A stretch of DNA of 64,000 nucleotides, from positions 96,001 to 160,000 of the forward strand of contig CAXXET010000008.1 in the NCBI GenBank assembly GCA_963666115.2. Reading direction: 5' to 3'. The notes under the pieces are model-generated. The model was not told where the DNA came from. It made no database searches and saw only the letters and a list, made by a program, of their open reading frames with translations. The DNA is from Dehalococcoidia bacterium (lineage in GTDB: Bacteria > Chloroflexota > Dehalococcoidia > UBA6926). The translations under genes were made by a program, and so were the position numbers. Positions 1 through 64,000 of the stretch are shown one piece after another; within the stretch, counting starts at the first letter, position 1; the number at the start of each line of letters is the position of its first letter.

Positions 1-88
1 CCACGCCCACCATGACGCTGGACAGCATCAAGGCGCAGATCCGCCGCTCAACCCAACACGATAGCCCCGGAAAGTAAACGTCTCGCTC

Positions 89-661
89 ATGGCAACACGC
101 ATCGGCATCATCTCCGACACCCACATCCCAAGTTCGATACCGGAGTTGTGGCCGGAGGTTGAAATCGTTTTCAAGGACGTTGACCTTATCCTCCACGGCG
201 GCGACCTCATCACCACGGGCGTCGTGGACTGGCTGGAGCGCATCGCGCCCACCTACGCCGCAGAGGGCAACCACGATTACGGGCTGAGCGAGATCGATGA
301 GCGAATCCGGCCCAAGTGGTTCTTTGATATCGAGGGCTACCGAATAGGCCTTGTTCACATCATCGACGGCTGGGGCACGCGCACCGCGACAGACCTCGTC
401 AAGACCTATCTCGGCGAGCTGCCGGACATCGTCATCTGCGGCGACAGCCATTTCGAGTTCATCCGCAAGGAAGACGGAATGCTGATCATCAACGGCGGCA
501 GCGCCACCTATCCCCACAACCAGGAGTCGCGGCTCGGCCACGTCGTCATGCTGGACATCGAACAGGGCAAGGAGCCCGAGGCCCGCATCATCGACCTAAA
601 GGAGTACTCCATCGACGGCACGGACGGCCGCGCCCGCTACGCCCGCGGCCGCAACCGCTAG
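89..661 (+). CDS. Metallophosphoesterase (YfcE/calcineurin-like)
   Basis: Motifs SDTH, HGGD, GNHD, GDSH, INGGS. Confidence 0.85.
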   Translation: MATRIGIISDTHIPSSIPELWPEVEIVFKDVDLILHGGDLITTGVVDWLERIAPTYAAEGNHDYGLSEIDERIRPKWFFDIEGYRIGLVHIIDGWGTRTATDLVKTYLGELPDIVICGDSHFEFIRKEDGMLIINGGSATYPHNQESRLGHVVMLDIEQGKEPEARIIDLKEYSIDGTDGRARYARGRNR

Positions 662-663
662 AA

Positions 664-969
664 CTAGTAGCGTCCGCCGCCGCCCCCGCCTCGGGGACCG
701 CCTCCGCCACCACCGCCTCCGCCTTCGCGACGGTCGCGCGCCTCGTTCACCGTCAACTGCCGACCCTGGTGCTCGTTGCCGTTGAGCGCCGTGATGGCGG
801 CCTCCGCCTCCGAGCTGTTCGGCATTTCAACGAAGCCGAAGCCGCGCGAGCGCATCGAATAACGGTCGATGATCACCTGCGCCGACGAAACCTCGCCGTG
901 CTGCTGAAAAAGATCCTGCAAATCCGCGTCTGTCGCCTGAAAACTCAGGTTTCCGACATATATCCTCAT
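664..969 (-). CDS. RRM RNA-binding protein with Gly-rich tail
   Basis: RNP2 IYVGNL, RNP1 RGFGFVEM, GGGG/R tail; start reassigned to ATG at 969. Confidence 0.93.
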   Translation of the reverse strand: MRIYVGNLSFQATDADLQDLFQQHGEVSSAQVIIDRYSMRSRGFGFVEMPNSSEAEAAITALNGNEHQGRQLTVNEARDRREGGGGGGGGGPRGGGGGGRY

Positions 970-1181
970 GAGTCCGGTCTCCCCGTCTCTGTCTCTGCTA
1001 TCCAAACCCCAGCACTTTCAACTCCGCGCGGGGACGGCCGGCAATCTGCTGCCGGAACAACCTAAGTATACCCTGTGCGAGCGCGCCGCGCTTGCATTCC
1101 CCCCGTTTGACTGCTCAATTGAAAGTGGGTATCAACTAGGCGAGGGGCGGACGACCCGCAGAATCCCCCGCCCCGCCGCCG

Positions 1182-2003
1182 CTACGCCGATGCCGCCTCC
1201 CGCAGAAACGCCAGCAGCGCGTCGTTGTACGCGTCCGTGGTCTCGATGTTCGGGAAGTGCCCCGCCCCCGGGATGATCACCAGCTTGGACTGCGGAATCG
1301 CGCGGTGAATTCGCACCGATCCCCCCGGCGGCGTCAGCCGGTCCTGGTCGCCGCAGATCACGAGCACGGGGCATTTGATGCCCGGAAGATCCGGCGCCAC
1401 CGGATGCGCCCCCAGTTCAGGGCCGGAAATTCGCACGCCCTCGGCGTACACCTCCGGCGCGTTGCGCTCCGCCGTCGCGTTGGTGAACGCCCGGATGTCT
1501 TCGAGGTTGGACTCAATGTACGGGTCGCCCCAACTGCGCTGCGGATCAAACGGCAACGCGCCGATGCCCTGCTCCCGCACCGTCTTGAGCATCCCGTCCC
1601 AGCCGGACAGGTACTCCTGCTTGATCTCCGCCGACGTGTCCTGGATGACGAGCGACAGGGTCTGGTCCGGATAGTCGATGGCGAACTGCTGCGACACAAG
1701 CCCGCCCAGCGAGTGCCCGTGAATGTGCGCCGCGCCGATCCCCACCGCCTTCAACAGCTCCGAAAGATCCTTCGCGAGCGTCCAGCGAGAATATGCGCCG
1801 TCCGTCACCGGCACGCGCTCCGACTGACCAAACCCGCGCATGTCCCACAGCATCAAGTGGAACTCAGCGGAAAGCGCCTCGATCTGGTTCTCATAGCCCC
1901 GCCCGTGGCCTCCCAGCCCGTGCGTCATCACAAACGTCGGCTTGGACGAATCCCCAAACAACTCGTAGAAAAGCTCAACCCCATTCGCCTTGATATGCGG
2001 CAT
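1182..2003 (-). CDS. Alpha/beta hydrolase
   Basis: HGLGG, DMRGFG, GHSLGG nucleophile elbow, GDQD, AGH. Confidence 0.9.
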   Translation of the reverse strand: MPHIKANGVELFYELFGDSSKPTFVMTHGLGGHGRGYENQIEALSAEFHLMLWDMRGFGQSERVPVTDGAYSRWTLAKDLSELLKAVGIGAAHIHGHSLGGLVSQQFAIDYPDQTLSLVIQDTSAEIKQEYLSGWDGMLKTVREQGIGALPFDPQRSWGDPYIESNLEDIRAFTNATAERNAPEVYAEGVRISGPELGAHPVAPDLPGIKCPVLVICGDQDRLTPPGGSVRIHRAIPQSKLVIIPGAGHFPNIETTDAYNDALLAFLREAASA

Positions 2004-2017
2004 CTCAGTCCTCCTCC

Positions 2018-3112
2018 CTATCCCAAATCCAGGCGCAGATTCAGCCGCTGCGCCACGTTCCGCAAACTCTCAACGGACTCCGCATACAACGGTATGCCAT
2101 TCCGTTTGCGATCCTCAATCGTCTCCGCCTCGATGTCCCCCGGCACGCGCACGGCGTCCACGTCCGGCAGCGGCGGCGTCTCCCGCAGCGCCGCCATATA
2201 GTCCGCCATCGACTGCTTGAATTCGTCGGCGTCCGTGAAAGCATCGATTCGCATCGCGCCAAAGAAATGCGCGGACTGATACCCGCCCGCGACCCCGGAG
2301 CCCGCAATTGCCAGCCCCGGCCCCATGCCGGACAGCACGCCGCAGAGGATGTCCACCACCATCGCCAGCCCGTACCCCTTGTGCGACGAATGCTCCAGGT
2401 CGCTGCCCAGTGGCAGGATGCGACGCCCGCCCGGCCCCCGCGCCGGATTGCGTATCGGCTGCAGGTCGTCCGTCAGCCCCCACCCCTCGGGAGCCAGCTT
2501 GCCCTGCCGGTGATACGTGTCGAACTTTCCGGCAGAGACCACGGACGTCGCCGCGTCGAAGATGAACGGCGTCCCGTCTGCGGTCGGCGCGGCAACGGCG
2601 ATCGGATTCGAGCCTAAACGCGGCTCCGCCCCGCCCGCCGGCAGCACAATCGGCCCCGTGTTCGTCATGCTGATGCCGATCATGTCGTGATCGAGCGCCT
2701 GTGTCGCGTACACGCCCGCCGCCCCGAAGTGACGGCTGTTTGCCACCGTCACCCATCCCGAGCCAACCGCCCGAGCCTTCTCGATGGCAAGATTCATCGC
2801 GCGGACGCCCACGCTCAGGCCCAGCCCGCCATCCGCGTCAATGGTGGCGGTCGATGGCGATTCGGCGCGCGCGAGCCACTCCGGTCGAGGATTCACCAGC
2901 CCCGACTCCAACGGGGTGAGGTAGAACCGATCCAGCCGCGCCATCCCATGCGAGCCAATGCCGCGCAAATCCGCCTCGATGAGCGTGTTGGCGGCGGTGG
3001 CCGCGTCCTCTTCGCCCACGCCGAGCGCAGCGAAAGCGCTCACGGCAAACTCCCGCAGCGCGGCCTCAGGGACGCGCGTCGTGTCTTTAGTCAGGGCGCG
3101 CCTCGCGCACAC
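2018..3112 (-). CDS. Ldh_2 family oxidoreductase (malate/lactate/ureidoglycolate dehydrogenase-like); start uncertain
   Basis: ADLRGIGSHG, NSRHFGAAG, GSNPIA, HKGYGL motifs. Confidence 0.88.
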   Translation of the reverse strand: MCARRALTKDTTRVPEAALREFAVSAFAALGVGEEDAATAANTLIEADLRGIGSHGMARLDRFYLTPLESGLVNPRPEWLARAESPSTATIDADGGLGLSVGVRAMNLAIEKARAVGSGWVTVANSRHFGAAGVYATQALDHDMIGISMTNTGPIVLPAGGAEPRLGSNPIAVAAPTADGTPFIFDAATSVVSAGKFDTYHRQGKLAPEGWGLTDDLQPIRNPARGPGGRRILPLGSDLEHSSHKGYGLAMVVDILCGVLSGMGPGLAIAGSGVAGGYQSAHFFGAMRIDAFTDADEFKQSMADYMAALRETPPLPDVDAVRVPGDIEAETIEDRKRNGIPLYAESVESLRNVAQRLNLRLDLG

Positions 3113-3983
3113 GGGTCGCCATCTCCTGGTCGATCTCCTTCGGCCACGAGCGCTTGTTGGGATCCATCACCTTGACGCTGTACCTGCCGATGCCCTCGAT
3201 CTCGAGGGTGCCGGTCTCCCCGTCCTGCAGCGGTCCAATCTCCTGGTGATTCGTGCCAAGCGCGATCACGTCGCCGGGCAGCAGCGTCATCACCTTGGTC
3301 GCCCACTCCAGCAGCTCGGGGATCGTGTGCTCCAGGTCGCTCGTGTTGTAGTCGTGGCGCGGCTGATCGTCCACCCAGTACTTGATATCAAGGTTGTGCG
3401 GGTCCGCAATCTCGTCCGCCGTCACAATGCACGGCCCCAGCGGCCCGCACGTGTCATACGACTTCTGGATCATCGTCGGCCCGCGCCCGATGCCCGCGCG
3501 CGGCGAGACGTCCATGAACGCCGAGTACCCGAAGATGCTGTCCATCGCGTTCTCTTGCGTCAGGTCCTTGCTCCGCTTGCCGATGACCAGCGCCAGCTCC
3601 GCCTCATGGTGGCAGATGGTGAACGGCGTGTTCGGCAGCACCACCGTGTCTCCCGGCCCGATGATGGACTCAGGCGACTTCAGGAACATGTCGATAGGGA
3701 ATGCGCCCCGGTCCTGCCCCTCCTTGTAGTTGCCGAAGCAGCAGATGAGCTTGCGCGGGCGTGGCAGCGGCGCGCGCAACTGCACCGTCGACACGGGAAC
3801 GCCGCCCCCGGATTCCGCGAAGTCCTCGAGGTCGTCGCGCACGGACGCGAAATCCTCGATCAGGTTGATCATCACGTCCTCGACGTGAGGCCCCATGTAA
3901 TCATCCGCCAGGCCGCCCAGGCCAATCACGTTGCCCTCAACCAGCAGGCCGGGACGGAAATCGTTGTACATCACCAGTTTCAT
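3087..3983 (-). CDS. Fumarylacetoacetate hydrolase family protein
   Basis: GNY, FLK, HHEAELALVIG, KSYDT.GPLGP, LLPGDVIALGT. Confidence 0.9.
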   Translation of the reverse strand: MKLVMYNDFRPGLLVEGNVIGLGGLADDYMGPHVEDVMINLIEDFASVRDDLEDFAESGGGVPVSTVQLRAPLPRPRKLICCFGNYKEGQDRGAFPIDMFLKSPESIIGPGDTVVLPNTPFTICHHEAELALVIGKRSKDLTQENAMDSIFGYSAFMDVSPRAGIGRGPTMIQKSYDTCGPLGPCIVTADEIADPHNLDIKYWVDDQPRHDYNTSDLEHTIPELLEWATKVMTLLPGDVIALGTNHQEIGPLQDGETGTLEIEGIGRYSVKVMDPNKRSWPKEIDQEMATRVREARPD

Positions 3984-4109
3984 GCCATATCCCCCATCAG
4001 CGTTGTCGCTTCACCACGAACGCGGTCATCCCGCCAAACGCGGTCATCTCGCCGTTCCCTCCGTTGCATCATACCGCGTCCGCCCCGCCCGCGCCCCCAA
4101 CCCCTCTTC

Positions 4110-4136
4110 GTCATTCCCGCGAAAGCGGGAATCCAG
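4110..4136 (+). repeat. Palindromic repeat family A (GTCATTCCCGC-GAAA-GCGGGAATCC)
   Basis: Related copies at about 24226, 26138, 27984, 28101, 30628, 37547, 53835, 53992, 56657, 56770, 56859, 56950 and 57065. Confidence 0.85.
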
Positions 4137-4281
4137 AACCCGGAATCCACTCCCTCCACAACATGCACAGATTTTCCCGCCAAATACCCTGTCTCTACTT
4201 GACCCCGCCCCGCCCAACACGACATACTCGCACAACGGTAGGGGGATAGGGGGCGCCGGCCCCGTTCAGGAGATATAGCAA

Positions 4282-5421
4282 ATGAAATTCTCGGTTCTCC
4301 AGGAGAATCTGCAGCGCGGACTCGCAACGGTCATGCCGGCGGTCGCAACCCGCACGACGATGCCCATTACAACGCACGTCATGCTCCAGACGGACGAATC
4401 CCGCCTGCGGCTCACCGCCACCAACCTGGAACTCTCTATCTCCTGCTGGATTAGCGCCAGCGTGGAGACGCAGGGCGCGGTCGCAATCCCCGCCCGCCTC
4501 TTCTCCGACTACGTTTCCTCGCTCCAGCGTGACCGTGTTGACCTTGAGCTTGATACGGCCACACGGCAATTGAACATCATCTCCGGTCGATTCAACACGC
4601 ACATGAGCGGCCTGGACGCGGACGACTTCCCGCCCATGCCCGTCGCCGATGACGGCGTCAGCGCGGACGTCCCGTCCGATGTCCTCCGCGCGGGCATCGA
4701 CCGCGTCGTCATTGCCGCCGCCACGGAGGACTCCCGCCCCGTGCTGACCGGCATCCACACGTCCATTGAGGGTGACGCCATCACGATGGCCGCGGCAGAC
4801 GGCTTCCGCCTCGCCGTCCAGACGACCAAGCTGCCCCAGGAGGTCAGCGAAGGGGTCGAACTCATCATCCCCGCCCGTTCCTTGCGTGAGCTCAACCGGA
4901 TGCTGACGGAGCAGGATGCGCCCGTCCGCGTCGCCGTGAACCAGGCCAAGACGCAGGTTCAGTTCCACCTCAACAACATCGTGCTCGGCTCCCAGCTCAT
5001 CCAGGGCAACTTCCCCAACTACCGGCAGCTCATCCCGGAGTCGTCGAACACCCAGACCTCGGTGGAAGTCGCGGACTTCCTTCGCGCCACCAAGACCGCC
5101 GCCGTCTTCGCCCGCGAGGGCAACGGCATCGTCCGACTGTATATGACCCCCGGCGAGAACGAGATGGCGGGGACGATGCGGCTTGAGGCCCGCTCAGACC
5201 AGATCGGCGATCACCAGGGCGTGATCGATGCCAACATCGGCGGCGAGGAAGCCCACATCGCCTTCAACCACCGCTACCTGGAGGATGTGCTGGGCGTCCT
5301 GAACGCCACGGCGACCCTCGAAGTCTCCGGCCCCTCCAGCCCCGGCACCATCCGCCCCGCCCCCACCGACGACGGCACAGAATACGTCCACGTAGTAATG
5401 CCAATGTTCGTCCAATGGTAG
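4282..5421 (+). CDS. dnaN: DNA polymerase III beta sliding clamp
   Basis: ATNLE, SRPVLTG, AADGFRLA, GNFPNY, AFNHRYL, VVMPM. Confidence 0.97.
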   Translation: MKFSVLQENLQRGLATVMPAVATRTTMPITTHVMLQTDESRLRLTATNLELSISCWISASVETQGAVAIPARLFSDYVSSLQRDRVDLELDTATRQLNIISGRFNTHMSGLDADDFPPMPVADDGVSADVPSDVLRAGIDRVVIAAATEDSRPVLTGIHTSIEGDAITMAAADGFRLAVQTTKLPQEVSEGVELIIPARSLRELNRMLTEQDAPVRVAVNQAKTQVQFHLNNIVLGSQLIQGNFPNYRQLIPESSNTQTSVEVADFLRATKTAAVFAREGNGIVRLYMTPGENEMAGTMRLEARSDQIGDHQGVIDANIGGEEAHIAFNHRYLEDVLGVLNATATLEVSGPSSPGTIRPAPTDDGTEYVHVVMPMFVQW

Positions 5422-5494
5422 CGGGGACAGGTTAGAAGGACTGATCGAAGCCCGCTCTTCCATCCTCAAGCAGCGCCCCCGGAGGGAATGCCTT

Positions 5495-6238
5495 ATGCCA
5501 CTCTGTGCAGCGTTTCATGAGATAGCCCAGAAACAGAACACATATGCTATACTTCAATTCAGTGGAAGTGAGCAGGTGTTCACCAGCATTGCCGGTTCGA
5601 GGCATGCCGTGCCTGAGGAGAAGCTGACTTTGGTCGAAGCAATGAAGGATCGAGTTCTGATCGATCTGACACCGGAAATCGACGAGTGCTATGCCCTTGG
5701 ACCGTACTCAGTCGAAGGTGCGCAGAATCTTGAGACGGCACCCTACGGGCGAATCGTCAATTATGCAAAGTACTGGCATATCAGAGAAGCAATGGAGGAA
5801 CTCGTACTGGAACTGGCGGGCTTCATCAGCAAGCATCCAAAACTACGGAGAGTTTTCCATGTGGCTGCTGCGCCGCGCCGGAATGAACATGACGTGCGCC
5901 CTGGCGAAGTGCTGGCCCGTGGTGTCGCCGACGCGCTCGGCATTAAGTTAGTCCAGCCTCGGAAGACTCGCGCCACGCGACCGCAAAAGGAACGAGGCGA
6001 TGAGGAATCAGAAGTCGAACTGATAAACAGAGTGAGGGGCAGCATGGTTGTTGAAACCGCATTGGGAGGGGAGGGCGTCGTGATAATCGATGATGTTCTC
6101 GGCTCCGGCGGCACGATCAGAGAGATAGGGCGTGCCCTTAGGGAGGCAGGAGCGAACTGGGTTGGCGCGACTTGCGTTGCAAAGCGTGCACGCGATCTGC
6201 GCGGTGGCGTAGACTTGAGGGCGGAGCTATGGCGATGA
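5495..6238 (+). CDS. Type I phosphoribosyltransferase (ComF/ShosT-like); true start probably further downstream
   Basis: PRPP loop VVIIDDVLGSGGT; overlaps the DprA-like gene. Confidence 0.75.
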   Translation: MPLCAAFHEIAQKQNTYAILQFSGSEQVFTSIAGSRHAVPEEKLTLVEAMKDRVLIDLTPEIDECYALGPYSVEGAQNLETAPYGRIVNYAKYWHIREAMEELVLELAGFISKHPKLRRVFHVAAAPRRNEHDVRPGEVLARGVADALGIKLVQPRKTRATRPQKERGDEESEVELINRVRGSMVVETALGGEGVVIIDDVLGSGGTIREIGRALREAGANWVGATCVAKRARDLRGGVDLRAELWR

Positions 6239-6939
6239 ATGACATAATTACGCTAACGTCCGCTGTGGCAGAGTATCCCCAGCGAATATGTGTGGCCATG
6301 CCTGACCCACCAACTCTTGGGGCCAGCGGGTGCCTTGATCTCCTTGAAAGGGATGCTATCGGCATCTGCGGCTCACGTAATGCCTCCGACGAGGCACTCA
6401 GGTATGCCTATCGCTTCGGCAAAACGTGTGCGGAAAATGGCTTCGTCGTTGTAAGTGGCCATGCCCGCGGCGTGGACAGAGAGGCCCAAAGGGGTGCTTT
6501 GGAATCGGGCGGCAAGACAATCGCCGTGCTACCTGAGGGCATCAATGGGCTCCACATCGTTCGCGATCTGCAGCAACTAGTTGACCCGGAAAGCAACTTC
6601 TTGGCCGTATCGATGTATGAAGCGAATGCATCGTGGGCTACTTGGCGGGCTATGGAGAGAAATAAGCTAATCGTTGGCCTCTCTCTCGGGTTGCTAGTTG
6701 TCGAGGCTCGTGAAACAGGCGGCACAATAAATGCCGCATATGAGTGTGCCCGTCAAGGCAAGCCCCTGGCTGCGGTCAAGTTTGTTCACGAGGACGCTAG
6801 CCGGGCAGGCAATAGGGAGCTTCTGCTGCAAGATAAGGCAGTACCCTTGGAGTCTCGCGAGGACCTCTTGGGAGTCCTCAACATGGCGGCCCAGGGCAAT
6901 AGGCCACTCGGTAGCCAGATCCCCTTTACTGTGGTATAG
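6229..6939 (+). CDS. DprA/Smf-like Rossmann protein, short form (ShosA-like)
   Basis: GICGSRNAS, VVSGHARGVD, RNKLIVGLS, VVEARETGGT; no SAM or C-terminal wHTH domain. Confidence 0.85.
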   Translation: MAMNDIITLTSAVAEYPQRICVAMPDPPTLGASGCLDLLERDAIGICGSRNASDEALRYAYRFGKTCAENGFVVVSGHARGVDREAQRGALESGGKTIAVLPEGINGLHIVRDLQQLVDPESNFLAVSMYEANASWATWRAMERNKLIVGLSLGLLVVEARETGGTINAAYECARQGKPLAAVKFVHEDASRAGNRELLLQDKAVPLESREDLLGVLNMAAQGNRPLGSQIPFTVV

Positions 6940-7055
6940 CCGCCACCAATAGGCTTTACGTACCAGCGCGTCCCTTTCACCTCGCCAGCGAAGCGTTGCG
7001 GCGATGCTAGGTCGCTGAGTGCCGAAAGAGGCCGCCAAGCAGGGCAACTAGTTGC

Positions 7056-7577
7056 CTACAGCGCAAACGGCATCCCCTGCAACCCCTTGAGATACCTGAT
7101 CTCCCCCAGGTGGTAGTACGTGTGCCCGATGATGAACGTCTGAAGCAGCCGCGCCAGTGTTCGGTCAGGCCGCTCCTCGTCCATCACGCGATCCAGGTCC
7201 TCGTCCGTCATTCCCTCGAACGCCGCCGGAATCGCAGGCCCCACCTCCGTCGCGTACGCCCGCAGCAGATCGAGGCCGGGCCGAAAGCCGCCAACCTGGT
7301 CCGCCGTGAACCCGGTGCCCGTCCCCTCCTCCGGCGGCATCGTGAACCGCTCATGGTAGCCCTGCGACGCCCAGATCGTCGGCTTCGGCTCCACCGGCAT
7401 GGTGGCGTGAACCGCGTCATCGAGCGTGCGCGTGATGTGCCACGCGATGAACGCGATCGTCGTCGCGCCGGGAATCGGCGCATAGTAGATATTCTCCTCC
7501 GTCAGCGGTTCCAGTTCGCGCAGCAGGCTCGCCTGGATCTCGCGCATCTCTCGAGTCAACACCTGGACGCCGTTCAT
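7056..7577 (-). CDS. DinB family protein
   Basis: IAFIAWH ... HTYYHLGEIRYL metal-binding His pattern. Confidence 0.8.
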   Translation of the reverse strand: MNGVQVLTREMREIQASLLRELEPLTEENIYYAPIPGATTIAFIAWHITRTLDDAVHATMPVEPKPTIWASQGYHERFTMPPEEGTGTGFTADQVGGFRPGLDLLRAYATEVGPAIPAAFEGMTDEDLDRVMDEERPDRTLARLLQTFIIGHTYYHLGEIRYLKGLQGMPFAL

Positions 7578-7594
7578 TGCCCCACCTCCGGCTG

Positions 7595-8743
7595 CTAGCG
7601 AAACGTGTTCTTGATCCAGTCCATGAAACCCTTGCCCTCGCGCTCCCCGTCCTCCCCGTTCTCAGGCGCGGCCGGCAGCGTGGCGGCCAACTGCTCCAAC
7701 AGTTGTCGCTGTTCATCCGTAAGCTGGTCGGGCACGTGGACGGATGCAACGACGAAAAGGTCGCCGCGAGCGCGCTGATTCTTCGGGTCGGCCACGCCAC
7801 GCCCCCTGATCCTGAACGACTGCCCGGACTGCACGCCGGCCGGAATCTGGAACGCCTCATCGCCCTCCAGCGTCGGGATGCTGATCTCCGCCCCCAGCGC
7901 TGCCTGCGCGATGTTGATGGGCGCGCGATGGAACAGGTGCCGTCCCTCCCGCTCAAACACCGTGCTCGGCGTCACGTCCAGCTCGATATACAGGTCGCCG
8001 GGCGGTCCGCCGTTCGCGCCGGCCTCCCCCTCCCCGCCAAGACGAATCCGGTTGCCCGTATCCACCCCGGGCGGCACCGTCACGCGCACGGAGAGGTCGC
8101 GCCTGACCCGTCCGGCCCCATGGCACTCGGAGCACGGGTTCGTGATGACCACGCCCTCGCCGCGGCACCGGCCGCACGCGCTAATGTTCACGTACTGGCC
8201 GAAAATGCTCTGTTGGCTGCGCCGAATCTCCCCGGACCCGTTGCAAACAGAACACGCCTCCGGTTGTGTCCCGGGCTCTGCCCCCGTCCCCGTGCAGCTC
8301 TGGCACAACTCGTTGCGGGAAACCGAAATGTCCTTCTCGACGCCCAGGACCGCGTCCTCAAAAGGCAGCCGCATCCGCATGGCGAGGTCGTCCCCCCGCT
8401 GCGGCCCGCCGCGCCGCCCTTGGCGACCCCGCGCCCCGCCGAAGAAAGCGTCGAAAATATCGCCGAAGCCGCCGAAACCGGAGAATGCGTCGCCGTTGGC
8501 GAAGCCGTCCGCGCCATTCAGCCCCGCGTGCCCGAAGCGGTCATAGGCGGCGCGCTTGCGCTCATCGCGCAGCACCTCGTACGCCTCATTGATCTCCTTG
8601 AACTTCTGCTCGGCGTCGGAGGAGCGATTCCGGTCCGGGTGGTGCTCGAACGCAAGCCGCCGGAACGCCCGCTTCACGTCCTCCGCAGACGCGTCACGCC
8701 CCAGCCCAAGTACGTCGTAGTAGTCCTTCTTATTCGTCGTCAT
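7595..8743 (-). CDS. dnaJ: Chaperone DnaJ
   Basis: J-domain HPD, G/F region, four CxxCxGxG repeats. Confidence 0.97.
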
Positions 8744-8810
8744 GGCAACAGTTCAAGTGTATACCACGACGCATTATGCCGCGCCGCCGCAGTTGCGCCG
8801 TCGTCGTGGC

Positions 8811-9575
8811 TCAGCCGCTCGGCTCAACTGCGGGATCGGCGGTGGGTTGATAATAGACTTGGATGCTCTCAACGTTGGTGGTGTTGAGGAGGACGGTGCC
8901 GCCGCCAGGTTGATCTGTGAGCGTCAACGGATCATCGGGAGAGATGCTCGAAAGCCACACAGCCTTGGTGATGCTGAAGTCTTTATCTGGCTGGTCGTCA
9001 GATAGAAGCGGATATGTTCCGAGTTCGCCGATGTATGTGTCACCGCCCTTGAGCCTCACGAGAAGTCTTGGTCGATTGTTGGCAAAGCCGTTTGTCTCCT
9101 GGTGAAAGATGTCATACCAAACCGGCGTCTGAGGATGGGCCGCTTGAGGAGCCGGCAACCACCGCAGTCTATGTGCGAGCCACATCGCAGGTCCCGATAC
9201 TGTGCTCGCCGCCTTGTGCGGGAACTGGTAAGCGCCCAAAAGCTCCGCAGAGATAGTGATGTATCCGAGGTACACGAGGAGGGAAAACATCGCGGTCAGG
9301 GGGTAATCGGCAAAATACGCTGTAGTGCCATCGGCGACCAGTTCCGTGTAGCGCAACTCAGCGATTGACAGATGGCTGAGCAGGGCTGCGCAGGCTAGGA
9401 ATAGAGTTACGCCGATGACGTGGATGTACATGGAGTACTCAAGCATGGCGGAAAGTTGCCATAGAGTGCTCCGGCGTGATGGATCGGCGCTGCGCGCCAG
9501 AGATGTTCGGTACGAAAGGAATCCCGGCAGAACCAGAATCAGAAGTATGGCAAGATTCCAGGCTGATCCAAGCAT
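8811..9575 (-). CDS. Membrane protein, DUF6338-like
   Basis: LVLPGF N-terminal TM helices, VWYDIF, VRLKGGDTYIG C-terminal domain. Confidence 0.55.
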   Translation of the reverse strand: MLGSAWNLAILLILVLPGFLSYRTSLARSADPSRRSTLWQLSAMLEYSMYIHVIGVTLFLACAALLSHLSIAELRYTELVADGTTAYFADYPLTAMFSLLVYLGYITISAELLGAYQFPHKAASTVSGPAMWLAHRLRWLPAPQAAHPQTPVWYDIFHQETNGFANNRPRLLVRLKGGDTYIGELGTYPLLSDDQPDKDFSITKAVWLSSISPDDPLTLTDQPGGGTVLLNTTNVESIQVYYQPTADPAVEPSG

Positions 9576-9590
9576 GGTTACGCGCCGCGC

Positions 9591-9845
9591 TTAACCCCTG
9601 TCGTCGGCAGGCGTCACAGCATCGGACTCAAGGGAGGCGTCGTGGCCGTTCGACGATCCGTTCCCGGTGGAACGGTTTCGGCCTTGCTCAACAAGTCTGT
9701 CAAAAATGACGTTTGAGCCCAACGGCTCGTCGGATGGCGGCACCTTGTCAATTGACTTCGTGATCCATTCCGGCGCGTAGTCGATGCGGTCTGAGGATGG
9801 AGCGCCTTCAGCGCCGTTTCCTGAACCGTCTTTGCCTCGTTTCAT
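9591..9845 (-). CDS. Hypothetical small protein
   Basis: ATG with GGGGG/GG upstream; co-oriented just upstream of the DUF6338-like gene. Confidence 0.35.
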   Translation of the reverse strand: MKRGKDGSGNGAEGAPSSDRIDYAPEWITKSIDKVPPSDEPLGSNVIFDRLVEQGRNRSTGNGSSNGHDASLESDAVTPADDRG

Positions 9846-10007
9846 TGCCGCCCCCCAAGAGTTCGTGCCATGCCTTCAACGCTAGCGTGCATGACACAAA
9901 CATATATTCTAGAGCCAGTATCGCCCTTCACGAATTGGGTGTCAAGCGCCGATGAACTCGCAAGCGGCCTTATCGTGTGCCTGCGGGCATAGCCCCCAAC
10001 GACCCCG

Positions 10008-10754
10008 CTAACTGGACTGTGCCCACTCCTCCTCAGGCACAAGCTCCCGCTCCCCGTGGAAGATTCCGTACCCGATGATGAACAGCCATATCGCGCCCAG
10101 GAACACCAGCACGTTGCTCGCGGAGATCAATATCCCGAAGTCGGCCCCCTGTAGATGTTGGATCAGCGCGAGGTTGATGATCTCCGCCACGCCCTTCGCC
10201 GCGAAACCGTACCCAGCAATCACGTACAGGTTCAACTCGTGGAATCTGACCCCAATACCCAGACCAATGAGAACGCTGGATACGGCGCCAAGCGCGATGA
10301 ACGCATAATGAACCCCGACCATCGCCGACACGATCATCAAGCCAAGCTCGTCGCGCGCCTCGACCTCCATCCCCGTCCCCACGCCGCGCGTCACCACCTG
10401 GACCGCCATCTGCCGCATCGACAACTCGACGATGTAGACGCCCCAGGCAAAGATCGCCATGCCAACCCCGAATCGCAGCGCCAGGTCCGCCCGCCCGCCG
10501 TCACGCCGCAGGCGCAGCAGCGAAAACACCCCAAACGCCATGAGAATCGAGGAAAGCATGAGGAGCATCCCCGTCGCATGCGTGAAGCTGTCGCGCTCTG
10601 CCAACTCGGCCAATGCCGCCGCAAAGTCGGACTGGTCTATCGAGCCGCCTGATCCGCCGCCCGCAAAGAACGACGCGATGAGGACAACGAACACAAGCGC
10701 AACGCCCGCCATCAGCGACAGCCCCGCAAGGCGGGTAGTCGATTGGGATGTCAT
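10008..10754 (-). CDS. Multi-pass membrane protein (paralog 2)
   Basis: About 6 TM segments; similar to the upstream gene; GGAGG RBS before ATG 10754. Confidence 0.75.
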   Translation of the reverse strand: MTSQSTTRLAGLSLMAGVALVFVVLIASFFAGGGSGGSIDQSDFAAALAELAERDSFTHATGMLLMLSSILMAFGVFSLLRLRRDGGRADLALRFGVGMAIFAWGVYIVELSMRQMAVQVVTRGVGTGMEVEARDELGLMIVSAMVGVHYAFIALGAVSSVLIGLGIGVRFHELNLYVIAGYGFAAKGVAEIINLALIQHLQGADFGILISASNVLVFLGAIWLFIIGYGIFHGERELVPEEEWAQSS

Positions 10755-10773
10755 GGTCGGCCTCCTGTCTGAA

Positions 10774-11469
10774 CTACTCCTCTGCGCCCTGCGGCGTGAG
10801 CGCGGGCTCCCCGCGGTAGATGCCGAAGCCAATGATGAACAGCCACAAACCGCCCAGGGCCAGTAGCACGTTGTTGATCGTGAGCAAGAGCCCAAGGTCG
10901 ACGTCAGAGACGCTGGAAATCACAAGATTGGCAGCCTCTGCGACACCCATCAGCGCCAGCCCGTAACCGGCAATCACGAAGAGGTTCACGCCTTCGAACC
11001 TGGCCGCGACCCCGACGCCAATGAGGAAACTGCCGAGCGCCCCGAGCGCGATGAACCCAAAATGGACTCCCGTGATCAGCGCGAGCACCGTTGATGCGGC
11101 CCCATCCTCTCCCCCGGCTTCAATGACGACGAACTGCATCCCCAGCTGGACGATGTAGACGCCCCACGCGAACAGCATGACGCCGACGCCGAGCCGCAGG
11201 CCCAGATCCGCCAGGGTGTGCCGGTGGGACAGGCGCAGCAGCGAAGCCGCTCCGAATGCCATCAGGATAACGGCCAGCATGAACAGGATGCCCGCCGCTT
11301 GATGCATGCCCGAGTTATCCATCAGCATGTCCATCGTGGCGCCAAAATCAGAGTAGTTCACTGCATCGACCGACAATCCGCCGACAGACACCAACGACGC
11401 GATGAAGATGAGTGCCACACCCGCCATCAGCGCCAAACCCGCAGCCCGGTTGTTTGACAGGAATTCCAT
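10774..11469 (-). CDS. Multi-pass membrane protein (paralog 1)
   Basis: Shares AGL.LMAGVAL, FAWGVYIV, IAGYG and WLFIIG.GI with the neighbour. Confidence 0.75.
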   Translation of the reverse strand: MEFLSNNRAAGLALMAGVALIFIASLVSVGGLSVDAVNYSDFGATMDMLMDNSGMHQAAGILFMLAVILMAFGAASLLRLSHRHTLADLGLRLGVGVMLFAWGVYIVQLGMQFVVIEAGGEDGAASTVLALITGVHFGFIALGALGSFLIGVGVAARFEGVNLFVIAGYGLALMGVAEAANLVISSVSDVDLGLLLTINNVLLALGGLWLFIIGFGIYRGEPALTPQGAEE

Positions 11470-11522
11470 CGCAGCCCCTCCTTACTCTCTGACATGCTCC
11501 TTTAATAGGGTACTAGCTTTGG

Positions 11523-11765
11523 CTAGGGGGTGTTGCGCCACTCGTCGAACGCCGCCACGTCCTCCGGCGCCGCGTGTCGAATCAACGACATCAAACGATT
11601 CATCGCCGTCACGAGTTCCTGCGCGTACTCGTCCCCGGAGTCCCCGTTCTTCAGCGCCGGCCGCTCAAGCCCCGCCCGCAAGGCATTCACCCGCTCCTGC
11701 GCCGCCTTCAAAGCCCGCAACTCCGGCGATTCTCTACCCCCCGCTCCCCGCCCCTCCGTAGTCAT
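11523..11765 (-). CDS. Hypothetical small helical protein
   Basis: Short ORF with host-like codon use downstream of vapC. Confidence 0.4.
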   Translation of the reverse strand: MTTEGRGAGGRESPELRALKAAQERVNALRAGLERPALKNGDSGDEYAQELVTAMNRLMSLIRHAAPEDVAAFDEWRNTP

Positions 11766-11782
11766 GCCGTGCCATCCCAACG

Positions 11783-12178
11783 TCACACAGAGATGACGCT
11801 GAGCCCCTCGACGCGCTCGAAATGCCTGCGGTTGTTGGTCAAAACCGTGAGCTGATGACGCGCCGCTGTCGCCGCAATCAACAAGTCCATGTCGGAGATC
11901 ATCATTCCTGCGGCGCGCAAACGGCCCCGCTCGCGGCCAAAAACGCGACACGTCTCGTCATCGAGCGGCAGCACGTCCACGCCTGCCAGAAATGCCTGTA
12001 TCCGGCGTTCACTGCCCTCCGGATCGCGGGTAACATACCTGCCCTCATACAACTCAGCGACGGAGATGATGCTGAGCGCGATACCGTCGCCGCGCAAGTC
12101 AGCCAACCGTGCGCGAATCGCCACTGAGCCGCGCAAATACGCTATCACCCAGTCCGTATCGATGAGATAGCGCATCAA
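11783..12178 (-). CDS. vapC: PIN-domain toxin VapC
   Basis: YLIDTD, ISVAELYEG, DLLIAATA, LTNNRRHF. Confidence 0.92.
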   Translation of the reverse strand: MMRYLIDTDWVIAYLRGSVAIRARLADLRGDGIALSIISVAELYEGRYVTRDPEGSERRIQAFLAGVDVLPLDDETCRVFGRERGRLRAAGMMISDMDLLIAATAARHQLTVLTNNRRHFERVEGLSVISV

Positions 12179-12180
12179 TC

Positions 12181-12456
12181 CTACGGAGTCGGCGGCGTGC
12201 GCGAACCGTCGATGCGCGCTTGGCGAATCGTCTCCGCGAAATCCTCAGGGATGATGTCCTTCCAGCCGCCCCATGCGCTCTCAAACAGAGCCGTGCGCTC
12301 TTCCGGGCTGAGGCTTTCCTTATCAATCGCGCCGTTCAACTGCGGCACAACAACCGTCCGTTCCACCGCGACGATCACCTCTGTGCCGTCCTCGAGTTCA
12401 AGATGCTCCAGCGGCGTCAGAACGCCTTTCTCATATCGCGCCCGTACCGTTGCCAT
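12181..12456 (-). CDS. Antitoxin (AF2212/DUF104-like)
   Basis: VRARYEKGVLTPLE.LEL.DG motif; directly upstream of vapC. Confidence 0.85.
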   Translation of the reverse strand: MATVRARYEKGVLTPLEHLELEDGTEVIVAVERTVVVPQLNGAIDKESLSPEERTALFESAWGGWKDIIPEDFAETIRQARIDGSRTPPTP

Positions 12457-12543
12457 GACCGACCGTTACTCCTTCGGGAACTCCCGCCGCTGCCGCAATG
12501 CCACCCCCAACGAACTGCCTCACCGCGCCATTATAGCCGCCCT

Positions 12544-12840
12544 TCACCCCTCCCCGCTGATAACCTCCACCACGTGCGGCATCACCTCCGCGTCCGGGCG
12601 GGAGTCATAGACGTACTCGGCCACGTTGTCCAGCGTCCGGCGGCACCCCGCCTCGCTCGTGTTGACACAGGACACGCCCAGCAGCGCCATCCGCGGCGAA
12701 TCGTGCTCGCCGACCTCTGAGATGGACACGTTATAGCGCCGCTTAACCCGCTCGATGACGCTCTTGACCACCTGCCGCTTGTCCTTCAGCGACGACGCCT
12801 CAGCCAGCCGCAACTCAAGAACCGTATACCCGACGACCAC
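12544..12840 (-). CDS. DUF503 family protein
   Basis: SLKDKRQVVKS...RYNVSISEV. Confidence 0.85.
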   Translation of the reverse strand: MVVGYTVLELRLAEASSLKDKRQVVKSVIERVKRRYNVSISEVGEHDSPRMALLGVSCVNTSEAGCRRTLDNVAEYVYDSRPDAEVMPHVVEVISGEG

Positions 12841-12842
12841 GC

Positions 12843-15494
12843 CTACACGTCCAGGTTCTGGACCTCCTGCGCGTGCGTCCGTATGAAGTTCGCCCGCGGC
12901 CGGACCTCCTCGCCCATCAGCATCTCGAACAAATCCGCCGCCTGCTGCGCGTCCTCGATCTCAACCTTGAACAGCGTCCGCGTCTCCGGGTCCAGCGTCG
13001 TCTCCCACAACTGCGTCGGGTTCATCTCGCCCAGGCCCTTGTACCGCTGGATGCCCACGCCCCGCGTCGACACGTCCTCAACGATCTCCGCGAGGTCGAT
13101 CATCGAGTTCAGCCGGCCCACCGCGCGCTCCCGCTTGTACACCGTCCCAACCCTGGGCAGGTGGTCGCTCAGCGCTGTCGCCAGCTCCGTCATCCGCTGC
13201 GCCGCGTCCTCGTTGAAGAAATCGTGGTCGAGCCGCAACGTCCGCCCGCTCTCCGTGTCCTGGATCAGGATGTACGTCCCGTTCTTCGCCGGGAACGCGG
13301 TGTCCGCGCCCTCGTCGTCGCCGGACGACTCATCCTGCCCCGCAGTAGTCTCGCTCGTGAGATCGAGTAGCGATGGCTGTTGCGCGTCCGGAAGCAGTGT
13401 GGGCGCCGTTGGCTCAGGCGCCGGCGCGATGGGGGTATCGTCGTATTCGAACTCCAGGATGCGGACGTTGCCCAGGTCCTGGAGCGCGCCCATCAACTCC
13501 TGCAGCGACTCCTCGCTGGACAGGTCGCGCTCGCCCGTCCGCACGGTCAGCGCTGTCGCCGTCAGCAGCGGCCACGGGTACCCCGTCGCCTGCAGGTCGG
13601 ACATCGCCCGCCCCAGTCGCTGCGCGGACGGCAGCACGTCGCGCACCTGCGCCTCCGTGTACACGATGCCCGCGTCCTGCTCGGAACTCTCGCGGATCGT
13701 CATGTCCTTCAGCGCCTGGTTGGTCAGCGTGTCGTCCTTTTCCTTGTCCGTATACAGCCAGTGGACGTCATTGCGGCCGATCTGCACGCGGTACAGCGGC
13801 GGCTGCGCGATGTAGATGTTGCCCGCGCGGAGCAGCGGCTGGAAGTGCCGGTAGAACAGCGTGAGCAGCAACGTGCGAATGTGCGCGCCGTCCACGTCCG
13901 CGTCCGTCATGATGATGACCTTCTTGTACCGCAGCTTGGACAGGTCCAGCCCGTCGTTCTCATCGATGTCCGCCTCGTCGGCGTCCGATGCCCCGTTCCC
14001 GTTCACGTGGCCGTTCAGCCCGCCGAAACCGACGCCCAGCGCCGACGCGATCGCCTTGATCTCCTCGTGCCCGTACACCTTGTCCAGCCGCGCTTTCTGC
14101 ACGTTCAGGATCTTGCCGCGCAGGGGCAGAATCGCCTGGAAGCGCCGGTCGCGCCCGCCCTTGGCAGAGCCGCCGGCGGAATCGCCCTCGACGAGGAAGA
14201 TCTCGCAGTTGTCCGGGTTCTTGTCCGAGCAGTCGGCCAGCTTGCCCGGCAGGGTGGTGGACTCCAGCGCGCCCTTCCGCTGCACGCTCTCCTTGGCCTT
14301 CCGCGCGGCCTCCCGCGCGATGGCCGTGTTCTTGCACTTCTCCAAAATCCGCCGCGCGTCCTGCGGGTGCTCCTCCAGGTACGTGGACAGACCCTCGGCC
14401 AGCGTGCTCTCAACGTGGTTCTTCACCTCCGCGTTGCCCAGCTTGCCCTTCGTCTGACCCTCGAACTGCGGCTCCGCCAGCTTCACGCTGATCACCGCCG
14501 CGATGCCCTCCCGCACGTCCTCGCCCTGAAGGTTGCTGTCCCCGTCCTTCAGCAGCTTGAACTTGCGCCCGTAATCGTTCATCGCCCGCGTCAGCGCCGC
14601 CCGGAATCCCGTCAGGTGCGTCCCGCCGTCCACCGTGTGGATGCAGTTCGCAAACCCAAACACGTTCTCCGCGTAGCCGTCGTTGTACTGGAGCGCAACC
14701 TCGACGTGCGTCCCGTCGATGTCCCGCTCCACGTAGATCGGCGTCTGGTGCATCGCCGTCCGCGCCGAGTTCATGTGGCGTACCAGCGAGCGGATGCCGC
14801 CCTCGAAATAGAACGTCGTCTCGTTCTCCGTCCGCTCATCCACGAAGCGAATCTCAAGCCCCGGGTTCAGGTACGCCATCTCCCGGAACCGCGCCGCCAA
14901 AGTCGTGAACTCAAACGACGTGTCCTGCATGAAGATCGTGGGGTCCGGCTTGAACCACACCGTCGTGCCCGTATCGTCCGCCGACCCGACGGCCTCCACC
15001 GGCGCGAGCGCGTCGCCCCGCGAATACTCCTGCATGTGAATCTTGCCGTCGCGACGCACCTCCGCACGCAGGCTCTCCGACAGCGCGTTCACGACCGATG
15101 CGCCGACCCCGTGCAGGCCGCCGGACACCTTGTACCCGCCGCCGCCGAACTTGCCGCCCGCGTGCAGCGTCGTCATCACCGTTTCGAGGCCCGTCAGCCC
15201 CGTCTGCGGATGCTTGTCGATTGGCACCCCGCGCCCATCGTCCTCGATGCGCGCCGTGCCGTCCGCCAAAATCGTCACGATGATCCGGTTGCAGTGCCCC
15301 GCCATCGCCTCGTCGACCGCGTTGTCGACGATCTCATAGATCAGGTGGTGCAGCCCCCGCTCATCCGTGGAGCCGATGTACATGCCGGGCCGGCGGCGCA
15401 CCGCCTCAAGCCCCTCCAGCACCTCGATATTCCGTGACGTGTACTCGGACGTCTCAGTAGCGCCAACATCGCGCCGTTCCGACCGTTCTACCAT
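12843..15494 (-). CDS. gyrB: DNA gyrase subunit B with large TOPRIM insertion
   Basis: VRRRPGMYIG, EIVDNAVDE, VEGDSAGG, PLRGK, TDADVDG, QRYKGLGEM. Confidence 0.97.
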   Translation of the reverse strand: MVERSERRDVGATETSEYTSRNIEVLEGLEAVRRRPGMYIGSTDERGLHHLIYEIVDNAVDEAMAGHCNRIIVTILADGTARIEDDGRGVPIDKHPQTGLTGLETVMTTLHAGGKFGGGGYKVSGGLHGVGASVVNALSESLRAEVRRDGKIHMQEYSRGDALAPVEAVGSADDTGTTVWFKPDPTIFMQDTSFEFTTLAARFREMAYLNPGLEIRFVDERTENETTFYFEGGIRSLVRHMNSARTAMHQTPIYVERDIDGTHVEVALQYNDGYAENVFGFANCIHTVDGGTHLTGFRAALTRAMNDYGRKFKLLKDGDSNLQGEDVREGIAAVISVKLAEPQFEGQTKGKLGNAEVKNHVESTLAEGLSTYLEEHPQDARRILEKCKNTAIAREAARKAKESVQRKGALESTTLPGKLADCSDKNPDNCEIFLVEGDSAGGSAKGGRDRRFQAILPLRGKILNVQKARLDKVYGHEEIKAIASALGVGFGGLNGHVNGNGASDADEADIDENDGLDLSKLRYKKVIIMTDADVDGAHIRTLLLTLFYRHFQPLLRAGNIYIAQPPLYRVQIGRNDVHWLYTDKEKDDTLTNQALKDMTIRESSEQDAGIVYTEAQVRDVLPSAQRLGRAMSDLQATGYPWPLLTATALTVRTGERDLSSEESLQELMGALQDLGNVRILEFEYDDTPIAPAPEPTAPTLLPDAQQPSLLDLTSETTAGQDESSGDDEGADTAFPAKNGTYILIQDTESGRTLRLDHDFFNEDAAQRMTELATALSDHLPRVGTVYKRERAVGRLNSMIDLAEIVEDVSTRGVGIQRYKGLGEMNPTQLWETTLDPETRTLFKVEIEDAQQAADLFEMLMGEEVRPRANFIRTHAQEVQNLDV

Positions 15495-15623
15495 GCCGTT
15501 CCAACCTGCCTTTCCCCGCGCATCCCGCGCCCGCCCCACGCCCCGCGCAGATACGGCCGCAACCTGCCCCAATTCTACCAGAAATTAAAATCCCGTTCAA
15601 AAAACAAAGCCCTCCCCAACAGT

Positions 15624-15658
15624 CCCCTCTCCCTCAGGGAGAGGGCTAGGGTGAGGGG
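15624..15658 (+). repeat. Palindromic repeat family D (CCCCTCTCCC-TCA-GGGAGAGGG-CTAGGGTGAGGG)
   Basis: Hairpin next to the tRNA 3' end; single copy here, of a widespread REP-like type. Confidence 0.6.
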
Positions 15659-15680
15659 GGCAGGCTTTTCGCGGGGGAAG

Positions 15681-15768
15681 CGGAGGGGGCGGGATTCGAA
15701 CCCGCGTTGCAGGGTTACCGCAAAGCAGTTTTCAAGACTGCCGCCTTCGTCCGCTCGGCCACCCCTCC
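15681..15768 (-). tRNA. tRNA-Ser (anticodon TGA)
   Basis: Acceptor GGAGGGG/CCCCTCC, anticodon arm GCAGT-CTTGAAA-ACTGC, long variable arm, GGTTCGAATCC T-loop; CCA not encoded. Confidence 0.95.
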
Positions 15769-15815
15769 GCGCTGTGCATAGCGCCATATCAGTATTGGAA
15801 CGCAGGGATTAGGGG

Positions 15816-17147
15816 TCAAGCGGGGGTGGGGGCGGGTTGGCGTGGGGGGCGGGGTTGGGGGGCTGTTAGGACGACCAGGCCGCCTATGGCCCAGAATGCG
15901 CCCAGCAGGATGAAGGAGACGTCGTAGTCGCCGAGCATTTGCCACATGACGCCGACTGCGAAGGGGCTGGTTGCGCCTGCGACGTTGGCTATGGGGGTGG
16001 CGACGCCTCGGATGGCGCCCATGTGCTCGCGGCCAAAGTACTGGGCTAGGGCGACGTTTACCATCGGGATGAATCCGCCCATGGTGAAGCCGTAGAGCAC
16101 GGCGTAGACGAGGAGCGTCCACTGGCCGGAGCCGACGACCAGGATGAGGAGGGTTGCGCCGGCGGGGATCATGGCGGCGGCCAGGCCGAGCCTCGCGCCG
16201 AATCGTTCGGCGAGGAGGCCGTAGAACATCTTGCTGACCAATGCGGCGCCGGCGAGGACGGTGGCGGCGAGCGTCGCTTCGGCGATGGTGAGTCCCTTGT
16301 CCTGCATGTAGGCGACCTGGTGGAAGAGGACGCCGAACAAGCCCGCCTGACCCAGCCCTTGCGCGGCGAGCATGGCCCAAAAGGCGGTTGTTCTCAGGGC
16401 TTCGCGGACCGTCCAGGGGTATTCGTATGGCTCGCTGTTCGTGGGCGCGGCCGGTTGGCCGCCGGCTGCTTGCGCGGTCGGCGCGGGGCTTTGGGGGACG
16501 CCGTCCGGGACGAGGCCGACGTCGCTTGGCTGTCGTCGCATGAGGAGGATGGCCGCAGGGGTGAGGAAGACGATGATGCCGACGCCGAGGATGAACCACG
16601 CCTCGCGCCAGCCGATGGTGTCGATGAGCAGGCCGGCGATGGGGGCGATGACGAAGCCGCCGACGGATATGCCGATTGTGCTGACGGCGAAGACGCGGCC
16701 CCGCATCCGGACGAACCACTTGGCCAGGATCGCGGCGCCCAGGAGCTGCCAGTTCATGGTCGTCGCTACTATGCCGAAGACGATGCCAAAGGCGATGTAG
16801 AACTGCCACATGGCATCGACGAAGGAGGTGGCGATGAGGGCGAGACCGGCGGCGATGCTGCCGACGGTGACGACGAGGCGGGGACCCTCGCGCTTGTCCA
16901 GCATCATGCCGATGAGGGGGATGACGGGGATGGCGGCGAGCCGGAAGAGGGCGATGGCGGAGAACTCGGCGCGGGAAACATCAAGGGCCTCGCTCATGGG
17001 CACGACGAAGAAGGAGATGCCGTAGCCGTTGATGCCGGCGGTGATCATGTTGCTGGAGAAGGTGATGCCGAGGATCACCCAGCCGTAGAAGACGGGGGAG
17101 CGGCGGACGAGGAAGGGCGGGCGTTGTGCTGAGTCCGCGGTGGTCAA
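15816..17147 (-). CDS. MFS transporter (paralog 2)
   Basis: 12-TM pattern, FYGW, KWFVRMRG, QYFGREHMGAIRG. Confidence 0.9.
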   Translation of the reverse strand: MTTADSAQRPPFLVRRSPVFYGWVILGITFSSNMITAGINGYGISFFVVPMSEALDVSRAEFSAIALFRLAAIPVIPLIGMMLDKREGPRLVVTVGSIAAGLALIATSFVDAMWQFYIAFGIVFGIVATTMNWQLLGAAILAKWFVRMRGRVFAVSTIGISVGGFVIAPIAGLLIDTIGWREAWFILGVGIIVFLTPAAILLMRRQPSDVGLVPDGVPQSPAPTAQAAGGQPAAPTNSEPYEYPWTVREALRTTAFWAMLAAQGLGQAGLFGVLFHQVAYMQDKGLTIAEATLAATVLAGAALVSKMFYGLLAERFGARLGLAAAMIPAGATLLILVVGSGQWTLLVYAVLYGFTMGGFIPMVNVALAQYFGREHMGAIRGVATPIANVAGATSPFAVGVMWQMLGDYDVSFILLGAFWAIGGLVVLTAPQPRPPRQPAPTPA

Positions 17148-17186
17148 CTACGGCTCTTTTCCGAACGGAGAGAGTAGAACGATCAC

Positions 17187-17507
17187 CTAGACAGCTACCG
17201 ACTCTTCGTCAGGCCACTCCTGCGGCTTGTAGAACTGCGTGACCTTTGGGCGCTCCATCTTGTGCCGTGCCTGCCACAGGTCGTAACTGGCCTGCAGCCT
17301 CAGCCACATTTCAGGCGTCGAGCCAAACGCCTCCGCCAAGCGGATAGCCATATCAGCCGTGATGCTCGCCCGCCCGTTGATGAGGTTGGAGAGCGCGCGG
17401 GGTGACACGCACAGCCCCTCCGCCGCGGCCTTGATAGTCAGGCCAAGATCCGGCAGACAGAACTCTTTGATTATCCCACCAGGGTGGGGCGGATTATGCA
17501 TAGGCAT
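17187..17507 (-). CDS. higA: HigA family antitoxin
   Basis: PPHPG, ITADMAIRL..AFG...WLRLQASYDL. Confidence 0.92.
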   Translation of the reverse strand: MPMHNPPHPGGIIKEFCLPDLGLTIKAAAEGLCVSPRALSNLINGRASITADMAIRLAEAFGSTPEMWLRLQASYDLWQARHKMERPKVTQFYKPQEWPDEESVAV

Positions 17508-17520
17508 GAGATTCTCCTCT

Positions 17521-17799
17521 CTAGTGATAGTCTACGTAATCGACATCGAATGCGTCACCGTCCTCGAAACGGAACGTCACACGCCAATTGCCAGACACCC
17601 GAACAGCATAATGTCCCGCGAGATTGCCGGACAAAGAATGAAACCCTCTTCCCAAGAGTCTCACGTCCTCAGGACCGCCTGCCTGATCAAGCGTGTTCAG
17701 AATCAGTCGGAGTCGCGCGACATGCCGCGAATCCACACCTCGCGCGCTGCCACGTTCATACAGTTCCCGCAGCCCCCGGTGCCTGATTCTCCGTATCAT
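17521..17799 (-). CDS. higB: HigB (RelE family) toxin
   Basis: RHRGLRELY, HSLSG, VSGNWRVTFRF, VDYVDYH. Confidence 0.92.
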   Translation of the reverse strand: MIRRIRHRGLRELYERGSARGVDSRHVARLRLILNTLDQAGGPEDVRLLGRGFHSLSGNLAGHYAVRVSGNWRVTFRFEDGDAFDVDYVDYH

Positions 17800-17800
17800 G

Positions 17801-19153
17801 CTATGGCTTGGCGGCGGTCGGGGAGGCCGCAGGCTCTCGCGGTTCTCGCGCCAGGAGGACGATGGCGCCGCCTATGAACCAGCCTGCTCCTGTGAGGATG
17901 AATGAGATGTCGTAGCTGCCTGTTACTTCCCACATCCAGCCGACGGCGAAGGGGCTGACTGCGCCCACGACGTTGGCCAGGGGGGTGAATGCGCCGCGTA
18001 TCGCGCCCATGTGCTGGCGGCCAAAGTACTGTGCCAAGGCGACGTTCATCAGGGGCATGAATCCGCCCATCGTGAGGCCGTGAACGACGGCGTAGGCCAG
18101 CAGCATCTCCATGCTCGCGCCTCCCACAAGGAACAGCACGGAGAGGCCGGCGGGCATCATCGAGAGGGGCAGCACCCACCGCACGTGGACGCGCTCGACG
18201 ATTGCTCCATAGACGAGCTTGCCGAGGATGGCGAACCCGGCGAGCAGGGTCGCGGCGAGCGTGGCGTCGCCAAGGCTGAATCCCTTGTCCTGCATGTAGG
18301 CCACCTGGTGGAAGAGGATGGGCATGAGGGAGGCGAGGGACAGGACCTGCGCGGCGAGCAGGGCCCAAAAGGCCACCGTTCGCGCCGCCTCCCGCACCGT
18401 CCACGGGTATTCGTAGGGTTCATTGGGGGCGAGCGCGGACGCCTCTTCAGCGGTCATGCCCTCTCTCGCCGGGTTGGCCTGGGGGATGCCGTCGGGCACG
18501 AGGCCCACGTCGCTGGGCTGGCGTCGCATGAACAGGGCGGCGGCGGGGGTGATGGTGAGGACCATGCCGATGCCGAGAATCATCCAGGCATCGCGCCATC
18601 CGAACTGCTCCACGAGCTGGCCGGCGATGGGGGCGATGACGAAGCCGCCGCCGGAGATGCCGATGGCGCTGATGGCCATGACGCGGGCGCGGCGCTTGAC
18701 GAACCACTTGGCAAGGACGGCGGGGCCGACAAGCTGGCCGCCCATCGCCATCATGGCGACGCCGAAGAAGATGCCGAAGGTGAGGTAGAACTGGAGCATG
18801 TTCTGGACGAACGCGGAGGCGATGAGGGAAAGTCCAGCCGCGGCGCTGCCGATCACGATGACGAGGCGGGGGCCTTCGCGCTTGTCGACGAGCAGGCCGA
18901 GCAGGGGCACGAGCGGAATGGCGGCCAGGCGGAAGAGGGTGATGGAGGAGAACTCGGCGCGTGTGACGCCCAGCGTCTCGCTCATCGGCACGACGAAGAA
19001 TGAGAGGCCGTAGCCGCTGATGCCGGCGGTGACCATGCTGGTGGAGAACGTGAGGGCAACGATGACCCAGCCGTAGAAGACGGGGGAGCGGCGGACGAGG
19101 AACGGCGTCTTCGGCGCCTGTTCCCGGGAGGGGGGCGTGGCTGTGGCTGTCAT
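17801..19153 (-). CDS. MFS transporter (paralog 1)
   Basis: Long identical stretches with 15816-17147 (PFLVRRSPVFYGW, LFHQVAYMQDKG). Confidence 0.9.
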   Translation of the reverse strand: MTATATPPSREQAPKTPFLVRRSPVFYGWVIVALTFSTSMVTAGISGYGLSFFVVPMSETLGVTRAEFSSITLFRLAAIPLVPLLGLLVDKREGPRLVIVIGSAAAGLSLIASAFVQNMLQFYLTFGIFFGVAMMAMGGQLVGPAVLAKWFVKRRARVMAISAIGISGGGFVIAPIAGQLVEQFGWRDAWMILGIGMVLTITPAAALFMRRQPSDVGLVPDGIPQANPAREGMTAEEASALAPNEPYEYPWTVREAARTVAFWALLAAQVLSLASLMPILFHQVAYMQDKGFSLGDATLAATLLAGFAILGKLVYGAIVERVHVRWVLPLSMMPAGLSVLFLVGGASMEMLLAYAVVHGLTMGGFMPLMNVALAQYFGRQHMGAIRGAFTPLANVVGAVSPFAVGWMWEVTGSYDISFILTGAGWFIGGAIVLLAREPREPAASPTAAKP

Positions 19154-19174
19154 GGTCGGCACGCGCCGCGCGGG

Positions 19175-20575
19175 TCAGTTTTCCTGCACGGCTTCGATGA
19201 GGCGGTTGAGGCCGTCCTTGGCGTCGGCAAACAGCATGGACGTTTTCTCGTTGTAGAAGAGGGGGTTGTCGATGCCCGCGAAACCGGGGCTCATGGAGCG
19301 CTTGAGCACGATGATGTTGCGTGAATGGTCAACGTTGAGGATGGGCATCCCATAGATCGGGCTGTCCGTTACTTCGCGGGCGGAGGGGTTGGTGACGTCG
19401 TTCGCGCCCACGACGATGGCGACGTCCGCGCGCTCGAAGTCATCGTTGATCTGGTCAAGGTCATAGAGGCGGTCGTAGGGGACGTCCACCTCGGCGAGCA
19501 GCACGTTCATATGGCCGGGCATCCGTCCCGCGACGGGGTGGATGGCGTAGCGAACGTCGACGCCGCGCTCCTCAAGCAGGTCGGCAAGGTCGCGGACCTG
19601 CCGCTGGGCCTGGGCGACGGCCAGGCCGTAGCCGGGCACGACGATGACGGATTCCGCGTAGGCGAGCAGGACGCCGAGGTCTTCAGGGGAGCCTTCGCGG
19701 ACGGTCGCGCCCTCCGCCACGCCGCTGGCGGCCGCGCCACCGCTGCCCGCTCCGAACGCGCCAAACATGACGTTGGCGAGGGAGCGGTGCATGGCGCGGG
19801 TCATGATCTGGGTGAGGATGAATCCCGCCGCGCCGACGAGGGCGCCGGCGATGATGAGGATGGGGTTGCCGATGACGAATCCGGCGGCTGCGGCTGCAAG
19901 GCCGGAATAGGAGTTGAGGAGGGAGATGACGACGGGCATGTCCGCGCCGCCGATGGGCATGACGAGCAGGACGCCAAGAACGAGGCAGAGGGCTATGAGC
20001 GCGACGAACGGGATCGGGTTGGCTTCAAGGGCGACCTGGCTTGCGGCAAGGGCGAGGATCACGAGGAAGAGCAGCGCGCTCAGGATGTTTTGGAGGGGGA
20101 GTCGGACGGCGCGGCCCGTGATGACCTCCTGGAGTTTGCCCATGGCGATGGCGCTGCCGGATAGGGTGACCGTGCCGATGAGCACGCCGAGCATGATGGT
20201 GACGGAGGTGTCCAGGGACATCTCCGTGTTCGCGTCGTAGAGGCGGAAATACTCGGAGACGGCGATGAGGGCGGACGCGCCGCCGCCGAATCCGTTGAAG
20301 ACGGCGACCATCTGCGGCATCGCGGTCATCTTGACGAGGCGGGCAAAGGCGACGCCGATTGCGCCGCCAACCAGCACGCCGGCGACGATCAGCTCATAGC
20401 GGATGATCTCCTCGTTGATGAGGGTGACGATAATGGCGAGCAACATGCCGGACGCGCCAAGGGCGTTTCCCATCCGCGCCGTAGCGGGGGAGCCCATGTA
20501 GCGCAGGCCGAGGATGAAGAGCGCCGCCGAGACCAGGTAGGCGGCCAGGATGATGATGTCGCGGTCGAGCGTCAT
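19175..20575 (-). CDS. pntB: NAD(P) transhydrogenase subunit beta
   Basis: IGGADMPVVISLLNSYSG, HPVAGRMPGHMNVLLAE, GANDVTNP. Confidence 0.96.
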   Translation of the reverse strand: MTLDRDIIILAAYLVSAALFILGLRYMGSPATARMGNALGASGMLLAIIVTLINEEIIRYELIVAGVLVGGAIGVAFARLVKMTAMPQMVAVFNGFGGGASALIAVSEYFRLYDANTEMSLDTSVTIMLGVLIGTVTLSGSAIAMGKLQEVITGRAVRLPLQNILSALLFLVILALAASQVALEANPIPFVALIALCLVLGVLLVMPIGGADMPVVISLLNSYSGLAAAAAGFVIGNPILIIAGALVGAAGFILTQIMTRAMHRSLANVMFGAFGAGSGGAAASGVAEGATVREGSPEDLGVLLAYAESVIVVPGYGLAVAQAQRQVRDLADLLEERGVDVRYAIHPVAGRMPGHMNVLLAEVDVPYDRLYDLDQINDDFERADVAIVVGANDVTNPSAREVTDSPIYGMPILNVDHSRNIIVLKRSMSPGFAGIDNPLFYNEKTSMLFADAKDGLNRLIEAVQEN

Positions 20576-20877
20576 GACGACTGCCCCCGCCCGCGGTCAC
20601 GCCGGAACATGCGGAGCATTCGATCCGTGACCATGAAGCCGCCGACGACGTTGATGGTGGCGAGTATGACGGCGGCGACGCCCAGGATCTGTGTCAGGAT
20701 GCCCTCGCTTGAGCCGACGATGAGGAGGGCGCCGATGATGGTGATGCCGGAGATGGCGTTTGCGCCGGACATGAGGGGGGTGTGGAGCGTCGGGGGCACC
20801 TTGGTGATGACCTCAAAGCCGATGAATCCGGCCAAGACAAAGACGTAGATCGCGATCAGCAGGCCGCCTTCTAGCAC
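20572..20877 (-). CDS. pntA: NAD(P) transhydrogenase subunit alpha part 2
   Basis: LHTPLMSGANAISG, NVVGGF.VTDRML.MF. Confidence 0.94.
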   Translation of the reverse strand: MLEGGLLIAIYVFVLAGFIGFEVITKVPPTLHTPLMSGANAISGITIIGALLIVGSSEGILTQILGVAAVILATINVVGGFMVTDRMLRMFRRDRGRGQSS

Positions 20878-20880
20878 AGG

Positions 20881-22008
20881 TCAGTTCCTTTCACCGGGTT
20901 GGATGATTTCGCCGCCACGGGTTATCAGCGAATCGCGCAGGATGACGTCGTCCATGTCGATGACGGGTTCGCCGTCCCTGATCAGGAGGTCCAGAAAGCT
21001 CTGGACGTTGCGGGAGAACATGAGGCTGGCGTGGACGGGCATGGAGGAGGGGACGTTGATAGGCCCGTTGATGATGACGCCCCGGTAGTTGATGGCCTCG
21101 CCGGGGAGGGTCAGTTCGCAGTTGCCGCCCGTTTCCGCCGCGAGATCGACGATGACCGACCCCGGCTGCATGTCCTCCACCATCTCCCGCGTGATGAGCT
21201 TTGGGGCGGGGCGGCCGGGCACGAGGGCCGTCGTGATGACAAAGTCGGACGCGCCGACGTGACGCCGCACGAGGGCCTGTGAGCGGTCGCGCTCCTCCTG
21301 GGTTTGTTCTCTCGCGTAGCCGCCCGCCGTCTCGGCCTGTGCTCGCTGCAACTCTTCGTCCTGGATGAACGTCGCGCCGAGGCTTTCGACCTGCTCCTTG
21401 ACGGCGGGGCGCACGTCGAAGGCGGACATGACCGCGCCAAGCCGCCGGCCCGTCGCGATGGCCTGCAGGCCGGCTACGCCTGCGCCAAGCACGAGGCCAC
21501 GGGCGGGCGGCATCGTTCCTGCGGCGGTCGTCATCATGGGGAGGTGCTTGCCGAGGGTGTCGGCGGCGAGGACGGCGGCCTTGTATCCGGCGACGGATGC
21601 CTGGGAGGAGAGGACGTCCATGGGCTGGGCGCGGGCGATGCGGGGGATGGCATCGAGGCTGAACGACGTGACGCCGCGAGCGGCCAGCGCCTGGACGAGG
21701 TCGTGGCTGGTCAACGGCTGGAGGACGGCGACGAGGATCTGGCCGTCACGCAGCGATTCGGTCTCTTCGAGGGAGGGCGCGGCGACCTTGACGATGACAT
21801 CGGCGCTGGCATAGACGGTTGCGGCGTCCGGGGCGATTTCGGCGCCGGCCTCACGGTAGGCGTCGTTGGTGAAGAAGGCGCGCTCGCCGGCCGCGGATTC
21901 GACGAGGACATCGACGCCGGAGCGGGTGAAGCGGGCAACGGAGGGCGGCGCGAGGGCAACGCGAGCCTCGCGCAGGGCTGTTTCCGTCGGCACGCCGATT
22001 CGCATCAA
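20881..22008 (-). CDS. pntA: NAD(P) transhydrogenase subunit alpha part 1
   Basis: PRIARAQ.MDVLSSQ, GAGVAGLQAIAT, DLAAETGGNC. Confidence 0.95.
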   Translation of the reverse strand: MMRIGVPTETALREARVALAPPSVARFTRSGVDVLVESAAGERAFFTNDAYREAGAEIAPDAATVYASADVIVKVAAPSLEETESLRDGQILVAVLQPLTSHDLVQALAARGVTSFSLDAIPRIARAQPMDVLSSQASVAGYKAAVLAADTLGKHLPMMTTAAGTMPPARGLVLGAGVAGLQAIATGRRLGAVMSAFDVRPAVKEQVESLGATFIQDEELQRAQAETAGGYAREQTQEERDRSQALVRRHVGASDFVITTALVPGRPAPKLITREMVEDMQPGSVIVDLAAETGGNCELTLPGEAINYRGVIINGPINVPSSMPVHASLMFSRNVQSFLDLLIRDGEPVIDMDDVILRDSLITRGGEIIQPGERN

Positions 22009-22077
22009 TCCCCGCTCCTTTCCGTTTACTTATGGTACTACCCAACGGCGGCGGGGGTGTGTAGACTCAAAACTGTT

Positions 22078-22434
22078 ATGGGAAGATTCAGCGCGACTGT
22101 GCGGATCGCAAACTGGCAGGGCGAGAACGCCCAGGAATTCAACGCGGTCGTCGATACGGGCGCGGCGTATTCAATGCTACCGGAGTCCGCGCTCCGCGAA
22201 ATCGGAATCGAGCCGGTCGATGTCCAGGTCGTTCGATACGCCGACGGCCGGGTTGATGCGAGGCCGATTGGATGGGCACGCGCGTCAACCGACGGGCGGT
22301 CGGGCGAAATCGTGGTGATATTTGGTCCGGACGATGCTGAGCCTCTGTTCGGAGCACACAGCCTTCAATCGTTGAGGCTCATGGTTGATTCTCCGAACGA
22401 ACGGCTCGTTCCGCTCCCAGAAGCATACGTGTAG
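22078..22434 (+). CDS. Clan AA (retropepsin-like) aspartyl protease, copy 1
   Basis: VVDTGA ... LFGAHSL. Confidence 0.8.
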   Translation: MGRFSATVRIANWQGENAQEFNAVVDTGAAYSMLPESALREIGIEPVDVQVVRYADGRVDARPIGWARASTDGRSGEIVVIFGPDDAEPLFGAHSLQSLRLMVDSPNERLVPLPEAYV

Positions 22435-22453
22435 CGCGTGATCAGGTTGCGGC

Positions 22454-22810
22454 ATGGGAGCGTTCAAGACAGAGATCACGGTCAGCAAGCGAGAGGGCGG
22501 CGACAGCCTTGCGTTCGAGGCGTGGGTGGATACCGGCGCGGCGTACACGCAGATACCCGAGTCTGCCCTGCAGGAGCTTGGGATTGAGCCTCACCGGATG
22601 CTGACCGTCTTCTATGCGGATGGGCGCGAGGATGAGCGTCCGCTTGGAAGGGCAATTGTGGCAGTCAACGGGCTGGCGGAGGAAGTTCTCGTCATCTTTG
22701 GCCCTGATTCGGCGGAGCCGCTGCTGGGGGCGCATAGCCTACAGACGCTATTGCTCCTGGTGGACTCTCCCAGCGAGAGACTTGTGCCCGTTACCAGAGC
22801 GCGTGCCTAG
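22454..22810 (+). CDS. Clan AA aspartyl protease, copy 2
   Basis: WVDTGA ... LLGAHSL; tandem paralog. Confidence 0.8.
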   Translation: MGAFKTEITVSKREGGDSLAFEAWVDTGAAYTQIPESALQELGIEPHRMLTVFYADGREDERPLGRAIVAVNGLAEEVLVIFGPDSAEPLLGAHSLQTLLLLVDSPSERLVPVTRARA

Positions 22811-22831
22811 GCAGTAAACGCTCAGCCGGTC

Positions 22832-24202
22832 TTATTCGTGGGTTATTTCTGTGAAGCCGGTGTAGGGGGTTAGGGCTTGGGGGATTTGGATTGTGCCGTT
22901 CTCGCGCTGGTAGGTTTCCATGATGGCGATCATGACGCGTGGGAGGGCGAGGCCGGAGCCGTTGAGGGTGTGGACGAACTGGGGACGCGCGCCCGCCTCA
23001 CGCCGGTAGCGGATGTTGGCGCGGCGGGCCTGATAATCAGTGGTCGTGGAGCAACTGGAGACTTCGAGCCACTCGCCGCAGCCGGGCGCCCACACCTCGA
23101 TGTCGTAGGTCTTGGCCGACGCTTGCCCGAGGTCGCCCGCGCACAGTTCGACGATGCGGTACGGGAGTTCAAGGCGGCGGAGGATGGATTCGGCGTGGCC
23201 GAGCAGGACTTCAAGCTCCTCCAGGCCGCGCTCAGGCTCCGTGAACTTGTAGATTTCCACCTTGTCGAACTGGTGGCCGCGCTTGATGCCGCGGATGTCA
23301 CGGCCGGCGGACATCTTTTCGCGGCGGAAGGCGGGGGTGTAGGCGACGTAGTTGATGGGCAGCATCCCCGGTTCAAGGATTTCGCCGCGGTGCATGGAGG
23401 TTAGCGGCACCTCCGCCGTCGGGACGAGCCAGACATCGTCCTCGGCGTCCTTGTAGACGTTCTCAGCGAACTTGGGCAGCTGGCCGCTGGCGAAGAGCGT
23501 CTGCTCCGTGGAGACGAAGGGGGGGTAGACTTCGCGGTAGCCGTGCTCCTGCGTGTGGACGTCCAGCATCCACTGGATGAGGGAGCGTTGGAGTTTGGAC
23601 GCGGCGCCGGTGAGGACGTAGAACCGCGAGCCGGCGATGCGCGCGCCGCGCTCAAAGTCGATGATGCCCAGCGCGGGGCCGAGGTCCCAGTGGGGCTGCG
23701 GCTCGAAATCGTAGTCGCGGATTTCTCCCCATTGGCGCGTGACGACGTTGTCGTCTTCGGACGCGCCGTCGGGGACGGAGGGGTCAGGGAGGTTGGGGAG
23801 GTAGCTTAGGCGCTGGGTGATCCGGTCGTCCAATTGCCCGGTGCGGCCGGTGGCCTCATCGACGTCTTCGGAGAATTGGCGCAGGGCGGCCTGTAGGGAT
23901 TCGATGAGTTCACCGGCGTCGCCGCTTGTTTTGTCGCCAAGCAGTTCCGCGACGCCGGGGGCAGCGAGAATATCATCGGCGGAGAGGTCGCCGCGCCCTG
24001 CCCGTCCGCGCAGCATACCGAAGGTCTTTGAATGGGTGTTGAGCTGGGCACGGAGGTCGTCGGCTCGGGCCTGCGATGCGCGCCATTCGGCGTCGAGGGA
24101 GACGGCCTCATCCAGGAGGGCGAGCGCGTCCGCGTCGCCGCGGCGGGCTAGCGCGTGGCGAACCTCTTCGTGCGCGTCTCTGATCCGGCGTCTGTCGAGA
24201 AT
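22832..24202 (-). CDS. serS: Serine--tRNA ligase, apparently ATT-initiated
   Basis: PTAEVP, FRRE, HQFDKVE, EVSSCS, HTLNGSGLA; frame open up to ATT-CTC-GAC at 24202 with GGAGGT 6 nt upstream. Confidence 0.93.
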   Translation of the reverse strand: MLDRRRIRDAHEEVRHALARRGDADALALLDEAVSLDAEWRASQARADDLRAQLNTHSKTFGMLRGRAGRGDLSADDILAAPGVAELLGDKTSGDAGELIESLQAALRQFSEDVDEATGRTGQLDDRITQRLSYLPNLPDPSVPDGASEDDNVVTRQWGEIRDYDFEPQPHWDLGPALGIIDFERGARIAGSRFYVLTGAASKLQRSLIQWMLDVHTQEHGYREVYPPFVSTEQTLFASGQLPKFAENVYKDAEDDVWLVPTAEVPLTSMHRGEILEPGMLPINYVAYTPAFRREKMSAGRDIRGIKRGHQFDKVEIYKFTEPERGLEELEVLLGHAESILRRLELPYRIVELCAGDLGQASAKTYDIEVWAPGCGEWLEVSSCSTTTDYQARRANIRYRREAGARPQFVHTLNGSGLALPRVMIAIMETYQRENGTIQIPQALTPYTGFTEITHE

Positions 24203-24322
24203 TGGAGTACCTCCCGCAACCGTCCGTCATTCCCGCGAAAGCGGGAATCCAAAACCTCTGCCTCAGAAATGATAGCAGTGGCGCGGGGGCGAATCTCTTT
24301 TGGGGGCGGGGTGGTATGGCGT

Positions 24323-24351
24323 TTGACGCTATTAGCGCGGCGTGCTATGAA
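24323..24351 (+). promoter_or_regulatory. Sigma70-like promoter of second higBA (probably leaderless)
   Basis: TTGACG-17 bp-TATGAA with TG extension; GTG start 6 nt downstream. Confidence 0.5.
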
Positions 24352-24357
24352 TGGTGT

Positions 24358-24639
24358 GTGATAACGAGCTTTCGCGATAGAGGCACTGAGGCAGTCTTCA
24401 ACCGTCGGCCTGTCCGTGGCATCCCTCCAGAAGTACAGCGTCAGGCGATAAGGAGGCTTGAACAATTGAATAGAGTGCGGACCCTTGGCGAGTTGGCTCT
24501 CACACGAGGGAACGGGCTGGAGGCCCTGTCCAGAGACCGGCGAGGGCAGCACAGTATTCGCATCAACGATCAATGGCGCATTTGCTTCATCTGGAATGGC
24601 GGAAATGCGGGGCAGGTGGAAATCGTCGACTATCACTGA
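24358..24639 (+). CDS. higB: HigB (RelE family) toxin
   Basis: ITSFRD..TE, GNGLEALSRDRRGQHSIRINDQWRICF, EIVDYH. Confidence 0.92.
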   Translation: MITSFRDRGTEAVFNRRPVRGIPPEVQRQAIRRLEQLNRVRTLGELALTRGNGLEALSRDRRGQHSIRINDQWRICFIWNGGNAGQVEIVDYH

Positions 24640-24666
24640 TCATCTCAAGGAAGGAGACGTGGGTTT

Positions 24667-25047
24667 ATGTGGGAGGAGATACAAGGCGCCGAGAAGTTTC
24701 CCCCTGTTCATCCGGGCGAGATTCTGAAAGAGGAGTTTCTCGTGCCGATGGGCATCTCCCAGTACCGCCTCGCGAAGTCGATTGGCGTTGACCCGCGGCG
24801 GATCAACGCCATCGTCCAGGGCAAGCGGGCGATCACGGCGGAGACGGCCATCAAGTTGTCGCAGTTCTTCGGCACGTCTGCGAACCTCTGGATGGGCATA
24901 CAGACCGATTACGACTTGAATGTGGCGATGGACAAAATGGGCGTGTCGCTGCCCGAATATGACAACATTCCGGTCGGCGACCTGGAAGTTCCGGCGGATG
25001 CGCCTGAGTCGGCACGCAGACTGGTCACTTCCGGGGCAGGACGCTAA
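24667..25047 (+). CDS. higA: HigA family antitoxin
   Basis: PVHPGEILKEEFL, SQYRLAK, GKRAITAETA. Confidence 0.92.
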   Translation: MWEEIQGAEKFPPVHPGEILKEEFLVPMGISQYRLAKSIGVDPRRINAIVQGKRAITAETAIKLSQFFGTSANLWMGIQTDYDLNVAMDKMGVSLPEYDNIPVGDLEVPADAPESARRLVTSGAGR

Positions 25048-25306
25048 GCGAATCGGGCAGCAGATCGCCACGACAAGGGAGCGCGGGATGCCACTCAATC
25101 GCTATGTCAGGACCTACGGGCGACGCGCTGAGCGCAAGGGGCTGGAATCGGCCGCCCGGAGCAGGGCGCGCCGTCGCTTCGAAGTGGAGGCAATGGGTGA
25201 CGTCTGCGCGTCGTCAGGGTCAGATGAGGGCGAGCATTTGACAGGGGCGGAGGGGCACGGTGGATGTGCGTGAGTCAGCGGGCAGGCCGGAATCCGCGAA
25301 TCTCCC

Positions 25307-26119
25307 CTAGCAGTCTACGCGGGTGAAGTGCGGATTGCCGCCAGCGCCCCAACCGCAATCAAGGAATGCCTGAACTCGAGCCCGCAGCAACTGCGCTGCA
25401 CTAGGGTCAGTGAGATTGGGGATGACGAAGAAGACGCGGGCAAATCGACGGTGGAATCTGAGCGCAATGATTGAACCCGGCGGGCCGCTTATTCCCAGTT
25501 GTCGGCGCAGATTGGCCGCGTGAAAGCCTATCAGCTCTTCTGCGGGAGTGCGGTCAAGGTGTTGGTAAATCACCAGACTCTTGCCCGGCTCCCACAGTTT
25601 CGCCGCCTCTTGATACGTCGCGTGCTCAGGATTGATGCCGTTCGGATTGCCATTATCATCCGCTAGACCATTGTCGGGGTCCAGGAACACCACGTCGCAG
25701 TTCCGGACAGCATCGATGGCACGTTGGAACCATACCTCACGCGGCATGGCAGGGTTATTGACGGGATCACGGAAATACACGGTGTCTTTAGGCAGCGCGG
25801 CTGATTGCTCGACCGCTCCGACGGATCTCCGGTTGTTGCCAATGAGGCCGCTCAGGATGTCATATAGTTCTGGGTCGCACTGGATCAGGTCTCGCTCCAA
25901 GGCATTGGGGTCAAGGATGTACTTGAAGGCGAGGCCAAGTGGTGGCAACTGCCTCCGTACCGCAACGTAGTGCCAGATCACTCCGAGCCTCAACTGGCGC
26001 TCACCATCCCCGAGACCTGACGGTTTGCCGTCCACACAGCCTGCCAGGCCCTGAGTCAGAACGCGCAGCAGCCCGTACTTTCCGAAGTCTCCGATGTCCC
26101 CGACGTACTTGTCTTGCAT
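25307..26119 (-). CDS. Uncharacterised protein, possible RlmJ-like SAM-dependent fold (paralog B)
   Basis: YVGDIGDFGKY, VVFLDPDNG, SLVIYQH. Confidence 0.6.
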   Translation of the reverse strand: MQDKYVGDIGDFGKYGLLRVLTQGLAGCVDGKPSGLGDGERQLRLGVIWHYVAVRRQLPPLGLAFKYILDPNALERDLIQCDPELYDILSGLIGNNRRSVGAVEQSAALPKDTVYFRDPVNNPAMPREVWFQRAIDAVRNCDVVFLDPDNGLADDNGNPNGINPEHATYQEAAKLWEPGKSLVIYQHLDRTPAEELIGFHAANLRRQLGISGPPGSIIALRFHRRFARVFFVIPNLTDPSAAQLLRARVQAFLDCGWGAGGNPHFTRVDC

Positions 26120-26177
26120 TGCCCCTATCTCCTCCCTGTCATTCTCGCGCAGGCGGGAATCCCGAACGACAGGCTCG

Positions 26178-26741
26178 TCAAGCGATGAGCCGGCTTGCAG
26201 GCACGCCTGCGTCAAGCAGATTTTCGCGAGCCCTTCCGATGGCATCCTTATCTAGAGAGAGTATGAGGAAAGGCGCTTGGCAGAGGTAGCCAAGTCCGTA
26301 GACACCCGCTTCCGAAAGATACGCCAGTTTCTCCCGCATGACCTTGGTCTTTTCGTCCCGCTTGGCGTTGGCATAGCTCTGGTCAAAGACGAGTGTGATG
26401 TGCAGTGGCCGGCGCCCAGCTTCCAGAATGACCTCGTCGAGTTTTAGGTGGCTTGCGGATCCCTGATCCACGCCGGGGCGTCGAATCCCAGTGTTCGGGT
26501 CATAGAAGACATGCCCGTGCCAGTCCCCTGCGGTGACAGCTTGTTGCCAATCGGGGGCGCCTGTTATGCACTCGCCCCTCAGCACTTTGCCGCCGAGCAG
26601 TCGTTCGTACTCCGCGATCTGTTCACCGTTCCATTGGTCCGTGAACATCGGAACGATGGCCCACGGCTCGTCGGGGGCCAAGCGCTCGATTAGGAAACGC
26701 TTGGCGAGGTCGTATGTGTCGCCGAAGTAGTCTAGCTGCAT
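26178..26741 (-). CDS. Uncharacterised protein of the same family (paralog A)
   Basis: YFGDTYDLAKR, HVFYDPNTG, LVFDQS. Confidence 0.55.
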   Translation of the reverse strand: MQLDYFGDTYDLAKRFLIERLAPDEPWAIVPMFTDQWNGEQIAEYERLLGGKVLRGECITGAPDWQQAVTAGDWHGHVFYDPNTGIRRPGVDQGSASHLKLDEVILEAGRRPLHITLVFDQSYANAKRDEKTKVMREKLAYLSEAGVYGLGYLCQAPFLILSLDKDAIGRARENLLDAGVPASRLIA

Positions 26742-26761
26742 CTCTCCTCTTCCTCTTCTTT

Positions 26762-27806
26762 CTACTCCGTCCCATCGTCGGCGCCTAGGAGGTCATCGAA
26801 TTCGCTCAGGCCCTCAATGGCCATCGTTCGCAGCTGCTGCTTGATATCCCTGGCCATATGGCGAAATGTGACAGCCGTCATTCCGCCTGAGGCCACTGCG
26901 CCAACCAGGGGGATGGCTTTGCTGACTGCCCGTCCGAACGATTGCCGCGTTACGCGCACACCTACTTGCGCCGCTACGGTCTTGACGAGGGGGGTAGTAC
27001 CACGATCGCGCCAGGGCCGTCCTCGGCAGGTATTTTGCGGTTCCCTTGGCGGCCTGAGCGGCGACATACGCCAATCCCTTGTTTGCCACCTCAACGCCGT
27101 GGAGCGCGCCGAGGAGGAGGATCAGGCGGTTCTCTGCCTCCTCGTTCAACTCCAGTTCGCCCTCCGGAAAGAGGTCCGGCCACCCGTACAAGTAGGCCAA
27201 TTCCTGTGCGCAGACCAAGGCGTGCCAATAGAACTGCGCAAGGTCTGCCGGGATGGTGGCCGCCATGAAAAGCCCGCCAGGGATTCCCGTCATGGCGGAG
27301 AGACCCGCTGCGTTTCGCAGGTGACTGTTGATGGTGGAATCCGCCCGCTTGTCAAGGAATTCCATCGGGATTCCGGAATCAGACGGGCTGGCCTCAATAG
27401 CCAAGTCAACGACTATGTCATCTGCAGCTTCGTAATGGCCAAGTTCCTTCCGTAGATAGGCCTCACGGTCAACGCGAAAGCCGGGGACCTTCACTGCGGC
27501 CCCAATGAGCCGCCGCACAAAAACCTGCAGCCGATCATCTTCCATGTCTATGTCACCGATCTCCGAATCGCTCGTGGTTCCGTCGCCTTCCTTGAGCTTT
27601 CTCAGCTCCTCCATCGGATTCTTGCCTTCCGGGCCGTAGCCGTGCTCGACCAGAAAACGCGGGATGTCGCCGTATTCGAGCTTCATCACGGCCGCCTCCG
27701 CCCGCCGGTCGTGGCTTGGCACGAAGAATGAGCCGACTCGTTTCGTCTCCGCGCCGCATCCACACCAGCATTCGCCGGTTGGCATGAGCCTCTTTCTCTC
27801 CACCAT
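26762..27806 (-). pseudogene. CWCGCG Cys/His domain fused to EcsC-like protein; +1 frameshift in a C6 run near 26990 (real or sequencing error)
   Basis: MPTGECWCGCG..HD; VPGFRVDREAYL, GIPGG...TIPADLAQF, QELAYLYGW; continues LVKTVAAQVG...SKAIPLVGAV in another frame. Confidence 0.65.
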
Positions 27807-27855
27807 TACCGTTCTCCCTCCCGGAGTGTTCGCCCGACACTCGCTGCCGACAGTG

Positions 27856-27884
27856 ATTATCGACATGACACGCCGGCGTGTCAA
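27856..27884 (-). promoter_or_regulatory. Sigma70 promoter with a perfect 18-bp palindromic operator
   Basis: Minus strand TTGACA-17 bp-GATAAT; palindrome TGACACGCCGGCGTGTCA at 27866-27883. Confidence 0.7.
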
Positions 27885-27983
27885 GACGCTGGCGGCAGTA
27901 GGAAATCCTGCGCCATCAGCCGTTCTGCACCGCACCGAACGGGTGTGTGAGACTATGGGGGGTGGGGGTGCGTAATGAGATTT

Positions 27984-28160
27984 AGATTCCCGCTTTCGCG
28001 GGAATGACGGACAGTGGGCGGGAATGACGGACAGTGGGGGGGAGGGACGGAGGGGGCGGGAGGGACGGACAGTGGGGGGAGGGACGGAGGGGGGGAGACT
28101 GGGTTCCCGCTTTCGCGGGAAAAAGGAAGGGCCCTTCGACGGGCTCAGGGTGAATGGGGG
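27984..28160 (+). repeat. Mosaic of family A/B repeats with tandem GCGGGAATGACGGAC units
   Basis: Visible tandem partial copies upstream of the helicase. Confidence 0.75.
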
Positions 28161-28196
28161 GGTTGGGCGCTGGATACGCAGGGGTTTTTGGGGGAT

Positions 28197-30617
28197 ATGC
28201 GGGGGCGGGTTGGGTACGCGGGGCAGATTGTTCACGTGGAGTCTATGCCCCATAGCTCGGCGGCGTTTGGGCGGCTTCGCGCGTCTTTGAGTCCGCTGCT
28301 TCAGCATGCTTTGGAGTTGCGGGGCATCGAGCGATTTTATACTCACCAGGCTGAGGCTATCGATGCGCTTTTGGGCGGGGAGAACGTTGTGGTGGCTACG
28401 GGGACGGCGTCCGGGAAGAGTTTGTGCTATAACGTGCCTATTTTGAATGTGTGTGTGCCCGCGCGCCCTTCGACAGGCTCAGGGCGAACGGAGGGGTCAG
28501 GGCGAACGGATGGGGGGGCGGGGGCGACGGCGCTTTATTTGTTTCCTGCCAAGGCTTTGGCGCAGGATCAGTTGCGGGCGTTGAGTGAGTTGACGGCTCC
28601 CCTGCCCTCGCGGCCGGCGGCGGCGACGTATGACGGGGATACGCCGCAGCATGAGCGCGCGGCTATCCGCAAGAATGTGCGGCTGCTGCTCACCAATCCG
28701 GAGATGCTGCATGTGGGCATCCTGCCCAACCACCGGCTGTGGTCGCGGTTCCTGCGCCGCCTGCGCTTCGTGGTGATCGACGAGGGGCACATGTACCGGG
28801 GGGTGTTCGGCTCGCACGTCGCGATGCTGGTCCGGCGGCTGCGCCGCATCTGCCGGCGGTACGGGGCGAACCCGCAGTTCATCGTGACGTCGGCCACGCT
28901 GGGCAATCCGAAGGAGCACGCGGAGGGGCTGACGGGGCTGCCGATGACGGCGATCACGGAGGACGGGGCGCCGACGGCGGGGCGGGAGTTCGCGCTGTGG
29001 AATCCGCCGATCATCGACGATGCGACGGGGGCGCGGCGCAGCGTGCTGGCGGAGGGGGCGGAGTTGTTTTCGTGGCTCGTGGCGACGGGGACGCGGACGC
29101 TGTCGTTCGTGCGGACGCGGCAGGCGGCGGAGTTGATGTATCGCATCTCGGAGGAGAACCTGCAGCGGCACGGGACGGCGGATGCGCGGGTGAGCTCCTA
29201 CCGGGCCGGGTACGTGCCGGAGGAGCGGCGGGAGATCGAGGCGAAGCTGTCGAGCGGGGAGTTGACGGGGGTGGTGACAACGAACGCGCTGGAGTTGGGC
29301 ATCGACATCGGCCACCTGGACGCGACGGTGATCAACGGGTATCCGGGGTCGCTTGCGGCGACGTTCCAGCAGTCGGGGCGGTCCGGGCGGCGGGGGGAGC
29401 GGGGGCTGTCCATCATGGTGCTGTACGACAACCCGCTGGAGCAGTACCTGGCGCGGCACCCGGACATCCTGTTCCGGCGGGGAATGGAGTACGCGCGCAT
29501 CTCCACCACCAACCCGCGCATCCTCGACCCGCACCTGGTGTGCGCGGCGGTCGAGGCGCCCATCGGCGAGATACCGGGGGACGCGGAGTTGTTCGGGGGC
29601 GGCGAGGTCGTGGCGGCGTCGCTGGAGCGGCTGACGCGGGAGAGTTTTCTAATCGGGCGGGACCGGCGCGGGGCGGAACGGTGGCACGCGCACCCAAAGG
29701 CGGGGGCGCACCCGGCGAGCGACGTTTCGCTGCGGTCAACGTCCGGGGACAACTACACACTGGTGGAGGAGCGGACGGGCGCGGTGCTGGAGACCATTGC
29801 GGAGGAGCACGCCTTCGGCTACGCGCATGAGGGGGCGGTGTACCTGCACCGGGGCGAGCAGTTCCAGGTGAATGAGCTGAACCTGGCGACGAGGAACGCG
29901 ATGCTGCAACGGACGAACGTGGAGTACTACACGACCTCGATGGCGTCCACGGACATGACGGTGCTCAAGGCGGATCGGGAGAAGCAGGAGGGGGCGGCGA
30001 CGGTATTCGTCGGGGACGTGCAGGTGGAGCGGTCGGTGTATCGATTCAGCCGCCGCCGGCATGACCGGAACGACGTGCTCTCCTACGGCGACGTGGACCT
30101 GCCGCCGCGCAGCTTCGAGACGGTGGGGCTGTGGTGGACGGTTCCCAGGAAGATGGTCGATCGGCTCAAGCGGGAGGCGCCCAGGCCCCGGATTGTGATA
30201 GCGCCGGGGGGCGTGGACGCCACGGCCATCGCGGAGGCCAGGCGCGCGATGGAGGACGCGTTCGTCGCGAGCGCGCTGCATGCCGCCGAGCACGCGTGCA
30301 TCAGCCTGCTGCCGCTGTTCGCGCTGTGCGACAGGAACGACATCGGCGGGCTGTCGACGCCGTATCACCCGGACACGAAGGAGGCGACGATCTTCATCTA
30401 CGACGGCATCCCGGGCGGCGTGGGCATCGCGGAGCGGGGCTACGACGTGGCGCGGGAGTTGTGGCAGGAGACGCTCACGATGCTGAACGAGTGCCCGTGC
30501 GAGGAGGGCTGCCCGTCATGCGTGCAGTCGCCGAAGTGCGGGAACAATAACGAGATGCTGGATAAGCGGGGGGCGCGGCTTTTGTTGGAGATGCTGGTCA
30601 ATACTGAGACGGCGTAA
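28197..30617 (+). CDS. mrfA: DEAD/DEAH helicase with DUF1998 (MrfA/YprA/Hrq1 family); start uncertain
   Basis: TGTASGKS, DEGH, SAT, TNALELGIDIG, YDGIPGGVG, CPCEEGCPSC. Confidence 0.88.
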   Translation: MRGRVGYAGQIVHVESMPHSSAAFGRLRASLSPLLQHALELRGIERFYTHQAEAIDALLGGENVVVATGTASGKSLCYNVPILNVCVPARPSTGSGRTEGSGRTDGGAGATALYLFPAKALAQDQLRALSELTAPLPSRPAAATYDGDTPQHERAAIRKNVRLLLTNPEMLHVGILPNHRLWSRFLRRLRFVVIDEGHMYRGVFGSHVAMLVRRLRRICRRYGANPQFIVTSATLGNPKEHAEGLTGLPMTAITEDGAPTAGREFALWNPPIIDDATGARRSVLAEGAELFSWLVATGTRTLSFVRTRQAAELMYRISEENLQRHGTADARVSSYRAGYVPEERREIEAKLSSGELTGVVTTNALELGIDIGHLDATVINGYPGSLAATFQQSGRSGRRGERGLSIMVLYDNPLEQYLARHPDILFRRGMEYARISTTNPRILDPHLVCAAVEAPIGEIPGDAELFGGGEVVAASLERLTRESFLIGRDRRGAERWHAHPKAGAHPASDVSLRSTSGDNYTLVEERTGAVLETIAEEHAFGYAHEGAVYLHRGEQFQVNELNLATRNAMLQRTNVEYYTTSMASTDMTVLKADREKQEGAATVFVGDVQVERSVYRFSRRRHDRNDVLSYGDVDLPPRSFETVGLWWTVPRKMVDRLKREAPRPRIVIAPGGVDATAIAEARRAMEDAFVASALHAAEHACISLLPLFALCDRNDIGGLSTPYHPDTKEATIFIYDGIPGGVGIAERGYDVARELWQETLTMLNECPCEEGCPSCVQSPKCGNNNEMLDKRGARLLLEMLVNTETA
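28466..28510 (+). repeat. Repeat family B (CCCTTCGACAGGCTCAGGGCGAACGG) inserted in frame in the helicase
   Basis: Same motif intergenic at about 28132, 45692, 56896, 56986 and reversed at about 53797, 53957. Confidence 0.8.
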
Positions 30618-30627
30618 GGGGGCAGTT

Positions 30628-30742
30628 AGATTCCCGCTTTCGCGGGAATGACGGATTGGGGCGGGAATGACGGAGTGGGGCGCGGGGGTGACGGACTGAT
30701 GCGGGAATGAATGGCGGACTAATGCGGGAGTGACGGACTGAT
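30628..30742 (+). repeat. Family A repeat followed by decaying tandem GCGGGA(A/G)TGACGGA units
   Basis: About five degenerate tandem units downstream of the helicase. Confidence 0.75.
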
Positions 30743-30803
30743 AAGAGGGGGTGGCGTTATTCGGACGCGGAGTGTTCGCATTGATTCTAGCGGGGGGATT
30801 GTT

Positions 30804-31421
30804 TTGGAGGGGCAGCTTGACCTGCCGGATGAAACCACGCCGGCGGCGGGCGTGGTGGTCTGCCATCCGCATCCGCAGTACGGCGGGGAGATGACGAACA
30901 ACGTGGTGATGGCCGTTTCGTCGTCGATTGTGGCGTACGGGCTGGCGGCGCTGCGGTTCAATTTCCGGGGCGTTGGGCGCAGCGGCGGGTCGTATGACAA
31001 CGGCATCGGCGAGCAGGACGACGCGCTGGCGGCATTGGAGGCCCTGGCGTCGGGGGCAGTCGCGGATGAGCTGCCGGACGGGCTGCGCGTCGCGCTGGCG
31101 GGGTATTCGTTTGGGGGCGGGGTGGCGCTGGGGGCGGCTACGCGAGCGGAGAACCTGATGGCCCTGGCGTTGATCTCACCGGCGATGGGGGACGGGGATG
31201 CGGAGGGGTATGCGTCGTTGACGATGCCGAAGCTCATCGCGACGGGGGAGGCGGACAATTTCGCGACGGTGGAGCGCGTGAGAGGTTTGGCGGGGATGCT
31301 GCCGGGGGCGACGGAGATCTACATCGCGCCGCAGACGGATCACTTTTGGTGGGGGGAAGAGATGACCCTGGGGCGGCGTGTGGGGGAGTTTATGGGGGCG
31401 GCTCTTCGTCGCAGCGGGTAG
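30804..31421 (+). CDS. Alpha/beta hydrolase
   Basis: CHPHPQYGG.MTNNVV, RFNFRGVGRS, GYSFG, DHFW. Confidence 0.88.
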   Translation: MEGQLDLPDETTPAAGVVVCHPHPQYGGEMTNNVVMAVSSSIVAYGLAALRFNFRGVGRSGGSYDNGIGEQDDALAALEALASGAVADELPDGLRVALAGYSFGGGVALGAATRAENLMALALISPAMGDGDAEGYASLTMPKLIATGEADNFATVERVRGLAGMLPGATEIYIAPQTDHFWWGEEMTLGRRVGEFMGAALRRSG

Positions 31422-31432
31422 GCAAGGCGCGC

Positions 31433-31484
31433 TTGCCACCAACCGACCTTGACGATACAATCGCTCTATCACACGATATAATCG
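31433..31484 (+). promoter_or_regulatory. fic promoter with tandem palindromic operators
   Basis: TTGCCA-17 bp-TACAAT; CGATACAATCG (31453) and CGATATAATCG (31474). Confidence 0.6.
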
Positions 31485-31565
31485 TGTGGTCGTGATGATT
31501 AATCGTTTAATCGATTGATCCTCTACGGCGGCGCAACAGTCGCTCAGTCGGCCACGGAGGTTGCC

Positions 31566-32654
31566 ATGCTGTATCTCAGATTCGCGCTGTCTGACGAGGC
31601 GCGGGAGCAATTGGATGCGCTGCGCCAGGCACGGGACACGCTGGAGCGCGGCATGATCGAGCCGAGTCCGGTGTTCGGAGAATTGCGTCGCCATGCCATT
31701 GCGGCAAGCGTCCACTATTCTACACGCATCGAGGGCAACAGGCTCACGCTCGCCCAGGTGACGAGCCTTTTGCGGGGGGAACAGGTTTCAGCACAAGAAC
31801 ACTATATCCAGGAGGTCATCAACTACTGGGAGGCGATTCAATATGCACGGCAACGGGGCGCTCAAGGTGTTGGGGCTGTATCCGACGACAGCATCCAGAG
31901 CATCCACTTCCTGGTTTCCAAGTCACTGCAGGGCTTCTACAACCCGGGCCGCTACCGGACAGAACAGAATAACGTCGTAGACAGCGCGAGCGGGCAAGTC
32001 GTCTTTCGTCCCCCACCGCCTGAGGCCGTGGGACCGCTCATGACGGAATTGGTGGAATGGCTGAACACGGTGGGCCGCCAGCACAGCGTATACGTGCGCG
32101 CGGCGCTGGCCCACCTGAACTTTGTGGCTATTCACCCGTTTGGCGACGGGAACGGCAGAACCGGCCGCATCCTGGAGGCGCTGCTGTTCTACGCCGAGGG
32201 CTACATGTCCCATGAACTCATCTCATTGGAGGAGTTCTTTGGCCGCGAGACGCAGGCCTACTATATGGCTCTCAATTCGTCGCTCGGCCCCGTGTATCGA
32301 CCAGAGGAAGTGGATGTGTCTCGTTGGGTCAACTACTACGTGCACGCCCACTTCACGCAGGCCACCGCCGCCGTCGGAAGACAGGAGAAGGTTGCTGCTC
32401 AGGTCAGTGCTCTTGCTGCCGCGTTCAACCTTGAGCAAGCGCAAGCACTCGCCCTCTACCTTGCCTGCACGGACGGCTCCATCACAAACAGCAGCTATCG
32501 TGACTTGGCGGGGGTGTCAAACCAAACGGCAGTCCAGCATCTCACCAGACTGGTCGACCAGGGCGTACTGCGTCGGACGGGAGGCGGGCGCGCCACGCGG
32601 TATGAACCCACCGAGCGCGTTCGTGATGTGTTTGAGTCCGCCACGCCAACGTAG
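31566..32654 (+). CDS. Fic family protein with inhibitory helix and C-terminal wHTH
   Basis: STRIEGN, HPFGDGNGRTGR, ITNSSYRDL...TAVQHLTRLV..G. Confidence 0.9.
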   Translation: MLYLRFALSDEAREQLDALRQARDTLERGMIEPSPVFGELRRHAIAASVHYSTRIEGNRLTLAQVTSLLRGEQVSAQEHYIQEVINYWEAIQYARQRGAQGVGAVSDDSIQSIHFLVSKSLQGFYNPGRYRTEQNNVVDSASGQVVFRPPPPEAVGPLMTELVEWLNTVGRQHSVYVRAALAHLNFVAIHPFGDGNGRTGRILEALLFYAEGYMSHELISLEEFFGRETQAYYMALNSSLGPVYRPEEVDVSRWVNYYVHAHFTQATAAVGRQEKVAAQVSALAAAFNLEQAQALALYLACTDGSITNSSYRDLAGVSNQTAVQHLTRLVDQGVLRRTGGGRATRYEPTERVRDVFESATPT

Positions 32655-32761
32655 CTTCCGCTGAGCCGCTACGGCGACCATTCGCTCAACGAGGATGTCC
32701 CCGCCCCTCCGCTTGGAGGGGCGGGGACGCTTGCCGTCCGAGTATCTGAGTCGAGTGCCAG

Positions 32762-33853
32762 TTAGCCCTTGGTGGGGAGGGTGGCTATTACCGGGCCGGG
32801 GCCTACGGAGGTGTTGCCGTTGGTGGAGAGGACGGAGGTGAGCTCCAGCTCGACGAGGTTCTCGCCGTTCTCCTGCCACTTGCGCTTGACCGTGCCGCCC
32901 GTGACGACGGTGTCGCCGACGGTGCTGAAGACGCGCATGCGGAAGGAGCCGATCTGCTTGATCGCGCCGCCCAGCCCGATGAACTCTCGCGCGACGCGCT
33001 CCCACATGCCGTTGTGGAAGTAGTTCATGGCGTACATGTCCGCCGCGCCGCCCTCCTGCGCCACGTGGGTGTTGTGGTGGATGGCGTTGAAATCGCGGTT
33101 CGCGCCCGCGGCCATGACCATGCGCTGGATGGTCAGCGGGTAGTGGACGGCGGGCACCTCATCGCCCTCGTTCACGTCCTCCCAGTAGCGCTGGAAGTCC
33201 CAGTCGATGGCCGGGTTGGCGCGGGGCTCGATGGCGCGCGCGGGCTTCTCGGCGTCGCCGCCACCGGAGGCGGCTGCGGCAGCGGCCTGCGGGTTGGGGA
33301 TGTAGGTGTAGCTGACCATGATCTGGCGGCCAACAGGCTCGCCATCCTGGTTGTTCCAGTAGTACTCGTAGCGGAGGAACGCGCCGTCGCCGACTCGCGT
33401 CTTGCGCGGGTTGACGTCGAGCAGCACCTGGGATACCTGCGAGACGCGGTCGCCGAGGTAGAGCGGCCTCAGCGTCTCGACCTCGAGGTCCGTAACGAAG
33501 CCGGCGGTGCCGGGCGACGGGACTTGCAGGGTCTTGCCCGCGCGGCCCGTGCCGGAGTTGCTGTAGTGCGGGTCGTCCGTCGGCCAGATGGAGCCCATCC
33601 CCGGCTCCCACATGGAGCCCTGTTGGAAGACCTGGATCATGTGGGCGGGGGCGAAGATGCCCTCGTAGCCGTACCTGCGCGCGACGGCCTCATCGAAGTG
33701 CAGCGGGCAGTCGAACTCCAGCGTTTCCATCTGGCGGCGGATGCCGCTCTGCTCGACGGCGTCGATGCCGGTCTTCGGCTCGAGCATGATGTCCTTGCCG
33801 AGGAATTCCCGCGTTGGGCCCCATTCCAGTTCCGAGTCGTTGTTTGAGGTCAT
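32762..33853 (-). CDS. Double hot-dog (MaoC-like) dehydratase
   Basis: PLHFDEAVARRYGY, ANRDFNAIHHN, VGDTV. Confidence 0.8.
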   Translation of the reverse strand: MTSNNDSELEWGPTREFLGKDIMLEPKTGIDAVEQSGIRRQMETLEFDCPLHFDEAVARRYGYEGIFAPAHMIQVFQQGSMWEPGMGSIWPTDDPHYSNSGTGRAGKTLQVPSPGTAGFVTDLEVETLRPLYLGDRVSQVSQVLLDVNPRKTRVGDGAFLRYEYYWNNQDGEPVGRQIMVSYTYIPNPQAAAAAASGGGDAEKPARAIEPRANPAIDWDFQRYWEDVNEGDEVPAVHYPLTIQRMVMAAGANRDFNAIHHNTHVAQEGGAADMYAMNYFHNGMWERVAREFIGLGGAIKQIGSFRMRVFSTVGDTVVTGGTVKRKWQENGENLVELELTSVLSTNGNTSVGPGPVIATLPTKG

Positions 33854-34053
33854 TGTCTTCTCCTTACCCCTTAGCCCTTGTTCTGCCTGTGGCGCGCCTC
33901 GACGCGCCGGACAGGGCAATAGTGGCGTATTGCGCGTTCCCGCGCAAGTGGATGGCGACAGGACGTCGTGAAGAGCGACCAGTAGGTATACTTAAGCTGG
34001 GAATATGTGCGGGCTACTCTGGGCCCAACCGGCAGCCCGAAAGGATGGGATGG

Positions 34054-34737
34054 ATGAATACTGAAGCTCGGCCGAAAAGGCAATCTCACTCATTTGAGGT
34101 CAACGCTATTCTGTGGGTCGCCAAGGCTTCGGAAGAACAGATACGAGGGTTCTTTGTCGACACTGTGGGTGTCAAGAAGAACCGTCTGCAATCAGACCTG
34201 CACCTAACTGTCTACCATGGACGGAGGGTGTTGCCTACACTCACCGAACAGGATGAAGCCGTAACCATCACTCTGCCTACTGTGGAGACACGGTTCATGG
34301 TACTAGCGCCAGGAGGGGAAAATCCGCGTGCTGATCTAGATCTCAATTCTCTTCCGGTAGGAATTCGGCTTACCAAACGAAATTCGGCTATTCATGTCAT
34401 CCAAGATTTGCGCCGCCAAATCTACAGCAGGGAGAATAAGAGGGTTTTGGGTCAGCGCTCTCCTACCACAGCATGGAGAAACGCCTTCGGTTCCCGACAC
34501 TATCAACCGCACATACAACTACTGAAGCCTTGGCACAAGATCAGTGCCCAACTGACCGAGTTCGGAGAACTGTTTAGGTCACAGGTTGATGTCATTGAAT
34601 TTGACAGATTCCAAATTGCAGCAAGGCACAGGATCAATGGAAAGTGGGTGAAGGGTAGCATGACATCTTTGCCTGAGTCCGGCTATCCTGCTCTCACAGA
34701 TGAACAGGCAGATCGGTTGCGGGAGCGGCGGCGATGA
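34054..34737 (+). CDS. Hypothetical protein, possible 2H phosphoesterase fold
   Basis: LHLTV and YQPHIQL resemble the paired HxT motifs; lower GC. Confidence 0.45.
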   Translation: MNTEARPKRQSHSFEVNAILWVAKASEEQIRGFFVDTVGVKKNRLQSDLHLTVYHGRRVLPTLTEQDEAVTITLPTVETRFMVLAPGGENPRADLDLNSLPVGIRLTKRNSAIHVIQDLRRQIYSRENKRVLGQRSPTTAWRNAFGSRHYQPHIQLLKPWHKISAQLTEFGELFRSQVDVIEFDRFQIAARHRINGKWVKGSMTSLPESGYPALTDEQADRLRERRR

Positions 34738-35050
34738 CCAGGGCAAGCCAATTGAACTACTGCCCGGGGCGGTGCAAGATGCCCGCGCCTTCCTTCGTAG
34801 CGAAGGCGAGACGTATCGGCGGATTCAACGGGTCACAGAATTGATTAACGGCTTTGAGACCCCTACGGGCCTCGAACTTCTCACCACCGTTCATTGGGTT
34901 GCCAAGCACGACGGCGCGGACACGCCCGAGAAGGCCGTCCAGGCCACCTATGCCTGGAACGAGCGCAAACGACAGTTCACTGAACGGCATATCCGCATCG
35001 CCTTTGAGCGGCTGGAGGAGCAGGGCTGGCTGTCGCCATCGACTACGTAG
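34723..35050 (+). pseudogene. C-terminal remnant of a DarG-like antitoxin (macrodomain missing)
   Basis: GGDD..K.IELLPGAV, GFETPTGLELLTTVHWV, WNERKRQF, L..QGW. Confidence 0.65.
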
Positions 35051-35609
35051 CGAGTGGGCCGCCGGACGGCCACCCTAGCAAACCCCTCTCTTCAATGCCG
35101 GCGAACCATTCGACGAAATCCGGGATGAGTCTGTCGTTCGCCTTGCTTTTGTGGCCCCGGCGGGCTATCAGCCCTGTGAGATTGGCGGGGAGAGGCGGCC
35201 CGTCGCCGCCCCAATAGATGAAATCGTGGCCGATCAACACATATTGGCCGCGAAGATCGTGATCGATGTGCCTGAATGTGTGGCGAGATCGCTCCTGCTG
35301 CCATTCGCCTGATTCGTTCGTGTGGTAGATATTGTCGCCGACCACTGCGATGCCGCCCGCGCTCCTATCAGGCCGCTTGGCGTGGAAACGCTCGTCAAGC
35401 CAATAGTCGTCGAATTCCAGAATCTCATCGACTTTCATGGCATAGACAACCGTGTTGCCCAAATGCCTGCGCGCAAGCCCGACGATGTAGTCGCCCACCT
35501 TTGCGGTTCTGCGGATGGCAGGTTTGCAGCACGCGACGGTGCACACGCCATGGAACGGATTGGGCGCGAACCCATGGTCACTCGCCACGATGTAAGAATA
35601 GAGGGTCAT
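35043..35609 (-). CDS. Nucleotide modification associated domain 2 (Nmad2) protein
   Basis: YSYIV..DHGFAPNPFHGVCTVACCKPAIRRTAKVGD, GDNIY. Confidence 0.8.
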   Translation of the reverse strand: MTLYSYIVASDHGFAPNPFHGVCTVACCKPAIRRTAKVGDYIVGLARRHLGNTVVYAMKVDEILEFDDYWLDERFHAKRPDRSAGGIAVVGDNIYHTNESGEWQQERSRHTFRHIDHDLRGQYVLIGHDFIYWGGDGPPLPANLTGLIARRGHKSKANDRLIPDFVEWFAGIEERGLLGWPSGGPLAT

Positions 35610-35748
35610 AGGTGTATCAGCCTCCTGATTCATTCTAGGGCTACAGCCCTCCGCCTGTGCGGCGTCCCTGCTACAATCGCGGGGCGCGGGAATGACGGGG
35701 GGCCGGGGGATTGGCGGTATGCTTTTGTGGAGGTGAAAGGGGGTTGCA

Positions 35749-37506
35749 ATGATGATGAATTCCGGCGGGCGGCGCTATTCCGAGTGGTTCGCCGCGCTTA
35801 GCAATAGGCATAGCAAGGAGGTGGCGCGCTGGGCCCTCGACCATCGACGTGATGTGTCCGAGGATGCCCGCAACCACCTGAATGAGGCGATCAGCATGGA
35901 CGTCCGCCTCAACGGGTTCAGGGGGGCAAAGGCGCCCGATGCGCCAGTAGAGATCCTGGTGAATCCCGTAAGCGCTGCGGCTCGCGCGAATGGACGGGTG
36001 GCGAATGCAGTCTTTGGGGTTTGGTGGGAATCAAAGGTCGAGTTAAAACGACTGATCACGGATGCCCTCCTAAAAGACATGGGGGAACGCGAATTCAAAC
36101 TTGAGGGAGGGGAGCCAACGCAAGAGGAATTCGAGGAACACCTCAACGCGGCCGCCGACGCGGTGCTGGCAGAGAATCCATCTCTTGAGGAGCACGAGGT
36201 CCGGTTGATGGCGTATCTGACGGGAGACCAGGCCGACGTCAGCTACCGCGACTGGCTGCATGACACGACCGCTGCGGAAAACGCCATGATGGAGGAGGCG
36301 CTTGGGGAGGGGGAGCTTGTTACCTCGGCGGATGGGGAGCGGGTGTTCGCTAGCGTGATGGAGGGGATGGCCTCGCTGCCCGCCGACGCGCCGGATTGGG
36401 ACGCGCCGTTCTTCCGGCTTGCGCATCGTCTTGAGGAGTTGCGCACGGGCAAGCTGGATGAGCGGGCTGTCGTCGCATTCCTCGAGGAGCGGCTCGCCGC
36501 CATGGTTGAGAGGCACGCGGAGACGCTGCCGTTCTTCGAGTGGGACCCGGCTGAGAAGCTGTCGAATCGATCCGGGCCATGGAGCGATGCCGTCGCGCTC
36601 AGCGAGGCGGTGGATCGCCTGGAGGCGGCGCTGCATGAATTTACGCGCATCCGGGAGATGGGGGCGACTTACAGCGAGGAACGCGAGCGGGCGGATCGTC
36701 GTGTCACTCTGCAAGACGAGATTCTGACTACGCTTGAGGCCATTGAAGTCTCGGCGGCGCCGCCTTCACCGGAGGAGAGTGGGGAGAACGGCGTTGCTGT
36801 TCCTGACGCGAGCGCGGAACTTGCCCAACTCCATGAGCAGGCGGACTCGCTGCAGGAGCAGCGCGACCGGGCCGAACAGGAGCGGGATGATGCGAGGACG
36901 CGAATCGGCGAACTCGAAGCGGAGCGGGACGATGCGGCGCAGACACGCGATGACCTGCGGAAGGAGAATGATGAGCTTCGCCAGCAGAAGGCCGAACTCC
37001 AACGCAACCTGGAGAATATGCGGCTGACGTACATCGATTCCCAGCGCGCCGGCGAGTCCGGGGAGACGGTTCCTGATTTCCAGGACGTTGCCGCAGCGCT
37101 GGACTACGTTGAGGGCCGCTGGCCGGACAAACTGCGCATCGCGCTCAACAGCAGCTCTGACCGCAAGCTGGTTTTTGATCAGCCCAACCAGCTGTACACG
37201 GCGCTGGAGTGGCTTGCGACGGTTTACCGCGATGCCAGGATGGGGGAGCGGACGGACCTGAAGGAATCGCTTGCGGCGGCGTGCAATTGGGACTACGTGC
37301 CGCAACAGTCCGAGGTGACGATGGGGAAGTACCCGTCCTATTACGAGACGGTTGACGATGGCGTCACGTTCCGGCTGGAGCCGCACATCGGACGGGGGAT
37401 CAACCGCGGCACGGGGCAGATTCGCGTGGCGTTCGCGTGGGACGATGAGCGAGAGGTCGTGGTCGTCGGATACGTTGGGCGCCATCAGCACACGGACGCG
37501 AGTTGA
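35749..37506 (+). CDS. Coiled-coil protein with possible RelE-like C-terminal domain
   Basis: Heptad-rich E/Q/R segment; C-terminal PHIGRG...IRVAFAWD....VVVGYVGRH. Confidence 0.6.
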   Translation: MMMNSGGRRYSEWFAALSNRHSKEVARWALDHRRDVSEDARNHLNEAISMDVRLNGFRGAKAPDAPVEILVNPVSAAARANGRVANAVFGVWWESKVELKRLITDALLKDMGEREFKLEGGEPTQEEFEEHLNAAADAVLAENPSLEEHEVRLMAYLTGDQADVSYRDWLHDTTAAENAMMEEALGEGELVTSADGERVFASVMEGMASLPADAPDWDAPFFRLAHRLEELRTGKLDERAVVAFLEERLAAMVERHAETLPFFEWDPAEKLSNRSGPWSDAVALSEAVDRLEAALHEFTRIREMGATYSEERERADRRVTLQDEILTTLEAIEVSAAPPSPEESGENGVAVPDASAELAQLHEQADSLQEQRDRAEQERDDARTRIGELEAERDDAAQTRDDLRKENDELRQQKAELQRNLENMRLTYIDSQRAGESGETVPDFQDVAAALDYVEGRWPDKLRIALNSSSDRKLVFDQPNQLYTALEWLATVYRDARMGERTDLKESLAAACNWDYVPQQSEVTMGKYPSYYETVDDGVTFRLEPHIGRGINRGTGQIRVAFAWDDEREVVVVGYVGRHQHTDAS

Positions 37507-37583
37507 TGCGTGCATACTGCTACAATCGCGGGGCACGGAAGGTTGTAGGTTCCCGCTTTCGCGGGAATGACAGGGGGTTATTA

Positions 37584-38486
37584 ATGACGACGCAAGGGAA
37601 TCGGCCGGCGGAGCCTGTGGATGATGAGAGCGGGGGGCGGCCTGTTTTGTATGAGACGGTCGAGGAGGGGAGCATCGCTGTCATTACGCTGCATCGGCCT
37701 GGGGTGCTCAATGCTATCAACGGGGCGTTGACGTCCGCGCTCACGGATTATTTGGCGCAGGCCGAGGCGGATGAGAACGTGCGCGTCGTGATCATTCGCG
37801 GGGCGGGGCGGGCGTTCTCGGCCGGCGGCGACATTACGGAGTCGTCTCGCCGCATCCTCGCCAACGATGAATCGCTGGAGCGCGCGACGCCCGGGGCGGC
37901 GCACATCGCGGTGTGGGAGCTGTCCAAGCCGGTGATCGCCGCCGTACACGGGTACGCGATCGGGCTCGCGTTCGAGCTGGCGGGGGTGTGCGATTTCACG
38001 GTGCTGGCGGAGGACGCGAAGGTGGGGGAAATCCAAATCCGGCACGGGTACGGGCCGCCGGTGCTGATGACGCCGTACGTGGTGACGCTGAAGCGGGCGA
38101 AGGAGATCCTGCTGCTGGGCGACATGGTGGACGCGCGGGAGGCGCTCGCCATGGGGCTGGTGAATCGCGTCGCGCCGGCGGACAAGGTGATGGATGAGGC
38201 GCTGTCCATCGCGCGGCGCATCGCGGCTTTGCCGGCGGCGACGGTCAGCATGAACAAGGCGCTCATCAACCGCTCGTATGAGGTTGGAGGGTTCCGGACG
38301 GCGTTGAATTATCGCGACGATGAGGCGTTTGCCGATCTGTGGGCGTCATCGCAGCAGGACGCGGAGACGCGGGAACGGCTGCAGGTGCTGCAGGACCGCG
38401 GCTGGGAGGCGTTCCGCAATGAGCGCGACGCGCGGTACCACGGTCGGACGGCGGAGGAAGAGGCGGCGGCGCGGGAGGGGGGCTAA
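37584..38486 (+). CDS. Enoyl-CoA hydratase/isomerase
   Basis: LHRPGVLNA, GRAFSAGGD, KPVIAAVHGYAIG, GLVNRV. Confidence 0.9.
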   Translation: MTTQGNRPAEPVDDESGGRPVLYETVEEGSIAVITLHRPGVLNAINGALTSALTDYLAQAEADENVRVVIIRGAGRAFSAGGDITESSRRILANDESLERATPGAAHIAVWELSKPVIAAVHGYAIGLAFELAGVCDFTVLAEDAKVGEIQIRHGYGPPVLMTPYVVTLKRAKEILLLGDMVDAREALAMGLVNRVAPADKVMDEALSIARRIAALPAATVSMNKALINRSYEVGGFRTALNYRDDEAFADLWASSQQDAETRERLQVLQDRGWEAFRNERDARYHGRTAEEEAAAREGG

Positions 38487-38505
38487 TCCTCCCGTCATTC
38501 CTACC

Positions 38506-38658
38506 GTGGCAACAACCATCATCGGCATCGTAATCGGCGTCGCCGTCGGCCTGCTTTACGGCCTCACGGTGGGGCCGCTGTGGCTGGGGATCATGCTGGG
38601 GACGGGGCTGGGGGTGGCGTTGGTTGTTGTTTTGGAGCGGCGGGGGGTAGTAGGCTAA
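38506..38658 (+). CDS. Small membrane protein
   Basis: Two Gly-rich hydrophobic segments. Confidence 0.35.
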   Translation: MATTIIGIVIGVAVGLLYGLTVGPLWLGIMLGTGLGVALVVVLERRGVVG

Positions 38659-38663
38659 TCCTC

Positions 38664-39197
38664 ATGGACGCCAAGATTGAAGTAATCCTTCTGCCGTATG
38701 ACTCATCTGAGGGTGCGAGTATGCTCGCGCGGCTGACCTCCGAGCTCAATAGCGGTGCGTGGACTCGTTTTCGAGCCGCAGTGGCGTTCGCTCGATCTTC
38801 GGGCAATGATACACAGCTAATCGAAGCACTTCAGAATTTTGCCAATCGCGGAGGTCTCATTGCGTTGACTTTTGGCGCGGATACTTTCGCAGGGGACGCC
38901 AAAGGGTCTGATTACGACGCAATCGAGCACATAGTAGCTTCGCTTGATCCCGAGGCGACGCGTGTATATCTCTACCACGAAAATGGTCGCACCTTCCATC
39001 CCAAAGTTTACTTGTTCGACAATAGTGAAGAGCAGCAAGCTCTTCTAATTGTCGGATCATCAAATTGGGGTGAAGGAGGACTAATCACGAATATCGAGGC
39101 GAACATAGTCGTTCATCTGGATCTCTCAGACGCATCGCATGCGGAACTGTACACTAGAGTAAATGACTGTTTCGCATCCTATTGGAGCGAGTCATGA
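38664..39197 (+). CDS. PLD-family (HKD) nuclease, NgoFVII/BfiI-like N-terminal domain
   Basis: AVAFARSSG, FHPKVYLF, IVGSSNW..GGL.TNIEAN. Confidence 0.8.
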   Translation: MDAKIEVILLPYDSSEGASMLARLTSELNSGAWTRFRAAVAFARSSGNDTQLIEALQNFANRGGLIALTFGADTFAGDAKGSDYDAIEHIVASLDPEATRVYLYHENGRTFHPKVYLFDNSEEQQALLIVGSSNWGEGGLITNIEANIVVHLDLSDASHAELYTRVNDCFASYWSES

Positions 39198-39955
39198 GTA
39201 TTCCCGGAACAGGTTGGGCACGCCGAGTGACCATTGCGACACTAAATGACTTCCGTACATTGCTCCGTACAGGAACGGAGCGGGCTGCCGAAACTCAAGT
39301 CGCCCCAGAGGTCGCCAGCAATGAGGCGCCGGAAGAAGGCCCTGCAGCCTCAGTACAGGGCACGGCTGATCGCGAGGTTACGGACGTCAGCACCCTGTTC
39401 GCGGGCATTTCCATTGAAGTGCCCGCTGAGTTCCACTCGCGATATTCTCGTGTACGCCCTACGGGCCCTATCACTACCCCGTCCTCTACGACCCCGCCTC
39501 CCCCACCTGTGCCCATCCGCCGTTGGTTCAAGCAAATGAGCGCGGCTGATGCGCAGAGACCGCTGGGACAGAACACAAATCCCACTGGCCACGTGACTTT
39601 GGTCAAGGCCGGGCATCCGATTCAGCAGGCCACCTGGTTTCGTCACGAGCTATTCGCTGGGCAGCGTTGGACCGAATTCGCATCGTCCAGGGGTCCACGC
39701 GAGCGCGCAACAATAACATTCCGGCTGCAGATAGACGGAGTCGAACTCGGCAACGTTGAGTTAGACGTTACTTATACTCCAAGCTTTGAAGCCCAGCAAG
39801 CTAATAGGACTACAGTTGTGCACTGGGGTCAGATGATGAATGGTCGCCTAAGAGAAAACGACTACACGAACTACTACATCACCATTGAGAGGTCAGAAGC
39901 CGGAGAATTCCTAATGGTGATTGACACTAGTCCTGCTGGGCAATTTGAAGGTTAG
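39194..39955 (+). CDS. Putative DNA-recognition module of the PLD nuclease (separate gene or frameshifted C-terminus)
   Basis: ATGA overlap with PLD gene; Pro-rich linker then beta-rich domain; convergent overlap with the MTase. Confidence 0.5.
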   Translation: MSIPGTGWARRVTIATLNDFRTLLRTGTERAAETQVAPEVASNEAPEEGPAASVQGTADREVTDVSTLFAGISIEVPAEFHSRYSRVRPTGPITTPSSTTPPPPPVPIRRWFKQMSAADAQRPLGQNTNPTGHVTLVKAGHPIQQATWFRHELFAGQRWTEFASSRGPRERATITFRLQIDGVELGNVELDVTYTPSFEAQQANRTTVVHWGQMMNGRLRENDYTNYYITIERSEAGEFLMVIDTSPAGQFEG

Positions 39956-41715
39956 CCATGACCATTTCGGACCGCTCGCGCCGAAGTGCGCCAATGGGCC
40001 AGCGAGGCGATTCCCTCATACACAAGTTCCAGATCGGAGTCGTTAAGGCCGAGGGTTTCCTTCAGCACTACCCTATCGCCAGCCTTGTAGGCGCCTTCTA
40101 CGTCCCCCATTGCCAGATGCCGGTCAACCTCCTCCAGCCCAGCCCTCGGAGCATTCACATGGCTCACAATGCGGATGTTGCCGGTCTCTCGCGGGACCAT
40201 GATCATCACCCCGCCACCGAGCGAATGAACCTCTGTTTCGATATGGAGGAGAGTAACTGATGTGTACCAGCGGGCGGCAAAACTGGGGGCATCGATCCCG
40301 TCGAGGTAACCACATAGCAAACTGTTGGATGCAGCGATGCCATCATCGTTCACCGCCAAAATGGGGCGTTCTGTAAACACCGTCAAGACAACATCGGGGC
40401 TCTTCACATAGGGCACGATGTACCAGGGATCCCTAACCCGGCACTTGTATCTCTGATCAACGCCAAGCTGCACACCATACCTAACGTAAGCCAGATCGGA
40501 GTCACTCATGCCGGAATCGCCTGCCAAGGGGTAAAAAAGGTTGTCAATGGAAGCGTCGGGCATCCTCGATGTGTACAGCCCTGCTCCTCGAAGACTCCTG
40601 CTTGAGCTTACAGTTCGCACCAAGGACTCGTCGGTAAGCCCGAATCTGGAACGAGCATCATTCGATGGGTGGAAGAAGGACTTATCTCCGGCGATATATC
40701 CGATGTTGAAGCGAGCCATCTTTCTTGCAGGAACCGTGTTTGGCTCAATCACATGGGTCAGCAATTCCCTAAGCTCCGGCTTGATGTGCGCCCAAACAAA
40801 CGGCCTTTCGCCCTCTACAATAGCGGCAACCTCGATGTCGGCCTCCACCTCTGGTGAATCCATCAGAAAGTCCCTTATTTGCAAGTATGCACGATAGCCG
40901 ACTGTGTTGCAGGTGGCCCCTTTATTGCTCGCCATCAGGATAATTACATCCTGCAATATGTTAGGAAATACGCGTTCTCTGCTTCTAATTACTTGCAATT
41001 CCCCGAACTGCGAAGCAAGGTATGCCCATAGGGGACGCGCGTACCGTACATAGGTGGCATCAAGTGGGAGTACTAGAGCTAGTCGACCTCCACGCCGAAC
41101 AAAGGGAACAGCATGAGCCACGAAAGGCATCCACAGACTCCCGGACGGTTCCATATCGATGCCCAGTTGAGCTGAGACTGCGTCCATTGCAACCCCTGCC
41201 TCCATGGCTGTCATATGACGCAACCTGACGTAAGGAGGATTTCCAATCACGGCATCAACTTCTATGGGGTTTACTCGCAAGAAATCGTCGAGGATTGCGT
41301 CTGATGGTTGGATGACTCCAGATTCGACAGTCCGGGAAAATGCCTGCTCATCAATCTCTACTCCGATCAGCCTTGGAGGAGTCTTTTCCATTTCGGACGA
41401 CACCTTATTCAGAGCATGCAGAAACGTACCATCGCCAAAGCTTGGCTCGAGAACTGTTTGGGGAGCACTCTCCAAGACCCAGGCGGCCATGAATTCAGCG
41501 GCGGACGCCGGTGTGTAGAAGGCACCACGGCCCTGGCGCCGCGTGTGAATTATTCTACTAATGTCGCGATATGCCTCTTCGCCATCCAGACCAGTTCTGC
41601 CGATAAATGGATGCAGACCCGTAGCGGAGTCATCGCCACGCCCCAGCCCACTAATCCCGGCACGAGAGCCAATTAATCGAATTTGGGCGGGCGATCCTCC
41701 AGTCTTCTTGGCCAA
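39952..41715 (-). CDS. N6-adenine DNA methyltransferase (gamma class)
   Basis: GAFYTP, VLEPSFGDGTF, VIGNPPYVR. Confidence 0.88.
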   Translation of the reverse strand: MAKKTGGSPAQIRLIGSRAGISGLGRGDDSATGLHPFIGRTGLDGEEAYRDISRIIHTRRQGRGAFYTPASAAEFMAAWVLESAPQTVLEPSFGDGTFLHALNKVSSEMEKTPPRLIGVEIDEQAFSRTVESGVIQPSDAILDDFLRVNPIEVDAVIGNPPYVRLRHMTAMEAGVAMDAVSAQLGIDMEPSGSLWMPFVAHAVPFVRRGGRLALVLPLDATYVRYARPLWAYLASQFGELQVIRSRERVFPNILQDVIILMASNKGATCNTVGYRAYLQIRDFLMDSPEVEADIEVAAIVEGERPFVWAHIKPELRELLTHVIEPNTVPARKMARFNIGYIAGDKSFFHPSNDARSRFGLTDESLVRTVSSSRSLRGAGLYTSRMPDASIDNLFYPLAGDSGMSDSDLAYVRYGVQLGVDQRYKCRVRDPWYIVPYVKSPDVVLTVFTERPILAVNDDGIAASNSLLCGYLDGIDAPSFAARWYTSVTLLHIETEVHSLGGGVMIMVPRETGNIRIVSHVNAPRAGLEEVDRHLAMGDVEGAYKAGDRVVLKETLGLNDSDLELVYEGIASLAHWRTSARAVRNGHG

Positions 41716-41736
41716 GATGCGTTGCCTCCCACTAAC

Positions 41737-41750
41737 AGAATGCGCGTTCG
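41737..41750. promoter_or_regulatory. Putative LexA (SOS) box upstream of the N6-MTase
   Basis: AGAAT-GCGC-GTTCG, one mismatch to GAAC-N4-GTTC and one base different from the box at 62899. Confidence 0.5.
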
Positions 41751-41771
41751 CTTTCAGGGACTATAGCACAT

Positions 41772-43553
41772 TCAGACGTCGTTGTCTTGCGCCACCCCAC
41801 CATCATTACCGCGTGTCATCTGCTCGCCCCCTGCTCCGCGCCCCCGTATCAGCGCCTGGTAGTGCCGCCCCCACAAGGGATCGTTCTCCACCGACGTGAA
41901 GTCTTCCTGGCCCCAGATCCAGCTTCTGACTTCTTCGTTGGAGGCTACTGCGGCTCTTAGGGCGTTGACCGCTAGTTCCGCGCGGCCCTGGCGTCCCAGG
42001 ACGCGGGCGTACCAGAATAGGGCCTCCGCCGAATCGTCGGGGCGCGCCTTTACCGATGCGTTCAGGGAGTCCAGGGCCTGGGTTAACATTCCCACGTCGG
42101 CGAAGGCGACGCCGCGGTTGTAGAGGGCGTCGGCGTGATCGGGGGCGACGCGGAGAGCGGCATCGAACGAATCGATGGCCTCCATGGTGCGGCGCATCTG
42201 GGCGAGGGCGTTGCCGCGGTTGTTGAGGGCGTCCGGGTGGTCCGGCCGCAGCGCGAGGACGCGGTTGTATGACTCCAGCGCCGCCGCATAGTCCTGCAGC
42301 TCCATGTACGCATTGCCACGGCTGTTCTCGGCGTCCGCGTGGCGCGGCTCAATCTCAATCGCGCGTTCAAACTCGCCCAGCGCGTCGCCGAGCAGGTCTT
42401 TGCGGTAGAAGACGATGCCGCGCCCGTGGTGGGCGTCCGGGTGCCGCTCCACCAGTTGGAGTGCCAAATTGAACGAGCCGAGGGCATCGTCCAGCCTGTC
42501 CAACTGGTTCAGGACGAGGCCGCGATAGACGAGAGCCTCGACGTGATCGGGGCGCCGGAGGAGGGCGTCCTGGAGGGCGATGAGGGCGTCTTCGGCCTTG
42601 CCGACGGCCAGCAGGGCGCGCCCCCTGGCGGAGAGGGCGCGGGCGTGGCCGGGCTCGAGGGCGATGGCGCGGTCGCACGCCGCAATCGCCTCGTCGTACC
42701 GCTCCAACTCTATGAGGGCGGCGGCGACGTTGACGTGCATGACGGGGAGGTCTTCGTGGTCGTGGAGCGCCTCCTGGAACGACGCCAGGGCCTGCTGCGT
42801 CTGGCCGGCGAGCATGAAGACGTTGCCGGAGTTGACCTTCGGCTCGATCAGGTCAGGGTCGATTTCAATGGCGCGGCGGTAGCTGGCAAAGGCGGGCTCC
42901 ATGCGCCCGAGCCGGACGAGGACGTTGCCGCGGTTGTTGAGGGCGTGGGCCGGGCGGACTGCGCCGAGCCGCAGGACGCGCTCCATCGCCTCCAACGACT
43001 CATCGAAGCGGCTCAGTTCCGCCAGGGCCGCCGCGCGGCCCCCGATGGCGTTCACGTTCTCGGAATCGACGGCGATGACCCTGTCAAAGCTGCGGAGGGC
43101 ATCCTGCGGCTTGGCGAGAGCCAGGAACGAGACACCGCTTGCGTAGGAGACCTTTCCGACGATCTTGCGGTTGCGGCGGGCGAAATCGAAGGATTCAACG
43201 GCGGCATCGAACTGGCGCTGCCGCATGAGCGCGAGGCCGCGCAGATACCAGATGTCCGGGGCCTGCTTGTCCGTTGCGCCGTCAAGCGCGTACTCATAGG
43301 CGACGAGGGCGCGGAGCCAATCGCCGCTGCTTGCCCACGCGCGCCCCTCGAGGAGCCAATCCGGGGTGGTCTTGTCATCGGAGGCCAGCTCGAGGAGGTG
43401 GTCCAGGAGGATGCCGATCTGCCCGGCGGCGTCCGGGAGGCGGGAGGCGAGCAGGTCGGCATTGACCCAATCATCGCCTCGCGGCCAGTCCAGCGGACTC
43501 TCGAGGAGTTCGATGGCGGTGCCCCGGAGATCGAGGAGGGGCGGCAGGCTCAC
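41772..43553 (-). CDS. TPR repeat protein
   Basis: Many 34-aa TPR units (NNRGNAL...A.....P.H.DA). Confidence 0.9.
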   Translation of the reverse strand: MSLPPLLDLRGTAIELLESPLDWPRGDDWVNADLLASRLPDAAGQIGILLDHLLELASDDKTTPDWLLEGRAWASSGDWLRALVAYEYALDGATDKQAPDIWYLRGLALMRQRQFDAAVESFDFARRNRKIVGKVSYASGVSFLALAKPQDALRSFDRVIAVDSENVNAIGGRAAALAELSRFDESLEAMERVLRLGAVRPAHALNNRGNVLVRLGRMEPAFASYRRAIEIDPDLIEPKVNSGNVFMLAGQTQQALASFQEALHDHEDLPVMHVNVAAALIELERYDEAIAACDRAIALEPGHARALSARGRALLAVGKAEDALIALQDALLRRPDHVEALVYRGLVLNQLDRLDDALGSFNLALQLVERHPDAHHGRGIVFYRKDLLGDALGEFERAIEIEPRHADAENSRGNAYMELQDYAAALESYNRVLALRPDHPDALNNRGNALAQMRRTMEAIDSFDAALRVAPDHADALYNRGVAFADVGMLTQALDSLNASVKARPDDSAEALFWYARVLGRQGRAELAVNALRAAVASNEEVRSWIWGQEDFTSVENDPLWGRHYQALIRGRGAGGEQMTRGNDGGVAQDNDV

Positions 43554-44252
43554 GCGCGCTGCCTCCCGTTGTCCGCGCCTTCCGCGAGGATATCGCCGAT
43601 GGACGTGCCGGCGGGCGCGGCGTCTTCAGCGGGGGGCGGGGGGGGCTTGCGGCGGGGCGTCCTGGACGGCGAACGGGGAGACGATGGGGATGTCCTCGAA
43701 TGCGGTTGAGCCGTCCGCGCGGAGGCGGCGCAGTTCGGTTTCGGCCTCGGCGAGATAGGAGGCGATTGCGTCGCGCTCGATACGGGCAATCTCGGGGCGG
43801 GCGCGGAGGAATCCACGGAGGACGGCGTGGTAGCGCTCCGCCGCGACCACAAGCTCGGCGGCGAGCGTTTGGCGCTCCTCCTCGCTGTCCCCGGCGGCGG
43901 CTGACAGGCGGAGGCGGATCGCGTTGACAAGCTCGCCCTGCCGCTTGACGGCGTCAGCCTCCGCAGCGGCGGCCTGCTGATCAAGCTCCCTGTTTCGCAG
44001 TTCCGCCTGGCTGCGGAGGGTGAGCGCGAGAATGACCAGGGCGGCGAACGCGATGACGGTGACGGCCATGGGGATGAAGCCGGCGGCGATGCCGCTGCCG
44101 ATGGTTGAGAAGGGGATGGTGATGAGGCCGGTCAGGTGGAGGATGGCGAGAATCGTGGAGGTGAGGATCAGCACGATGGCGGCGGCGAGCGTGAGGATGC
44201 GCCACTCGCCGAGGAGCGATTCAGGGTTCAGCAGGGCGCGGAACGTGTTCAC
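43550..44252 (-). CDS. Membrane protein; C-terminus ambiguous (stop at 43626 or frameshift in a G run to 43550)
   Basis: Two TM helices then coiled coil; sits between the two TPR genes. Confidence 0.55.
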
Positions 44253-44279
44253 AACGAAATAGGCCGGTTGGTTTGCCGT

Positions 44280-45626
44280 TCACCGCGCGATGAGCTGCTC
44301 AAACCGCGACGCGACGTCCGGGTCCGAATAGAGCGCGCCAAAGTCGGTTTCCGTCTTGGCCTGTTCACGCAGCGTGGGGGATGCGGCGACGGCCTGGCGG
44401 AGGGCGTCAAGGGCTTCCGCCGTCTGTCCCAGCCGGCTTTGCGCCCTGGCCTTGTGGAAGAGCGCGTCGGCAAAGCCGGGGCGCAGGACGGCGGCGCGGT
44501 CAAATGCGGCGACGGCCTCCCGGAACTGCTCCAGCCGCGCAAGGGCGACACCCCGGCCATAGTGGGCCTCCGGGATGTCCAGGCGCAGGCGCAGGCAGCG
44601 CTCAAAGGACTCCGCGGCCTCCTCAAACTGCCCCATGCGGGAGTAGGTGACGCCCCGGTTGTAGTGGGCGCGGGCGAAGGCGGGGCGAAGGCGGATGGCC
44701 TGGTCATAGGAGCGCAGGGCCTCGTCATTGCGGCCGGCGAGGGCGAGCGCATTGCCGAGGTCGTTGTGGAGGTCAGGGTTGTCGGACAGGTAGGCGCGGG
44801 CGCTCTCAAAGCCCGCGATGGCGTCATCGAGGCGACCGGAATCGGAGAGGGCGCGGGCGCGGTCGTAGATGATGTCGCCGTCCTGGCCGCTGATGCGGAG
44901 CGCGGCGTCGAAATCCCGGACGGCATCGTCGAACCTGTCCATGTCGGCAAGGACGTTGCCGCGCCCGGCCAGGATGTCCGGATCGGCATCGCCGCTCGCG
45001 GACACGAGCGCGTCATAGACCTGGAGGGCCTCGCGCAGGTCGCCGTCGCGCTGGAGGGAGACGGCGTAGAGGAGGCGAATTTGGGCGTCGTCCGGCGTTT
45101 CGCGCAGGGCCTGCCTATAGGCGACCGCCGCGCGTTCGTCATCGCCGATGGCAAGGTAGGCGTTGCCGCGAACCACCCAGTCCTGCGCCGAGAAGGACTC
45201 CAGGACGGCGGAGCTTTCAAGGAGCTTGCGCACGTCGGCCCGCAGATTGGCCTGGACAGCGTTGGCGGAGGCGGCATCGCGGGAGGAGGGGGCGCGGCTC
45301 CTCAAGGCGCGCTGGGCGCGCCACGCCTCCTCGTGGGATTCATACATGCGGCGGAGGCGCTCGGCCTCCTCGTTGTCGCCGCGCCGCTCGGCGGAGGCGA
45401 TCTGGCGCTCAAAGCTGCGCCAGAAGTCCTGCTCCACCTCGGCGCGGACTTCCTCGCGGTCGGGGGCGTCAGCGCCGTCTGCGTCCTCCGGCAGGGCTTG
45501 GGCGCGGCGTCGCTCGGACATGTCGCGGAGGAGGCTGCTGAAGAATTGCGCGCGCCATTCGAGGTACGCGCCGCCGATCAGCGCGGCCACAACAAGCACA
45601 ACAATTATGAGCGTTAAGTCCAACAT
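44280..45626 (-). CDS. Membrane-anchored TPR repeat protein
   Basis: N-terminal TM helix, TPR array, terminal A..E.DF..L motif. Confidence 0.85.
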   Translation of the reverse strand: MLDLTLIIVVLVVAALIGGAYLEWRAQFFSSLLRDMSERRRAQALPEDADGADAPDREEVRAEVEQDFWRSFERQIASAERRGDNEEAERLRRMYESHEEAWRAQRALRSRAPSSRDAASANAVQANLRADVRKLLESSAVLESFSAQDWVVRGNAYLAIGDDERAAVAYRQALRETPDDAQIRLLYAVSLQRDGDLREALQVYDALVSASGDADPDILAGRGNVLADMDRFDDAVRDFDAALRISGQDGDIIYDRARALSDSGRLDDAIAGFESARAYLSDNPDLHNDLGNALALAGRNDEALRSYDQAIRLRPAFARAHYNRGVTYSRMGQFEEAAESFERCLRLRLDIPEAHYGRGVALARLEQFREAVAAFDRAAVLRPGFADALFHKARAQSRLGQTAEALDALRQAVAASPTLREQAKTETDFGALYSDPDVASRFEQLIAR

Positions 45627-45899
45627 ATAGGGGAAAGGGTACTCCGTACGGGGGCAGACGGCAACATGGGGGGCTCCGGGCATGGGGGTTCACCCTTCGA
45701 CAGGCTCAGGGTGAACGGGGGGGTCATTGAGGCTTTGGATTCTTCCCGGTAGTCTACCGCCTACTCCGCCGCGAACACCGAGACCTGCCAGCCCCGCCGG
45801 TCAGGGTAGCGGCGGAGTGACTCCATACCCTGCCAAGCCCTTGTATAGTGAGTGTGAACGAGAGAAATCCGGATGAGGCGATGCGAGTAATTGCAGCAG

Positions 45900-45980
45900 A
45901 TACCAGGGAGACACCAGCGGACACTGGAGCGAATGCGATCAAGCCCCACGCCTGTGGACATGGAGAGGGCTGATGCTTGA
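45900..45980 (+). pseudogene. Truncated HicA-like toxin remnant
   Basis: Frame reads GRHQRTLERMRSSPTPVDMERADA*, resembling a HicA N-terminus, directly before hicB. Confidence 0.4.
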
Positions 45981-46203
45981 ATACAAGGGGTACGTCGGCG
46001 AGGTGGTCTATGACGATGAGGCCGAGGTTCTGCACGCCAGGGTCATCAACAGCGGCCCATACTCGATAGCCAATGCCGAGGCGACCGACGTGGAGGGCAT
46101 CAAGCGTGAGTTCCGCGTCTCGATCGATGTCTATCTTGCCGGCTGCGCCGAGCTTGGAATCGAGCCGATCAAGCCCATTGCAGTTCCCGTTGCGTCCGGT
46201 TAA
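45973..46203 (+). CDS. hicB: HicB family antitoxin
   Basis: MLEYKGYVGEV.YD...HARVIN...EFRVSIDVYL..C.E.GIEP.KP. Confidence 0.85.
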   Translation: MLEYKGYVGEVVYDDEAEVLHARVINSGPYSIANAEATDVEGIKREFRVSIDVYLAGCAELGIEPIKPIAVPVASG

Positions 46204-46212
46204 GGCGCCCCA

Positions 46213-46239
46213 TCACCCCTCCCCAAACAACCCCCCCTC
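46213..46239 (+). repeat. 27-bp direct repeat, left of the dcm-vsr-EcoRII cassette
   Basis: TCACCCCTCCCCAAACAACCCCCCCTC, identical at 49181-49207. Confidence 0.75.
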
Positions 46240-46322
46240 ACCCCAGAACCGGCGCCAACGGGCGGAAGCGCTTGGGAGTGCTCACGCTGGCCTCGTCACC
46301 TTGGGGCTGGAGGAGATGGCGC

Positions 46323-47533
46323 TTATTGGAGTAGCCTCAAATCGCCAAGAAAGCTCTCCAGAGTCTGTAGATGCGGCCGGATGCTGGACGAATAGCTGTC
46401 GTGCAAAGACTTCGGCACAACAAGGCTCAGATTGGCCTCCTGAATCTCCCTGAACTGATTGTCAGACAAGCCGGGTTGCAGAGTGAGAACGTGCTTGTTC
46501 GGAATTCTGGCTGCCTCCTGCATTATTTGGCGCCAACGGTCGCGCAACGTCGTCTTCACAGCCAACATTCGCAGCCGATTGCCGGGAAAGGCAGAGTCAT
46601 GATATGAGGCGGCGCTTGGGAATAGAAAGTCCGGTTCACGCTTGTCTTCAGTGCGCTGCTTGTAGTCGAAGGTGGTTCCTTCCAGGAAGTTCTCTTCCAG
46701 GAGGATTTGCCTCACATTTAGTTCTAACGCCCCGCCTGCGCGAGACCGGCGTCTCTGCAACACAGACTGGGCGTGCCTGCGAAATTCAGCCATAGTCCTC
46801 GTAGCCCTCCTTAACCCTGGGCAACTCTACGGCCTCTTCAAGGCTGTCAGTTAGCCTATGCTGGCAGTCCCATCGGGTTGTGAGTCTTTCTATCAACGTC
46901 GTCGAATGCGCCGGGCCTCAACTCCAATACCTTACCAAGAAGCTCATTTCCCGAAGGATAGTTCTCAAGCCATTCTGATGGCAGTTCGTCGACGGAGAGT
47001 ACGCAGCCGCTCCTTCCTGCTCGATAGCTGCCGTCTCTCGACCACGTGCGAGGCATACCGGGTTCAACCGGGCCCATCAGTTCGGTAACCAGGTCCTCTT
47101 CCGTGGCGTAGTCGCACACCCAGACTTGGCAGCGCGGACTGCCGTTGCCAGAGGCTCCGTGAAAGGCGAAGACTGTCAGTGCCCCGGTGCTCTCCGGATC
47201 CAGGAGTGGGCTGGATGCGCCACCCCAATTCGTAATCCGTGTCTCATTGCGCGTCCTTCCTTGCGTCACCTTGTTGTTGTACCAGGTGGCCGTCACAGTT
47301 CTGAAATCGGCATGGCTGTCAATCGCAACATCGAACTGAATCTTGGGGTTATGCACTTCGGGGCTGTGCAACTCAGGCAGGAAACTGAACATCGTCTGAT
47401 TCGGAACCAGCAAACCTGCCTGATGGCTGTCATTGGCCTGGGTATCGTTGGCCGATAGACGTTTGGCCCACAGAAAAGTAGCCTGCTCCGCTTGCTCCTC
47501 AAGCCAATCACCCAGATACTGTATCGGCATCAC
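46323..47533 (-). pseudogene. EcoRII-like type IIE restriction endonuclease with two +1 frameshifts (about 46888 and 46797)
   Basis: KRLSANDT..SHQAG, RNETRIT, PESTGAL; RRSRAG..LE, PDFLFPS, LAVKTTLRDRWRQI. Confidence 0.85.
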
Positions 47534-47985
47534 AGCCCTCCAATTTCATGATCCGGCGTGTCGCCATTCAGCCATTCTTCGATCTCATCCAACAATCGAT
47601 CCAACGGCTTCCGAGTCTTACCTTTCAGGGCGCATTCCCAAACGCGGAGTTGTCGCCAGCCTTGGTGGGCAATCGATTGCCGTACTACTGTATCGCGATT
47701 CACTGAGGAGCCGATCTTTTCCCGCCAGAACCTCTGATTTGTCGATGGCCACTTGAAGAGATGGCAGCCGTGGGCATGCCAGAAACAGCCGTGAACGAAG
47801 ATCACGGCTGTTCTTGAAGCAAAAACCAGATCCGGTCTGCCGACCACGTTATTGGCATAGAGCCGGTACCGGAAGCCTCTACGATGCAGGCCGCGTCGAA
47901 TCAGTAGCTCTGGCTTCGTGTTCGAGCCCTTGATCCCCGCCATCATGCGGCTGCGGGTCTCGGTGTCTACGACGTCAGGGGCCAT
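47530..47985 (-). CDS. vsr: Very short patch repair endonuclease
   Basis: RSRMMAGIK..NTKPE, FVHGCFWH.H, VWECAL. Confidence 0.93.
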   Translation of the reverse strand: MAPDVVDTETRSRMMAGIKGSNTKPELLIRRGLHRRGFRYRLYANNVVGRPDLVFASRTAVIFVHGCFWHAHGCHLFKWPSTNQRFWREKIGSSVNRDTVVRQSIAHQGWRQLRVWECALKGKTRKPLDRLLDEIEEWLNGDTPDHEIGGL

Positions 47986-48009
47986 GTCACGGCCTTTCCG
48001 GAACCTGGC

Positions 48010-49059
48010 TCACCGGGAAAGTAGCGGGGATAGGGCATGTTCCGCGACGGCCTCCCCTACGGTGGCAACGACTGCGTTTCCAAATTGCTTGTATGCTTGC
48101 GTGTCAGAAACCGGAATCCTGAATTTGTGAACGGCTGTATCAAAGCCCATGAGGCGTGCGCATTCCCGAGGTGTCAGACGGCGCGGGTTGCCCCTTCCTC
48201 GCTTGACGAGGATTTCAGACCCGTCCTTGTAGTATCGTGCCGACATAGTTCGTGCAACATCTTCGGGCCCCACCAGACCAAAGCCAAAGCCATTGCCCCG
48301 CTTCCTGTGCTTTTCGGCGTAGTCACGCAGATAACGCCACAGGTGGTTAGTCAGAACGTACCGCCTATGCACTTTGCCTGATTTTTCCGTATATCGCTCC
48401 TCGCGTTCCTCGGTTCCATCCTCAGGGTGAAGTATCGCATTTAGCCTTGGTCCGTGATGCGGGTCCGGTACGTTCATCGTGTCGAGCGAGATGCCGTCGT
48501 TGTCCCGATAGCCAACAATGAAAATACGCTCGCGATGCTGTGGCACATACCCTTTGGCGTCTATCACCCGATAAGTGATGTTGTAGCCGAGCTCAACTTG
48601 CAGCGTCTCGCGAATAATCCTGAAAGTGTTTCCCTTGTCGTGATTGACGAGATTCTTGACGTTCTCCAGGACAAACATCTTGGGGCGATGGTGAGCAATG
48701 ACCCGGGCCGTATCGAAGAAGAGGGTCCCCTGAGTGTCACAGCGGAATCCTGTGGGCTGACCAATCGCGTTCTTCTTGCTGATGCCTGCTATGGAGAAGG
48801 GCTGGCAGGGAAAGCCCGCAAGTAACACGTCGTGCTGGGGGATTTGCTCCTCGCGGACTTGCCTGATGTCCCCCGCCATCATGTGACCGAATGGATCCTC
48901 GAAATTTGCGCGGTAAGTCCGTTGGGCATTGGCGTCGATTTCGCTGGTGAATACGCACTGCCCGCCAGCGATGTCGAAGCCTCGCCGAAGTCCGCCAATC
49001 CCTGCAAACAGATCGATGAAACGGAATTGAGGCCTTGATCGTCCGTCCGTCCCACTCAA
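48010..49059 (-). CDS. dcm: DNA cytosine-5 methyltransferase (Dcm/M.EcoRII-like)
   Basis: [45 protein letters not shown]; TTG start with GGGAGG RBS. Confidence 0.92.
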
Positions 49060-49086
49060 ACCGCAATGCCTCCCTGTCAGGTTAGT

Positions 49087-49098
49087 GAACGCCTGTTC
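49087..49098. promoter_or_regulatory. Putative LexA (SOS) box upstream of dcm
   Basis: Perfect GAAC-GCCT-GTTC about 28 bp upstream of the start. Confidence 0.6.
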
Positions 49099-49179
49099 TT
49101 TGGAAATGTTACCACACATTCGCGGCATTTGCATCCTTCGTCCGTAGCCAGCTGCACTTGACCGGTAAGGCCGCCCCCC

Positions 49180-49553
49180 CTCACCCCTCCCCAAACAACC
49201 CCCCCTCCAATCCCCCCCCCGCCATCCAAAACCGCCGGCGCCAACCGCGCATAAAGCTCCCGCGGCGCCAGCCGCCTCCGCAGCCCAGGCGAAAGCAGCT
49301 CCCACCGCCGCATCCACCAGGCCCCCTCCCTCAACGCCGTCGTATAGCACTGCGCAGCCTCCAGCCGTTGCGCCAGCACGCTCCGCACGTCAATCGCCGT
49401 CGTCGGTCGTTGCGATTCCTGCGCGCTCCGCAGCGCGTCGCCCATGTCGTCCAGGTTCTTGCTCCGGGCCAGCCGTCCAATACGCAGCCGCACCGATGAG
49501 GATGTGGGCGAGGTCGCCCGTTGCGCCGGTGGCGTCGAAGGGGGGTGTGACAT
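49180..49553 (-). CDS. Hypothetical protein divergent from the capsid operon; 3' end ambiguous in G runs
   Basis: Open frame MSHPP...[14 protein letters not shown]; its 3' end coincides with the right direct repeat. Confidence 0.3.
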
Positions 49554-49627
49554 GGGGGGTTGCGCGGTTGGGACGGGTGTTCTTATTTTGGTGGCATTGA
49601 GCGGCGCATGGCATGGAGGTGAGGCGG

Positions 49628-50518
49628 ATGGCTCTTACATTGACGGAGGCGGGGAAGCTTTCGAACGACGTTCTGCTGCAGGGCGTGATCGAGACGGTGA
49701 TCAAGGACAGCCCGGTTTTGCAGACGCTGCCGTTCATCGAGATCGTCGGGAACGGCCTGACGTACAACCGGGAGCGGACGGCGCCGACGGTGGGGTTCTA
49801 CGGCGTGGGCGACACGTGGTCGGAAAGCACGCCGCGGTTCACGCAGTTGACGGCGACGCTCTCAATCATGGGCGGCGACGCGGACGTGGACAACTACCTG
49901 CTGACGACGCGCTCCAACATCCAGGACCTGGAGGCGGCGGTGGTGCAGTTGAAGGCGCGGGCGCTCCAGCACAAGTTCGAGGACACGTTCATCAACGGGG
50001 ACACGGACAGCGATTCGGACTCGTTCGACGGCGTCGGCGTGCTGGCGACGGGGGACCAGGCGCTCTCGATGGGGGCGAACGGGGGCACGCTGACGCTGGA
50101 CAAGCTGGATGAGTTGATCGACGCGGTGCAGGGCGGGAAGCCGGACATGATCCTGATGAGCCGCCGCTCCCGCCGCGCGCTGAATTCGCTGGCGCGGAGC
50201 TCCGGCTCGGGCATCGTCGTGTCTGACCGCGATGAGCTTGGGCAGATGGTCCAGTACTACGACGGCGTTCCCATCGGCGTGAACGACTGGATCTCGGACG
50301 CGCAGACGGTGGGGACAAGCTCGGACTGCTCGACGATCTTCGCGTACCAGGCGGGCGAGGGCGGCCTGGTGGGGTTGACGTCGCCGGGCGGCTTGCAGGT
50401 GGAGCGCGTGGGGAGCCTGGAGACGAAGGACGCGCGGCGGACGCGGATGAAGTGGTACGTGGGGATGGCGTTGTTCAATGCGGCGAAGCTGGCGAAGTTG
50501 GAGGGGGTTCGCGGGTAG
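49628..50518 (+). CDS. Phage-type major capsid protein (probable HK97 fold)
   Basis: MALTLTEAGKLS...GVIETVIKDSPVL..LPF...GNGLTYNRE, GGDADVDNY, FINGD..FDG, TLDKLDELID, YDGVPI; GGAGGTGA RBS. Confidence 0.85.
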   Translation: MALTLTEAGKLSNDVLLQGVIETVIKDSPVLQTLPFIEIVGNGLTYNRERTAPTVGFYGVGDTWSESTPRFTQLTATLSIMGGDADVDNYLLTTRSNIQDLEAAVVQLKARALQHKFEDTFINGDTDSDSDSFDGVGVLATGDQALSMGANGGTLTLDKLDELIDAVQGGKPDMILMSRRSRRALNSLARSSGSGIVVSDRDELGQMVQYYDGVPIGVNDWISDAQTVGTSSDCSTIFAYQAGEGGLVGLTSPGGLQVERVGSLETKDARRTRMKWYVGMALFNAAKLAKLEGVRG

Positions 50519-51124
50519 ATGAGCACGTTGACGGAGGTGCGGACGCGGGTGCGGCGCGACCTGCACGACGAGGATTCGACGGGGTACCGCTGGACGGACG
50601 ACGTTCTGGACCGGCACATCGAACGCGCGCTGGCCAAGGTGTCAACGGTCGCGCCGCAGGAGAAGACGGCGTCCAGGACTTTGGCGGGCGGGAGCCGGGA
50701 GATCTCCGTCGCCGACCTGACGGACCGCGTGGCAGTGGAGGCGGTGGAGTATCCCGTGGGCCACTACCCGCCGGCCCGCGTGCGGTTCAACCAGTGGGGC
50801 GACACGCTCCTGCTGAGCCTGCCCGCGGCGCCGGCGGGCGGGGAGAGCGTGACGGTGTACTACGGGGCGCTGCACCGGCTGACGGACAGCGCGTCCACGC
50901 TGCCGGAGTCGCTGGAGGAGCTGGTGATCACGGGGGCGGCGGCATACGCGGCGGTGGAATGGGCGGGGTACGCGGTGAACCGGCTCAACGTCGGGGGGCA
51001 GGACGTGTGGCGGCAGTACCTGACGTGGGGGGAGGAGCGGATGGCGGACTTTGAACTGCAACTTGCGCGAATCGGGCGGCGCTCCGGCTTCCGCCTCCAC
51101 CAACTCTTCAATCCGGACGAATAA
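50519..51124 (+). CDS. Putative head-tail adaptor/connector
   Basis: TLTEVRTRVRRDL.D....RWTDD.LDRHI..A pattern of adaptor families; abuts the capsid gene. Confidence 0.6.
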   Translation: MSTLTEVRTRVRRDLHDEDSTGYRWTDDVLDRHIERALAKVSTVAPQEKTASRTLAGGSREISVADLTDRVAVEAVEYPVGHYPPARVRFNQWGDTLLLSLPAAPAGGESVTVYYGALHRLTDSASTLPESLEELVITGAAAYAAVEWAGYAVNRLNVGGQDVWRQYLTWGEERMADFELQLARIGRRSGFRLHQLFNPDE

Positions 51125-51139
51125 CAGGAGCGGTCAGTC

Positions 51140-53125
51140 ATGCACACACTTTCCAAGACGCTTTTGACGGCGCAGCGCGGCCGCTCGGCCATCCCGTACG
51201 TGGACGTTTCGCTGGCGGCGCGGTGGGGCGGGACGGCACAGCTGCGGTGGGAGCGGCTGTACACGGGGACGGAGCCGGACGGGGCGCACGCGGCCATCGT
51301 CAGCGCGAGCGGGGCGTTGATCCGCGTGAGGACGCAGACCAAACCCAACGGGTTTTTTGTCCAACGGGCGGCATCGCCGGGGCCGACGGCGCAGTTTGGG
51401 ACGTGGCAGAGCCTGGGGGCGACATCCACCGGAGGCGGGGTCGCGATAGCGGAAATCGGCAGCCGCGTTCGCGTCTTCGACGTTGGGTCGAACGGGCGGG
51501 ACATCCGAGAGTGGTCAAGCCTGAACGACGGGGCCTCGTTCGGCTCGCCCACCACGATTGCGACGAACGCGGCGCCGGTGAGGTCGCTTGCGGCGGCGTC
51601 CGGGGCGGGCGGGGCGGCGCTGATTCTCTACGCGGATTCCACGGGCGCGCTGCGCGCCATGACACGCGAGGCGGGGGCGTGGACGGCGGCAACGACGTGG
51701 AGCAACACGCTCTCCAGCATCGACGGGGTCACATGCGCGTCTATCGACGGGGATTGGGCGGTTGTCGTGTGCGGGACGCTCGAGGACGGGTCATCGGGCG
51801 TGTGGAGCTGCGTGCTGGGGGCGGGGTCATCGCAGACGGCCGGCACGTGGTCGGCGCTCCGGGAGGTCATCGCCTCGGCGTCCGGGGCAGGTGTGACGTA
51901 CCGGCAGCCGAGCCTGTGCGTCGCGGACGGGCCGCGGCTGAGCTTCGTCGAGTCGTTCGGCGGGGTGAAGGGCTACGTCCAGACGCTGACGACGCACGCG
52001 CCGGCGTCGGCGCGGTTTCGCGACCACCGCTGGCGGGAGCCGTCGCCGTTCGTCGGAACGCCGCGGGTAGGGCCTGCGCTGGCCGCGAATTCATCGCACG
52101 CGTGGCTGACGACGCCGTCCGGGGTGTGGCGGGCGGGGATCGCCGCGCCGGACATCGATCTATCAGACTCGGTCATCTATGCGGATGTCAAAGAGACGCC
52201 GCGCGGGTCGTCGTTGACGCTGCACCTGGCGGAGGATTCGCGGCTCGATTCGTCAATCACCCAGGGCTCCGGGCCGCTGGGGCATGAGGTCAGCATCGCG
52301 TGGGGGTATGAGACGAGCGCGGGCGGGGAGACGGGGCAGGCGCAGCGGTACTGGACGCGGGAGGTGCGGCGGGAGACGCGGCGGGGCGGCCCGGTGACGG
52401 TGCTGGAGGCGGAGGACGCATGGTGGTTCCTGGCCAACACGCGGACGCGCCGGCAGTTGGTCTGGCCGGCGCACACGACGTCCGTGTGGAACATCCTGCT
52501 TCGCCTGTTGACGATGGCGGGGCTGTCCGCGTCGCTGGCCCGCTCAAGCCCGTCGATCGTGTCGACGTATCCGGCGATGACGGTGTCGCCGAATGAGAGC
52601 CTCGCGGTGGCGATCAACCGGCTGATGGCGCGCGTTCCCGATCTGCTGCGGTTTTCGGACGGGGTCATGGAGGCCATCCAGGCGCTGGCGACAGACTCGG
52701 CGGCGTACGCGTACGGCGGGACGGGCGAGCACGCGCTGCTGGACGCGGGGCGGTCATCGACGCTGTCGCGGGTGAATCACGTGCAGGTGTACGGGGACGG
52801 GGCGGTTGGACAGGCGGTCAACGAGGCGGAGGTGGAGTCGATCGGCAACCTGCTGGTGCAGGTGGTGGACCGCTCGCTGACGACGGCGCACGTGGCCACG
52901 ATCCGGGCGGAGGCGGAACTGCGGACGCGCGGGGCGCTCCAGCCGTTCGCGCGGATCACGGTTCCGGTGAACGCGGGGCAGCAGCTGCATGACGTGGTGA
53001 CGGTGACCGCGCCGGACGTGGGGTGGGACAAGGAGCGCCTGCGCGTGGCGGGGCTGCGGACGCGGTACGACGTGGGCGGGCCGCAGTCGGTCTACCGGCA
53101 GGACATCGACCTGGGCGGGGTGTAG
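51140..53125 (+). CDS. Large virion-like protein (beta-propeller-like N-terminus, tail hub-like C-terminus)
   Basis: Trp/Ser/Gly-rich beta segments incl. Asp-box-like SSLNDGASF; C-terminal PVNAGQQLHDVVTV...RVAGL. Confidence 0.5.
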   Translation: MHTLSKTLLTAQRGRSAIPYVDVSLAARWGGTAQLRWERLYTGTEPDGAHAAIVSASGALIRVRTQTKPNGFFVQRAASPGPTAQFGTWQSLGATSTGGGVAIAEIGSRVRVFDVGSNGRDIREWSSLNDGASFGSPTTIATNAAPVRSLAAASGAGGAALILYADSTGALRAMTREAGAWTAATTWSNTLSSIDGVTCASIDGDWAVVVCGTLEDGSSGVWSCVLGAGSSQTAGTWSALREVIASASGAGVTYRQPSLCVADGPRLSFVESFGGVKGYVQTLTTHAPASARFRDHRWREPSPFVGTPRVGPALAANSSHAWLTTPSGVWRAGIAAPDIDLSDSVIYADVKETPRGSSLTLHLAEDSRLDSSITQGSGPLGHEVSIAWGYETSAGGETGQAQRYWTREVRRETRRGGPVTVLEAEDAWWFLANTRTRRQLVWPAHTTSVWNILLRLLTMAGLSASLARSSPSIVSTYPAMTVSPNESLAVAINRLMARVPDLLRFSDGVMEAIQALATDSAAYAYGGTGEHALLDAGRSSTLSRVNHVQVYGDGAVGQAVNEAEVESIGNLLVQVVDRSLTTAHVATIRAEAELRTRGALQPFARITVPVNAGQQLHDVVTVTAPDVGWDKERLRVAGLRTRYDVGGPQSVYRQDIDLGGV

Positions 53126-53129
53126 GGCT

Positions 53130-53345
53130 ATGGAACTGCGGCGCGGGACGATCAAGGAGTTCGATAAGACGTCGTTCACCGCCTCCGTGCAGTTGGACGG
53201 GAGCGTGCCGGCGTGGCTGACGGGGGCGCGCGTGAGCCGCGCCATCGCGGCGACGGCGATGCTGGCGGGCCGCTCGTGCATCGTGGCGTTCGCGGCCGAT
53301 CCGTCCGATCCGACGGAGGCGGTGGTGATTGCGGTGTACGTGTGA
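53130..53345 (+). CDS. Small OB-fold spike/baseplate-like protein
   Basis: RRGTIKEFD....ASVQL...GRSCIVAF..DP....VVIAV resembles gpV/gp5 N-terminal OB fold. Confidence 0.5.
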   Translation: MELRRGTIKEFDKTSFTASVQLDGSVPAWLTGARVSRAIAATAMLAGRSCIVAFAADPSDPTEAVVIAVYV

Positions 53346-53363
53346 GCAAATCATACTGGCGGC

Positions 53364-53711
53364 ATGATCCTCTTCAAGGAGCCGAGCGTTCAACTGATCC
53401 TGCGCGGTGAGAAATCGCAGGCGCGCAAGCTGTGGGCGCGGGCGCGAGCCAAGGAGGGCGCGGAGCACCTCCTGTACCGCCGCCCGCCGATGACGGGCGA
53501 GAAGCCGTTCGCGCGAATCCTGGTGACGCGCGTCTGGAAGCAGCGCATCGGGGACATGACACCCGAAGAAGCGCGCGCGGAGGGGTGGCCGGATAAGGCG
53601 TCGTGGATCGAGCAGTTCAGCGCGGGGCGGAAGTTTGACGGGCCCATAGAAGACGTAGAAGTCTACGCCCTGGAATTCACAGTAATAGACCGCTTCGAAG
53701 AACCCGCCTAG
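53364..53711 (+). CDS. ASCH domain protein
   Basis: ILRGEKSQARK, FARILVT.V..QRIGDMT.EEARAEG. Confidence 0.8.
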   Translation: MILFKEPSVQLILRGEKSQARKLWARARAKEGAEHLLYRRPPMTGEKPFARILVTRVWKQRIGDMTPEEARAEGWPDKASWIEQFSAGRKFDGPIEDVEVYALEFTVIDRFEEPA

Positions 53712-53715
53712 CGGC

Positions 53716-54016
53716 GGATTCCCGCCCCCCCACTCCCCCTGAGCCGCCCCCCCACTCCCCCTGAGCCGCCCGCCCGCTCACCCTGAGCCGCCCGCCCGCT
53801 CACCCTGACCCCGTCGAAGAGCGCCCCCCCGTCCGTCATTCCCGCGCACGCGGGAATCCGGCACACATTACGCAACCCACTTCGTAACGCCTGACAACCC
53901 CAATGCCATGTCATTCTGAGCGCAGCGAAGAATCCAAAGACCCAATGGTGCCCCCCACTCCCCCTGACCCCGTCGAAGAGCGCCCCCCTCCGTCATTCCC
54001 GCGCACGCGGGAATCT
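53716..54016. repeat. Repeat mosaic: tandem 20-22 bp CCCTGAGCCGCC units plus families A, B and C
   Basis: Tandem units at 53725-53810; family C TGTCATTCTGAGCGCAGCGAAGAATC at about 53909 (reverse copy at about 62923). Confidence 0.8.
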
Positions 54017-54187
54017 AAATCTCACTGGCCTAGCAAGCCCCCACCTAGCTGCAAAACAAACCCTTGTGCTATTCTCGATCGAGAACGGGTGAACAGGAAG
54101 AGGAGAGACAACGAGCCATGTTCTTTGCAGCAGCCTCAATAAGTTTGACTGCGGCTGTGGCACTAGACGCAATAAGGCGGTGAGGGA

Positions 54188-55417
54188 TTGCCTGACCTAA
54201 ACGTCCCCAACCGCACCCTCTTCCACGGCGACAACCTGCCGTTCCTCCGCGGCTTGAACAGCGAGTCGGTCCACCTAATCGCGACGGACCCGCCGTTCAA
54301 CAAGGGACGCGATTTCCACGCGACTCCGGACAGCCTCGCGCGCGGCGCAAAGTTCCAGGACCGCTGGAAGTGGGACGAGGATGTCCAGGGCGAGTGGGTC
54401 GACCAGATCACGGACGACTGGCCGAAAGTGATGAACGTCATCAACGGCTCGCGAGAGAGCTACGGCGACGACATGGGCGCGTTCCTGTGCTTTATGGCCG
54501 TCCGGTTGATCGAGATGCGTCGCGTGCTGCGCGATGACGGCAGCATCTACCTTCATTGCGATCCGACAGCGAGCCACTATCTGAAGGAACTGATGGACGC
54601 CATTTTTGGCAAGAAGAACTTTCAGAACGAGATCATCTGGAGTTATGGCTTGGGAGGCTCTTCACAACGTCGCTATTCCCGTAAACACGACATAATTCTC
54701 TTCTACTCAAAGTCCAGCAACTACACATTCAATAAGCCCCAAATCCCAGCTTCTTCCCAGATGCTAAAGGGACAGTCGAAAGGTGCCACCGACGTTTGGG
54801 AAATCCCCTCCATCAACAATATGGCAAAGGAGAGAACGGGATACCCTACCCAAAAGCCTCTACCACTGTACGAGCGCATCATCAGCGCGAGCAGCAATGA
54901 GGGTGACGTCGTGCTCGATCCATTCGCGGGATGCGCGACGACACCCATCGCGGCTGAGCGGCTCGGTCGACAGTGGGTTGGGGCGGATATTTGGGACGGG
55001 GCGTTGGAAGTCGTCAAGCAGCGAATGGAGGACAACCGGCAGTTGTTGACGGAACCTAATCCGCAGATCAACTTCATCACTGAGCCCCCAGAGCGAACGG
55101 ACGACGCAGAAGAGGCAGTGCCGTTCCTACAGGTGAAGGAGCGCTACAAGGAACCTGCCGGGCCTCGAATGACGCGGCAAGAGATGTTCGACCATCTCAT
55201 CGCACAGAACGGCCAGAAATGCCAGGGCTGCGACCGGACGTTTGATGATCCGCTCTACCTGGAGTTGGATCACAACACGCCGCGCTCGCAGGGCGGGTGG
55301 AATCACATTATGAATCGGGTGCTGCTGTGCGGGCCGTGTAATCGGATCAAGAGCAACGTCTACACGCTGGAGGGCCTGCGGCGGGAGAACCGGCGGCGTG
55401 GGCGGATGGCAGGGTAA
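54188..55417 (+). CDS. Beta-class amino DNA methyltransferase fused to HNH endonuclease
   Basis: DPPFN, GYPTQKP, VLDPFAG; C-terminal CQGC..ELDH.TPRSQGG.N..N..LLCGPCN..K. Confidence 0.85.
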   Translation: MPDLNVPNRTLFHGDNLPFLRGLNSESVHLIATDPPFNKGRDFHATPDSLARGAKFQDRWKWDEDVQGEWVDQITDDWPKVMNVINGSRESYGDDMGAFLCFMAVRLIEMRRVLRDDGSIYLHCDPTASHYLKELMDAIFGKKNFQNEIIWSYGLGGSSQRRYSRKHDIILFYSKSSNYTFNKPQIPASSQMLKGQSKGATDVWEIPSINNMAKERTGYPTQKPLPLYERIISASSNEGDVVLDPFAGCATTPIAAERLGRQWVGADIWDGALEVVKQRMEDNRQLLTEPNPQINFITEPPERTDDAEEAVPFLQVKERYKEPAGPRMTRQEMFDHLIAQNGQKCQGCDRTFDDPLYLELDHNTPRSQGGWNHIMNRVLLCGPCNRIKSNVYTLEGLRRENRRRGRMAG

Positions 55418-55535
55418 GGCGATATGAGAATTCACATCAAAATGGGGCGCCGTTCACGGCGTAGCCTAATGTGCCTCCAACCCGCAGTGAACGCCAATAA
55501 CAAGCAGACGCTGAGGACGTTGGTGGAGGCGGGGA

Positions 55536-56627
55536 TTGAGGGGTAGGATGGCAACCTTTCGCGCAGCCACTAGAGCACTCCGGGTGACCCTTGGTCTAAT
55601 CTTCTTTGGGGTCATCCTCACGGTCATACTCGAATTGTACGTCGCCGGTATTGTGTCGCTTGGACCACGCTTTGTGCCATCGGCCTTTATCGCGCTTCTA
55701 ATCGCGACATCGATACTTGTGGTCGGGTGGAGGGTACTTGGAAGCCTTGATGAACGCCGAACTCGCATATTGACCAAACGCTATTCGCGGCGATTCGTCA
55801 GGCGGTACATTCGGCCACGTGCACGGAGATACTATTCTTTGCTTCTCATATTTCTCTTGGCTGGGCTAGTGATCTTTCTTGCTTCGATGGCTTTCGCATC
55901 AGGTTCGCGTTCCAAAGATGCGGATGTCGCTCTTCAATCATTCAACCTAAAGCACGTTGCGGAAGCAGGAAACGGCGCTCTAGAGAGTACGCTGGTCGAG
56001 TATGAGAGAGCCCGGCGGCAACTTGCAAAGCGCTGGGCGGTATCCAATCCCAGTCCTCCTATTGACCTGTATCTTTTCAAGGATCTTGAAGAGTATAGAG
56101 AATTCTCCGGTGACGATTGGTCCGGTGGCGCCGCAAGTTGCCAAGAAAACAACGCGGCTGTTTTTGCTCCCCTCGAAAAGGCGTGGAGCATGTTTCAATC
56201 GGACTTTACATCACTCACTCCACGACATGAAATGCTGCACGCCATTTGGTGCCAGATTTTGGGGCGGGAGTCCTTCTATTCGATTCCGCTCTGGTTCCAC
56301 GAGGGCATGGCGGGACACTTTGCAAACGAAGAGACGGCTCTCTTTAATAGGGGGCTAAATCGCTGGTGGGTGTGGATTAGCCGCGGTAGCTTGCTACGTA
56401 CAGCTGAGTTTTGCGTTTATGAACCCAGGGACAACCATACTGAGATAGGTCTCTTCTACGGTGCCTCGTATGAGTTCATCCGGTCGCTTGAGGCAAAGCA
56501 TGGAATCGAGAATCTCGACGCGGTGATAGACGACATCAGAGATGGAAAGACTTTCGACGATAGTTTGCGTGATCGCCTGGGCGGTACTTGCAACGAGCTG
56601 TACGCCGAATGGCGTGAGAGCCTGTAG
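55536..56627 (+). CDS. Membrane-anchored gluzincin (peptidase MA-like)
   Basis: Three TM helices; HEMLH...PLWFHEGMA. Confidence 0.75.
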   Translation: MRGRMATFRAATRALRVTLGLIFFGVILTVILELYVAGIVSLGPRFVPSAFIALLIATSILVVGWRVLGSLDERRTRILTKRYSRRFVRRYIRPRARRYYSLLLIFLLAGLVIFLASMAFASGSRSKDADVALQSFNLKHVAEAGNGALESTLVEYERARRQLAKRWAVSNPSPPIDLYLFKDLEEYREFSGDDWSGGAASCQENNAAVFAPLEKAWSMFQSDFTSLTPRHEMLHAIWCQILGRESFYSIPLWFHEGMAGHFANEETALFNRGLNRWWVWISRGSLLRTAEFCVYEPRDNHTEIGLFYGASYEFIRSLEAKHGIENLDAVIDDIRDGKTFDDSLRDRLGGTCNELYAEWRESL

Positions 56628-56651
56628 GCGCTCCACGCTCTAGGCGCATCG

Positions 56652-57105
56652 CCCGATGGATTCCCGCTTTCGCGGGAAAAAGGGGGGGCGGGGGGGGGGG
56701 GTCTTCGACGGGGGCGGGGGCTGACGGTCGTCGGTTGGCGGCACGGGGTTTGGTTGGCGGAGTATGCGCCAGATTCCCGCGTGCGCGGGAATGACGGAGG
56801 GGGCGGCCCCCACCTACGCGGGGGATACGGAGGGGGGCGGGAGAAGGGGGAGCCCGATGGATTCCGGCTTTCGCCGGAATGAGGGGAGGGGGGCGCCCGT
56901 CGACGGGCTCAGGGTGAACGGGGGGGGCGGAAAAGGCGGAGGGGCCCGATGGATTCCGGCTTTCGCCGGAATGACGGAGGGGGGCGCCCTTCGACAGGCT
57001 CAGGGTGAACGGGGGGGGCGGTCGTCGGTTGGCGGCACGGGGTTTGGTTGGGGGGGTATGCGCCAGATTCCCGCGTGCGCGGGAATGACGGAGGGGGGCG
57101 GCCCC
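56652..57105 (+). repeat. Repeat mosaic with a duplicated ~75-bp composite unit
   Basis: GGTCGTCGGTTGGCGGCACGGGGTTTGGTTGG..GTATGCGCCAGATTCCCGCGTGCGCGGGAATGACGG at about 56727 and 57020; two ATTCCGGCTTTCGCCGGAAT copies. Confidence 0.85.
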
Positions 57106-57166
57106 CGCCCACGTCCGTCAGAATCCCCCGCGCTCGTGGTTCATGCCCATCCATTATCATTACCCC

Positions 57167-58819
57167 ATGACAACACCAACACCCACCGCCTGGCGCAACA
57201 AGCTCCACTTCGGAGACAACCTCCCCATCATGCGGGAGCACATCCCCGATGAGTCCGTTGACCTCATCTACCTTGACCCCCCCTTCAACTCCAACGCCAC
57301 CTACAACGTCCTCTTCCGCGAGCACGACAGCAGCGAGTCCGCCGCCCAGATCCAGGCGTTCGATGACACCTGGCACTGGAGCACGGAGGCCGAATGGGCC
57401 TATGAACAGATCGTCACCAACGGCCCGTCCCGCCTCGCGGACATGCTCCAGTCCATGCGCGGGTTCCTGGGACGGAACGACATGATGGCCTACCTCACCA
57501 TGATGGCCCCGCGCATGGTGGAGCTTCATCGCGTCCTCAAGCCCACCGGCAGCATCTACCTCCACTGCGACGCTACCGCCAGCCACTACCTCAAGCTTCT
57601 CATGGACGCCGTGTTCGGGCCGGACAATTTCAGAAATCAGATCATCTGGAAGCGGACATCCGCCCACAGCGATGCCAGGGCAATGGGGCGAACCCACGAC
57701 ACCATCCTCTTGTACTCAAGGCAAGTCAGGTCGTTCCAATGGAACTCTCAGTATCAGGACTACGATCCCGATTACATCAGGACCCACTATCGCTATACCA
57801 GTGAGGATGGCCGGGTATTCCGTACCGACAATCTAACCGCCGGCGGCCTAAGCGGCGGCGGTTACCAATATGAATGGAATGGTGTCAGCCGCACGTGGCG
57901 CGCGCCCATAGAGACGATGCAACGCTGGGAAAACGAAGGGAGAATCCGCTACACGCGCAACGGGGTTGCGGAGTATATTCGCTATCTCGATGAGATGCCG
58001 GGCGTGCCGCTCCAGGACGTATGGAACGATATACCTCCCCTGAATCCACAGGCGCGCGAGCGCCTTGGCTACCCCACCCAGAAGCCGGAGGCCCTGCTTG
58101 AGCGCATCATCGCCGCGTCCAGCAACGAGGGCGACGTCGTGCTCGACCCATTCTGCGGATGCGGCACCGCCGTCGCAGTCGCAGAGAGGCTGGACCGCAA
58201 GTGGATCGGAATCGATATTACCCACCTGGCCATCTCTCTCATCCGCAGTCGGCTGCGCGATGCCTTTGGCGACGACGTCTCAGCTTATGACGTAATAGGC
58301 TCACCGGCGGATGTGGAAAGCGCCCGTGCCTTGTCGCTGGGAAACGGCAACACGGGCCGCTACCAGTTCGAATACTGGGCGCTTGGCCTCGTTGAGGCGC
58401 GACCTGCAAATGAGCGGCGCAAGGGCGCGGACTCCGGCGTCGACGGCATCATCCGATTCTTCGACGACAATTCCGGCAAGGCGAAAACCATCATCGTGCA
58501 GGTCAAGAGCGGGCAGGTTGGCCGCAACGTCATCGCCACCCTCAAGGGCGACATGGAGCGGGAGAACGCGGAGATGGGCCTGCTCATCACCCTTGAGCCG
58601 CCCACGAGGCCAATGACCGATGAGGCAACCGCCGCCGGATTCTACGTGCCGGAAGCATTCCCGGACAGGCAATTCCCGCGCGTCCAAATCGCCACCGTCG
58701 AAGACATCCTGAACGGCAACGGTCCCGCCATACCCCAACTCGGCCTTTCCCAGTCCCCCACCTTCCGCCGCGCCCCCCGCCAACGCCGCGCCCAGGGCCG
58801 CTCTCAGCGAATGGTGTAA
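57167..58819 (+). CDS. Beta-class DNA methyltransferase fused to Mrr-like PD-(D/Q)xK nuclease domain
   Basis: YLDPPFNS, GYPTQKP, DPFCGCGT; YQFEYW, GADSGVDG, IIVQVKSG. Confidence 0.85.
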   Translation: MTTPTPTAWRNKLHFGDNLPIMREHIPDESVDLIYLDPPFNSNATYNVLFREHDSSESAAQIQAFDDTWHWSTEAEWAYEQIVTNGPSRLADMLQSMRGFLGRNDMMAYLTMMAPRMVELHRVLKPTGSIYLHCDATASHYLKLLMDAVFGPDNFRNQIIWKRTSAHSDARAMGRTHDTILLYSRQVRSFQWNSQYQDYDPDYIRTHYRYTSEDGRVFRTDNLTAGGLSGGGYQYEWNGVSRTWRAPIETMQRWENEGRIRYTRNGVAEYIRYLDEMPGVPLQDVWNDIPPLNPQARERLGYPTQKPEALLERIIAASSNEGDVVLDPFCGCGTAVAVAERLDRKWIGIDITHLAISLIRSRLRDAFGDDVSAYDVIGSPADVESARALSLGNGNTGRYQFEYWALGLVEARPANERRKGADSGVDGIIRFFDDNSGKAKTIIVQVKSGQVGRNVIATLKGDMERENAEMGLLITLEPPTRPMTDEATAAGFYVPEAFPDRQFPRVQIATVEDILNGNGPAIPQLGLSQSPTFRRAPRQRRAQGRSQRMV

Positions 58820-58837
58820 GTCTTTGGCGATTCTCCG

Positions 58838-59107
58838 CTATGCCTGCTCAGCGAGCGCCAGTTCATTCAGCGTTTTCCCCGTAATCTCCATATAAAGCGC
58901 GTCCGCGCAGATATCGATGTCGTCGCCCCACGCAATCGCCCGGTACTCGGTCAAGCGAACCGACTCAAAGAAAGAGCGGTCGTTCCACGCGGCGAAGACG
59001 CCCTTCCCCGCCATGTCGGACAGGTCTATCTCGCCGGACGCCCCATCGTTGAAGCGCACCCAGATGCGGCAGCCCTCACGGGCCTCGACTGCTATCGGCT
59101 TGAGCAC
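58838..59107 (-). CDS. DUF2442 family protein (orphan antitoxin-like)
   Basis: IWVRFNDG.SGEIDL...GVF...FF..V....IAW...DIC.DALY. Confidence 0.8.
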   Translation of the reverse strand: MLKPIAVEAREGCRIWVRFNDGASGEIDLSDMAGKGVFAAWNDRSFFESVRLTEYRAIAWGDDIDICADALYMEITGKTLNELALAEQA

Positions 59108-59205
59108 CCCTGTCCTTCACGCGCAGTATACCAACGTTGGGGGGTGGGGGGTGGGCGGCTAATTGGTTGGGGTATGCGTGCGGGAAAGGCTACACTTGTT
59201 CCGTC

Positions 59206-62143
59206 ATGCCGCATACGGAACCTACAGTCAATGCAGCCCTCGCGGGTCTCCTGCGGCCTATGTTCGCCGGGGGGACGGTGGCGGGCGAGGACACGGGCGG
59301 GGTCAGCGAGAATCCGTCCCTCCGGTTGGACGCGCTGATCACTGCGCCTGGGCGGTCTCCGGTTTCGATCGAGGCGGAGTTTATGCCGGCTCGCACGGTG
59401 GAGGATGACGCGACGGCCCGGCTCGGCCTGACCGCGCGTCGAGACAACAAGACGATTGAGGCGGCATTGGCCGTGCGCTACCCGGAGCGGTTGAGAGACG
59501 ACCGGGTCGATATCGATTCCGAGTTGGGTGATGCGCGCCTGTCGTATGCCGTCTACACGCTCGAAGGTCCCCGCAACGCGCCCAGGCACGCGCGCTTTCC
59601 GGAGAGCGGCTGGCTTGAAGGAGACGTGGGAGACCTTGCGAACTTGGCACGGTTGGTTTCCACCTCTCAGCGCACGGTAGACGATGCCACGACGAATCTG
59701 GAGACAGGCATCAACGCCGGGGCGAGAATCCTTGGAGAAATGGATACTCGCCAGCCGGGCGTCAATATCGAGGTCGCACGAGAACTCGGCATGGAAAATG
59801 GCGAGCAAACACGCCGGATGGCCTGCGCCATCATCACAAATGCCCTGATCTTTCACGAGCGCATGGTCGGGATGCTCCCCGAACTACGCCTTACGTCTCT
59901 GCGCGGCGTCGCGGGCGCCGACGTGCTCGATCCGCAGGGCCGCGTCCTCGACGCGTGGCGGGAGATTCTGCACGTCAACTATTTCCCGATATTCCATATT
60001 GCGCGGCGCGTTCTGACACAACTGCCGGCGGCACATGGAAGTCACTTGATACGGGTGCTAAGCCAGACGGCCTGGGAGACAACGTCCACGGGAATTGACA
60101 ACGCGCACGATTTGACCGGGCGCGTCTTTCAGCGGCTAATCGCCGACCGCAAGTACCTGGCCACGTTCTACACCCGGCCGGGCGTCGGCAGCTCTCCTCG
60201 CTCAACTCGCGATTGCGAAATTGCAGGGTGTCGATTGGTCAAGCGCGGACGACATCGGCCGGCTGCGGATAGCGGACTTCGCGTGCGGGACAGGCGCGCT
60301 GCTCTCGGCAACATACGAACAGATCGCCTCTCGCTACGCCCGGACGGGGGGCGATTCGCGGAACCTGCACACAACGATGATGGAAGACGTGCTGATCGGC
60401 TGCGACGTGATGCCGTCCGCCGTTCACATCACAGCGTCGACCCTGGCAGGCATCGAGCCGGTTGTGCCGTACGGCAGCGCAAAGCTGTACACGATGTTCT
60501 ATGGGCGCCAGCCCAACGATGACGTGCAGATCGGCTCCCTGGAGTTCCTGGCGGCAGACAGCGTCTTGACGAATACCCGTGAGGGCGGCACGTCAGCGCA
60601 GATGGGCGACGGCGGCGAGGAGACCCCTGATAACGTCTTCGCAGACGTGCCTGACGGGAGCCTGGACCTTGTCATCATGAACCCGCCGTTTACGCGGGCG
60701 GGGTCCGATTGGGAGGGGGCGAACAGAGACGAAGACTACGTTAAGCAGTTCAGGGGGCTGAGCACTGCGCTCGATACGCAGAAGGAGATGTCGGAACGGC
60801 TGCGCCGCTTTACCCGCAATACGGCGTATCACGGGTATGCGGGGATTGCCTCGGCATTCGTCGCGCTCGCCGACAAGAAGCTCAAGCCCGGCGGCGCGCT
60901 CGCTCTCGTCTTGCCCATCTCCGCTGCCGCCGGAATGTCGTGGCAGTCGTTTAGACGACTCATCGGTCGTTCGTACACGGACGTCGAGGTTCTTACCATC
61001 ACGTCGAACGGCGGAGGGATTTCGTTCTCGGCGGATACCAACATCGCGGAATGCCTGGTCATTGCCACGAAGAATGACGGCGCGGGCAATGAGAATACGG
61101 GGCGATTCGCGTCATTGGAGCGCCGCCCGCGCGACATGATGCAGGCCTCGGTGCTCGCGGACGCGATCACGGGGATAACGGCGCCCCGGTCGATTGACGA
61201 CGGACCGTATGGGGGCACGGCAATCATGGTTGGCGAGCAGCCGACCGGCGAACTCATGGCGCTGCCTGTCACGAGAGACGGGGACATTTGGGGGACGGTG
61301 CGGCTGCTGGACGGCTCCGTCGCGCAGACGGCGCACGCGCTGAGCGAGTCACGCTTGTGGCTGCCGGGGAATGCAAACGGGACCGATCTGCCAATAGCAG
61401 CTCTGTCTGAAGTAGGCCATCGGGGCTGGCACGACATAAACATTGCCAGCTCCTCGGGGCCATTTACAAGGACTCCGCCACGCCCTACAGCTACTTACCC
61501 CGCGTTGTGGAGCCATGATGCAAAGAGAGAGACTCGACTGGTCTGTGAACCTGACACCGAATTGCGCGTCAAGCAGGGGCAGGAGGCAAGAGCAAGCGAG
61601 GCGTGGGCAACGGCAGGCCGGGCCCATTTGAGCAAGGGGTTTCGGTTCAATTCCCAGCCCCTGTCGGCAGCATACACCGCAACACTGTCCTTGGGCGGCG
61701 GCGGATGGCCAAACGTCAACTTCGCCAACGAGGCTTCCGACAAGGGGTTTATCCTCTGGTCGAACTCTACTCTGGGATTAGTTTCCTACTGGTGGCATGC
61801 GAACCGCCAACAAAGCGGGCGGGGAATGATGACGGTTACTTCTATGGACTCTCTGCCCGTCCTGGATTTTCGGGGGATGAGCGATGAGCAGCTCGCCGCG
61901 GCGGAGCGCATCTTCGAGGAGTTCAGTGACAAGGATTTGATGCCGGCCTACCTGGCGGACGCTGATCCGAACCGCGATCTGCTCGATAGGCGGGTCGTCA
62001 TGGACATGCTGGGATTCGATGAGGACGTCTATCGGGGGGTGCGTCGGCTGGCGCAGAAGTGGTGCGCGGAGCCGTCCGTTCACGGGGGCAAGGCGCGTCC
62101 TCGTGACGCGCGTCCTATCCTGGGGGATTCTTCGCTGGGCTGA
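59206..62143 (+). pseudogene. Type IIG-like restriction-modification fusion with +1 frameshift at a G run near 60181 (real or sequencing error)
   Basis: RLDAL...SIEAEF, DLTGRVFQRLIADRKYLATFYTRP/ASAALLA, DFACGTGALL, VIMNPPF. Confidence 0.8.
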
Positions 62144-62158
62144 GGGCGGGCGGGGGGG

Positions 62159-62629
62159 CTACTCCGTCGGCGCGCGCAGAATCAGCACCGGCACCCGGGC
62201 GCGGCGCATGACGCGGTCTGAGACGCTGCCTACTATGAAATCGCTTACTTTGCCGGCGCCGTGCCAGCCCATCGCGATGATGTCGCAGTTGTTGGCCTCG
62301 GCGGCTTCGAGAATCACATCCGGCGTGGGGCCCCATTCGACCATCGTGGTTACGGTGAAGCCGTAGTCATCGAGGTCGTCCTTTGCCGCGTTGACGATCT
62401 CGTCCGCCTCCGTGCGCGTCTGCTGCTCAATGCCCCGGAGGTCTTCATGGGACGGCAGGCGGGGGACGAAGCCGAGGCGGATGGAGGACGGCCCGGGCAT
62501 CCTGAGGTGGGCGACGTTGAGCACGATGATTTCAACGGCGTCCGCCACGTCGCCGAACAGCCTGCCCAACCACTCCACGGACGACACGTCCTGGTCGGAC
62601 CCGTCCAGGGCCAAGAGTATGCGCGTCAT
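62159..62629 (-). CDS. Universal stress protein
   Basis: ILLALDGS, DIIAMG.HG, GSVSDRV...ARVPVLI. Confidence 0.92.
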   Translation of the reverse strand: MTRILLALDGSDQDVSSVEWLGRLFGDVADAVEIIVLNVAHLRMPGPSSIRLGFVPRLPSHEDLRGIEQQTRTEADEIVNAAKDDLDDYGFTVTTMVEWGPTPDVILEAAEANNCDIIAMGWHGAGKVSDFIVGSVSDRVMRRARVPVLILRAPTE

Positions 62630-62639
62630 GGGCTGCTGC

Positions 62640-62810
62640 CTACTGCGCGGCGCGGCGGCGCCTGAGCCTGCTCATGATGAAGCCGGCGGCGATGCCGATG
62701 ACGGGGGCGGCGGTGAGGAGGGCGAGGGAGCCGACGATGAGCCAGTGGGTGTAGTCGTATCCGAGGATCATGGTGTCTTGCCTTTGCACGTGGTGCTCTA
62801 TCGAGTACAT
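62640..62810 (-). CDS. Small single-pass membrane protein
   Basis: GGAG RBS; MYSIEHH...WLIVGSLALLTAAPVIGIAAGFIMSRLRRRRAQ. Confidence 0.5.
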   Translation of the reverse strand: MYSIEHHVQRQDTMILGYDYTHWLIVGSLALLTAAPVIGIAAGFIMSRLRRRRAAQ

Positions 62811-62898
62811 GGTACTCCGTTTGGGGGCGGTTGGGGCGGGGATGATGACGGGTTGCGAACGCTTGTTGCATTTGCATGCGCGGCGTGGTACGGTTCAC

Positions 62899-62912
62899 AG
62901 AACGCGCGTTCG
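62899..62912. promoter_or_regulatory. LexA (SOS) box upstream of comM/yifB
   Basis: AGAAC-GCGC-GTTCG perfect core; second near-match GAAC-GCTT-GTTG at about 62857. Confidence 0.65.
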
Positions 62913-62971
62913 CCGGAGAGGTAGATTCTTCGCTGCGCTCAGAATGACATGCGCGCGTGGGGAGGAAAGCA

Positions 62972-64000
62972 ATGACGTTGGCACACGTGCGGAGCTGCGC
63001 GGTTGTTGGGCTTGAGGGTTCGATTGTGGAGGTGGAGGTGGACATCGCGCCCGGGCTGCCCGCGTTCACGATCGTGGGGCTGCCGGACATGGCCGTGCAG
63101 GAGGCGCGGGAGCGGGTTCGCGCGGCGATCAGGAACTCCGGGTATGAGTTCCCGCAGCGCCGGATCACGGTCTCCCTCGCGCCCGCGGATCTCAAGAAGA
63201 ACGGCACGTCGTACGACCTGCCCATCGCCGCCGGGATTCTCATCGGATCGGGGCAGGCGGGGGCGCAGTTCTCGATGGAGGACGTCGCGTTCCTGGGCGA
63301 GCTCTCCCTCGAAGGGCAGGTGCGCCACACACAGGGGGTGCTGCCGATGACGGCGCTGGCGCGCGAGAACGGTTTGACGCAGATCGTCGTGCCGGCGGTC
63401 GACGCGCCGGAGGCCGCGCTGGTGGACGGGGTCGAGGTGCTGCCGGCGGGGAACCTGCGGGAACTGGTGGAGCACATCAGCGGCGAGCAGTCGTTCAGGC
63501 CGTTCTACCAGACGGAGCCGCCGGCGGACCCGGGCGGGGCGGACACGCTCGACGGGTTCGACATGTCGCTCGTTCGCGGGCAGGAGAACGTGAAGCGGGC
63601 GATGGAGGTGGCGGCGGCGGGGGGCCACAACCTGGTGATGATGGGGCCGCCGGGGAGCGGAAAGACGCTGCTGGCGCGCTGCCTGCCGTCCGTTCTTCCC
63701 ACGATGACGCGGGAGGAATCGCTGGACGTGACGAAGATTTACAGCGTGGCGGGGCTGCTGCCGCCGGAGCGGCCGTTGATCTCCGCGAGACCGTTCCGCG
63801 CGCCGCATTACACGGTGTCCAACGCGGGGCTGGTTGGCGGGGGGCACTGGCCCAGGCCCGGGGAGATCACGCTGTCGCACCGAGGCGTCCTGTTCCTGGA
63901 TGAGATGCCGGAGTTCGGCCACCACATCCTGGAGGTTCTGCGTCAGCCGCTGGAGGACAAGGCGGTGACGATCAGCCGCGCACAGGGCTCGATCACGTTT
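62972..64000 (+). CDS. comM: YifB/ComM Mg-chelatase-like AAA+ ATPase (runs off window end)
   Basis: [50 protein letters not shown]. Confidence 0.92.

Follow-up and report, generated by a model that had tools for sequence, protein, structure and literature searches.

Closest described systems

According to parts of three published accounts, gene transfer agents (GTAs) and other viriforms are made of phage-derived head and tail genes that have become fixed in the chromosome, are inherited vertically and are kept under purifying selection; GTAs are presented there as devoid of replication and integration genes, with genes distributed over several loci, so that a particle cannot carry its own genes (PMC9662315, PMC10883770, PMC5721377). 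Among short-tailed phages, part of the report on SU10 gives its tail as composed of portal, adaptor, nozzle and needle (PMC9509320).

A literature search returned no GTA described in Dehalococcoidia or Chloroflexota, nor any earlier description of a particle system in Dehalococcoidia. The window considered here, that is, the whole stretch of 64,000 nt of Dehalococcoidia DNA that was analysed, holds an operon of phage-like head genes belonging to a system of ten genes over three chromosomal loci. This system is probably an ancient, host-maintained and phage-derived particle that packages DNA without a tail tube, most likely GTA-like in kind.

A capsid operon in a conserved locus

A capsid protein, an adaptor and proteins of 661 aa and 71 aa, the latter an OB-fold, are encoded by four tightly spaced genes at positions 49628-53345. 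The gaps in the ORF list (0 nt between capsid and adaptor genes, 15 nt between adaptor and 661-aa, 4 nt between 661-aa and 71-aa, 18 nt between 71-aa and an ASCH gene) agree, as do the coordinates, with the packed co-oriented arrangement reported in an initial annotation of this DNA, and profile matches and models bear out the capsid, adaptor, hub, OB-fold and ASCH identities proposed there. The major capsid protein (MCP; 49628..50518, + strand, 296 aa) has an HK97 fold of the epsilon15-gp7 type, as judged from Pfam Phage_capsid (1.1e-9), phrog_212 (1.8e-70) and NCBIfam MCP_gp7_epsi_15 (NF045672, 205.6 bits), and is also recovered by Pfam GP7. Its reading frame offers starts at 49613 and 49628, and the true start is placed at 49628 (MALTLTEA), 5-7 nt after an invariant GGAGGTGA in the genus alignment. 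The head-to-tail adaptor (50519..51124, + strand, 201 aa) matches PF24175 SU10_adaptor (9.4e-11; 42.9 bits versus a cut-off of 27).

The third gene (51140..53125, + strand) encodes the hub protein, P661, for which Pfam and PHROG searches gave no match, and whose AlphaFold model (pLDDT 91.5, pTM 0.87) shows two predicted parts. Residues ~30-336 are modelled as a six-bladed beta-propeller of lectin/sialidase-like type, with an Asp-box-like S127-x-D129-x-G131 and, over residues 42-336, VIA Z values of 25-26 to fucose lectins and sialidases, and residues ~340-661 as a baseplate-hub fold of the Mu gp44, T4 gp27 and VgrG type, with Foldseek matches in the PDB ranging from E 5e-15 to 1e-9 (7b5h_AJ 5e-15, 1wru 3.5e-14, 3cdd, VgrG, gp27). 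P71, the small OB-fold protein (53130..53345, + strand; model pLDDT 92.9), gives weak Foldseek matches to IF-1 (1.6e-3), the Mu baseplate chain 9ki1_V (4.4e-3) and P2 gpV (5.6e-3). The folds suggested initially thus stood for capsid, adaptor and hub, and the spike likeness of the 71-aa protein is weak only; P71 may sit on the hub as a trimeric plug or as a spike cap. Its gene lies directly 3' of the hub gene in 30/43 loci and directly 3' of the capsid gene in 10/43, and in one locus (L031) the protein carries an additional, fused C-terminal domain of 150 aa.

The ASCH-domain protein (53364..53711, + strand; Pfam ASCH 1.9e-6), initially counted as the fifth member of the operon, is a genus-specific neighbour, present in 9/9 genus loci and in 0/71 others. 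In the two other genus genomes whose P71-ASCH interval was read, a convergent gene of 114 aa stands, on the opposite strand, between the two, and P71-ASCH gaps of ~0.4 kb recur in most of 14 genus loci. Given this intervening gene and the 0/71 count, the ASCH protein probably lies outside the particle system.

The 5' region of the operon (49545..49627, + strand) is conserved in an alignment of 11 genus genomes and comprises a TTGC-N15-GTTCTTAT element, a GTG.CA element upstream and the ribosome-binding site GGAGGTGA. The exact TTGC-N15-GTTCTTAT motif occurs once in the genome, with one-mismatch matches at control level, and may be regarded as a candidate promoter. Similarity to the other genus genomes begins at 49545, immediately right of an island (45684..49544) between TPR2 and the operon, whose right boundary was set by the same alignment and which contains small ORFs, a split EcoRII, Vsr and Dcm (Pfam; GC 0.56-0.57). 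On the other side, a variable region between ASCH and the Usp gene (53712..62158, GC 0.56-0.63) holds MTase-HNH, peptidase MA, MTase-Mrr and two further genes. Restriction-modification (R-M) flanks had been noted at the outset, as had the contrast in composition, which is confirmed by GC (0.70 in the operon versus 0.56-0.57 in the flanks) and GC3 (0.82-0.94 versus 0.62-0.79). In the 14 other genus loci, TPR2 directly adjoins the capsid gene in 14/14, the R-M island being missing, and Usp follows ASCH after ~0.1-0.9 kb in 13/14. The flanking R-M genes are therefore recent low-GC insertions into a locus that is kept across the genus.

Packaging-type and scaffold-like genes at two other loci

A Pfam scan detected no portal, terminase or tail gene among the 50 ORFs of the window, as the initial annotation had stated. 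The operon is nevertheless not the isolated one supposed there, since a search of the genome recovered a portal and a terminase-like gene outside the window. These genes belong to a p152-p64-TerL-HTH-portal operon (contig C8, 192,549-196,444) situated 43 kb downstream, while a scaffold-like protein is encoded on another contig (C7, 135,483-136,019). The portal matches SPP1_portal (1.4e-13) and phrog_64 (1.6e-26), and weakly P22_portal and SU10_portal; p64 has a C-terminal membrane helix, judged by eye. The terminase-like protein matches known families weakly (Terminase_6C 3.5e-4, phrog_5909 1.7e-8), with a Terminase_6C score of 23.6 bits that is above cut-off in the genome scan. Across 17 sequences of the class, its residues R36-Q37-x-G39-K40, D131-E132, G160-T161, D271, D349 and D437-D438 are invariant, and we take them to be the Walker A, Walker B, coupling motif and nuclease acidic residues, Walker A being GKN rather than GKS/T. 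The scaffold assignment relies on a lead from a language model, which scored 0.95 to a 'Scaffolding protein' cluster, and on position, the gene being immediately upstream of that of the capsid in 36/42 loci.

In the whole genome (100% complete), there is one match each to SPP1_portal, Terminase_6C and Phage_capsid, and none to Phage_portal, TerL_ATPase, PhageMin_Tail, Phage_sheath_1, Phage_TTP_1, Phage_tail_2 or Phage_tube. A profile search of the genome found no tube, sheath or tape-measure family, nor was a lysis gene, a receptor-binding fibre or a regulator identified with the system; a tube belonging to some family not yet recognised could exist.

Could such a particle serve another purpose, exporting or storing extracellular DNA, for instance, killing in the manner of a bacteriocin, housing proteins, or acting against phages as a decoy or by interference? 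The lectin/sialidase-like propeller borne on the hub of a system without fibres, the absence so far of a link to competence or lysis, the defence-rich neighbourhood of the operon in this genome and a match of the MCP to the SrpI-like encapsulin family (18 bits, below the cut-off of 22.8) would be compatible with such roles. However, DNA is suggested as the cargo by the portal and the conserved ATPase- and nuclease-type residues of the terminase, none of 11 proteins matches a PADLOC defence model, the R-M neighbours are the insertions missing from 14/14 other genus loci, and a tailocin would call for the sheath and tube families not found in the genome. This group of alternatives is thus unlikely. 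Of the two options first put forward, a nanocompartment is disfavoured since the capsid is accompanied by a portal and by a terminase whose catalytic-type residues are conserved, while the old, maintained, tail-tube-less particle system is supported; its function is most likely GTA-like.

Conservation and selection within the genus

Among 21 other genomes of the genus, hub, TerL, scaffold and capsid genes are each found in 21/21 and the portal gene in 20/21, the genome lacking it being a 90%-complete assembly in 230 contigs. Capsid and portal are 82-91% identical over 20-21 species, and the adaptor 74-85%. In addition to the TPR2 and Usp boundaries of the capsid locus, the packaging locus adjoins g12795 and Rex in 16/16 genus loci, and ATP-synthase genes in 12/16. 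Median dN/dS values (NG86), approximate as median dS is high (0.46-1.14), are 0.075 for MCP, 0.086 for portal, 0.094 for adaptor, 0.098 for TerL, 0.113 for P71, 0.151 for P661, 0.16 for p64, 0.167 for p152, 0.174 for scaffold and 0.213 for HTH. All ten particle genes (0.07-0.21) fall inside the range of their housekeeping neighbours (AtpD 0.032, Rex 0.057, AtpC 0.091, TPR1 0.105, Usp 0.145, g12795 0.223), as expected from the maintenance proposed initially.

These values are difficult to reconcile with inert or slowly decaying prophage debris, or single exapted genes, from which a particle is no longer made. Such debris would fit the dispersal of the loci, the lack of nearby lysis, fibre, integrase and replication genes, the 185/401 genomes of the class without the module, and broken copies that are signs of decay: a TAA at codon 31 of the portal gene in G019, a C-terminal frame change of the capsid in G004 and, in G025, G030, G031 and G032, copies that are split or contain stops, fragmentary in the last three. 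Yet the capsid is more conserved across the class than Rel (identities to the protein of the window of 60-73% versus 46-54%, and 73-83% for AtpD), the terminase shows no variation class-wide in its catalytic-type residues, and components are retained or lost jointly, 19 relatives outside the genus including a few degraded intermediates. In debris, a complete and stoichiometrically coherent head-neck-hub set would not last so long, and debris is accordingly judged improbable.

Distribution across the class and the question of mobility

With a threshold of E<=1e-30, a capsid match is present in 216/401 sampled Dehalococcoidia genomes and 127/223 genera, nearly always as a single match; it is missing from two families (0/25 and 0/11 genomes) and from the two sister genera within the family (0/4 genomes). 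The gene order p152-(p64)-TerL-HTH-portal-[gap]-scaffold-capsid-(small genes)-adaptor-hub-P71 recurs, the hub gene lying at most 1 kb downstream of the adaptor gene in 46/46 loci that have both. Genes for integrase, lysis, replication, tail tube or tape measure do not accompany the capsid gene in the class loci. Had homologues resided inside complete prophages, the domesticated status first suggested would have been contradicted; they adjoin housekeeping genes instead, including rpsU/yqeY, ruvB, dnaE2, trpA, moaA and dnaN.

A capsid tree of 41 genomes from 18 families, built to be compared with an AtpD+Rel tree, has 24/38 splits in common with it, while 2000 label shufflings gave 0.27 on average and never more than 3; the family-level Mantel r is 0.40, with 18/5000 permutations equally high. 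Agreement of deep branches is moderate and one family (f38) is split, but the capsid phylogeny is largely congruent with that of the host housekeeping genes.

Could the module instead be a mobile element, either a temperate phage of wide distribution or a satellite that forms capsids, with its other genes unrecognisable or beyond the fetched flanks? Relatives are found in 392 IMG/VR contigs, the capsid family is frequent in real phages (274 records, identity up to ~42%), flanks vary between families, the f38 split hints at at least one transfer, G027 has three TerL matches, and host-specific phages can mirror host taxonomy too. However, the best 80 of the 392 viral contigs (4-27 kb) hold module genes only, and the hub has no tblastn match in 50,697 phage records. 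Flanks are shared throughout the genus (14/14 and 16/16 loci), distances of 50-280 kb separate the three loci in closed genomes, the module is in single copy in nearly all 216 genomes and abutted by housekeeping genes, and no integrase was seen in the scanned flanks, apart from one inserted serine-recombinase island (L163). Together with the tree, this makes a mobile element quite unlikely.

A proposed working of the particle

If a host-maintained particle is made, its assembly, DNA packaging, release and transfer can be outlined by analogy. A procapsid would be built from portal, scaffold and capsid protein, and the terminase-like ATPase/nuclease would load DNA, possibly partnered for DNA recognition by p152 or the HTH protein. 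The adaptor ring would then dock onto the portal, and a hub trimer would shut the channel directly, without a tail tube, the OB-fold protein acting as a cap; the propeller of the hub may bind a glycan at the surface of the recipient cell. With genes spread over hundreds of kb and no genes for replication, integration or lysogeny, the particle could not self-propagate, and it would most likely carry host DNA in the fashion of a gene transfer agent.

Comparison with known systems

Compared by description, RcGTA (Rhodobacter), BaGTA (Bartonella), VSH-1, Dd1 and VTA rely, as here, on fixed, dispersed and selected phage genes. The GTAs described so far have siphovirus-like or otherwise tailed morphologies that include a tail tube and a tape measure, whereas the Dehalococcoidia system has no recognised tube, sheath or tape-measure family, its adaptor gene being followed directly by the hub gene. 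Encapsulins likewise have an HK97-fold shell protein encoded in the host chromosome without a complete phage, but here the shell protein is accompanied by a portal, a terminase, a scaffold and an adaptor that co-evolve with it, the match to the family is below cut-off and no cargo enzyme is adjacent.

SU10 and epsilon15 share with this system the SU10_adaptor family, the MCP_gp7_epsi_15/GP7 capsid and the weak P22_portal and SU10_portal matches, and the SU10 tail also lacks a tube. They differ by their tail needle, fibres, replication and lysis genes, none of which is found here, by a nozzle family in place of the propeller and gp27/gp44-type hub encoded after the adaptor, and by the capsid, at most ~42% identical to any phage record. 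The C-terminal half of P661 shares its fold with the hubs of Mu gp44-gp45, T4 gp27-gp5 and VgrG, the order of the hub and OB genes mimics that of gp44-gp45 and of gp27-gp5 within VgrG, and P71 weakly resembles the OB domains of spikes. In contrast to Mu, T4, tailocins and T6SS, neither a tube nor a sheath nor any further baseplate protein is present; P71 lacks a beta-helical needle, and P661 bears an N-terminal six-bladed propeller and would have to dock on a head-tail adaptor. We know of no solved precedent for a gp27-type hub docked straight on an adaptor, and the system, with its predicted DNA-filled capsid and very short tail, may be a GTA of a new kind.

The capsid operon and its predicted folds

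The capsid operon (locus 1) lies in a run of five co-oriented ORFs at 49613/49628-53711, separated by successive gaps of 0, 15, 4 and 18 bp. The first encodes a major capsid protein (Pfam Phage_capsid, 1.1e-9; GP7, 5.5e-7; phrog_212, 1.8e-70), which scores 205.6 bits against the NCBIfam family MCP_gp7_epsi_15 (cut-off 75). Alignment with relatives places its start codon at 49628, as in the initial annotation, and GGAGGTGA, invariant among the aligned relatives, lies 5-7 nt 5' of this start. The second encodes an SU10-type head-tail adaptor (PF24175, 42.9 bits for a cut-off of 27), and the fifth, ending at 53711, an ASCH protein. The proteins in between, P661 and P71 (661 and 71 aa), match no Pfam, PHROG or NCBIfam family and, since neither has a sequence family, their structures were modelled from alignments of 41 and 37 relatives, respectively.

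The P661 model (pLDDT 91.5, pTM 0.87) comprises two domains: residues ~30-336 form a six-bladed beta-propeller resembling fucose lectins and sialidases (VIA Z 25-26, with 257-281 residues aligned at an rmsd of 2.7-2.9), in which an Asp-box-like S127-x-D129-x-G131 is conserved, and residues ~340-661 adopt a baseplate-hub fold, matching Mu gp44, the MuSo2 43-kDa tail protein, T4 gp27, VgrG and 80alpha Tal (Foldseek E 5e-15 to 1e-9). P71 is modelled as a five-stranded OB-fold (pLDDT 92.9), whose top fold matches are weak (E 1.6e-3 and weaker) and mix IF-1 with the phage-spike OB domains of Mu, P2 gpV, R2 pyocin and T4 gp5. A modelled complex of hub residues 337-661 with P71 scored 0.00, which gives no verdict and speaks neither way. 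The capsid, adaptor, hub and ASCH labels given initially are upheld by family matches and model folds; of the "spike-like" label of P71 the OB-fold stands, the likeness to a spike coming only from the weak fold matches. At L031:8257-8928 (genome G035), the encoded protein is longer (223 aa), the P71 OB domain at its N-terminus being followed by a further C-terminal domain of 150 aa.

Recent insertions around a conserved locus

The operon is flanked on its 5' side by Dcm, Vsr and EcoRII (in two ORFs), and on its 3' side by an MTase-HNH fusion, a peptidase and an MTase-Mrr fusion. These flanking stretches have a GC content of 0.56-0.60 and a GC3 of 0.62-0.79, against 0.70 and 0.82-0.94 for the operon, the latter GC3 equalling or exceeding that of most other high-GC3 ORFs of the window. 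In other species of the genus, a divergent TPR gene directly adjoins the capsid gene (14/14 loci) and a Usp gene lies ~0.1-0.9 kb 3' of the ASCH gene (13/14). As the locus is conserved and free of restriction-modification (R-M) genes in these species, the R-M genes are recent arrivals and do not belong with the operon functionally. The sequence again resembles that of other genus genomes from ~85 nt 5' of the capsid start, and this stretch holds a promoter-like TTGC-N15-GTTCTTAT, conserved in 11/11 genomes and occurring once in the window's genome; when a regulatory motif common to the three loci of the module was sought, this one was found only 5' of the capsid gene.

The ASCH gene had been counted as a member of the operon, which is not borne out. 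In both other genus genomes read at this place, a conserved gene of 114 aa, encoded in the opposite direction (L016:11229-11573 and L020:11201-11545), separates P71 from ASCH, and the P71-ASCH gap is similar in size in most of the 14 genus loci; the window's genome is missing this gene, so that ASCH looks like an operon member there. The ASCH gene lies beside the module in 9/9 genus loci versus 0/71 loci of other Dehalococcoidia, and is a neighbour only.

Three further features of the window were observed. EcoRII is split into two ORFs, EcoRII-N (46856-47533) and EcoRII-C (46323-46793), its neighbours Dcm (48010-49350) and Vsr (47530-47985) being intact, so that the restriction gene looks disrupted and the methylase retained. 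An Nmad2 (nucleotide modification associated domain 2) gene at 35043-35633 (1.2e-56) lies in a low-GC stretch that is probably another island. Finally, dnaN (4282-5421), a long gyrB (12843-15572, 909 aa) and a cumulative GC-skew minimum at ~15-16 kb indicate that the start of the window probably adjoins the replication origin, ~34 kb from the capsid operon.

Packaging genes at two further loci

In a distant relative (L029), a portal gene and a small protein gene lie directly 5' of the capsid gene, and both, used as queries, retrieved homologues in the window's own genome (2.07 Mb, 9 contigs, 100% complete, GC 63-64%). The portal gene (C8:192,549-193,911; SPP1_portal 1.4e-13, phrog_64 1.6e-26) ends a tight operon, p152-p64-TerL-like-HTH-portal (locus 2), situated beyond the window, at a distance of 43 kb on the downstream side of the capsid operon. 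A scaffold-like gene (locus 3; C7:135,483-136,019) follows relA, rpsT and a phosphoesterase gene. The capsid operon had initially been described as isolated, with packaging genes elsewhere or absent: it is not isolated, and the packaging genes are elsewhere. The genome-wide search gave a single match each for SPP1_portal, Terminase_6C and Phage_capsid, and none for Phage_portal, TerL_ATPase, PhageMin_Tail, Phage_sheath_1, Phage_TTP_1, Phage_tail_2 or Phage_tube.

The 467-aa TerL-like protein matches Terminase_6C (3.5e-4; 23.6 bits in the whole-genome scan, above the cut-off) and phrog_5909 (1.7e-8). Searched against PDB sequences, the single protein had no match, and a profile of 17 sequences reached Thermus-phage TerL nuclease structures only at E 0.036. 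In all 17 class-wide sequences R36-Q37-x-G39-K40, D131-E132, G160-T161, D271, D349 and D437-D438 are invariant, which we take to be the Walker A, Walker B and coupling motifs and three nuclease acidic residues. The protein is thus predicted to be a divergent large terminase.

The other assignments are less firm. No Pfam or PHROG family matches p152, p64 or the scaffold-like protein, and the scaffold label, the weakest of the module, comes from a language-model lead together with gene position. A language-model look-up of p152 returned hypothetical clusters of Chloroflexota only, besides a 0.81 lead to the T5 small terminase that was judged too weak to adopt. For a lysis gene and a regulator there are candidates only, namely p64, which has a hydrophobic helix at its C-terminus, and the HTH protein. 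A Pfam scan of ORFs around the three loci found no integrase, repressor or replication family, and accessory genes that accompany the module in other families (L029_154, LamG 228, 78, 89, L028_127 and 347, the L030 genes and Gp80) were absent from this genome by tblastn.

Conservation and selection within the genus

The module was traced in 21 other genomes of the genus, each of a different species. Capsid (82-91% identity to the window's), hub (60-74%), TerL (69-81%) and scaffold (59-76%) are present in 21/21 and the portal (83-91%) in 20/21, the sole genome without it being 90% complete and in 230 contigs. Locus 2 keeps its gene order beside g12795 and Rex in 16/16 genus loci, with atpD/atpC seen beside it in 12/16 and p64 detected by tblastn in 15/16 copies. 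The synteny check proposed in the initial annotation thus supports conservation, both here and beside the TPR gene at locus 1.

The distances between loci vary: the capsid operon lies 50-113 kb from the TerL-portal operon in closed genus genomes, and 170-280 kb from the scaffold gene in 7/9 genomes with both on one contig. In G009 the scaffold gene is 38 kb from the capsid operon, and in G016, a deeper-branching species (L025, ~2466-8292), only ~4.5 kb separate it from the capsid gene, its orientation being inverted and the three TPR-cluster genes lying between. These positions suggest stepwise dispersal, the G016 arrangement looking like an intermediate stage.

Selection was estimated as the median pairwise dN/dS (NG86; 9-20 sequences per gene, excluding rows below 75% coverage or with internal stops). 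The values for the ten particle genes, approximate because median dS is 0.46-1.14, range over 0.07-0.21 and point to purifying selection, as the initial annotation had anticipated for a maintained system: capsid 0.075, portal 0.086, adaptor 0.094, TerL 0.098, P71 0.113, hub 0.151, p64 0.16, p152 0.167, scaffold 0.174 and HTH 0.213. Neighbouring genes used as controls gave 0.032 (AtpD), 0.05 (ECH), 0.056 (metallophosphoesterase), 0.057 (Rex), 0.091 (AtpC), 0.105 (TPR1), 0.113 (TPR2), 0.145 (Usp), 0.168 (g43626) and 0.223 (g12795). Two of the 21 genus genomes carry a lesion, a TAA at codon 31 of the portal gene in G019 (L119:9869-11197) and a frame change near residue 270 of the capsid gene in G004 (L024:11764-12658), either assembly errors or first decay.

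Distribution and descent across Dehalococcoidia

A capsid scan with one genome per GTDB species found a relative encoded on at least 526 contigs, the best 80 of which are all titled Dehalococcoidia or Chloroflexota MAGs (68-89% identity). In an even sample of the class, the capsid is found at E<=1e-30 in 216/401 genomes (215/400 without the unpublished genome G257), nearly always as one match, corresponding to 127/223 genera and 170/299 high-quality genomes. It is missing from two whole families of this sample (0/25 and 0/11) and from the sister genera in the window genome's own family (0/4 genomes). Outside the class, 15 of the 301 Chloroflexota genomes of a phylum sample have single, weaker relatives (45-53% identity).

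The gene order p152-(p64)-TerL-HTH-portal-[gap]-scaffold-capsid-(small genes)-adaptor-hub-P71 recurs over 71 non-genus loci. The hub gene lies <=1 kb downstream of the adaptor gene in 46/46 loci (nine genus loci included), the scaffold <=400 nt upstream of the capsid in 36/42, the portal <=2 kb downstream of TerL in 8/9, and P71 directly after the hub in 30/43 or directly after the capsid in 10/43, absences in these counts meaning little because contig ends cut many loci. The most compact copy (L089) spans ~10.5 kb. In 19 non-genus relatives the five components are all present or all missing together, the exceptions (G025, G029-G032 and G034) being split or stop-bearing remnants. In G031, one of these, the hub homologue is in two halves with a Pfam Gp80 gene between (L033:9259-12574), which matches podophage GP4 fiber I (1.6e-48), and TerL is also in two pieces. 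A TIG + Big_6 + Ig_Rha78A_N protein of 600-800 aa, divergently encoded beside the HTH-portal genes in three distant loci (L029:17003-19441, L182:2199-4049 and L179:529-2418), is a possible module-linked surface protein.

Is the capsid inherited with its host? Trees were built with FastTree (LG+gamma) for the capsid and for AtpD+Rel, from proteins taken by tblastn in 41 genomes of 18 GTDB families, namely the window's genome, five relatives and 35 genomes picked by assembly quality and spread over families (AtpD missing in two genomes). The two trees have 24/38 internal splits in common, versus a mean of 0.27 and a maximum of 3 in 2000 label shuffles. Family-mean patristic distances correlate with r 0.40, a value reached by 18/5000 permutations. 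All families with two or more members are monophyletic in the capsid tree save f38, one genome of which groups with f29, and the deep branches agree only partly. Across the class, capsid identity to that of the window's genome (60-73%) lies between those of AtpD (73-83%) and Rel (46-54%). As kin share labels, this comparison, also proposed in the initial annotation, points to mostly vertical inheritance with at least one exception, and is not proof of strict co-speciation.

Phages and other particles considered

Several other identities were weighed for the module. In 50,697 phage records, the nearest capsids reach at most ~42% identity (274 records) and the hub protein has no tblastn match. 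Related contigs number 392 in IMG/VR; the 80 best are 4-27 kb long and carry only this module, and in two of the longest (L179 and L182), the flanks hold Ig-domain, signal-peptidase-like and response-regulator genes, and no recognised phage gene. Of the flanks scanned, those of one IMG/VR locus alone (L163:2417-6663) showed a recombinase: a serine recombinase gene lies, with a CAP12/Pycsar-type TIR effector gene, on an island inserted upstream of a portal-like match. As far as can be seen, the module is not a circulating phage.

A complete or recently decayed prophage was likewise rejected: the genes are dispersed over three loci, are not foreign in GC3 and occur in all genus genomes sampled, beside housekeeping genes. 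The initial annotation had named homologues inside complete prophages as evidence against a maintained system; instead, loci elsewhere adjoin housekeeping genes such as rpsU/yqeY, ruvB, dinB/dnaE2, trpA/chorismate mutase, moaA/FBPase and dnaN.

The encapsulin nanocompartment, an alternative raised initially, was rejected too, the SrpI-like score being 18 bits, below the cut-off of 22.8, portal and terminase accompanying the shell gene, and no cargo gene being adjacent. A tailocin or contractile injection system has the presence of capsid, portal and terminase against it, together with the lack of a sheath or tube match in the genome, and a known anti-phage defence system the result that 0/11 proteins match PADLOC at E<=0.001.

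The SU10-like podovirus tail has its adaptor family in common with the module. That tail has a nozzle, needle and fibres, whereas here the hub fold directly follows the adaptor: no nozzle chain appears among the 50 Foldseek matches listed for P661, and the module in this genus has no needle or fibre gene. An SU10-like tail as a whole was thus rejected.

A candidate gene transfer agent lineage

The preferred reading is that of a candidate new GTA-like lineage. The operon seen initially is confirmed, and conservation, synteny, selection and the capsid tree support the old, maintained particle system then proposed; the finding goes beyond that proposal, in that the module spans three loci and is conserved class-wide. 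Caudovirus-derived structural and packaging genes are found on the chromosome (capsid, adaptor, hub, portal, TerL-like and scaffold-like), as are vertical inheritance and purifying selection, with one family split and moderate agreement of the deep tree. Assigned by homology, fold and position, the gene set (packaging enzyme, portal, scaffold, capsid, adaptor, hub and plug) is predicted to match, without surplus, the requirements of a DNA-filled head and a minimal tail. Being single-copy, syntenic, selected and largely host-codiverging, it has the genomic hallmarks of GTAs and viriforms, as defined in PMC9662315, PMC10883770 and PMC5721377.

Searches of main texts on GTAs, prophages, domesticated capsids and terminase or portal genes in Dehalococcoidia and Chloroflexota yielded no description of this system or of a GTA in Chloroflexota. 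A preprint on mobile elements of Dehalococcoides (10.64898/2026.09.15.751708) deals with a filamentous element that has no hallmark genes of tailed phages. A search of public sequencing runs for RNA returned none, and two DNA runs only, with 0.30-0.37 of words.

What such a particle would contain and do is read from its genes: a DNA-filled capsid, its tail consisting of only adaptor, propeller-bearing hub and OB plug, through which chromosomal genes may be exchanged within a large class whose members are mostly uncultured and have streamlined genomes. Given the distances between loci, a headful carrying the full gene set would have to exceed ~200 kb in most closed genus genomes. To our knowledge, independent GTA lineages number no more than a handful. 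That this would be a sixth independently domesticated one, pre-dating much of the class radiation and exchanging chromosomal genes through a tube-less, DNA-filled capsid, is a possibility that we rate a little short of an even chance; the tube-less tail, as part of that tentative reading, would be an architecture not known from any GTA.

If true, capsid-mediated gene exchange would be inherent to a lineage abundant in the subsurface, the sea and soils, the module would provide a dated case of a domesticated virus dispersing stepwise (contiguous in some families, in three loci here), and a hub docked directly on the adaptor would offer a minimal tail design for structural study. Virus-detection pipelines already class such host genes as viral contigs, as the IMG/VR relatives illustrate, and "prophage" counts in Dehalococcoidia are therefore inflated. 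Two features would set the candidate apart from known GTAs: none was found described for its host lineage, and its predicted architecture has neither tube nor tape measure, the adaptor being followed directly by a gp27-type hub that bears a lectin-like propeller and an OB cap.
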